Positions 1-64,000 of a stretch of DNA of 64,000 bases are shown here, piece after piece (position 1 is the stretch's first letter; each line of letters opens with the position of its first letter). The notes beneath the pieces are model-generated. The model had not been told where the DNA came from. It made no database searches and worked only from the letters and a program-made list of their open reading frames with translations. The DNA is from Psilocybe cubensis (lineage: Eukaryota). The translations under genes and the position numbers were made by a program. Location of the stretch: NCBI GenBank assembly GCA_017499595.2, contig CM039008.1, positions 2,976,001-3,040,000 on the forward strand. The letters are read 5' to 3'.

Positions 1-187
1 TTATAACCTGTGCAGCTATTTTTTGTGTCTGACACAACTAAGCTTGTAGTAGACCTAAGTCATAGTAATTAATCATAACCTTGCCCAGTATCTGGCTGTG
101 CATTCAGAACATATTAATATATATTAACTATGTTATATAAATCTAGATTAAAAAATATTTTATACAATTGTGAGATGTAAAGTCTTG

Positions 188-535
188 TCATGCCACGCTT
201 TGCGTTGGACCACTAAAACAAATAAAATGCAAAACGGTGGAACCTGAAATAACCAGGCCAGTCTTGAACTGGAGAAGACAAAACAGCAAATGTTCATTGG
301 ATTTGAAGATAGGAGCAAATAAATTTTTGGGACGGAAGGTGCGGCGCATATAGCCCAAAACGCGGTCGTTTAGCTCCTTGCAAGTCCAAGAGAAACGGTA
401 GAGGGTTTTCAGATCCATCTGATCCATGTACACATCGTCCATGGGAGGCGGAAAGACTCTAAAAAATAAGTAATAACCAAATGAGATAAAACAGTGAACA
501 TACTGTTGGAAACGGGGGGATAACGCGGAAGCCAT
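188..535 (-). pseudogene. Truncated F-box-like / 'ISGS' motif hypothetical protein fragment (family often seen in agaricomycete repeat regions)
   Basis: ORF reads MDLKTLYRFSWTCKELNDRV...LLQFKTGLVISGSTVLHF then degenerates. It has a plausible GTATGT..TTAG intron near the start and lies in an AT-rich flank. Confidence 0.45.
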
Positions 536-1318
536 GGGTAAAACAGTGCGGAGAAAAGTGCATTGTCTATACTACGTCAATAAATATATTAACCGTAAGC
601 CAATAGACGCCCGACGTAGGGGAAGAACAAATTGGTATGCGTGAGAAACGATCATGAATCAGAAAATCAAATTCAAATAGTACCAAACGCCCAGAACCCA
701 AGAACGCGTAATTATTTCTATTTGAACTCTGATTGATGAAGCTACCAATATCAAGGAACGTGTGTGCCTGCACAGTTCTATTTCCAACCTTTCAGACCCA
801 TAGTTCAAAGAGTGCATTTGTTCCATCTTTAAGTATTAGTACAATATATAAGCACGTTGGCTAGACGGTTCCACATGGTTTTAAAAATTAAACAACAACG
901 CAAAAAAGTGAATTGAGTAGGACTATTGTTGTTGGGTATAATTAATTTTATGGAAACGCACATTCACATTGCGATCAAAACAAATCAAAAACAACCTTTA
1001 AAGTAACCAATGGTAAAAAGAAGTTGTAGAATGAATTGGAAAGGGGTTGCTTAGGGGGTCCGGTGACCGCTTAAGGAAAATACCGATAGCGGTAACGACA
1101 TTGATCGCATCAATAATATTTTGATGGGGACAATTGGCGAGGACATTTTTGCTTGCTGGGTTGTGGGGATAAAAGAACTCATCTTTACTTACGTAAAGAC
1201 TCGTAATTCCCCAGATGGAGGCGTTATTTAAATTTCATAAATACGCGCTCCATTGACATTCCATATCTCGTCGTTCTTCCAGTTTCTCACTTACCTGCAA
1301 GGCCGCACCTGTACTGCG

Positions 1319-3670
1319 ATGGGCGAATCACGGATAGTGACCCTTGTACTATGTACAGGCCTCGCATGGCTGGGCTTCAAACTTCTGCGTATTGGCCGAC
1401 GGGACAAGACGTTACCGCCCGGCCCGCGTACTATCCCTGTACTTGGAAACGCGCACTTGATTCCGTCAAAGTTTTCGTTCTTGAGGTGCATTCCCGCTGT
1501 CGTGTATCATACCGTTGTGGATCCTCTCAACTGAATTGTACCATAAGGTTCGCGGAGTGGGGCAGGAAGTACGGTGGCATATACTCAGTGAGTGTCTGAA
1601 CCTGCCGACCGACCGACGGACCCCTGACGTTATTTTGAATGTACGTGGGGATTACAGATCAAAGTGGCGAACGCCACAGTCATCGTGTTGTCCGACATGA
1701 GAGTGGTCAAAGAGCTTCTGGATGACCGCAGCAGCGAGATGTCGTCCCGGCCGTACATATACGTGGCAGATATCCTCTCGAATGGGTATTTCTTTACGTT
1801 CTCACCGTCAGGCAAGTGCTAGGGGAGATTTATTTTTAATTTTATACAAGGTGTGCCAAACTGACCCTTCTGAATTAAATATTGTAGAGAACCCTGTGTG
1901 GAGAGCGAGTCGGAGGTCGATTCAGCCGTTTTTTACTGTGCAAGCTGCGCCGCTGCATATACCGATTTTGGAACGAGAGGCGGACACGCTTCTGCGGGAC
2001 ATTCTGCACAAACCCGACGTCGGCATTTTACTTAAATGTACTAACATGAAAAGTTACTGACGCGATAACATTTTAACAGGCCTTATCTTCACACATAACG
2101 CGATATGCCTTATCTTCCATAATCGACTTCGCATTCGGAAAACGCGTGTTACAATATGACGGCCCCGAAATGCAAGATTTTCAAGCATACATCCGCAACT
2201 TCTCCAAAGCGCTCTCGCCAGAATCTGCGCCGGTAGACTTGATCCCGCCTCTGCGCTATATCCCAGACTTCATGGCGCCATGGATGAAGCTTTGGAATGA
2301 AACGCGCGCGCAGCAACAGTCGCTTTATTTTTCGTTCTTGCGATGTACGGAGCAAGGTTTGGATAGTGGGAGTAGAGAACGTTGTATCATTCAGGCGATA
2401 TTGGCCCGGCGCGAGGAGCTTGGTCTGACGCGGGAGATGATTGCGTGAGTAGATTCGAACCATTAATGTGTGCATTTAACGAGGTATCATAGATACATTG
2501 GCGGAGCGCTCATAGATGCTGGAACGGAGACGATATCGACTCTGATGCAGTCTCTAATTCTCTGTCTCGCGAAAAACCCGAGATGCCTGAAAAAAGCGCA
2601 GGAAGAGATTGACGACCTCATTGGAGACAAAAGGCTCCCAATTGCCAGCGACATCGACGAATTGCCATACATCCAAGCCTTAATCAAAGAGGTTTGTTTC
2701 GATCAACGTAACTCAATGTCTAGAGCATCTTATTGACACAGTTGCTCAGATCCATCGCTTTCGACCTGTTCTACCCACTGGCCTTCCACATGCGGCTATC
2801 CATGACTGTCATGTATGTACCACTCAAAGATCGTATGCCTCATCATTGGATAGTATATTCATGAGTTTAGTATCGAGGATACACCATTCCTAAGGGTTCC
2901 TCAATATTTATCGACGCTTGTGAGTATCATCTCCTTGCAATATTTTACTGGCCTCAATCAAAGAGATGTCGTTGAAATAGGGGGGATATACCACAATCCA
3001 GGTCGGTCAGCTCCAACAATCTGCCTGTCTCTTATCTCACCGAGAATACTCCAGAGCTTTTCGAGCGTCCTGATGAATTCTGGCCGGAACGGTACCTACT
3101 CACCCCCGATGGTACCATTCCCGGTTTAGACAAGGACTATACGATACGACCGAATCTACCATTCGGGAGCGGAAAGGTATGAATATACGTTTTCACTGAC
3201 AGGATTCAGATATGTGCTCATATCCGGTTGCATTGATAGCGATTGTGTCCTGGCATACATTTCGCGAACATTAGCATGGTAATTTGGCAGCGCACATACA
3301 GTATTTTTATCATGTCTCTGACAACTACCCTTCCCGCAGAATATCTTGGTTATGCGTCTGATTTGGGCGTTTGACCTTGGACTGAAGGAAGGATACGCTT
3401 CAGAGAACAACATGACATGGTCTCTAGAGGAAGAATATATGGATGTCAGTACTTTTCACACTGAAATTGATTTGAAGGTTTATTTTTCGACGACAGGGGC
3501 TTACGTTGTCACCGAAGAAATTCGACATCGCGGTCACTCCTCGAAGTAGTGTGAGGGCAAAAATGATCGAGGATAGTTATATGAAGGTTGGAGACAATGG
3601 TGCAGATGACGAGGTCGCAGAAAGGTTGAGAAAGTCCATGACGCTAGACGAATCTTGGTGGATAGAGTAG
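1319..3670 (+). CDS. Cytochrome P450 (CYP64/OrdA-like group), copy 1, 13 exons
   Basis: Spliced by hand: N-terminal TM anchor followed by LPPGP, I-helix AGTETIST, ExxR (KEIHR), PERY, and heme motif FGSGK|RLCPG split by an intron. Ends ...ESWWIE* at 3670. Frame is preserved across the junctions checked. Confidence 0.93.
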
Positions 3671-5770
3671 CTTAGTGAAGTGAAATGGAGAGAAGTGTAG
3701 GGACACTGTCCGATATCTGGAGGAGAAGTACTTCAATGAGTGTCGATAAGCAAGGATTCTTCGAATGCTTGTACTTTAAAAGCCAAGCTTGACCGTCTGC
3801 GATGAGCACCCTTTTTGACTAAAGTTCCGTTCGTATATGCGTCAAATATCCGTTTCCCAGGTACATTGGGGTCACTGTTAGATGAAAGAGCAAACCTGAG
3901 GTGGGGGAAGGGCCCATAAGTGCTTGTGTTGTCTGTAAAAAACGCACGGTGAAGGACGACGAGACACAGGCGGAGCTCCAAAATCACTTAAGGGCTGGCT
4001 TAATTGACGTCGGTCTTGGGGGTCCAGACTTGGCCAGGCTCTTGGAAGACTCGCGACAGTGATCCGCTTCCACGACATCACTTGTGGTCAGTGCGCGCAA
4101 TGAGATTTGAAATGCCAGCCTTCCCTTCGACCTTCAAGCGCCCCAGTATCGCTCCAGCGTCATTCTTTCACGTCGCAATTTTCATCCATTCGCATTTCGC
4201 GACCTTCGGCGTCACAGTGGCACGTCACGCGTCAAGCTTCGCATACATTCGTCCTTCCCAACGGTTTGTTACTTCAATGGGCTAGATCAACTCGTCTTGT
4301 ATACCGACATTAATCTTCTACATTTTATATCCCTTCCAAGTTCAGAGGAATGCTGATATCCTAGGGTTCGTCCCACTTTATCGCAGCTTTGCTTATTATC
4401 ATTCTCGTAAGGTCAACATTTGTGTTACAACCCGTGATGTTTTTCAATTGCACAGGGTGTATCGCTTATGAGAATATGATTGAATAAAGATTCACCTTCT
4501 GAATTTAATACTTGGTGTTTGTAGGCCAAGGATTGCAACTAGTATGCTTCCTGGTACTAGAGAGCAATGAGGGTTTAATATTTCTAGGGATCACGTTGCG
4601 ACACCGCCATAATTCTGTTCGGCATCCTTGTTCAATGGTGTGTAGCACTCAGGGGTATGCTTCAACACGTAAGGGTTTTGGTTACTTATCTCATAGTTGC
4701 AGCTTAGAAGACAGTAGCCTGAAACCACTCCACATACAAAATCCTTACGTAGTTGCTCTGCTTATCAACCCTGCACGTTTGTAAGACTCCCTCGACTCTA
4801 CAAATGGAACTCTACCATTTTTTCATGACCATTTATTTTATGCAAACGGCTAGGTTTCAACGACTAGACGGAGTATAGGATACCGACGACTGATATGAAT
4901 CACCATGCTTCACACAGTTGCCTTTCCAAGTGAGCATCTTGCGGCTTAGAGGTAATCAGAGTGGCTGTGCAAATAATCAGGAAGGAATCGTGTGTCCGCG
5001 TGTCTGTGTAATAGCGACATACACATAGCTATAGTCGGCTCAGAGGTACGCGACGGTCATAGGCAAAGGGGCTACGTCGATCATCAGCGGCTGCGGACCT
5101 CAATGAATTTCATAGATTCTGGGCAAACCCAGCATGCATTTTTCATTATCCATAGAACCTTTCAAATCCCCTCTAAAATAGATGATTGGTGAATATATTG
5201 ACATTGTGGGTAAACAGACTTATATGTAGACTTCTCTTCATGTATCGGCATTTGAATTCACTATACATAGGTTGAGATACACTCCAAATAGGAGAGAACC
5301 CGGTGTAGATAGATAGGCAGAAATTGAAGACCGACTTTATGAATATCTTCCTGTACATATGACGTCTGTCGACATGAAAACAGCTATCCGACTTGAAGTT
5401 GAAGAGATTCAGGAATTAGCAAACTGTGTTTTCCTCAACTGTTACGAATACAACGGATATCAGACTAGATTACCGGTAACGTATCTTCATGTTATTGATT
5501 GACTTCATATCACTAGGGGAATACACACGAGAGAGCGGCAATGGCTTCTATGTCGTATTTTTGATCATTGGCGTGGAAATTATGACTTATTTACGTGTCA
5601 ACCATAATAGCCAGCTTGCATCAGATCTAATAATATTGCACATGAAACGGAACGGCGGTCCAGCCGTCCAGGGACTTTACATACGTACGTACTTATATCC
5701 AAGAACCGTACGATTTTTCATTCCATTCGCTTCACCTCCTTCGTTCCTCTGATTCTGCTCTTCCGTTGAG

Positions 5771-8012
5771 ATGGGTGATGCACGTCTATACACGTTTGCT
5801 TTTGTGGTGGGAGTGGCGTGGTTGGTGGTGAAGCTCATGCGCATCGGTCGAAGGGACAGAGCGCTGCCACCTGGCCCACCGACAATCCCTCTCTTAGGAA
5901 ACCTCCACGTGCTTCCACGCAAATTCGTGTTTCTGAAGTGATTCCTCTTTTTTTTCTTTATTTCTCATGGGGTGTACTCACCAAAACTTGCAACGAGGTT
6001 CTCGGAATGGAAGAAGGAGTATGGTGGTATATATTCGGTGAGTGTGTGTTTGTATCTTGATCCGTTTGGGTTCCAATGACCGTATGATATTGTAGCTCAA
6101 ACTGGCAAACGCGACGGCTATTGTGCTCTCCGATATGAGAATAGTCAAAGAGCTTCTGGATGATCGCAGTAGCGAGACGTCATCACGTCCGTACTTCTAT
6201 GCTTTGGAGGTTCTTGCGAAAGGATTCTTCTTCGTGTTGGCAACTTCAGGTATGTCCTGGCTTGATATTAGTAGGTGATTGAGGTGATGTATGATTTTAT
6301 ACCTCCATAGATAATCCCGTTTGGAGGGCAAGTCGCAAGTCTATTCAGCCGTTTTTCTCGGTACAGGCGACGGATGCACACGTCCGCATCATGGAACGGG
6401 AATCATCCGTCCTGCTGCATGATGTACTTCACAATCCCAATGTCGGTATCTGATAGCCCTACAACAGACTCGTCAAGCTGATAAATCTACGACAGGATCT
6501 AACCTCTCACATCATTCGTTACACCTTCTCATCCATCACAGATCTCGCTTTCGGAAAGCGTGTTTTAAAACCCGACTCTCCCGAAATTCTGAACTTTCGC
6601 TCATACATCCGAACATTCGCCAAGGCTGTCTCTCCAGAGGCGGCGCCGGTGGACTTGATACCTATACTCAGATATGTCCCTGACTTCCTGGCTCCGTGGA
6701 TGAAACTATGGTGCGAGACTCAGACGCAGCAGCGCTCGTTGTACTTTTCTTTTCTTGACCATGCTGAGCGTACGACGGGGGGAGGTAAGGAGAAGAGTAT
6801 CATTCAGACGACGCTGGAGCAGCGTCGTGAGCTTGGGTTAACTCGGGAGATGGTGGCGTAAGTAACGATGATCTTGGATGATTGCTAGCTGATCCGGTGC
6901 GTATAGGTACACTGGAGGCGCTCTTCTTGATGCGGGAACGGAAACGATAGCTACTACGACGAGATCTCTGCTTCTTTGCCTTATGAGTAGGCCTGCGTGC
7001 CTGAAAAAGGCACAGGAAGAGATCGATGATCTTATTGGAGACAAACGACTTCCCCTTGCCAGTGACATCGACGCCTTGCCGTACATTCAAGCCCTAATAA
7101 AAGAGGTTTGTCGAACTCTTTGTATCTGCTGAATAGTTGCTTGATGTCTTGTTGTTGTTAGGTTCATCGTTTTAGACCTGCTTTGCCTTCCGGGCTTCCA
7201 CATGCCACTGTTAATGATTGTCACGTACGTTCATGCTTCCATTCATCTTCCCCAAATTGATGTTGATACTGTGACGTATCTTGATTTAGTATCGAGGATA
7301 CACAATTCCAAAGGGATCATCTATATTTATCAACACATGTAAGTCTATCATATAGGCTTACCTGTCTGTCGAAAGGTCTCGCTCATATGACTTCGACAGG
7401 GGGGATCTTTCATGATCCAGGCAAGTCATACTTGAATGGATGTCCCATTTTCCAACATTATTTATTGCCTTAACCTCGTAGAATTGTTCGAACGGCCAGA
7501 TGACTTCTGGCCGGAGCGATTCCTGCTGACACCTGATGGAACAAAGCCCGGTTTAGAAAAAGAGTATTCCTTTCGATCAAGCCTCGCGTTTGGTAGCGGA
7601 AAGGTAGTTAAACTGTGTTTCTGACTACATATTCTGCTCACTACATGTCTTCGATTACAGAGGTTGTGTCCTGGTATACACTTTGCGGGCACAAGCTTGG
7701 TATGCTTTGTTTCCTTTGCATCTTTTTGCTGCTGATAAGATATCATAGAATGTTGCGGTTATGCGTCTTATATGGGCGTTCGATTTCTCCCTTGGTGATG
7801 ATTTCAGTGGAGCTGACCGCCCATGGATGCTAGAGGATGATTATGAGGATGTGAGTACCTTGATACTTCTTCAGTTGAATTTTTTCTGAAAGGACATGAA
7901 GGGTATTGCCCTGGCGCCTAAGGAGTACTTCTGCAAGGTCACTCCACGCAGCGCGGAAAGGGCCAAGGTCATCGAGGACTGCTATAACCTATACAACAAC
8001 TCCGACGTGTAG
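5771..8012 (+). CDS. Cytochrome P450 (CYP64/OrdA-like group), copy 2, 13 exons
   Basis: [51 protein letters not shown]. Same intron positions as copy 1. Stop TAG at 8010-8012. Confidence 0.93.
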
Positions 8013-8893
8013 TTCCAGTTTGTAGCGCAGAGTGTACAATATATACATGAACTTGAGGTTGCAGCAAAATACATGTTTTGTGTAAGCTAATATACGTGCA
8101 ATTGAATGAGTCTACTTACGACTCGAGGCAACATAAGGGGCACTAAATTGATGCCAGGAGCTATAAATCACTAAATTTCCTCTTGACGTCTTGGAGTTAT
8201 TAATGATCTTTCTCCTCTGAATCTGTTATTACATGCGTTGAGGATCCAATCTTACCTCCCGAAGAAAGTTATAAAACTCGAATAGCTTGACCATGACACT
8301 ATCTTATGCTCGGCTAGATTTCGACTCCGTAGCAGGGACAGCCAAAAATAAACACAGCGCCCATTCTTTCCAGGTATAAGCTTGAACATATGCCGATTCT
8401 GCGAGCCTGCACTGAAGAATTAGATCGGAGTAAGCATAATAACAATGTCATTTTACTAGTAAGTAACACCTATATTGAAATTCAGGCAACCTGAACTGCA
8501 TTTACATGTTTACTGATTTATCAGTGACCATAACACTCAATCTGTGTTTAAAATAGATTAGGTGAATTACTTTAGCGGAGGTTATCGTTATTTGATTCCG
8601 GGTTTCGCAAGTACCGAAATCAAGCACAACCACAGATGGATTACAATTTTATCATACTCTTGTACCCATACCTGTGCAATATTTCATTTGTCCATTTCGC
8701 GCGTCTACCTTGACATTACATGGGATATCCGATTGCCTGCCAGACGAGAACCGGCGCTCTCAAACTCCGGCATACTGTTGCCACTGTCAGTGATGTACGT
8801 ACCTAAAAATAATTGCCATTTATATTTAAGCAGGACGTTCTCTTACAGGATTCTTTCGTCTCCTTCATTCGTCTCCTCCTACTTGAGTGTACA

Positions 8894-11099
8894 ATGGAGC
8901 AAGGTTTTGAAGCAGCGTCGCTTCTTGGTGTATTCTTGCTTTTGTGGATAATTGTCAAAATTGTTGGTATTGGTCGTCGAGACCCAACACTTCCTCCAGG
9001 CCCTCCAACAATACCGATTTTAGGAAACCTGCACCTTCTGCCTTCAAAATACGTGTTCCTGAGGTATTATCAAATTACTCTGCGCTTTACATATAGTAAT
9101 ATGCGTTTTTCCAGGTTCTTGGAGTGGAGCAAAGAATATGGGGGGATTTTCTCGGTGAGAAAGCTGGCAATGATATCCGAGAAAACTAATCACAAAAGCA
9201 GCTGAAAGTCGCAAATTCGACTATAATCGTAATATCGGACATGCAGATTGTTAAGGAACTTCTTGATAATCGTGCCAGTGAAACATCAAGTCGACCTTCT
9301 ATCCATGCACTGGACGCAATTTGTGGAGGAAACTTCTTTGCTTTGGCATCATCACGTAACTTCTCGCTCTCAATGTCACCGCCTTGCATCTAAAGATGTC
9401 TGCTTAGATACCGACCTCTGGAAAACGGGTAAAAAATTAATCGGCCCCTTTATGACACCGAACGCTATCAAACCACGTATCCCTGTTGTCGAGCGAGAGA
9501 GCCTCCAACTCTTGCAAGATCTTGTACGGAGCCCAGAAGTCAGTGAACCGCTTGACTTGCCCATCATCTGGTCGATACTCATTGCTTAATTTGGCTTATC
9601 TAGAACCTATGCGCCCACATATTTCGATTCTCCTTATCGTCTGTAACCACCATCGTATATGGGGAAAGAGTGACTACCCACGACTCGGTTTATAGCACCG
9701 AGTTCTCGGGATATCTTGAACACTTCCTTAAAGCGATATCGCCAGAATCCGCCCCTGTAGATCTTATACCTCTTCTTCGATATATTCCTGCACGCTTTGC
9801 CCCATGGAAAGGCGTTTGGAAGGAGACTGGATTGCGCCAGCGACGCATCTACTCATCATTTTTTGAAGACGCCGAACGTGAAATCAAAAGTGGACGGCGG
9901 AGTGGAAATTTCATTGAGACTATATTGAATAGACAGGAAGAACTTGGACTAAGTCGTGATCTAGCTGTGTGAGTATCTATTTGGCTGCTCATCATTGAGT
10001 ACTAACGCAGTTATTAAAAGCTACCTTGGAGGATCCATGTTAGATGCAGGGACAGAATCAACATCCGCTATAGTTCAATCTCTTATTCTATGCCTCGCCC
10101 AGTATCCCGACGTTATGAAAAAGGCTCAAGATGAAATTGACAGTTATGTTGGAGATGGAAGGTTACCAGTACCTGGTGATATCGATGGCCTACCTTACGT
10201 CCAAGCTGTTGTTAAAGAGGTAACAAGATTCGACTATTACTTAATCCAGACTAATAAGATTTACCAACAGGTCCATCGTTTCAGAACGGCTGCCCCAACT
10301 GGACTACCACACGCGCCAACGCATGATCTTGAGGTAAGTTATGCTTTGCGAAGATATTCACGCCATCACAAACGACTACAGTATCGAGGTTGTATCATTC
10401 CAAAAGGAGCCACAATCATGGTTAACGTTTGTACGTCTATAATTAAACCACATATAATACGTACCAGCTAAATATTTGCAAACAACCTTGAAGGGGCGAT
10501 ACTCCATGACCCAGGTCAGTATTGCGGATCCTTATCCATATTCTTCACCAGGAATAGTATTAAAATTCTGGATCATTCAGAGCTCTTTGAATGTCCGGAC
10601 ACATTTTGGCCGGAAAGGTATCTTTTAAATCCAAATGGGACCAGGCCAGGACTGGAGAAAGATTACACCGTACGAACGAGCCTGCATTTCGGTAGCGGAA
10701 AGGTATGTCATGCATTGCGACGATATCCAACAATTAATCACCCATTACTCAGAGGCTCTGTCCTGGGATGCACTTTTCTAACACATTGATGGTATATTTT
10801 GAGCAAATTTCCCGAATTTTGACTGAAAAATGAAAAAAAGGGTATCGTGGCCATGCGACTGCTATGGGCTTTTAATTTCAGTCCAGAGAACGGATCCGCT
10901 AAGCCACACAACACTTTGGATATTATTGATGGATATACAGAGGTATTAACATTTTTTTACCATCGTAAACCGACTAACGACGTGCTATTAGGGAATTGCA
11001 TTTGCTCCTAAAGATTTGAAATGCAAAATTGTCCCTCGGAGCCAAGAAAAGATCGATATCATCACTGAGTATTACGATAACCAAAATCGCAAAATATAG
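8894..11099 (+). CDS. Cytochrome P450 (CYP64/OrdA-like group), copy 3, 13 exons
   Basis: [50 protein letters not shown]. Conserved exon layout. Stop TAG at 11097-11099. Confidence 0.92.
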
Positions 11100-12355
11100 C
11101 ATTCTTTCCTAGAATTCACGATAGGTCAATGTCTCTATTTGTTTGTATTTCACTCTCTAGAAGAAACTCCTGTACCTACCAATGCAGTTAAGATCAATGA
11201 ATCATTTAATCACATCATATGATCAAGCCGGTTCTCCGGGTTCAGAGTAAAACATTTCCGTACATCTGCAGCATAGTATCAAGAACAAGATAAACCTATG
11301 AATCTGGAATCCCATTTTTTATGACAGATTTGGGGTTTCTCATGCTAATAGGTGCATGAAAGCTCATACTACACCTTAGACTCACAGAGGAACAAAGACT
11401 ACGACTAGATCAGTAATTTTGATTCAGGTGACACATTCAACTAATTAAAGACACCCACTAAAGGTATCGCCTACAGAACGACATGAACAATTTCCGAGCA
11501 GAGCAACGTATAATTTGGGCATGGGAAGGAGTGAGCTTCGGGTGATCCGAACTTTGATACGGAACAAATATTTAGTCGGAGTTGAATACAATGTGCATGG
11601 ACTTCTACTTGGTACAAAAACACTATAACCAAGGAAAAACAGTCCAATTTTAATTGTCCATTTTACAATGATAGATATGAGATAGCCTAGTATGAGAAGT
11701 ACCACCAAGGTCATAGACGGCTCTAATTTTCTGCAGAAAAATCTGAGACATTTCTTCCATCGCCGGATGCCACCCGACGCCAAGTTCACCATGATCTCGA
11801 ATGGCATTCCCCAGGTCATGTACACCAATACAACAATACTCAGCCGCTAGTAGCGGATCATATTATAGGTGATGCTATCCGGAGTCTAGAAGGAAGACGG
11901 ACATATTCCTATTGGAAGGAAGATAAGCCTTCTATGAATAAAGCCTCGTGTAGAAACACGATGTTTGTGTTTTCCCAAACGTCTTCGGGGACGCTTCATC
12001 GATGATCAGGGTGCACGTCAGACCGACATATGATTGAGGAAAAGTGCAGAATGTATGGGCATCACCGTTCTAATTTATTTATCTAGATTAGGGTTCCGCC
12101 ATTAAACCCCATTCTACTCCACTATTGATTTGCGTCGAGGAATGGCCGGCAGAGGATCCGTGGTCTTAAAAATATCTTGACATTTCGATTGCCCTGTGAC
12201 TATTATGATTGAATTTTTTCTGACTGGCTGATGAATCGAGGACTGAGATAACTAGTAACCGGCTTCTAGCTCTATTGGGTCTACAAACATTGGGCATATA
12301 CATTAAGGGGTACCGAGTGAGTGCTCCTCTTGCTGCGACTCACGCTAATACCCCC

Positions 12356-14078
12356 ATGAACTCCACATCTATATTACCACCTCCAGAATCATTGCAGACA
12401 GTGATACATACACTGCAGACTATCCAACTAACCAGAATGTTTAGAGGTAGGCGGAGGGTTCTAAGCAATGATATACCCTACTGAATTGCCTCTAGTCTCC
12501 GCCGTGTGCATTGTTCTGTATGATTACTGTATGTCGAGGATCCTTGATATCCCTAGACGTCTGACATCATTCAACCTTTCAAAGTTATCACGCTTGACCA
12601 AGAGGTAAGTTTGAACATGATTGACGTCTCCACAGCAAATTGACGATGTCGGATAATACAAGGTTTCATTCTTATGGGTAAGAATTGCAAATTTTCTCAA
12701 ATTATGCCACTTGTAGCTCAGGCCACTGCTCATGACAGAGTAAAAGAATCTCCCTCGTTAAGCTGTTGTATTTTTTGGTTAGTTGGATATTATTTCCCAC
12801 AGTCTGAACGGCGCACTAAAATCCGAATACTATTCACAGAATCGCTACTACTTCGTTGGAACATCCATGTAAGACCTCGTCCATCGTTGCTTGTGGTGGA
12901 GATAGCTGACGAATCTATTAGATATGCGATATATGGTGCACGATGCAATTTTTTATCAACGTTTCACCTCTGACAGTGACATACCCCAGGATTCTTTTTT
13001 CCCGGTGTCGATGATAATGTAAGCAGATCTAAAGCTTCACCGTTCATCGTCTGAGTCCTTGAGTTCAGTTGTAAGGTTTTTATTCTATAGGGATGCCAAG
13101 GAAGAATGTATCATTGATTCTCTTACGTGCATCCTTTTTTCAGCTGTGAGTCATCGTACTGTGTGGCTTCTCGGTTGGACAGCACTGATCGCTTAACTCC
13201 TTGTTGTAGGTTTGACCTTCATGGCATGGCAAGGATGGACGAGTTTTATAGGCACATTGCTTGCGCAAGGCAAGTGCACGCTCACTCATTTAAAAGCTCA
13301 AATTTCCTGTACTGATGTGGTTGTTGTTTTTTTGCAGCAATTTTGCAGGTCCGATTGTATGCTTTGTATTCTACCAGCCGGAAGTTGCTCGCTTTCATGG
13401 TCCCATGCTACGTTTTGTCGGTCCTAGCATCTTTGCTCATCGTCCAGCAGGCAGAAAATCAAATCAGAGTAGGTTAGTAGGATCAAATGACATTCTTCGT
13501 ATGCTCTTCGGGGGCTTATCGATCGTTAATTCAAGATCATGCGGCGATTGCTATTCCGATCCCAGGGGGCCACTTTTGCGCTGTGTCTCGTATCCCAAAG
13601 TATATTTACTCTTTTTGGATACCAACCTTTGCTTTCGACTGGCTCTTGTGTACGCTGGCCATCCGTAGGGGGTACTGGTATTTTAAAGATTTCAAGTCTT
13701 ATGGTCCCCCGTCGCGGTACATCACAGGCGTTCGGATGGTGGATATCTTAGTGAGAGACTCTGGCCTTTATTTCATCGCGTACGTGAGAATAACCACGTT
13801 TTTCTCTGACACGACTCTGATGCTGATATCAAACAGAATGGCGGTGACATACCTTGTGTGCATGATTATCTGGATAGTGGATTTGGTAAGATTTCTGGGC
13901 CTTTTTTCATGGAGCATATTATCTGACATGAGAATGACATAACTGTTGACAGGATCTTTTCGACGCTCCTCTAGGGTTCTCCGTTGCAATGTCATCCACG
14001 TTGTGCAGTCGAATGATTCTCAAGGTGCACACGGATTGTTTCGAAACAGTGGTGATAGAAGACTTCGACTGTGCATGA
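12356..14078 (+). CDS. DUF6533-type multi-pass (7TM-like) membrane protein, many small exons
   Basis: Spliced reading gives MNSTSILPP..VSAVCIVLYDY..TLDQE, ILQVRLYALY, FWIPTFAFDWLLCTLAI, ILVRDSGLYF and C-terminal STLCSRMIL..DFDCA*. These motifs are typical of this agaricomycete family. Internal micro-exons are not fully resolved. Confidence 0.75.
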
Positions 14079-26700: not shown

Positions 26701-29700
26701 CTTCGGTGGGGCTGAAAAATCGAATCTTTACACTGGATCTTGGGTTGTAAACAATGCATGGTGAAATTTTGCGGTGAATAATCGGTTGTATCGACTCACC
26801 TTTCATCCCGACTCCTGCACCGCGCTCCTGAAATGTCACACCGTGCCCCCACGGGATCTGTCTTCCTTATCACGCGTTCGAGTGGGAATACAGCGAAAAG
26901 AGCTGTTATGGGTCCATACTGTCGCTAGGAAGTACTCAATGTGAAGGAGGGAGTAAGAAACACAGGCATTGAGACGCCAGTAGGTTCAAACTCCGCTTCC
27001 CGACAGGCTACGCTGGCCCTTGGTATTGGGTGCGCTGTATTGGTGCCGTGCGCAACGCTCATTTTCTCATAGAAGAAGGTAGAGAGTTAGACCGGTTATT
27101 AGATACATTGACCGGTTGAAATTGTCCATGTGGCAATTAAAAACATCTAGGATGCGAAACAAACGAAAGGGTATAATGCGGAGATCGAAATCCATTTCGC
27201 TCAACGCCAGCCATTGACAATCTGTGGAGAAAGGTGGCATAAAGCTCTTTAGAGTCCGGCTTTGTCGTTGAGTAAAAACAACCTTCAAAAATCGCACAAA
27301 GAATGATTGAGGTTTTTTAGTTGAAAAAAAGTCAGTCAAAGAGATAGAGCTTCCGACTTTGAATCTTGATTCGCGCTAAGAATCAGCCAGTACATTGGGA
27401 CATGAGCAGCCAATCGAATCCATTGTAGTATAGTGAATGAACAACGAAATCTTTTGCGCTTATCGAAACAAAGTGTCTTTTTTATGGTGTTATGTATACA
27501 TACTCGGCACCCGCCTCAACACCCAGCATACAAATGTTTTGTACAACCCACAACAATATTCCCGCTCTACAGTGGCATACAACCATTGAATCGATGGTGC
27601 GCACCATGCCTCAACTCACCCTGACCTTATTGGCCGGCCGCGTTATCTGTCTATCGCTACATTCCTGTGCCTTGCTTTCACTCTAGCATGTTCAATTTTG
27701 GTTCGTTTCCACTCTACTCATTTATGAATCGGATAACTCCAGGCTAATCAGTGCATGGAACATTGGCATTAGGAGTATTTGGTTTGAGCACTGATGACGG
27801 CCAACAAGGGGATTCCAAACACACTTCCTTTTGATGGGATGCAATATGACTACCAAGACAGACGATTGTGTACGTTGTCTATTCTATGCTTATCCGTTCA
27901 GCTCATCATGTCCGTCAATACTGAGAAAACCTCTAGGTTCCATGTACCCAGAAACTCAGGCAATATATTCACATGAACGCAGAGTACGAACAGGCGGTGC
28001 AAATCACATCGAAAAGGCCCCTTTCAAACGCCCAATGATGGAGGTAAGTGAATTGATATTGATGTCGTTGTATCCTTATCTAATGATGCTACAGAGGGGA
28101 TGTTGTCGTATGGGATTTTTCAGGAGAAGTACATACGCAGACGGGGTTTAAGTGTACACCCGGTACTCCCCTCGTGATTCCGTGTGGTGAAAGTGACCAG
28201 AGCTGAATTAGGCTGAATTGAGTGAACAAACAAGAATGGAAAAAAACATACAACTTGCAGTCTATTCCTTGCTTTGATGATATAAATTTTTCTTGGAATG
28301 TAATATTTTGGATTTGAAATGGGAGTCTCAGGTTCCCCAGACCTCGTCAATCTATATAGTTGAGCGTGGCGTGTGGGGACGGTGCAAGCCCCTAAAAACA
28401 TATTAAGTGCATGGAGACAACCAATGAGCATGCGAATGGGCAACAAGGCGAATTATACATATACGAGAGTGTTGAAATACCCAAAGAGAAATGTCTGCGG
28501 CGCTTGAACCTGCGCTGATGCACCGTTTTCTGCAAAAACCACAAGCTTCTCTGTTTATAGCTACCTACATCTATCACCCGTCAAAACCACGCTATAATCT
28601 ACGTCTAATGCAGGCAGGAGCTTGGTCGGCGAGTATGTGAACTTCATCTTTATCCTTGTCAATGACGATGGGGCAGAGTGAGAATGCCACGAAGCAGTGA
28701 GGAAGAGACGGAGGTGGTGGGCAGAATATTTGGAGACAGACCTGGAGGAACCGAACAACAAGTCGGCAGAGAGCGCGATGGCCTTGGTTTTTTACACATT
28801 CCCACTCCCCATATCGATCCAAATGATTTATCCACCACACCTATCCCTACACCACCACTGCGTATTGACACAAAAACAAAAAGAGACCGGAAAGAACCCC
28901 TATATTTGAAGGCCCAATATGGTGATCAACAGCGCTGACCAACTCAGAACGAGTACAAGAGATGGACGTACACAGAGGAAGGTAAATGGGACGGAGATAA
29001 TACATATATGCGCCACAACTATGCATAAGTTCTAGAGAATGTGTGGACCAAGTATGATCCATAGAAACGTGCAAGGGTGAAAAGCGCATGGGAGGAAGGG
29101 ATGAAGAACAAAAGACAGCATATACCATACTTTACGATGCACTTTAACAATAGATATTCAGAGTAAATAGACGAATCAAAGCAGAATACCATCTATACGA
29201 GGCGCGCAATACACTGCGAGTTCATATATAGATAGATCCGGTTGAGCTACCGCAGCGTCTATGTTTTAGTATATATCGAGTACAGTTGTAGAGTACGGTA
29301 GTAAAGTACGGTTAAAGATTCCCCTATTACATGTGCCAGAACATACAAAACCAAAATCAACGCACTTACGACAGTCCTTCTCAATGCCTCAACCCGTTCC
29401 TCAACAACTACAACTACCCTCGACCTCCGCCCGCGCACGACGCCTCGATGAACTCCGTATGTGGTATGTGTTCCTCATTGAACGTGTCCTGTATTGTTGT
29501 TGTAGAGGTGTACATCGAGCGGTCGACCTTCGGGTTGTAGGCAGTTAGGAGATGGCGGTGGAAAACAGTGGCGCGTTGTTTGTCCGAGCTGTTTGCAAAG
29601 TAATTCAACTCCGCTTCAACTTCTCGCCTGCGCTTCCGGTGCGCGCCGACAACGTGCCTCTGCTTACAATTCTCCGAACCGTTTTCAAGATTAATTGTCA

Positions 29701-31123
29701 TATTCTCCCTGCAAGCTGGAGAAATTCTGGTCGAAACAAGGCGCAACTAGTACATTCAGAATGCGCTTTGCTATGTACAATCGTTTAAACGCGGGCAGGG
29801 GTTGGGCAGGGGTCAAGGGTTGAGGCCAAGGAATCGAAAAGAGGTCCATGTCGGTGAGTGCCTCGCATTTGATTTTGTATCTTCCGGGGAACACGCTCTG
29901 CACGAATTGATCCCTATTCTTGTCTTCTCTCGCCATCGCACTCTCGCCATTTCGATTATCATAGTCTTCCCATTGCACTGGCGCATGACGCGTATCTACG
30001 TAGCACGAAACACACCAGGGGTATCTACTACTCAGAGGCATCTCGGTGTACATACTTCTCGTCTGGCATGTTTTGTGCTTCGTGAATGATTCCGGAACAT
30101 TTGTGTTCGGTGCACTGGAGGCCTAGTTGCACACCATCTTTGTTCCCCTTCGCATTCCCACTGTCTCATCTACTGCACATCGACTTGTAGTTCTAGCCAC
30201 CGGCGGTCAAGGGAACGAGGACTGTTGTCATGGTCTGCTCATTCACTTGTGCTGTGACTTCCTTGACTCCCTTGAAGCGATGGACATTGGCGGGGTAGAC
30301 CTAAAACGTCTTCAGAACCGCCGGTGCAATTGAAGGGGTGTGCATAGCAATTGCCAGAGATCTATGTAAATTGCTAAGAGGGCTGGACTGAAGGCGGTAC
30401 ACATACGATAGCATGTGTGGGCGTGGTGGAACACAATGAGAGCTGGAGTGGAGGATAAGAAGGTGCAGATATTGAGATCCATTGCAAAAAGAGGCAACAA
30501 GGACAACAGCAATATGTGTGGCATGCCATCTAATTCTTACGCCTACCTACGGATTCCAGTTTAATGGCAATACCAGGTCATCGAGGTCCGACTAATAGAA
30601 AATGGTCATTACAGCAGAGGTGGGCACAGTCGCCTCGATGTAACTAGTGGCTGTATTATAAATAGACCTATGAGAAATAACACATTAACCAATAGCATTT
30701 TGTGTGATGGAAATACGACACGAGGTGGATAATGACAGGTCATTTCTCTCGGCACGTCAAGGAAATGGTGCGGCCATTAGGCACAGACAGACGTCGATTG
30801 TGTGTGTTGATGAGAAACCACAGTATTTTATTGCCTAAAGGGTGAAACATCATTTTATACACGAGGAGTTGACGAGCCATCCTGCACTAGCCCAACAAGG
30901 GCGGAAAAACATGAGAAATACGCCTTCATTTCTTTCTTCCTTTCTACATTTTCGCCCCCCAACCCAACTCCACACAGCACAGGCCATCCACAGACTCTAT
31001 CAAAATGCATAATTTTTCCACATTTAACTTTTTGCACTCTGGACTCGCCACCGGTGAATATGCTCATTCCCAGTGATCAAGTTGTCTTTCTTATCGATCA
31101 CTGACCTCTTCTCAGACAGTGCA

Positions 31124-32721
31124 ATGATATTACCACAGAGCGAGCCGTCAACACACTCCTCTTTCAACGAGGCGGATGGAGGACATATACCTATTATCGA
31201 CTCTTACCCACCATTTTTCAACACAACCACCCAAATTTCTCCAATCAGCCCCTCACAACAAGCCTCAACATCGTCATACACCCTTGATTCCTCACCGCAC
31301 CCGACAACGGAGCCAACTCCCATGTATCCTTTTGAAAACTTTCAGGACATCAACCGTAAGAATTTGCCATGTTTTCAACTTCAGCCTGCTAACCACACAT
31401 CCGCCAGCAGCCTTGTTTAGGCTGTCCCCTGACTTTTTTCCCCCATTGACTTCGGGGAGTGTGTCAACTCCGGATCCGTACAGCATCTTTCCCGACTATA
31501 CCATTCAAACACCCGCTGCACCTTCTGGGATTGGTTTAACCTCAATAAACGCCCTGTCATCAAATATATGCACCCCATTATATGGGGATTCATGTACATC
31601 TGCGCCTTATCCACCAACCTTTCTTCAGGCGTCATCAAGTAGACGCCAATCGCAGCCGATAGCAAACTTCGGCGAATATCCATCCGAGGACATGGCTGAT
31701 GGGTGTGTTTATTGTCCCAGACCGCAATTGAAACTAATTTCCTTCTTCAGGGATCAAAGCTATCCATCAACGTCTTTCACGGGTGTCGCCCCAGAGGATG
31801 TGCAACGTGATCAATATATTGATATTGTTCACGGCGGGATCTGGTTCGCCGACGCAGATCCATCCGCACAGGTGGCGAACACCCTTACGAGGGCAGAAAT
31901 GGAAGATGAAGAACGAAAACGGCAGTTGATTCCAACGCGTTCAAGCGTTGAGCAACTAGTTTCGTATTCTCACCGAGGTAGCCATTCTGGCACCCAGGCA
32001 AACTTTAACGACAGGTTCCACTTCAATATCGGAGAAAAGGAATCAACATATACAATTGGATCCATGCAGATCACGTCAAACAGCGAAGGGAGCTCCGGGG
32101 GCAACCCCGTCGAGCCTTTCGCCCAGCTTGGACATAGAGATGGAGGGTATGATATGCTGTCCCCTTTTCTCCTCCAGAGTATGAACTGTGATGCTGATAT
32201 TATCTATTGTGCGTTAGGACGACGAACCATCACTCCACTGCACAAAACAGCGACAGGTACGAGTTGCCCATTCATCTAGTCAAAAATGACGATTCAGCAA
32301 CTGACTTTACCTTTCAAAATTAGACAAGTTGCCAGCGCATCCAAAAATTCTAGGAAGCGAAGGCTGTCGACGGAGGACAAAGACGGGTATGCACGACACA
32401 CCTTTTATTACTCTTCTCAATATCTAAATCCCATCTCTTCCCTTTGCACCCTGTTCCAGCAGCACATCTGCGCCCGCCGAAAAACGTCCACGAAAGAGGT
32501 CACCACGGGACCCTCTTCGGGACCAGAAGGTTGGTAAAGGCAGGGTCGCGAGGGCCCTGACGGCCGCACCAACTCGGAGGCCGCATCGCAAGCCGGCTAC
32601 TCCACGATGCATGGCTGGTCCGGTCTCGGAGGGGCATGTGGTGGTTCATGACCGTGAGCGCCACTCAAAGAAGGGGACAGAATTCACCTTCCAGGTGATG
32701 TCGGCCGCACAAAGGCCATAG
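31124..32721 (+). CDS. Hypothetical multi-exon S/P/T-rich protein with basic (NLS-like) C-terminal half
   Basis: Long open frames joined by GT..AG introns (e.g. GTAAG at ~31356). Contains RKRRLS and ends ..KGTEFTFQVMSAAQRP*. No recognisable domain. Confidence 0.5.
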
Positions 32722-33701
32722 GAGGTCAGGGTGTTACCTCACGCTCGATGCTTAGGCAGTCTAAAATTTGTAGTGTTAGTACCTAATAAAAATGATAAAG
32801 AATAGAAATGCCTTGGTTGACACTGAGCCTTGCTCAAGTTTGAGCATTGTTTGTCTTGAAATGGGTAGGTGGGAGAGCATCAGCGCTGTACAAAGGGGAC
32901 AATGTTGCAGTGTGAGATAAAAGATCAGATAACACTTTGCATCGACTTAATAATTCCGAGATAATCGAGATGTGCAGTGACCGTGAGACATCTCGCTGTG
33001 AGCGGCGTTCGGCATTTGGCAGTTAAAGATCGACAGATGGACCTCAAGGGCTCACCTCTTAGATGTACATAATACAAAGAAATTTCATTGGTGCAGACGA
33101 AAAACCCAATATGTGGTCGGGTGAAATAGTTTGCCTCCCCTCGTAACATTTCTTGTTAAGTCATCTCTCCCTTCTCCTTTCCAGCTATACTCAACGGGGC
33201 TGTTATTCTAACAGAAGCGACTGGATGTCGAGAGAGACCTGGGAGGTGATGTCGAGTGGACACTCGTAAACGTAGATTACCCTGCTTCGCTATAAGTCAC
33301 ACCAAGGATGATGTAGTTCACACGCACACAATGATAGGTAGAGAGGGGGTGCTCGGTCCACTACAAGATATGCCCGCTTGGTTGAAGCCTGTGTATGTAT
33401 TACATCGAAAGCACTGTAATCAATTATCGGGGTAACTCTAGAGCAGGCATAATTCCAGAGCGGGAATGTGCAGAGGTGTGAGCTGCAATATGGAGGTGAA
33501 TGAGTAGAAAGTGTAAATTAAAACCAGAATGTGGTTAAATCAAGTGTCTATATGCATTATATGTAAGCTGCTTCCGTACGAAGGATACGCACCCCAAAGT
33601 TATTGAGCCACGGGAGGGTGAATCCGACCATTGACATTCTCTGCCGCCACGCAACTCACAACCTGAAGAAACGACATTGAGAAGAGGCAAAAATATATAT
33701 A

Positions 33702-34515
33702 TTTTTTTTTTTGGTGGAGCGTTGATGTTATTTAGTAACATCGGCTCTTTCGTGCGCGACAATTCGACACTCAGAGCCCGCTAGTTGATTACAAGGACAT
33801 ACGACCTTGAGATAATAAGAAAAGACCATTTTCACCGTGGGGAAATGCTTTTAGGCACTTCGTGTGGGACTCAAGACAAAAACCACTGACAGTCACGCGG
33901 CGTGCACACCCCCATACTTACCTTCCACGCCTCCGACCATCATCTCTACGCGGTTCAATACCCACTAAAACCCCAGAACTACCTGTCCAATCTTTAGGCA
34001 GGTTCTCCTCATCTCGGAGTGTTCCTCGCCAAGTGTTAATCACTAGCTTCTTCTTCAAGGCTTTCTTACCGTACTTTGCTCGAGTCAGGATAGAGTCCAT
34101 TTCCAGCCTAAGGTTGATTGTCTTCACCCATCTATTATGGATTTCTATTCCGGAGATAGGTGGACCATCAGCATTTTGTATCACTGACTCACATCGTAGC
34201 TTCCAGATTAAGTAAGCTGATTCCGTCATCAGGATTCGAAGCAGCCTCGCCTCTCCTTCAGCTTTATCTGCTTGCTTGCCACCTTTCTTACGTCCCAATG
34301 ATGGTCGTGTGCTTAGGATTACTTCTTCCAAAGTCGTATCTGGCCAAGGTCTACTTGATTTCATTCCCCAGAGCTCCCGGGCTAGGTTCCATACCTGGGC
34401 TTGACCTGATGCCGTGCATTTCTCAATTATATGGGCCATTGACTCTATTCCTTGTCCACATTGTTTGCAGGTGCTTCGTTCCTGGTATTCAAGAGCAAAA
34501 CCTGGTTTTAACCAA
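33702..34515 (-). mobile_element. 5'-truncated non-LTR retrotransposon (L1-like ORF2 C-terminus, 3' UTR, poly-A tail)
   Basis: Intronless ORF WLKPG..ERSTCKQC..ESMAHIIEKC..RLLRILMTESAYLIWKLRCE..EIHNRW..KYGKKAL..TWRGTL..LPKDW..GVLVGI, then ~200 nt UTR and an A11 tract (T-run 33702-33712 on +). Confidence 0.88.
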
Positions 34516-37500
34516 TTAAGCACTTACCCATGCTCAATAGAGTCCATATTCAAGCGCGCATCATCTCCACGGCGTACATGAGCTGTCTCAAGATCTATTT
34601 AGATTCTCACCATGTTACACATTATGGTTCCTTTGCCTACGGCTTTTGATGTCGTATGGTATGTAGTAACGACTCGGTAGCCTCAGCGTAGAATTTTATG
34701 TCTTCCCCATGCTGCTCTCATGCCCGAGGAGTCTCACCAAAGCGGATAGACATCAGGAAATATGTCAGTAAGTTCTAAAGCGAAAGGTGGGTCACTTATA
34801 TGCGGGAGTAAGAGTGTTTCCACGGAGATGGAAATGCGAAATTGGAGCGAATCCCTGAGAGGTAACCAAACCCTTCATTGCTAAAGCGTGCTTCAGCGAC
34901 ATGGGAAGCGGGTGGAAGTGATATCAAGAGGAGAGTCCCAGAGAAACCATTTCATCTAAAGAGAAGATTTCATCCTGTAAATGCTTGATCAAATGATGAA
35001 CACTTACCGAGAGCGTATTATCCCGTTCACTTTCGTGATAAAAATCCTAACATTCATTGCCATGAAGAAGTTCAGCCAGTGGAACGTTATGTGTTCAGTG
35101 TTTATTTGTGAGTGTCGTTATGTCTGTCTTGATTTGATTTGAGCAGAAAAAAGGGATGTCGATGGATGTCGATGCAGACTAGGAGTAAAATTGGGGACAG
35201 AATTCACGTGTTAGCTGTCTCATGTCTACACAGAGTATCGATTACGCACCTCAAGCCATTCCTCCATGCGTCATCGATTTTCCGCCTGTTCTTACCACGT
35301 TCTATATGATGCGGGTGCGAATTAAAGATACATAAGGTAGACAAGAGCGCATATGAACATAAAATAACGGTCGAGGGTGTAGCAAAGAATTGAAACGAGA
35401 AAAGGTAAGAGGCTTACCAGCTTTTCCACTCGCCAAAGTTCTACCCTTCACTGGACTGCGACCCCAAGCCTCAAGACACATTCTTTCACACGCGGCATAC
35501 ATTCAGTATTGATTGAGACGTGGTCCCGATCCGGTAGGCTCTGTGGTACCCTTCTTCAATACTCAGGACAGTGCACAAGTTTCGATCGATCCGACATTAA
35601 GCCCAGGAATACGAATGTAACCGGAAGGTGGAGGCAGGGGTCGTCACTGGGGAGTGAATGCATCCTTGATGGAAGATGGGATGGCTCGATGAGAGGTGTG
35701 TGAAGTAGCATCGAGGGAGAGGGATGCTATTGGATACACGATTGTGGTTCCCGAACTTCATATAGGGCGGCGTGAGATGTTAAAAGTGCAGGGTGTTTGA
35801 GTGCGAAGCCTTACGAAGAGCGTGTTTCCCCATCCAACACCTGATTCATATTCCGTATCCGTATCCACATAGTATAAAACTATATCTGTAAGCGCCTCTG
35901 TGCTTGAGTTGCTTTCCGTCGATCAGGAAGAGGGAGACGTCGCGGTCGAGGTCCATTGAAGACGCAGATGTCGAATCAACAGGTGATGCCGAAAATGATA
36001 TGTTGATTTACGCACCTTTAACCATGCCATGATACGTCACCAAACTCCCCCTCTATTTTTCCTAAGGTTTAGTGAATGTGAATATCAGATTAGGTAACCA
36101 GTCGAGAGTGCCCATGGAGTTTGAACGTTGAACGATTGAACCCAGCGTGAGAAAAGGAAGAACTCGGGTTTCAAGAGGAGATTGAAATGTAAATTTTATT
36201 GTTCGGTCTTCACACAATTTAACAACGCCAGCGAGAGGTAAGACAAAGGCGGTGCATAAATTGCTTGATAAACAACGTTCGGTTACGTTTTTCAGTAATA
36301 TTTTGTCGGATATCATCCAAAGGGTCATTGACGTTGTCCGTCTAAGAGTACATTAGTTTGTTTGTCAATCAAAGAGACCAAGAGACAACGAGAGTAGAAG
36401 TAAATGTAACGCACGATAATGAGATCCGACGCGAGTGGATTGTGGAATAATCGATGAAATATCATATTGTCTTAAGGAGAAGTATACTTCAGTAGTATCA
36501 TTGTGAGAGAATAAAGGGATTTTTGTGCACAAGGGTCAAGAATCTCACTGCGTCCATAGCAAACAAACAAGCTTTGTTTTTGCATTACCTATACATACTG
36601 AACGTCGTGCAAAGCCCATAACCCACAATGCTTTACACATCTCCCATGTTACTGTGGCAGATAACAGTGCGATCCACGGTGACCACCATGCTTCGATTCA
36701 CGCACACTCACAAACTGCGTCTTATTTGTCTATTGCTACATTTCCCTTTGATCATAGCGTCCTAGGAGCTCAAGTACGTTCTTTAACGTCCCAAGCATCA
36801 ATCTGAGTAGTGAGGGCTGAACTATTTTATGATGTAAACAGCAGTGACAGTTAGCTCAAGTAGCGATATAACAGCGGTCGCCGATGGTGAGTGTCCCGTT
36901 CATGTAGGCGTGGGATATGCGCAGCTCACAAATTTCGTATCACATAACCAGGTAGTCGTGGCATGAACAAAAGGGGATTCAGCGCAGTGGTGTGACTACA
37001 GGGGAGTCAACATGTAGCATTCACTATCAAACCCAAGTCTAAGAGGGGCGAATCGCCCATGACACATTGTTACATCGCCGTCAACATGCCACAAGAGTGA
37101 TAGTTCAACCGTAGCGCCTCCTTCCTTGGGGTTATGATCTGTTGTTCTATGAACTGTTGGCCGGTGGGTACTCCTCCCTATTATATTCAAGTTGGATTGC
37201 TTATCTATACTTTATGGGTTGGAAGAGAATACATAACCATTACCTGAAGACCATCCCATCGACAGATGTTACTCCTGACAGCGTCACTTGGTCTCATGTC
37301 TCATGTCATCGTTTTCAAGAAATTTGGACACCACTGGACTGTGGAAGTGAAGCGAGCATCTCGCCACAGACTGTGTTCTTCGGGATCAAGAGGAAGGTGA
37401 ATCATGGCCCTGGCGGGTTCGCACAGAGGCATTTGGTAATGCATAAACATGTGCATCACTGAAAGAAGGGTAGGGACATCACCTTTTGACCACACAATTG

Positions 37501-40500
37501 CCATTGCAGACTTCAGGGCGGTACCAAAAAAGTAGTTAGTATCAAAGTGAAAATAACGAGTTTAAGAACACATGTACCATGGATGTCACTGAATATCTTA
37601 ATGGGTATGAACACTAATCACCTGTCGTTTGATGTAGATGGGACAACTTAGAGGTCCCGCACAGGGAAAGTCGTCGCAAAGTGAGATGAGAGATCACCAA
37701 GCGCTTTGGCAGTTTCTGCGGCGTGCACATACTCGAGTAAACTCGCAGTGATAGGGAGACACCCCATGCGCATATATGCGTCACCATTTATCGAATATGT
37801 GCGCAATTCAATGGAAATTTCCAAAGCGGTGCAAAACATTCATGATATTAAATCATACATACATACATACATTTGACAGATACGCTGCAATGGACATTAA
37901 CACTGACCTACTTCAAGTTGTTCGTGTACTGCGGAGTGCGAGCTAGGTGGATAGATGTCTACACGCGCGATACCATTGCCGTTGCAGTCGCCTTCAGCGA
38001 GAGCGAGCACTGTGTCAATACGGGTGAAGGGGGCGTGGGTAAGAAGGAACAGGACGGGAATGGCGGGACACTCGTGGAGGAGAAGGGAACACGTTGAAGA
38101 AATGGGCGGATTTCTAGGAAGTATACTCGTTTGTGCGCTCTGGAGCCTGATCTAGACAGATAGATGTCAGCACACTCGTTGCCGTCACCATTGCCATTAC
38201 ACAAAGACAAGCGCTGTCACGGTGGTTTTGCTTCGTCAGCAGTCAGCATAGGTGAAGACGTGGGTAGGAAGGATCAGAAGAGGTGAAATAGAGATGTGTG
38301 GGGCGTTTGCGAGTGCGGAGGTCGATGAAGCGGTGTGGCGGACGGTGGTTACACAAATGGCACACAATAATTGATGGAAAGAGGCCAGGGTAGCACATTG
38401 GACAAAAGCAGAAACGATGAGACATGGCTTTCGTGTGTCCTTAAAAAGATGCCAGTGGACCTTTGGCTAGCATTGGAAGCCGTCCGTTCTGTGTTGCGTC
38501 GCAGAGTGATTTGTATTGGTCAACTATATGCGTCATTCGATACATACTTTTGGATCATTCGATGACATCCATAGTTATCTGAATCATACGTACATTTAAC
38601 AGTCAGAATTGAACGTCCGTGCGCTATGCTATGTGGTCCACGCGTTCGCAGTGAGTGAGATATCAGATTCACCATTCGCAACTTGCTTTGCCGAGAATAA
38701 AGGGTTGTAGTCTAGAAGGGGGAGGGACAAACGACACCAGAAACCACACTACAGGCTGGGCAGACTGTGTACGCATCAACAACAGAGTTGCCCTGCTTGC
38801 GCTCAAAGACAAGTGACAGACAGAGAACTGCAGAGAAAGGCCGTGCAGGCGAGACGTGTGTTTCTGTAACCAATCTTGTATTGGGGGAGTGTGTCAGAAA
38901 AGCACTCTGTGGTTGTTGTGATATGTGTAAGCGACTCTATGGCGAAATTTGCTGTTTCAGGCACTGGGAGAGTGCATCTGGGGGGTTTTTGACGACGACA
39001 GGAGCATGTCTATGGGAGCAGGGGAGCGAGAGCGAGAGCGACAAAGTGACGTATAAAGGTACTGCGTATATGTGCCATAGTACGCACACGCAGCGCGTGG
39101 ATGTCGTGTTTCCGGAGGATTCAGAAGATAAAGGAGATGTAGCGTAGACACTGATATTCCAGTTCCACTGCACTGATGCCTTACAAAGTGTACAGAGGAG
39201 TTATACCGAATGTCGGTTATTGACTGGGTGTAGCTGTTGTGGTGTCGATGGTTTCGCGTGCGCTTGCCTCCAGTGCTGTGGGAAAGTGATGGTTCCGCTG
39301 CTGCCGTGTCGATGGTATTGCGTGCGCCTGTGAAGAGTAGGAACGTGATGGTGCTGGGCGCGAGCAATGGAAGAGGGAGGGGAGAGTGTGGTCATGGTTT
39401 ATGTGGCTCCATGAGAGAACGGTAGAGAGCAAATTTGAGCACTCACTGGACATCTGAATCCATCGTCCCCTCCCTGACAAAGTCACACTACTGCTTCGTC
39501 CACCAAGTCCCACACCCTCCCTAAGCCTTTCAAGCTTCCATTACATCAGTTTGAAACGTCGTATTCGAGTGGTTGGAGCAGAGCTTTAGAGACGGCGGGC
39601 AGAAAAAGGTTGAAGAACTTGTAAAGTGGGCCGTTGCTACGCACGGCAGATACGAGTCCTTGTGATCAATTCCTTTGGAATTTATAAGAAATGTATTTTA
39701 GGAGGGGCTTCATCCAGTAAACTATAATATTGTAATAGTTTCATCTGACTTGAAGACAAAGACTGGACTGAAAAGAATGAAATCACTAATGTTCAAGTTG
39801 TCCTATTGTAGATAAGCTGCATAAGTAAGTAAGCCATGAATGCAAGGGTAATGAACAACTGTGAATTTCTTAGGTCTACATAAATAAGTAGGCCTTTAAT
39901 GATATGGTCATGAATAACCATTTAGTTGTTGTAGGTAACTAAGTAGGCCATACAATGCTGGAGCAACAAGAAACCTTTGAAAATTCAAACAGATTTTGAT
40001 TGATGTCGAGTGGCAAGATATTTAAAGTTCCGACTTCTTTGCCGAGCCATTGCCGGCTCAAAAAGCGTTTCATTCCCTGCCAAAAGCCTGGATTGACAGG
40101 CTTTTTGACAGCAACTGAAATTTAAACATCGACCTTGAGCTGATCGATCGCCGGCCAATCAAAACAGCGATTCTCGCGCATGTGAACGGCCAAAATCGCT
40201 CATTCAATCGCCGATCAAACCTTGCCGATTGATCGCCGGCTCATTAAGCGTTTCACAATTTCGGATATACGTCGAGTTCGATATAAAAACGATTACTCCA
40301 AGGGAGGACTCGTAACAGAGCAGCGCGGCCAGTTGTTTGGCTTTGCTGTTGTCAAGCGCATTGAAACTCCGCCTTCACGCGTCCACCGCACCGCACGGCC
40401 GCGGTTACGGCGACGGTATCGTTCGCCTCGATTACCCTTCTCCACTTCTTCTCTCAAGATAATGCAGGGTTGTCGTTTGTGTGTTAAGATGTGTATTTAA

Positions 40501-40734
40501 AGTTGTGAACCATGACTAGGTCTGCTCTGTTGCTCAAAGTTTCACTCTTTAAAGTCGATGACTTTTCCAAGTTCATGTTCTCACGCTCATCACTCAAAAT
40601 AAAGGAGATCAAATAAAAACAATATATGTAATCTAATCAACCTCCATTGATCCAGTCGATGGAATGATAAGATACTAATTTTAATTCTAAGATCCTTTGC
40701 AACTCCAATCACCGCTTTCGCCTCTTCCTTTTCC

Positions 40735-41689
40735 CTACACTAGCCTTGTCCTGGGAGCAAATCTCCTCCCGGCTCCTAAAGCAAGTGTCATAGTCGCTTC
40801 TATGACCTTGCATTTTTCGCGGCTGCTGTTCAGCCTCCCCTGTATCGCCATCTCCAGTTGACCCCGTCATCTCCGACTCCCTTGCATAACAAAACTGTCA
40901 GTGCCATAATATCGAGAGATAGAGATCCACAAAATACCTTCCATCTTCGTTTGGGCTCGGTGCCAGTCGAGGCATCTGCTCAACGGGAATGTTATACCCG
41001 GAGCCGTCCCCGTGGTGTAGTTCTCGGTGCTGAGAAGTATACATTGATGTGTTTTCTGTCTCTCCGGATGGACGACAGAAAGCGTTTGCATGTTCATTAC
41101 CACTGTTTGTCGGTACAGCTGCCCTGGATGGCCTATTTGCCATGTTGTACGGGTGATGTCTGTTTGAAAGAACTCCCGCCGTCTGGTTCCGCATCACGCC
41201 CCGTGAACTCTTCTCTCGAGAGTGGCGTGACGTGCGAATGAGAACGGCTGGGTCTACCGTTCCAGTAGCTAGGCTTGCCACGACAAGACGGTCCACAGTT
41301 AATGACTCTGACTCATTGGCAATATCATTGTCATCTTGGGATTCATCTCTGACTCGTGGAAGTCCGCTTATCACTGGAACATCCGCTGACGAACGGATGA
41401 GTTTTGGGGAACCCACGTTTGGTGTTGCGTTTCCGACGTTGGTGTTCTAATTTGGGAATTTTGCATAGTAAATATCCAAGAGATCCCGTGGGGTAGGTCC
41501 CACCAACGACAAGATCTCAGTCCAAGGTCCAGATGTATAGTTCAACGATGATGTCGCGTGTGGCGCCACTACATATGCTGGGGCACCAGCGCCAGAAGAG
41601 TTTACAGCGTGTTGAGGCGATTTGGGCGTGCTAACAGGAACGCTTTGGGAGGTGTGAACGTGAACGATGTTGACGTTGAATGTCGACAT
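40735..41689 (-). pseudogene. Hypothetical two-exon gene with one in-frame TAG
   Basis: ORFs 41447-41725 and 40898-41416 are in the same frame, separated only by TAG at 41447-41449. A GTATTT..CAAG intron leads to a last exon ending at 40735. TATA-like TATAAT upstream. Confidence 0.45.
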
Positions 41690-42971
41690 TGCTGAGTGCT
41701 TGTAAATTGAAAGGACAAAGTTCAAGAAAGAGGTAAGGATATGGGTGTCTGGAAATCAGATACGATTGCTCATTCCGTATTATAGGTCTAGAAGCTACCT
41801 CTTAGCATGTTCCTTCCATGAAGGGGCAGTGGCGGGTGTGAATTACAACCTGCCTGAGGTCGCATGTCCTCAGTATCAAAAAACTAACCTCAAGGCGCGG
41901 AATTCCAGTTCCGTGGAAAAAATATACGTCATTTTAGTCGCCGCATGTTATCCGGTCATCAGTTGGCACCCTAATACTTCCGATTGGATGCTGCGCTCGA
42001 CGGAGGAATGACTGAGCATGTTAAAGCTGCGATGTGTAGAGTGAAATGAAAGGTATGAGGTCCATGTCACCGGTACCATGAGTAGAGGCTACTATTTGAA
42101 AGCGATCCTCAGTACAAATTCACTGCTCATAGCACGTGTTGAGGGTGGCAACAAGAGAAGCAAAAGGCGGGCAAAGACATACACACGCAATCGCGATATG
42201 CGCCTCAGCCATGTGTACAAAAACGACCTGTGTTTGTCAATTAATCCCGCTCTACATCTTATCACCAGTCGTCGTGAGTGCATGCACCCGTCGACTTTGA
42301 TACCTTATCTTTAACTCATAGTAAAAGGAAAGCAGCACTGAGAAACCCATATTCCTGTTTTGCAAGCCCTGCACGAATGAGTTGATAGTCTTTGACTGTA
42401 GCGTAGGCATGGGATAGGAGGATGAAGCGGTAGTGAGTGTTCAAGGTCCGAGAAATGAGGGTACTTTGTATATGCACCGACGAGCACCTAGGGAAAGGTA
42501 GCATACACCTGATATTTCACTGCATTGGTGCATCACAAATGAAAAGAAACCGTAACGCTGCATACAGAATACCAGAGTCGTTATTACAGACCTGGTATAG
42601 CTACCGCGGCATTGATAATGATTTTTCGCGTGCGACGGCGGAGTGGGAAGTCAACAGTGCGAGCCACGAAGAGGAAGGGGAGTGGTTGGTGGTGGTTTCT
42701 GTGGTTCCGGTCGAGAAACAAAACCATGATGGCAAAATTTGCATCAACGTACAAGAACTGCAAAGGGTATAGGTCACCAGACGAGCACAGGAGAGACGAG
42801 GGTACTGTGCAAGAAACTTTGGTCTATGGCTGTCCGTTTGCACATTTACTTCATGTACAAACCAAGATACATATTGTCTGTCATTTGAAAAATTAAACAC
42901 CACAGAACTCTCCGTGACTTTAAATGTTCATGTATTGTGTTCGCAAGACCCTGCAAGGCATATATCACCGC

Positions 42972-44303
42972 CATGGCCTGCCCAAGTCAAGAGTCAGCAG
43001 CGGAGTTTGAAGTCCTTGACAACAGCAAGAACAAACAACGCGACACTGGTTGTCTTCCACCACCATCTCGTCGGACTCATCCCCCACCCACTCGAACGAC
43101 AATACGAACATTGTGATACGCGACTGGGGGAATTGGACGCGGGATAGCAAAGTCGAGGCACAGATGAGGGTGGAGGAGCGTCTAGGCGTGTGGTTTTTAT
43201 TCAATGTTTGTCTTTTTTTCGCTTTGGCACCTGGAACGGCACTCGAAAAACCCTGCAAGCCTCCCCCTTTGTCTGTTCCACCCTCGTTTACCCATTGCAC
43301 TGGAACATATTTTGCATCGACGCCGGTGCAGCTACACCATGTCGATATGACAGTTGGTGTGCTGCCTGCGTCGTGACGGATGTCCAAGTCTGTGCTCTCC
43401 AATGTGGTGGAAATGATGGTTTCGCTATCTCACTTTGTCTATCTTGTTCTTTGTGCAAGTTTATATGGATATTCATATGTTATGTGCTACCCCGTTCATA
43501 CGACGTCGAGCTCGACATGGACGCCAAGCATCTCTCATCCGGTCTCATCCGTTCGCTGGAATCTGCGGTTATCTCAGAACTTCACACTTCACGCTCATTC
43601 TGTATACTACCAATTCGTTGATATCTTGAAGACGCACTACCCTCAACCTCGTGTTTACCCCCCCCCCCCCCCCAACTCACTCCCCTCCCTGTCCTTCGAT
43701 TTTTACACACATCTATGTCGTGTCATTTCCTAGGCCTAAGGCAGCGCAGCACAGGGTTCCATGAGCACCATTTGGTTTGATGCATACCACAGCAATCTCG
43801 ACAGCCGATTTCTAATTCACCTTTAAGAGTACTGTCGTCGGGATGGGCGTAGACGTGGGCGCGGGCATGCGTGGGGTGAATATGAACCACAGTGATCCCT
43901 CCATAATGATTTCACATGCATCGCAGGGTGTTAAACAAGAAGGTCACGATGACGCTTGGGATGCTCCCCGGCCTCTAGACGGCGCATATATGCACTTAGA
44001 CGTCCAAGGGCAGTGCATAAATGCTTACGTTCACAGGTCTGAGGACGGTATTTTGGTGTAGATGGTGATGCGGTTGTTCCCTTCAAGAAGCTCGGTGTGC
44101 GTGCAGGCGTGTAGGAGGGTTGTACAGTGGTTTTGCAGGCGTGTGTTTGGACTCTAATTCGCGTGCATACGATACGCCATCTCCTGCGGTGTGGTGCGAT
44201 GGTCATCTGAATTGAGCAGCTAAGCGCTACGGGAAGGAGAAGAGATCCCTTCCATTCTGCGCCTTTCTGCTCAGTACTGAACCGCTTGCCTCTCGACGCC
44301 CCG
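42972..44303 (+). repeat. Diverged direct segmental duplication, copy A (degenerate spliced gene relic)
   Basis: Collinear similarity with 45764-47023, e.g. GCGGAGTTTGAA..CCTTGAC, HCTGTY, YDVE..HLSSG.IRSL, GAAGCTCGGTGTGCGTGCAGG, ATTCTGCGC.TTTCTGCTC. Confidence 0.85.
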
Positions 44304-45763
44304 AACTGCTCACTAAATACTCAACGCTGGATTACCCGCGTCGCTTCCCAGACTGACTTCCCAGAGTGAATGAACGCACTGGATGCGTTCTTTGTACAGT
44401 TCCGACTTTTGAATTAATGTTGGATTCTCTCTGTCGTCCCTATCTTGCTGTCTGGCAAGTTCTTTTTAGTTCTTTGTTTTCATCAGCACTCGGGACTGGA
44501 CGTAGACCCTGTATACATAGCGGACGCCGTGGTTGTCTCTATGGCTGTATTTGAGTCTGAGTCTCTGGCTGGCTGGAAAATCAGTCTCTGGTGCCTCTGA
44601 GTTTGTACCTGGGTGTCGACTCATAGCACAGAACCTGTGTGTGTGTTTTTTACTGACTGGTTTACCACGACCCCTCTCCTGGCCTATGCCAGTGCCATCT
44701 GTGCTGCGCCCAAAAGTGTGCCATCCTCACATTGCATTGCAATGCACTCACCTCACACAAGGCAACAATCGCTCTGCAATTTGACTCTCGATGGATGCCT
44801 GTGTGCTCAGCTCTGTGCCTCAAGGCACAGTTCACCGACACATTCCCGTCATCCGTGTAGTACACAAATGCGAATGCTGCCTCTGGTGCGTATGAATTCT
44901 TGCATGGGTTTCTGTCACACCCGCCACGTCTAGAACCCAATTCGATCCAAACCCACACGCGTCAACATCGAGGGCGACACCTGCGCACGCATAGAGCATG
45001 TCGGCGTCAAGTTTATGGACATACCTGTCCTCGTGCCCGTGCCCGTGCCCGTGTTTGTGTTAATGTTCTCCTTCTTCATATCACTTTCATTATTCTTGTC
45101 ATTGTAAAAACCAAAATCGAAATTAAATGAAAGAGGAGATGGAAAATAGGACGCACCCGCGACAACAATGGAGGGGAGGCGACTCCAGATCAGATAGGGG
45201 CATGGGTAGAGCAGGAATCCGCCTGGGGAGCATTTCAGCATTCAAGTGTGGGGAGATGACAATTACAATAAGGTAGAGTGGGAGTGGGGAGTGTTGGAAG
45301 AGGCAGTGTGGAAAAGGAACAGGAGAGACAGGATGGGGTCTTACCCTCCAACATAGACATATCCTCTCCTGGACTGCATAGCGTGCCGATGTTCATGCGC
45401 AAGCCCATGGAAAGTATACGAATGATAATTTAAAGGGAGGGGAGCGTTGTGGTACATGTCAAGAATGGAAGGAATGGCAGATTGCAAGTGTGTAGGGGAG
45501 CGGGGTTTATAAATGAGCCTCGGACTCGGATTCAGTATACAATAGAATCTATTGTAGTATAGCACATGAGCAACAAAAGCGTGTTTGGCTGTTAGATGGC
45601 AAGGAATTTTCAATTTCTGTTAAGAAGCCAGACGAGAATGTGGTTGGAGGTGCTTCAATTACTACCCTACAGCACAAAAGTACATATAGGCCTGATTTAA
45701 TCTAATTACCCAAGGTATACCCTTTTGACTCTATGGTCTAGAAAACAGCGGTGAAGTGATAGC

Positions 45764-46006
45764 AATGTCCTGCCGAGCGTGTCAGGCAAAGCGGAGTTTG
45801 AATGTCCTTGACACAGCAAGGACAAACAACGCGACTCTTGTCGTCTTCCACCACCATCCACGACCGTGACCCGTCTCTTCCCCCAGCCACTCACGACAAT
45901 ATGAACATTGCAATACGCGACTGCGGGATGGGTCGAAGGATACCAGGGTCTAAGCACAGAGGAGGGAGGAGGAGCTTCTAGGTGAGTGGTAATGTTTGTT
46001 TGTTTG

Positions 46007-46037
<31 letters not shown>

Positions 46038-47023
46038 TTGGCGCCTCGAACCGACACTGCGGAAATACTGGAAGCCTTCACCTCCACCTCTAACACCCTC
46101 GTATCCCCACTGCACTGGAACATACTCTGCATCGACGCCAGTGCAGCAACACCGTGTCCATATGACAGTTGGTGTGCTTTCTGCGTCGTGACGGATGATG
46201 AAGTTTGTGCTCTCCAGTGCAGTGGAAATGATGGTTTTTGTATCTCGTGTTCTCTATGTTGTTTCCTGTGCGCAAACTCATGCGTTATGCGCTACCCCGT
46301 TCATACGATGTCGAGTTCTGCATGGAGGCCACGCACCTCTCATCCGGTTCCATCCGTTCGCTGCAATCTGTGGATATCGCAGTGTTGGTGAGTCAGGGTC
46401 CCTTTTTCCTTCCACTCTCCCACACAATCCCGACCTCCCACGCTGCACGCCACCCTCGCTTTCTTGACTACCATACTGTCGACGCCAAATCGGACGCACT
46501 ACGACCCCACACCTCTCCCATTTGTAACTCAACCAACCCCTTGGTCCTCTCTAGGCATGACGTATCCCACGCAGGGCGTGGTCCTCCATGGGTTCTATGG
46601 CACCGGCAAGGGGGTAGAACACTGGAACGAGGTGGCTCCCCAGCCTCATGACAAGCGCATATGTGCACCTGGACGTCCAAGGGCAGTGCACAAATACTTT
46701 CGCTTACAGGTCTGTGCGCGGTATTTCGGGGTGGATGGGGATGTGGTTGTGCCTTTTGAGAAGCTCGGTGTGCGTGCAGGAGGTTTCACAGTGGTTTTGC
46801 AAATGAGTTTTCGACTCTTATGCGCGTGCATAGGCTGAGTTAACATCCCTCATTCATAATATCTTTCACTTTCTTCATCTCCTACAGTGCTGTGCGATTG
46901 TAATTTGAATTAAGCAGCCAAGCGCTGTGGGAGGGAGGAAAAACTCCTTTAATTCTGCGCTTTTCTGCTCCGTTCTGTACTGGTACGTATATTGTATCTC
47001 ATCGTTTGTCTCTCGACGGCCCC
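45764..47023 (+). repeat. Diverged direct segmental duplication, copy B (degenerate spliced gene relic)
   Basis: Partner of 42972-44303. Contains a T28 run (46007-46034) where copy A has a short T-tract. Confidence 0.85.
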
Positions 47024-47977
47024 TGCTATCTCCCGCTCCATCTCCCTTTACCTCACCCTCACACTAGATAGTTTGACTATTTCAATATTCAGGATTGTGT
47101 GATGTTCAACAACTAACCAATGGATTGGTGGGTATTTCTGACCGACGAGACCCGCAAATACCCCTTCTTTGTTCTTTCAAGTGTTCGACACTCATACTAT
47201 ATCTCTGTTTAGCGCTCAGCGACAACAATAGTGCCGTGTACTGTCAGTTCGCTACGCTCTATTCTATGCCCATTGCACTGCTTTTGCAATGTGTGTATAT
47301 TTCCACACTCCCCCTCTCCATCGCGTACTCATATCCACATCCCACTTCACATTCCAACCACCTTGTCGCATGGCATCGCATCTTTGAGAAGATAGATTCG
47401 TACCCAGTTGGAGTGGCCCTCGTTTAGATCTAAGGTCCAAGGTCTAATTAACTTCATTTCTAGTGTTACCTCACCACCGCGTCGAGTCGCATCGTGCGTG
47501 TTCCTTTGCATCGCATCGCATTGTGCATATTGTATACCACGGCTCCTCCTTCTTCCCATCCCTTCCCTTCCAATGACATCATTGCAACCTTGTCATACCC
47601 TCGCTTGTCCCCGACCGATTCGCTCTGTATCTCCAGTCGTCGTTTTCCGAGCTTGAACTCCAACCGTTGCGGCCCGTGGGTACCCTTGTCACCCACATCT
47701 CCATATCCGTGATTTCGATGCCGGATTTCTAATGTCGCATCATATTACATATCCGACCCTGCTCGTTAAGTTTTAAACATCTTGCAAGTTGGAACGTTGA
47801 CTTGAAACTGGTTTTTAGCACTTAATGCAAACATTAAAAATTTAAGTATTGATTTCGAGGTGGGAGCTGGGCACGTTCTTTGAGAGGTGTCAGATATAAT
47901 CAGGCATGTTCTGTCGTTTCTTGTGTGATGTACGAAGCTGGAGTGTGCGAGTGTGTGTTACATTGGGGCCTTGCGTC

Positions 47978-50758
47978 TCATTTGTGCAAACCGAATCTTG
48001 TGGGTGATGTCTCACAGTTAAAGTCTGGAAAGCGACACAACACGGTAAATCCAACTTGGAAATAAGTAAATGTCGGGCTACATGAAACCAGGATAAATTC
48101 AATTGATATACTGCCATTCTGTGTATTGACACGGATTTCCGGGACAGACAATAAACGAGCAACCACATCAAATCCCATGTCTGAAGCAAGTATTAGAGGC
48201 GTAAATCCCCAGCAATCCTGACTGTTGCCATTGATTCCTGGGACTGCTAGCAGGAGCTTCAAAACATCAATGTGACCATGATAAGCCGCAAAATTAAGGG
48301 CTGTAATTCCACTGCAGTCAAAACATGTTTGTTTGAGGTCCATCCCAGTAAGAAAGGAATCCATGATTGGATTATCATTGCTTTCACCAGTGGGAATGGT
48401 CAATGTGTAACGAGGTTGATTGCCTAGGTCCACATCAATGCCTGGGACAGTCAGAAGATGCTTGACAACCTCTGTATGACCCGCAGATGAGGCAAGCATA
48501 AGTGGTGTTACTCCCTCAGCATGCTCCCAGTGCTTGTTTTGTGATGACAGAAGACCGTCTACAATGGGCACATAACCCTCAACGGTGGCACGTACAAGTG
48601 CGGTGACACCCTGGAGACTTGGAACATCCGCCTTAATATGAGACATAGGAAGAAGAGCCTTTACAATGTTGTTGTGTCCACGCAGCATGGCAACAAATAG
48701 TGCCGTGAGGCCATTCCTATCCCTTAGGTTGGGATTCAGTCCAGGGATGGAGAGCAGGGCTTTTAAAACTTGAAAGGAATTTTTTGTGGCAGCCAGTAGT
48801 AGTGCAGTGTGTCCATTGTCATCTTGGGAGTTAACGTCAATTCCAGGCGCCCTGATCAAGGCACACGCAGTACCTGTATGATCCTTTAGGCAGGAATATA
48901 AAAGTGCGGTTCGTCCAGCCATGTCCGTGGCACTGACATCAATATTTGAGCATGCAAGCAGGGCATGGACGGCGCCAACATGTCCCATATGTGATGCATG
49001 CATGAGGGCAGTAGCGCCTCTGGAATCCTGAGCATTTGGATTAATTTTTCTTGTCAAAATAAGGGCCTGGATAATATCTATGCGTCCAAGATTGGAGGAG
49101 CACATCAAGGCCGTGAGTCCCCTCTTGTTTCATAAATTAACATTGATGTCTTTGCGAAGAAGAAGCATATTGACAACAGATTTATGGCCTTCTTTGCACG
49201 CGAGAGTGAGTGCAGTGTCTCCGCTGTTTGTTTGTGCATTGATATCAATATCCTTGCATGCAAGAAGTGATTCGACTATTGTGGTATGCCCTTTCAATGC
49301 AGCGAGTGTAAGAGCTGTGTGTTTCTTGACTGTCCGCGAGTTGCAACAACTGTCCCAGAAGAACGGTACCCTTAGACCATAGTATGCAATCACATGGCTG
49401 GGGTTAATCCAACTGAAACCAATCCGAGAATCAAGCAGTGGATAATTGGGAGTTTGGAGTACAAATTCATGCAGAGTCTCCGTTGGATATGATTCCTCGT
49501 TACATTCTCCAATGTGAGCTGGCCAATTCTTATATGCGTATTCAAGTAGAGGAGCGTCCTGAGATTTTACAAGGGCATCAAAGGCAGCATATGAGAGCTT
49601 GTCCAGCGTGGTAAAGCGAAAAGCAGTGAGGTAAGAAATGCAACAATTTGCAATAAATGTATGTGGTGCTGGCATGAGCTTCTGAGGCCAATCCTTTAAA
49701 AATTCATATACTGTATGATCTACATAGAGATTTTGGCTCAATAACAGTACAAAAACAGCACTGGTAAGGTGGAGTAACTTACGGAAAAGGACCACAGTTC
49801 CACTTCTTGGCTGGATTTCAATAATCCCACAGGATGATGTGTGAGCATATCTTGTGCAGGAATGTTCCTTTCATTGAACGAGTGGCTTCCCTCTTGAATA
49901 GCAAGCGCGTGCTCGAGTTCAGCAATGGTCAGAGGACGAGGAGCGTGAACTATCCACGTCATTGCACGCTTTACAAACGACGGGTAGTCCCCCTTTTGCG
50001 CATCAATCCGGTCCATGAGGGAGTAATACATTGACTGTATATCATCAGAGAGGCCGTCTAGGCTGTTGGATAAGCTTGTCATAGTAGTGTATCCCTGTAG
50101 GGACTGTGACCTCAGCGCCGCAAGTAGGAACCTGAAAAAAATCAATCAATTGTACATTTAAAATATCACAGCAGCTGATACGCACATTCCACCCGAAATA
50201 TTCAAGATCTTATTGCATATTTCCTCGAGAAAACCTTCATTTCTCCGCAGTATCCGAGCAACACTAGTTGTCTGCGGTATAGTTTTCTGGAGAAATAGAC
50301 GGATATCCCCAAGATTTTGGTCTCCAATGGTCATGTGTATGATGTCTTGTGGAAAGCCAAAAACCTCGAAACCCATGATTCGCGATGTGAAAAACAATGA
50401 TACTGTAAGGCCTCTAAGAATAGATACAAGATCCATTTGTTCACGGTCTGGCAACTCGTCAAGGCCATCCAGTACGACCCGAACATTTTGGAAAGGCAAT
50501 AGGATAGTGGAAAGTATGGCAACCAACTGGGATTTTGAAGGATGGCTTTGCTGTGTTTTGTGCACATTGTACAATTTAAGAACCTGCTTTTCAATCAATG
50601 AAACACCCGTGTAATTCTTAAACATCTGGGCAATCAAGGAAGCCAGGTATTGTGAAACAGTCCTGGGTTCGTTGTGTCGGCAGTACATGAAGAGAACGGC
50701 ACTACTGCAGGCGACATCTGATAGGCACAGGTTTATAAGGTATTCAATGACAATCGCC
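47978..50758 (-). pseudogene. NLR-like NACHT (NPHP3-N type)-winged helix-ankyrin repeat gene, 5'-truncated and inactivated
   Basis: Walker B VVLDGLDE, LFFTSR, SGGM|FLLA, WIVHAPRPLTIAELEHAL and about 11 ankyrin repeats (GxTAL..A...GH). The Walker A exon is absent. Frameshift at ~49840 (ACACA run) and in-frame TGA at 49130-49132. The true 3' end is uncertain. Confidence 0.88.
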
Positions 50759-50778
50759 CTAGTATTGGTGGATAAGAA

Positions 50779-51300
50779 CACTGCGGGCGCCGACCGCTGT
50801 AAGTTAAACATACAGCAGAAAACTTACATGTCTTATGTAAGTTTCGCTGTAAGTTCGACATACAGCACACGTGTATGAAAAACAAACAGTCGGCAAAGAC
50901 ATATTGTGTTTGGTGGCTGTATGCCGACCAAACACAATTGCTGTAAGTAGACTGTAAATAGAATAAACACCGAGATTACACAATTTCTTTTTGTCCGGTG
51001 TTAGTATAATATACACAATTGCTGTAAGTCATACAAACAGCACTTGTGTAAGTAAAACATACACACAAAGAAAACAAATTGTGTATGTCATACTTACACA
51101 ATTCCTGTAAGTAAGTGCTGTAAGTTAAACATACACCTGAACTTACAGTAATCGACTCGCTGAGCGAGTCGACAAGCGCGCGAAGAATTCGCATTTTTGG
51201 CGCGATGTCGACTCGCAGACGATGATAACACGATGGCATGCGTCGTTCTGGCGACTCGCTGCCCTTTGAAAAATCTCGCAGTCGTCAATGTGTAGTGCGC
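50779..51300. mobile_element. Putative left terminus of a CACTA/CMC-superfamily DNA transposon (CACTG end plus subterminal repeats)
   Basis: CACTG begins at 50779, immediately beyond the NLR intron acceptor remnant. It is followed by many TGTAAGT / ACTTACA copies in both orientations and a perfect 9-bp hairpin TCGACTCGC-TGA-GCGAGTCGA (51152-51172). No matching right TIR was seen in the window. Confidence 0.65.
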
Positions 51301-51667
51301 GATTCATTAATAAATATGATATATTTTCAGCGTTTTGCGCAATTCTATTTATTACACTCGTTGGGTACTTAATATAGCTGGCGCCCTACCTGGCGCGCCT
51401 ACACCCGACTCACCTGCAGACATTGAAAATTCTGAATCTTTGGCCTTCCCTAGTGTGAGTCTGCAGTGAGTACTTTAATCTGTTCGTTTGCCATCGTTTG
51501 TCACCACCATCTATAAATTGATCCCACTTACACAACTTTCCCGCAGCCTTTCTTATCACCAACCACAACCACAACCACTCACTCCCTCGCTCACTCGCTC
51601 TTACCGACTACCACCCACATCGATCTCCACACCCACCCGCTTATTCGTTAACCGCGAATCTCTTACC

Positions 51668-52229
51668 ATGGCTGCACTCATCTCTCAAGTCGTTTCGGCC
51701 ATCGTAGGCTTCAAGTATGGGTTGAAGCACAGCATCGCGTCGGGATGTTGGATAACGGAGCGCGTATCCGCGTATGTGGGGTCGGTTTGTGGGGAGGTCT
51801 TTCGTTATATCGAAGAGCGTAGCGATACCCCGGTGATGGTCAGAGGTCGCAATCGTACGCATCGTTGAATTTTTTTTTTTTTTGAATCTGCTCATCCCAG
51901 TTTCGTTAGGCGCTCAAATCACGGATGTCGAAGCCCAGAATTTACGCACCACCGACGCTGACTGCAACGCCGACTTCGAGGAAATCGAGGACCTCCTTCG
52001 GATTCGTCAAGAAATAATGGATCTTCATACCCTTCTCGACAACAAACGCGCACTCACCCGGCCTATGACGCCCGAAGCGCACAATATCAACATCGACCGA
52101 TTCGCTCTCGACCATAGGCACCGGCTGAACGACATCGCTATCGAGGCGCAGATTCGCGCCAAGTATCCGTCGAGGAACGAGTATCTCGCAATCTGCAAGA
52201 AATACGAGGTTTCCCCCTTCCGCACCTAG
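51668..52229 (+). CDS. Small two-exon hypothetical protein (putative transposon cargo)
   Basis: TATAAAT at ~51513, ATG at 51668. Intron 51846-51900 joins MAALISQVV..PVMVR to VSLGAQITD..CKKYEVSPFRT* in frame. Confidence 0.6.
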
Positions 52230-52879
52230 CAGGCGTTCTCAGCGTCATTCCAGCGTCTTTATAACTTCTTGGGGGACTCACCCACTACCCTACTCCCCGT
52301 CATCTTTCTAATCGTTTTCTTGTTTTCTTGCTTTCGATTTTCAGTATTTGATCTGCTGTATATACACGCTCACTTTTGTATTCAACGATACCTCTAATGT
52401 GTAGTCTACTGTTTCATATTGTATTATACTGTCGCATATCCATTTTATTTCTCAGTCAAGTTCACTCCGGTTCATTCATAATTAATGAAATAAGTTGGCT
52501 CGCCGAGTGACCCGTTGATAATCGACTGCTCGTATGATGGGTGAGTCAGGGAGTTGTGGGTCAAGATGTCCTTTGCGGGGTGTAAACTCTGCGGGTGTTG
52601 CGATAGAATTGCCAGTGCCGTATTCGTTCACAAATTCTCTACATCCTCGCAGAAGCTGCCGGTACAGCAGCAAAACGAACCTCTAAGCACAATCGAAGCT
52701 AAAACTACATTTATCGGCACGATGAATTAACGCCTCCAACTAGACGTCACGATGTGTAACCTAAGACATGGTAATAACGCAGTACGTACCTGTTCATTAA
52801 CCCGGTAATATTGAGCTTTGTGTAGGGAGAAAGGTCGTGCACATCCATGGTGAGATTAAAAAAATGTGGTTAGGATGAG

Positions 52880-53702
52880 ATGAGTTTTACCTGCATAACC
52901 ACTCGTCGCTCAGCCTTTCCAGTCCTGATATCGTACAGCGTGAATGTCCCGTCGGATCCTATACTTGCGAGCACCGATGATTCGCTCATTAAATCGTACA
53001 GATGTGATAGTTTCGGTTGATGTTGGGAAAGTGAGAAGATGGATAGATTGATCCTCGCTTAAACGCAGCTTTCCCGGGAATACATTAAGAGGCTAAAGGG
53101 CAACGGTTAAAGGATTAGAAATTGAGCTCAGTAAATAAAAGAAGCGCTGATGCGGACATGCAGCGCTGTCGTCCGAGGGTGTTGACTTACCACCTCCGTA
53201 TTCAGGTTATCGTCTCCAACGGCCCATAGGCTTCACGTTACGATCGACACCGCAGCTAAGAAGCCTTTGACCATCCGGAGAGAAGCATAGCCCTGACGCT
53301 TTCCCTTGTGCGCCTGGGGAATTTTGGCGATCGGTTTTCGGGTTGCAAGATTGTGGAGGATTATTCCTGGTTTATTCCAATTCCATCATTTAGTGATTAT
53401 CGCCTGCGTGATTAGAGAACCCACGCACACACCTCCATCCCAGCTTCCACTGGCCACACCTGTTAGGGAGCCAGGTCGCCTGTACAGGACCTCAACAGCA
53501 TCGATGTGCCCTTCCAGACTGTCCACAAGCGGCTTCGCGAACATCCTTTCCATTTTAACCGCATTCAAAGCACGGGTTCGTTCTCTCGCACGGGCAAAGG
53601 GTGCATAAGGGGGTTTAAATTCCGAGATGTAGGCGTCGGGGGTCTCCAGGCCGCATTGGCAGATGTGTGTAGACGGGTCATGTTGGAGTACTGAGATTTT
53701 CT
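52880..53702 (-). pseudogene. SOF1: Frameshifted partial copy of SOF1/DCAF13 (U3 snoRNP WD40 protein)
   Basis: KISVLQHDPSTH..SRNLNPLMHP/FARARERTRALNAVKMERMFAKPLVDSLEGHIDAVEVL..VASGSWDG|GII..AHKGK..LLSCGVDRNVK, and later SESSVLASIGSDGTFTLYDIRTGKAERRVVMQ. Several frameshifts, internal loss, no start codon and no C-terminal Sof1 domain. Confidence 0.88.
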
Positions 53703-54528
53703 AAGCTCTTGCCTGACTCTTCATCCTCCTCTTTCTCAGAGGGTGTCGACTGAGCCAGCGGCGTGGACGTACGGCCATCCTTCCAGCGTCCTCCAATCCC
53801 CCGCTATCGCCCTCGTGTCATTACCAGCCAATCGCACCTTGGGTTCGAGACGGCGGCGCTGCGATGAGAGTTCGCACCGCGGGAAAGATCTGGGACAACA
53901 GTGTCATGTGAGTGAGACTCTTCCTCTTTTTCTGCTCACTTACCTTCGCTTGTATACTAGTTGATGGCGGGGTGCGCGCTATGACAAGTCGCGTTGTCGT
54001 ACACGATGCGCCTTGTTAGGAATGTCCTGCCAAGGTGCGTCACCACCCTTTATCAGTCTTAATTACTGTACTAACCTTACCTGCCATTCCTTCTTTGAGA
54101 TCGACGATGACGACGACGACACAGGCGGGGTCAAGGGAGCAGAGTGACGAACTGCGAATACTTGTAAGTTACCTACGCAGCTGGAATTTCACGCTTGCTC
54201 ACCTCTTGTCTTTTCAGCGTGTCTGTATCGGTGTTGTTGGCGTGCGACTGCGATAGGGAGTTGAGGGGTACTGCGACGGCAAGAGGTCAGTCATTGGAAA
54301 ACTATGTCATACTCTGATGCTCACTGTTGTTTTACCACTTCCAGTCACTTCAAATCACCATCGTTGGCCTCGTATCTTCTTATGGATCAAGGGTGTCGGG
54401 GGCTGTCATAGGAGATGATGGAAAGGACCTTTACTTACCCAAGAATGCCCGCCACAACAGCGTACGCACACCGGAGACCGACTGACACCGGGGTGCGTTG
54501 CGATGAAAAGAAACCGCTGGCCAACGAC

Positions 54529-54918
54529 GAGCGCGTTGCTGGAAAAGTGCGTCAATGCTGTAGGTATGGGTTATCAAGGTTTCTACTCACCGTTTTGTTC
54601 CCACTCGCAACCGCGCCAGCATGTCCGTGTGTCTGTGCGTCAAGTCAAATTCCACATAGCATGCATTACGACGGACACTCACTATGGCATTGCGTTCCGA
54701 GTGCCCGCCACATCTGTGTACGCAGCAGGCTGTGAAGTGTAGTCGGTGAGGAGCGCCTCACTGGCAAGGTGCGTCAGCAATGTGTTTATAAACTGTCAGG
54801 TTTCTGCGTACTGTTTTGTTCCCTGTCGCAACCGCGCCCGCGTGTCCATGTGTCTGTGCGTCAAGTCAAACGCCGCGTAGCATGCATTGCAACGGACACT
54901 CGCTATGGCATCGCGTTT
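54529..54918 (+). repeat. Diverged tandem duplication (two ~170-bp blocks, ~220-bp period)
   Basis: GTTTTGTTCCC..TCGCAACCGCGCC..GTGTCTGTGCGTCAAGTCAAA..GCATGCATT..ACGGACACTC.CTATGGCAT occurs twice. Confidence 0.85.
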
Positions 54919-54958
54919 TGGCGGCATGTTGTTGACGAGAGAGGCAGAGGGGATTGTC

Positions 54959-55219
54959 GAGGTGCGTCGTCGACGTTTGCAATAGGTTGGAACTGCAGCG
55001 ATGGGCGGTGAGTCAGTACCAGGGCGCCGTTTAGGGGATGCTGCTCACCATACTACATCCTCAAGATTGTTCTGTCAAGCACACCGTCAGCGCCGTCGTT
55101 GAGACTACATACTGCAATACACATACCTTGTAGAGGTGCGTCGTCGACGTTTGCAATCGGTTGGAACTGCAGCGATGGGCGGGGAGTCAATACCAGGGCG
55201 TCGTTTAGGGGATGCTGCT
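54959..55219 (+). repeat. Near-identical direct repeat of ~87 bp
   Basis: GAGGTGCGTCGTCGACGTTTGCAAT.GGTTGGAACTGCAGCGATGGGCGG..TTTAGGGGATGCTGCT at 54959 and 55133. Confidence 0.9.
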
Positions 55220-55329
55220 GTCACTTGGCGCAGCGGCGAGGATGTGGGAGGTAGATGTGAGAGGGGGACAGCATGCAGAAACACTGCAGCACATCGGTTG
55301 AGTACACATCCAATCACAATACACAAACT

Positions 55330-56840
55330 CTACTCACCTGGAGATATGAATCGCGCCTTCAAGGACCGCCGCTGAGTGCAACATTGACGCGTCCACTCCC
55401 ATCTCGCTGCTCTGCCACTCTGGAATTTCGTTGTTGGTAGCAGTAGAGGTAAAAGCAGAGGACAGGAACAGGAACAGGGTCGGGGTCGGGTAACGAGCAT
55501 AAAAAGACGAGTAGCTCGGCGTCGAGTTCGAGTGTTGCGACGCTTCGCAGGAAGGGATCGAGTGATACGATCCGTACGGTCAAGTCGTCTGGACTTTTGT
55601 CGGTCGTTTCGGGTGCTGCTTCTGCTTCGTCTGATAGAGATAAAGATAAGGAGAAGGATGTGACTGCTGGTGCTGGTGTTGTGGATGAAGGTAGGCCGCG
55701 CTCGAAGGAGATGCAACTGCAGGCAAAGGGGTTGCCGACTTCCCCACCGCTCCCGCCGCTCCCTCTCTCTGTCGACTCGCCGAAACTGAAGGCGTCGCCT
55801 TTGCTCCCGTCCTTGATGCCACTTGCTTCTTCACTCACACATCCACCATCCTCATCATCCCTTTCACATCCACCATCCTCTTCTTCCCCCTCCCCTTCCC
55901 CACATGCACATGCCCATCCACATTCACATACACACTCGCCACCACCCCTACACCCAACTAAAAAATCATCAACGCTCACCAACACCACCACCGCCTCCAT
56001 CAACAAACCCCTCTCATCCATCGACTCCCTACTCGCATCCGACGTGCCCACGGGCGCTACACTTGAGATCGGCATCCCATGCTCATCTCGTCGAAGCGGA
56101 AGCGGCATCCCCCCCGCGAGCGAGAATGTCGTAGACGCAACAGCTGTCCCAAACTCTAAGTAAAGGTAATAATGTAAATAAAATAAAAATAAAGAAAATA
56201 ATAATACCCTCCTGTCGTTGATGGCGACGAGTACGACAGGTTGGAAAATTAGGTCTGCTCCCGCCTCCTGCACTGCTCATGAAGCCGCAGACTAATCTAC
56301 TGCATTCCACAAGTACGTAGGTAAAGTCGAGAGGAAATGCAGCGTTCTCGTTCATGCACTCCATGCACACGATACACTCGTGCTGAGCGTTGGCTGAGCG
56401 TTTTACCAGCGTTTACGGATTTCGCCAGTCCGGGAGACATGAAGAGGTTTGAACGGGAGTTGGGTTTGCTTCTGCGCGAATTGGCGCGTTTGGTTAGATA
56501 TTGTATGAATTGCATCGTGTTTGTATGCGGATGAAAATGGGTTGCAACAACGATAAGCACCTTTAAAAAAAGGGGGGAAGGGAAAGGAAACCTTGAATAT
56601 TTTCATGAACCCAGCAATATTGGGTTTTGTGCAGGGAACCAGGTTGTGCACGTCCGCGACGGGGATAGCAATCTCATCGAGACCACGGAAGCGCTCTTCA
56701 AGCCCGTGGAACTCGTCGGACTCTTCCTCTTCATCATGTTTGTAAGGGAGAATGTGTCCGAGCCAGCGTCGTGGGCGTACGGGTCGCAGAGCTGCGCCTT
56801 TATCTCAGCGTTGAGCTGTTTTGGGGAGGTGGATGGTTAA
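55330..56840 (+). pseudogene. Degenerate gene fragment: S/P/H-rich exon followed by a helical coding-like segment
   Basis: Long low-complexity ORF 55597-56163 plus ERWLSVLPAFTDFASPGDMKRFERELGLLLREL and TEALFKPVELVGLFLFIMF. No intact model could be built. Confidence 0.35.
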
Positions 56841-57581
56841 TCTGCACGTCTGCACGTCTTTTTCCGCCTCGTATGTAGTCCTGTAGAACTTGGATGTTAG
56901 ATGTCTTATGACGAAGACGAAGATTAAGGTTAGATATAGACAGTATGGAATCACGACGTACATTGAACGCAGAGCGTCATGGAAGGGTGGACAGGCCGAA
57001 GACGATTCTACAGAACGATGGCATTGGTTGACAGGTCACGCAAGACAAGCTGGGGAAGGAAACACACCTGCGCGGGGCATCAACGGCGTCTTTCCTACAA
57101 GCTCAACTGACAGGCACACGGTGTGTTTCGACTATGATCGACGACTTTGACTGGGGAGACACTATGTAGGACATCGGAGAGCTAGGGGGATCAGGAACAC
57201 AATCTAATCATGAGCATCAGTATATGATACTCAGATTCCGCGCGTCTAAGCGTCACCCTAGTCGCTGAAATCAACAGTGTCGTCTTTTTGGGTAAAAATG
57301 AACTGGCGCTGACGCTATGTGTAGACGGGGGCGTTGCAGTTGCGTTGGAGGTTCTGTCGCTGGCGTTGACGACGGCGATGCTGCGAAGAACATGAGAAAG
57401 GAGAGGCCTACAGGAAGGGTGCACGGGGTCATGGTGTAACGTCAGTGCTCGCAGGGAAGTTGGCGTACCCAGAAGAGGGGGAAAGAATAAGTTGTCCCAG
57501 TAAAGATTGCCGATTAAAGGAACTATTGAGGTCTGCGTATGTTGTGCGCAAATTTTAGACCTGAGAGACAGCGAGAAAGAT

Positions 57582-58055
57582 GGGAAGCGCGTCAACATGT
57601 GCTCCTCCAATTGGCGCATACAGATCAACTTTCTCGGTATTAGTTATATTGACAGAAGCGAGTTAAGTCTTGAAGCTCGTCGGTGCATACGGTGTTCGAG
57701 GTAACGTGCAGGAAACATGCACGATTAGGGTACATGGGTATAGTGGGAAGTACAACTCCAGGGCGCGCTGAGCGTGTTCGGATCCGGCCGGCCCGGAAGA
57801 CGTGTGCCGCGGGAAGCACCTCAACACGTGCTCCTCCAATTGGCGCATACAGATCAACTTTCTCGGTATTTGCAGTTAGATTGACAGAAGCGAGTTAAGT
57901 CTTGCAGCTCGTCGGTGCATACAGTGTTCAAGGTGGCGTGCAGGAAACAGGCACGATTAGGGTACAAGGGTATAGTGGAAAGTACAACTCCTTCTGTTCA
58001 GGGCGTGCTGAGCGTGTTATGAGCGTGTTCGGATCCGGCCGGCCCGGAAGACGTG
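57582..58055 (+). repeat. Tandem duplication, ~230-bp unit
   Basis: GTGCTCCTCCAATTGGCGCATACAGATCAACTTTCTCGGTATT...GGATCCGGCCGGCCCGGAAGACGTG is present twice (57582-57804, 57811-58055). Confidence 0.92.
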
Positions 58056-59090
58056 TACCGCATACAAAGAGCTTCACGCGCGTGCAGAGCGCATAACCTG
58101 CGCGTGGATATGACCGTTCCGGGGTATGAACGTGCTCCTTCCGTGAGCTGACCCGCCTCTCTGACTCGTCTACCAGCGCCATTTCCACCAGCTCCAATGT
58201 CACTTGTGCCGTTTCATCTTCCATCAGCACCGTATCTGTTGGAAGAAGACTTGAAGCCAGTGACTCACTACGCTCTCCGCTCCAATGCTATCTGATTCAC
58301 GCATGAATATGAGTGTGGGCTTGCCTGGTCGGCTGCCCGTGATATATTGAACAATTTAATAACGAATTAATCTAAATCAAATATATCAGATTCTTGCAAA
58401 TCAGATTTTGCGATACAGATCCGTCCAGAGATATACGTATTACAAACTTCAACTTACCTATGACGAAGTATGATTCAGGACCTGTATCGTGACCGGCTTA
58501 ACCCCCGCAGATTGAGCAGCGACCAAATAACGTGCGTTTGAGTGGAAGATTATCGTGTTGCTCAGTTGTCGAGACCCTATCGTGTAGATTTCACCCCGAC
58601 CTTGCCCTTCGACCGCAGATTCACCTGTTCATGGAAGTGAGCCGTGGGCACCGATGTCCTGGAATGATCAGAACGAAAATTTCTGCTTACCTCTCGTGAA
58701 AGGGACGCATGCGACGGGCGACGGCTTTTAAACCAGCCTCATTGAACACGATGACCGGTAGCATAGAGCGTAGTTTGACTCGTCAAGTGCGCTGAGTGTG
58801 TAACTCTGATTTCGCTGTCATTCTGGACTTTGCTTCGGAGTTCTAGCACCTAAAAAGGGGGTCAAAACCACAATAAGTTACGGTTTGAAGATCACTTAAC
58901 CTCCTCGCAAATCCTCCTTGCTCACAACTCTATAATGGTATCATTTAAGTATGCCCTGTACCAAACACGCATTACCTTTGAGGTATTTCTAATGCCTGAC
59001 TTTCAGACCTGATCCCACTAGCTACTCGCAGACATTAAAACCACGTAAAGTTATATACACATTATGAGTGCGCGTAACTACAAATGCTGG

Positions 59091-60747
59091 CTACAACTCT
59101 AAATTTTCTAAATTTCCCTCATTTGCGTTGAGGAGCCCGTAATATTGCGCCTTCGAAGTCAAGAAAGCGAACAACTAAGGTAGACATTGCTATTAGATAT
59201 AAAAGTTGAGGCCAGATGACGAATTCTTACAGCAAAAAGATATGGTGCCCAGTTAGCGTAAGTGCATGCCATGACAAAAGCAATGAAGGGACCATTGGTT
59301 CTGGCATAGTGAAGGAGCGTATTTGCAGGCTGTGTTTGAGTTTCACCGACGCCAACAAAGGGCTGGCTCCGCTTTTCCCACAGATAGATGAAGCCATTAG
59401 AAGATGCTGCAATACAGACTTTGCGACTCTCCGCCATGGTTACTGCAATCGCCTGTGTCATGTGAGCCTCTGTGAACATGTTTGAGCGTCAGAAAGCATA
59501 AGATACGGCAAAAGATCAAACCTTTTGGACTTGAGGTAAGGGTCTGCAGAACGTAATTATTGGCTACGTCAAAGATATGTACCTTATTAGTGTGGCTACC
59601 GCACACCGACAGTTTCGTGCCTTCAATGAAACGGCACTGCTTTATGAAGTATTTGTGGGTGGTCACGGAGTCCCCAACGGCTAGGGTCTGGAGAGGAGAC
59701 ATATCAGGAGTTTGGTAAACATCAAAATTGCCGTTGTTGAGATTGTTGACGATGATAACAGTCTGGTCGCTCGAAATCGCAGCAGATCCGCTACATGAGC
59801 TTATCAGTCGAATATAAGGTAAAATATGTTAATATGCGTACATCCCACTGGCGAGTTTTTTGGTCCAGAGCACTTCGCCATTGGAAGCGTCCCGACAACA
59901 ACTAGCAGAATTAAGAACAGTTAGAACAGTTGAACAGCGTGGTTAATTGATATTACGTTGATAAACATACACGTCACCATTCTCTAGTCCGAAGGACAGC
60001 AACTTTTCATTTGTTGACCCGAAGAAGAGGACCGACGTCGGAATACCAGGTCGGTTACTGGGAGCTTCCCAGACGAGATTCGCTGAGCCAGCTACAGGCA
60101 ATAAATAAATGGTACAGAAGAAACCAGGAATAACCCTTACCGACTGCATCAACAGAATACATCTTAACAGCTCCGGAATGACTGGAAGCAATCAGCCTGC
60201 CGTTTATCTTATCAAATACGAGGTTCTCCACGATGTCATTTGGGGTGAACAGCTGGATTACGGTTCCTCTCTCCGTGAAAGGCTACGAGAGAGAATTAGT
60301 GACTCGCTAGGATATCCTCTGATTGGCACACCTTAACAGAACGAGAGTCCATTAAAAACATGCTCATACCACCAAAAACATTCCCGACGCATAATACGGT
60401 TGAGGGCTCCCTCGAAGGTAATTCGGTATACGCCCACGCTAGGCAACTAACTTGCCCCCACTGCTTGTTCTCGAGGACTTGTTCAGTCCGGAAAGTTTCC
60501 GTGTTCCATATAAAAACCTTGTCGCGGTCACCTATTTTGTTGCATCAGATTCTCGTTCCAATAGTGAAAAGCAAAGAAATAGTATACCTGCAGCGACCAA
60601 AAATTTTCCATTGCTCGAGAAGAGCAAGTGATCAACGTGTTCAATCCCTGGGTTCTTCAACTCCTTCGCAAGGACGAAAGAGCTATTCTGTTTCAACGGT
60701 TAAAGTAAATATTCTACATTTCAAATGTCACGACGTACCAAGTTCAT
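59091..60747 (-). CDS. WD40/beta-propeller protein with C-terminal hydrophobic segment (multi-exon)
   Basis: Spliced: MNL|NSSF..LLFSSNGKFLVAA|GDRDKVFIWN..QWGQVSCLAW..LIASSHSGAVKMY..SAAISSDQTVIIVNN..CGSHTNKVHIFD..GFIYLWE..FIAFVMACTYANW. The 3' end is tentative because further exon-like segments continue to ~58400. Confidence 0.78.
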
Positions 60748-61614
60748 GATGTATAAGTAGGTATAAGTAGACAGATAGGATAGCACTGTGGTGTACGGGC
60801 AAATGTGGCAAAATGTTTGATTTGTGGGGTGAAGGTACTTTTATTCAAAGCCTGCCGTGTCTTGTCTTTAAGATTGAGTACGTCGTGTTGCCTTTCAGCT
60901 CACCGGAGATATGCCTAGCGCTGGATCCGCCTTTCGACACAAGCGGGTCATCAACGAGACGACAGCGTGTTTGTTTCGTTTATTCTCTCACCCGGGATCC
61001 CTTTCACTATCACTATACAATCCGAGCTTTGTTATTTTTCAGTTATGTTTGGGTGGGATGCTTTAGCAGACTTCAGTTTCTCTCACTCTACTAGAAGAAG
61101 TAATCTAACTACAGGAGTCGCTGAAACTACGTATTTTTTACAGACTGTCGGGTCGTGGTGGAGGAAGAGCGAACCGTGCGAAAATGCTTGAACGAGAATA
61201 TTATAGTGCACAGATTTCCATGCCGCTTCGGCAACTCGCCGAAGCGGCATGGAAATCAACACGGTATATCAATGCTGGCGCGCGACCGGACCACCTTTCC
61301 GACCTTCTTTGTTCATCTCCTCGTCATGGGGAAACATCGTCTTCCTCGATGAAAGAGTTCTTTCTGTATAATTTGTAATTGTACCCTTTCTGAATCAATA
61401 GACCTAATAGATCAGTGTGAAAGCAATCAAGCAGTCCTCCGCAAAAGCCGTTTGACGCGTAAAACACGCCCACAGCGACTTGATAATGCCTGTGTGCTAT
61501 CGACTGTGCGTATATTTCAAGCCCCTCGCCATCCTACCCTTCTCATATTATCAATTCACCACCAACCTTTCTTAGACGCTCTTTTCTGCCTCCTTTCAAC
61601 TTACTCGTACGACC

Positions 61615-62536
61615 ATGGAGAACACTACTCGTCAAGCTTCGTCATCAGGTTCCCTGGTGGAACCTGTCCCCATGGCCGTCTCCGAACCCTATATCGGATT
61701 TCACCACCCTATGGTAACATCGCATATCAACTTTACACCAGTCTCTCGTTCTGCTCCTCCTGTTCCCAAAACAGCCATGAGGATTAATTGGGAACCAAGG
61801 AGGTCTTCCGCTGATTTACCTGACGATAACGACGACCCCTCACTTGCCCCTGCACCTGCTAACCCTTCACAGTCAACTTCCTCGTCTGCCAACTCTCCGA
61901 ACCCAGACCCTCCGAACCCTGCTGCGACGGCAGGGCCGTCGCAAACCACTTTACCCGCTCAAGGTGTCGCTACCGCAGGGCCCTCGTCTGCGCCAGTAGG
62001 CACTTCAAAAGTCATCATTATCCGGAAGCCCCCAGGTGAACCCGGTCGCCCAGGATCGGGTGGTTTTAATTTGGAAGATGTACTTGTGGGCGAGCACGAC
62101 TGGGCCTTATCGGACGTTGAAACCCTGCAGGTAAGTTTATTTCGTTCGTCCTATATGTCTTTTCTTTACTCTATCACACAGGATTGGCTTCGCAGAGAGG
62201 CGACCAAGACTCTCCGGCTCGATGCTAGTTATCGGTCGCAAAACCCGAGACTGATTGAGAGAATATGCAACAAGGTGTGTTCTGGTTTCAGTTCTGCTCA
62301 ACTTATCTCATGTTTTGCAGGCTATGCGTCCCGAGCACTGGCCTGTTTTGGCTAATTACGACAACTGTTGGCCTGTCAAGAGTGCCCTGAAATTGATCCT
62401 CAAATACAAATCTGAAGCCTCGCGACGGGTAGAAGGGCGGAAAATGGCTGTGCGCGTTCGTAAAGCTATCAATAACCAAGAGGGCTCGCATGAATCGTCT
62501 AGCGAGGGCGGCAGTGGTAGCGATGAAGAGGCCTGA
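61615..62536 (+). CDS. Conserved agaricomycete hypothetical protein (KPxGEPGRPxSGGFNL..W..CWPV motif family), 3 exons
   Basis: P/S-rich N-terminus, then IRKPPGEPGRPGSGGFNLEDVL..W|DWLR..YRSQ..ICNK|..PVLANYDNCWPVKSALKLILKYKSE and an acidic tail. Introns are canonical and in frame. Confidence 0.75.
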
Positions 62537-63192
62537 ATTCCCTCCCCCCAACTCTATACCATTGTGCCCTGGCTTGTTATACCTGTCCTTCCTTTATTTG
62601 TAATGGTCTCTCCTCTCTACTCTTTTTTTCACGTTCATTTCCACATGCACTATTCATGTCCGACTCTAATCCACGTTCCTTTCCTCCTGCATCTGTTATT
62701 GCATACTATTCGGGTTTGAAACTCGTTGACATTGCTTTTCTTTACCCCGTCGCTCGTTTCCTGTACAACCTTTCTTCCCATACCATTATCAAATGTCTTA
62801 ATGTGGAAATCCCTATGTCTCAATTTTAAAGTCATAGTCGCTCACTGTGAGGATGCACATCGTCTCCGAAAGTTTAATGGAAGTTTTCTGTCAGAAGACA
62901 AATTAGACATGAGCTATGATCCGCTTCCGAGCCCATTTTGACAAGTAAGTCTTGAACACATCGAAACCCAAGCTTGATTCTAACTTATCTAGACACGTTT
63001 GAACACGCCGGCCGAACTTCAATAACTTATTGTATCTGCCATAACGTTACACTGTGAGTACAACTGTTGTGGAGATAAGATTAGGTAACTACAAGGTAAC
63101 TAAACTATCCAGGGTCGCTCGAAAGTCACAGGATAAAAGTTGCGATTCTCCCTTCCCCACGACTTTTGTCGTCTGCTACCATCTACAAAACT

Positions 63193-63720
63193 ATGGAATC
63201 GGGAGACGGATATTGCGCCAGAAACCACTATCACTTCCCGGACACACAGCGGCAGCAATTGCGGCAATTTCATGTCATCACATCACCCGCTCAATCTGTA
63301 CCAACCTATTCCCATCTACCTTTTCCAGACGGCGATGGGCACCCTAAATGCCCCAGTTGCACGAAGTCCATGAATAATGCAAATCGAAACCCCCCGTATA
63401 ACCAACGCTTTACTTATCGATCACACGTATCACTCGCAAATAATGCAAACCGAAGTCCTTTGCCATACAATCAGGTCTCACTCACTCGGCCACCTGAGCT
63501 ACTCGACGTCACTCTTCCAAGTGATTATCTGAGTATTTTGGTCCGAGTTCAACATCCCACAATTGACCCCGGGGCTTCCTCCACTAATCGATCGAACTTC
63601 GAGCCTCATCCGTGCCCGTATATTTGCCAACTTTGTCCCTACCTTCAACAGATCATGTATCAAGAAGGCCCTCCCGAAGATATAGTCGGGATACAAGCAG
63701 TACGTTCAGCTTCCGTATAG
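63193..63720 (+). CDS. Hypothetical protein with Cys/His clusters and a short internal repeat
   Basis: ORF from ATG 63193 with HPKCPSC, HPCPYICQLC and NNANRNPPYNQ/NNANRSPLPYNQ. No family recognised. Confidence 0.3.
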   Translation: MESGDGYCARNHYHFPDTQRQQLRQFHVITSPAQSVPTYSHLPFPDGDGHPKCPSCTKSMNNANRNPPYNQRFTYRSHVSLANNANRSPLPYNQVSLTRPPELLDVTLPSDYLSILVRVQHPTIDPGASSTNRSNFEPHPCPYICQLCPYLQQIMYQEGPPEDIVGIQAVRSASV

Positions 63721-64000
63721 TTCGCATTGCCTTGTACTTATCAAGAATTTCCCCACAGCGATCACCGATACCCCCTGAGAAAATATCTACCTATTCGGAA
63801 TTGACACCCCATCTCCAATATATGCAACAACATCAACGTCAACGATCGGAGGAAAGATAATCTCGAGCAAGGGTATTAAGTTCCTGCGCCATGCTTCCTG
63901 TTCTAATAATTCATGAGTTTGTAACAATGTCAGAGTCACTGGTTCTATTTAATTTTACCGCGACTTTCTATGAACGAATGCAACCATAAGGGTTTATGTG

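Follow-up and report, generated by a model that had tools for sequence, protein, structure and literature searches.

In the window, a 64,000-nt stretch of Psilocybe cubensis contig CM039008.1, the segment from 50779 to 64000 probably represents a large DNA transposon that was active recently, seen here with its left arm and some of its interior. The element is at least 13.2 kb and probably 20–30 kb in length, with about 13 genes by gene count. It ends in CACTG, next to ∼370 bp filled with short repeats that run both ways, and each of its apparent inverted arms, at least 1.45 kb long, would carry a small orphan gene, P0013, in full. Besides a WD40 gene, the gene P0005 and a SOF1 pseudogene fragment, the interior would comprise some six more genes past the window, among which any transposase would be expected. 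This copy appears to have inserted 20 nt upstream of the acceptor of a ∼50-nt intron in an NLR gene, the intron that follows the Walker-A exon and precedes the remaining NACHT-ankyrin part. An earlier note on this DNA had proposed the left arm of a gene-carrying mobile element of more than 13 kb, and this proposal is supported by the boundary of the repeat family, by the multi-copy genes and by an apparent polymorphism at the site.

The edge of the repeat family falls exactly on the C of CACTG at 50779. The letters CACTG (50779–50783) are followed by the GC-rich CGGGCGCCGACCG, and the outer terminus as a whole, CACTGCGGGCGCCGACCG (50779–50796, plus strand), is delimited by breaks in reads and contigs and occurs once in the window. 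In run X12, 1,136 raw reads pass into unrelated flanks at this position, with the loose letters starting before 50779 in 738 reads, before 50778 in 302 and before 50777 in 96. The flank consensus agreement of these reads is only 0.36–0.48, so that many different flanks must be represented, and other genomic copies thus do start at CACTG, the point on which the earlier note had staked its reading. The contigs of runs X6, X8 and X9 likewise break into unrelated flanks at the terminus. In X12, CACTG ends are also nested within further copies of the repeat block (50856 to 50779 in 19 reads, and 50779 joined to 51047 on opposite strands in 15), with no matching junction pair among these reads that would give a target duplication. 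Even with 3 mismatches allowed, the 18-nt end does not recur in the window. The repeat block has no inverted match there either, and a right end is lacking, as had been noted for the remaining 13 kb; the left flank in view reads ..AAGAA, with no target-site duplication seen.

Immediately inside the terminus lies a subterminal repeat block (50797–51148, plus strand), recognised from repeat counts, folding and depth and built of ∼25-nt units (GCTGTAAGT..ACATACAGC) that face either way, together with hairpins. The motif CTGTAAGT is present seven times in the window, every time within this block (six on the plus strand, one on the minus), where 1.72 would be expected in the window and none of 100 shuffles reaches seven. 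The longer unit TGTAAGT-N5-ATACA is found five times in the block (four plus, one minus) and once elsewhere, at 23504, with an expectation of 0.03. Together with a perfect 12-nt inverted pair (50903–50914 and 50927–50938), these counts bear out the bidirectional TGTAAGT repeats and perfect hairpin described earlier. A second class of internal repeat, comprising a 21-nt palindrome (51152–51172) and three CGACTCGC-type motifs, occupies 51152–51262 on the plus strand (family D6; inverted pairs I23 and I24). Folded as single-stranded DNA, 50779–51180 gives −86.1 kcal/mol compared with −43.7 ± 4.0 for shuffles (z = −10.7). Subterminal repeats in two orientations near the end, a mark of EnSpm/CACTA (CMC) elements, are thus present here far above chance. 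Dense repeats of this kind are typical of transposase-bound ends, such as those of En/Spm and Ac, and by analogy with En/Spm they are presumably binding sites for a protein encoded by the element.

The sequence to the left of the boundary is an NLR gene on the minus strand. Its exons 2 onward (47981–50758) encode the rest of the NACHT/NPHP3_N domain, a winged helix and ankyrin repeats, and are 100% identical to the annotated protein P0001 (JR316_0012016); Pfam recovers only positions 41–164 of 164 of NPHP3_N, followed by GPIID_WHD and Ank. Homology with NLR paralogs begins at 50757, at AIVIEYL, and the paralogs have GKPGSGKT immediately before this break, with an exon boundary at GKT..A|AIVIEYL. 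The AG acceptor at 50760–50759 and the paralog exon boundary mark the 20 nt from 50759 to 50778 as the 3′ leftover of a small intron; the earlier observation that the coding sequence stops at an acceptor ∼20 nt from CACTG is therefore confirmed. The 5′ exons are missing, as had also been stated: neither the N-terminal ∼104 residues of the paralogs nor their Walker A (exon 1) matches anything in the window, and no gene of the window joins a Walker A motif (GxxGxGKT) to the rest of NACHT for the interrupted NLR. A candidate for the lost piece is the annotated model P0015, in which an NLR Walker-A exon is joined to a copy of 51323–52226 in what appears, from sequence, to be the orientation expected at the inverted right end of the element. 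Alternatively, P0015 could derive from a different NLR paralog that is also without exon 1; P0003, which begins at the same exon boundary, is an example. With the insertion in place, the two pieces of the NLR would lie over 13 kb apart, and the allele is most likely inactive.

Comparison of runs indicates that the insertion at 50779 is apparently polymorphic for presence or absence among strains of this cultivated species. One X8 contig matches through 50778 and then continues with 48 unlike letters, which have no match in the window even when 3 mismatches are allowed. This contig is apparently the empty-site allele that the earlier note had proposed to look for, and its continuation would complete the ∼50-nt intron of the NLR. 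In this run depth is 84–97 over the NLR body, roughly double the 42.7 of the interior, and 77.1 over the arm, values that agree with one filled and one empty haplotype. In X9 no contig crosses 48401–50200 and 0.56 of the junction words are present, yet the arm stands at 104.7 and the interior at 44–49.

Depth also points to a second arm. In X12 the 600-nt bin 50801–51400 reaches ∼455, next to ∼35 in the left flank and ∼15 in the interior, a climb of about 15- to 30-fold at the element end. The first ∼300 bp occur mostly in other elements, and the family consensus leaves the window copy after 51101 (147 reads, agreement 0.92). Further in, an identical 1,361-nt contig (50942–52302) is present in X6, X8 and X9 at 1.8–2.4 times the depth of interior contigs, contig depths being sums over whatever aligned and thus a rough guide to copy number. 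The arm-to-interior ratio is ∼2 in all four runs (∼33 to ∼15 in X12, where the NLR body is at ∼17), from which we infer inverted arms of at least 1.45 kb. Depth and accession order place the minimum extent of the left arm at 50779–52302 on the plus strand, with a putative inner limit, and this region is apparently repeated inverted at the far end, so that P0013 appears to lie on both sides of the unit.

The three intact genes of the first 13 kb, listed in the earlier note as hypothetical, are not core genes. P0013 (51668–52229, plus strand, ∼890 bp inside the element end) has exons at 51668–51856 and 51912–52226, then a stop, with a 100% match to a 168-residue orphan protein. Identical copies are found under at least five accessions or locus tags on three contigs (KAH9476150, KAH9476162, KAH9476191 and KAH9474224; JR316_0007511 and JR316_0013497), and among 1.84 billion representatives the protein matches only two clusters. 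Its C-terminal half is helical, the predicted model being confident for residues 86–168 only. A sister gene, P0014, is 50–58% identical and recurs as identical proteins on five contigs. The gene P0012 (59094–60696, minus strand, all exons matching) encodes an intact WD40 β-propeller of 407 residues with identical copies at JR316_0011725, JR316_0011758 and JR316_0007503 (KAH9476154, KAH9476187 and KAH9480901); the window's own copy is missing from the three cluster members listed. Homologues in Psilocybe cyanescens are 77% identical, on contigs of 10.5 kb and 1.6 kb. P0005 (61615–62536, plus strand, exons 100% identical), with 274 residues, belongs to a family of unnamed proteins found throughout Basidiomycota, and its sequence is shared by KAH9476155, KAH9476186, KAH9476445 and KAH9480902, of which KAH9476445 comes four accessions after that of the NLR.

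In the P. cubensis annotation, four or more loci on three contigs carry identical P0013, WD40 and P0005 proteins in one shared order, which shows that these are not single-copy syntenic genes. By consecutive accession numbers, from which gene order was taken in place of coordinates, one locus runs P0013 (150)..WD40 (154), P0005 (155)..P0013 (162), another has the mirror-image order P0005 (186), WD40 (187)..P0013 (191), and one on another contig reads WD40 (07503), P0005 (07504)..P0013 (07511).

This linkage bears on whether the transposon might be no more than a short non-autonomous copy, or an end that is truncated or stands alone, at ∼50779–51150, with the abutting 13 kb a segmental duplication and the NLR 5′ exon lost by rearrangement. 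Segmentally duplicated blocks are common around NLR clusters; high copy number is limited to the first ∼300–370 bp, with X12 depth at or below single-copy from 51401 on; the family consensus leaves the window copy after 51045 and 51101; the window is without a right end; and truncated NLR paralogs with no visible element exist, P0003 starting at the same exon boundary. Against this, the 1,361-nt contig links the repeat block, from 50942, to P0013 in all three contig runs, P0013 flanks the WD40/P0005 pair on both sides with the same spacing on two contigs, the twofold arm depth holds in four of four runs, and in P0015 an arm copy follows immediately after an NLR exon 1. We consider this explanation improbable. 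Less probable still is that the junction is an assembly chimera, with the 13-kb block falsely placed beside the NLR. Assemblers can make false joins where a high-copy repeat begins, and the break does fall exactly there, but runs X1–X7 contain 0.81–0.95 of the sampled words of the junction-spanning segment 50300–51500, and the depths of NLR body, arm and interior in X12 and X8 fit one haplotype with both. The NLR (KAH9476441) and P0005 (KAH9476445) also lie within a consecutive run of accessions, from the same assembly and thus not independent.

For the large transposon, the class assignment is less firm than the boundary. We infer that the element moves by cut and paste with a CACTA/EnSpm-type DDE transposase, an assignment to the CMC group that rests on CACTG and the subterminal repeats. 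These two features of the CMC-type element proposed earlier stand, whereas transposase, right end and target duplication were not seen: Pfam finds no transposase domain, as the earlier note had remarked, in 110 ORFs of ≥60 aa (47.8–64 kb) or 82 of ≥100 aa (1–47.9 kb). CACTA elements have target-site duplications of 3 bp (2–3 bp), and those of plants carry host-gene fragments, as does this element. To our knowledge CACTA elements have short inverted ends and no long, gene-containing inverted arms, and the carried genes have no relatives among those known. In PMC12730594, EnSpm termini are given as 5′-CAC..GTG-3′ and EnSpm is recorded in Agaricales; the left end here agrees exactly with the CAC start, the right end lying beyond the window, and the dense two-orientation repeats within ∼370 bp are likewise as in En/Spm (CACTA, CMC/CMCT clade). 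In its size and several ORFs the element resembles enlarged EnSpm families such as those of 16–20 kb with 4–5 ORFs described for a red alga in PMC6431247.

A giant element that moves by a different mechanism and shares the CACTG end by coincidence (a tyrosine-recombinase element of Starship or Crypton type, a Helitron-like element, or a KDZ element, Kyakuja or Zisupton) has a small likelihood. The mechanism is not fixed by any enzyme seen in the window and the load of several genes recalls cargo-mobilising elements, but the first 13 kb hold no DUF3435-type recombinase, helicase, KDZ or CxC domain, and the two-orientation subterminal repeats favour a transposase-bound end. Starships, the cargo-mobilising giant elements of Pezizomycotina, have a tyrosine-recombinase captain as first gene, whereas here the first gene is the 168-aa P0013 and no captain lies within 13 kb of the end. 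Like Starships, this element has several intact genes as a unit, strain-variable presence and nearly identical copies, but it is much smaller, comes from a different fungal phylum and has transposase-binding-type ends. Helitrons have 5′-TC..CTRR-3′ ends with a 3′ hairpin, no inverted ends and Rep/helicase; the ends here are CACTG on the plus strand and ..GCAGTG on the minus, the latter at odds with the 3′ CTRR, no Rep/helicase was found, and the arms are apparently inverted. Kyakuja and Zisupton (KDZ) and Plavaka are, like this element, multi-gene DNA transposons of mushroom-forming fungi. Kyakuja of Agaricomycotina shares the CA start, being described in PMC12730594 as multi-gene with 5′-CA..TG-3′ termini, 7-bp duplications and no inverted ends, and against it speak the apparently long inverted arms; the same paper gives 8-bp duplications for Zisupton. 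The link to Plavaka drawn earlier is contradicted by the termini reported there, TGT..ACA for PlavakaA and CATCA..TGATG for PlavakaB, neither of which matches CACTG, and the window contains no KDZ, Plavaka or TET/JBP domain.

A bolder extension of the preferred reading, which we hold only tentatively and think rather unlikely, is an undescribed lineage of Agaricales giant transposons with ∼1.5-kb inverted P0013 arms, in which WD40, P0005 and P0013 would be the element's own machinery and not captured cargo, and P0005 or P0013 could bind TGTAAGT-N5-ATACA. Such an element may prefer the Walker-A intron of this NLR family, because P0003, a second paralog, also breaks off at this exon boundary. 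Gene-bearing inverted arms with an orphan arm gene could define such a lineage once the transposase is read.

Multi-gene large DNA transposons are well documented in ascomycetes, as Starships, and poorly described in mushroom-forming fungi. Exact ends, near-identical copies on several chromosomes and strain differences in copy number and position make movement directly testable here. A single insertion that knocks out an NLR allele would be a source of variation for fungal non-self recognition genes. Models such as P0001 and P0015 at such loci are chimeras of host exon and element, and need correction.

The remainder of the interior holds relics and duplications, both remarked on previously. 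A SOF1/DCAF13-like WD40 gene (52485–53700, minus strand) survives as pieces in different frames, with TAG in place of the start codon; its ORF at 53389–53700 matches DCAF13 residues 2–97 (E = 1.4e-14). Past P0005, 62537–64000 (plus strand) has no recognised gene, and the element leaves the window there, the X8 and X9 contigs extending 4,379 nt beyond 64000. Self-BLAST identifies short local duplications at 54526–55219 on the plus strand (54526–54696 with 54748–54917, and 54954–55045 with 55128–55219) and a further pair at 57582–57810 and 57811–58061; X12 depth is ∼2-fold at 53801–54400 and 55001–55600.

The annotated NLR lies on the minus strand at 47981–50758 and encodes a NACHT-ankyrin protein whose closest relatives are from Psilocybe cubensis. 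Its NPHP3_N profile (Pfam) is matched only from position 41 of 164. Paralogs such as P0002 read ..LLLDGKPGSGKTVLA|AIVIEYL.., and their homology to the window begins at AIVIEYL (50757), directly past an AG at 50760–50759; the preceding ~104 paralog residues, including Walker A, have no match anywhere in the window. The gene thus does stop at an intron acceptor with its 5' exons missing, as the earlier note had proposed. The annotated protein, P0001 (JR316_0012016), equals the window in every exon, with mismatches only at exon edges. Its first residues (..RSAPAV..) are translated from the end of the element, and the model is therefore a chimera. No RNA run was among those listed as carrying the junction sequence. 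Outside the window, the model of another NLR paralog, P0003 (JR316_0001596), begins exactly at the ..|AIVIEYL boundary after 15 unrelated residues. Either this same intron was cut in a second gene, or a long intron has been modelled wrongly.

The sequence to the right of this boundary opens with CACTG at 50779–50783, followed by CGGGCGCCGACCG and then by a block of short repeats. All seven copies of CTGTAAGT in the 64-kb window fall within 50797–51148, six on the plus strand and one on the minus strand (expectation 1.72; seven reached in 0 of 100 shuffles). The motif TGTAAGT-N5-ATACA has five copies in the block and one more in the rest of the sequence, against an expectation of 0.03. The repeat units are themselves small palindromes (GCTGTA..TACAGC), a perfect 12-nt hairpin has its arms at 50903–50914 and 50927–50938, and a 21-nt palindrome lies at 51152–51172; folded as single-stranded DNA, the block is 10.7 standard deviations more stable than its shuffles. 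The CACTG terminus with two-orientation repeats and a perfect hairpin is thereby borne out. Allowing up to 3 mismatches, the 18-nt terminus occurs only once in the window, and neither 50779–51500 nor any larger block has an inverted match there, in agreement with the claim that the remaining 13 kb contain no right terminal repeat. A search of metagenomes with the 26-nt end gave 0 matches.

The repeat unit carries GTAAGT, which is the 5' splice-site consensus usual in fungi, six times on the plus strand of 50797–51148, and ..TTACAG on the minus strand. One such minus-strand ..TTACAG is taken as an acceptor by the P0001 model (50797/50796), so that gene predictors, and perhaps the cell as well, meet false splice sites in the element ends.

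Alignment of three contig sets (X6, X8 and X9) and one raw-read run (X12) on 46001–64000 places the boundary precisely. X12 reads with non-matching letters before 50779, 50778 and 50777 number 738, 302 and 96, respectively, and the fall-off at the two bases before 50779 is what chance matching to two A's would give. The consensus agreement of these loose ends is only 0.36–0.48, indicating many different flanks, and the X6, X8 and X9 contigs also break at this boundary. A repeat family ends exactly at 50779, and its other genomic copies likewise start at CACTG and adjoin unlike flanks. X12 depth reaches ~455 in the bin 50801–51400, compared with ~35 in the left flank. The family consensus leaves the window copy after 51045 (144 reads, agreement 0.95) and 51101 (147 reads, 0.92), and in most cases a copy of the first ~300 bp therefore belongs to another member. 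Such high-copy relatives, sharing the first ~300 bp alone, may be the autonomous master or shortened derivatives. At several X12 joints a CACTG end lies within a further copy of the repeat block, which indicates nested insertions; no matching junction pair that would reveal a target duplication was found among them.

The genes inside the end are multi-copy as well. Exact protein look-up finds the 274-aa interior protein P0005 as KAH9476155, KAH9476186, KAH9476445 and KAH9480902, a WD40 protein as KAH9476154, KAH9476187 and KAH9480901 (models differing only in one intron call), and the 168-aa arm protein P0013 as KAH9476150, KAH9476162, KAH9476191, KAH9474224 and tag JR316_0007511, spread over three contigs. 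Since the NLR is KAH9476441, KAH9476445 is the window's own copy of P0005. Gene order was inferred from consecutive accession numbers, with which the listed locus tags agree. One unit reads P0013 (150) .. WD40 (154), P0005 (155) .. P0013 (162); a second is its mirror image, P0005 (186), WD40 (187) .. P0013 (191); a third, on another contig, reads by tag WD40 (07503), P0005 (07504) .. P0013 (07511). Six genes separate P0005 from the far P0013 in two units alike, which argues for a unit of ~13 genes that has a P0013 at either end. The downstream genes are hence not the syntenic core genes of the alternative named in the earlier note. The exact family end and the ordered multi-copy genes support its main proposal, the left arm of a large gene-carrying mobile element. 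The WD40 gene may belong to the element itself and not be recent cargo, as its 77% identical homologues lie on short contigs of Psilocybe cyanescens.

Among 1.84 billion representatives, the relatives of P0013 form only two clusters, its own and that of P0014, a 163-aa paralog (50–58% identical) with identical proteins on five contigs. Because P0014 is related and itself multi-copy, the genome probably contains a sister family of large elements marked by it. This paralog (P0014/P0016), which lies outside the window, has four accessions, and n = 9 is given in its source name.

The element probably has inverted arms, with read depth suggesting two arm copies in each element. An identical 1,361-nt contig, 50942–52302, is present in X6, X8 and X9 at depths of 26.4, 77.1 and 104.7, against 13.7, 42.7 and 44–49 for the interior contigs; in X12 the mean depth is ~33 in bins 51401–53800 and ~15 in 56201–64000. 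The ratio is thus ~2 in all four runs, as expected with two arms per element. In P0015 (329 aa), an older gene model, an NLR exon that ends in ..GKPGSGKTIIA is fused to residues identical to the translation of 51323–52226. This layout is the one expected where an inverted right end lies within a minus-strand NLR. The NLR exon of P0015 is 73–76% identical to the paralogs P0002 and P0004 (63–68% in the NACHT part), by which measure it is a distinct paralog. P0015 may belong to the window NLR or to P0003, which also has no exon 1.

The runs differ in what surrounds the element. Contig sets of the species total 40–50 million letters, so that the 1,632 million letters of X12 predict ~35x. X12 has depths of ~35 in the left flank, ~17 in the NLR body, ~33 in the arm and ~15 in the interior, which we read as one haplotype with the NLR allele and one element. 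For X8 the values are 40–68 (contigs), 84–97, 77.1 and 42.7, read as one filled and one empty haplotype. An X8 contig matches through 50778 and continues with 48 unlike letters, of which the first 30 have no match in the window even with 3 mismatches allowed. On the minus strand these letters start TGAGT..., and together with 50778–50759 they would form an ordinary intron of ~50 nt; the empty-site allele sought following the earlier note is thus apparently found. In X9 the left flank has 24–26 (contigs), the NLR body none over 48401–50200, the arm 104.7 and the interior 44–49, and only 0.56 of the junction words are present; we read this as an element whose NLR flank is missing or too divergent. 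With at least four units in the annotated genome, these patterns indicate that copy number and position differ between strains, and the identical protein copies suggest recent movement.

Pfam searches of 110 ORFs from 47.8–64 kb (60 aa or longer) and of 82 ORFs from elsewhere in the window (100 aa or longer) returned no transposase, consistent with the earlier note, which had also listed a host-gene relic, duplicated fragments and intact genes. The relic, at 52.5–53.7 kb on the minus strand, is SOF1/DCAF13-like: its N-terminal ORF corresponds to DCAF13 residues 2–97 (E = 1.4e-14), and TAG replaces the start codon at its expected position. Local duplications are likewise present within the 13 kb. 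Three genes are intact: P0013 (51668–52229), the WD40 gene (59094–60696, minus strand) and P0005 (61615–62536). Exact look-up of single-exon ORFs from 54–64 kb found 0 of 8 in the collection. With Pfam E values of up to 10 allowed, neither P0013 nor P0005 had a match, and P0014 and the ORF at 63193–63717 had only chance-level ones; the latter had no usable match in the Atlas. There, only unnamed Basidiomycota clusters scored for P0005 (0.92–0.95). Its structural rows, all below the bar and leads only, include an HTH_NOL4-like helical part and a plant cluster with Transposase_24 in some members; its alignment against metagenomes gave 469 pattern matches and 0 relatives. The predicted structure of P0013 has a mean pLDDT of 59, with residues 1–85 below 50 and a helical hairpin as the confident part. 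A 45-nt near-perfect palindrome (93%) lies at 61213–61257, ~360 nt upstream of the P0005 start codon. The X8 contig over 58027–64000 and the X9 contig over 63328–64000 both extend 4,379 nt past 64000 to the same stop, which could be the next repeat boundary; the X6 contig ends 926 nt past 64000.

In En/Spm, cleavage is by a DDE transposase, and the subterminal repeats are bound by an accessory protein. The CAC.. end and dense two-orientation repeats match transposase-bound ends of the En/Spm type; EnSpm membership is only putative, as neither an enzyme nor a right end nor a target duplication was found. According to PMC12730594, EnSpm termini are 5'-CAC..GTG-3' with 3-bp duplications, Plavaka ends are TGT..ACA or CATCA..TGATG, and Kyakuja has CA..TG without inverted ends. 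The link to Plavaka drawn in the earlier note is rejected, since those Plavaka termini differ from CACTG. Enlarged EnSpm families of 16–20 kb with 4–5 ORFs are described for a red alga in PMC6431247; arms that carry genes and span at least 1.45 kb are unusual for EnSpm. No description of the element was found in the literature searched, which for genome-assembly papers on the species covered titles and the openings of abstracts.

Two diverged direct duplications (42999–44282 against 45790–46980; 76% over 607 nt and 70% over 356 nt) lie just left of the NLR, beside a long A/T run near 46000. A HET (heterokaryon incompatibility) domain protein (16606–17601 and 15466–16602, minus strand; E = 4.9e-23) is a second gene of the non-self-recognition type, ~30 kb from the NLR. 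A DUF6699 family protein is encoded at 21877–22521 on the minus strand (E = 2.1e-27). On the plus strand, pieces of cytochrome P450 genes cluster at 1656–10786 and include a diverged tandem duplication, in which 6094–7351 matches 1656–2930 at 67% and 7487–7702 forms a second duplicated pair with 3060–3281.
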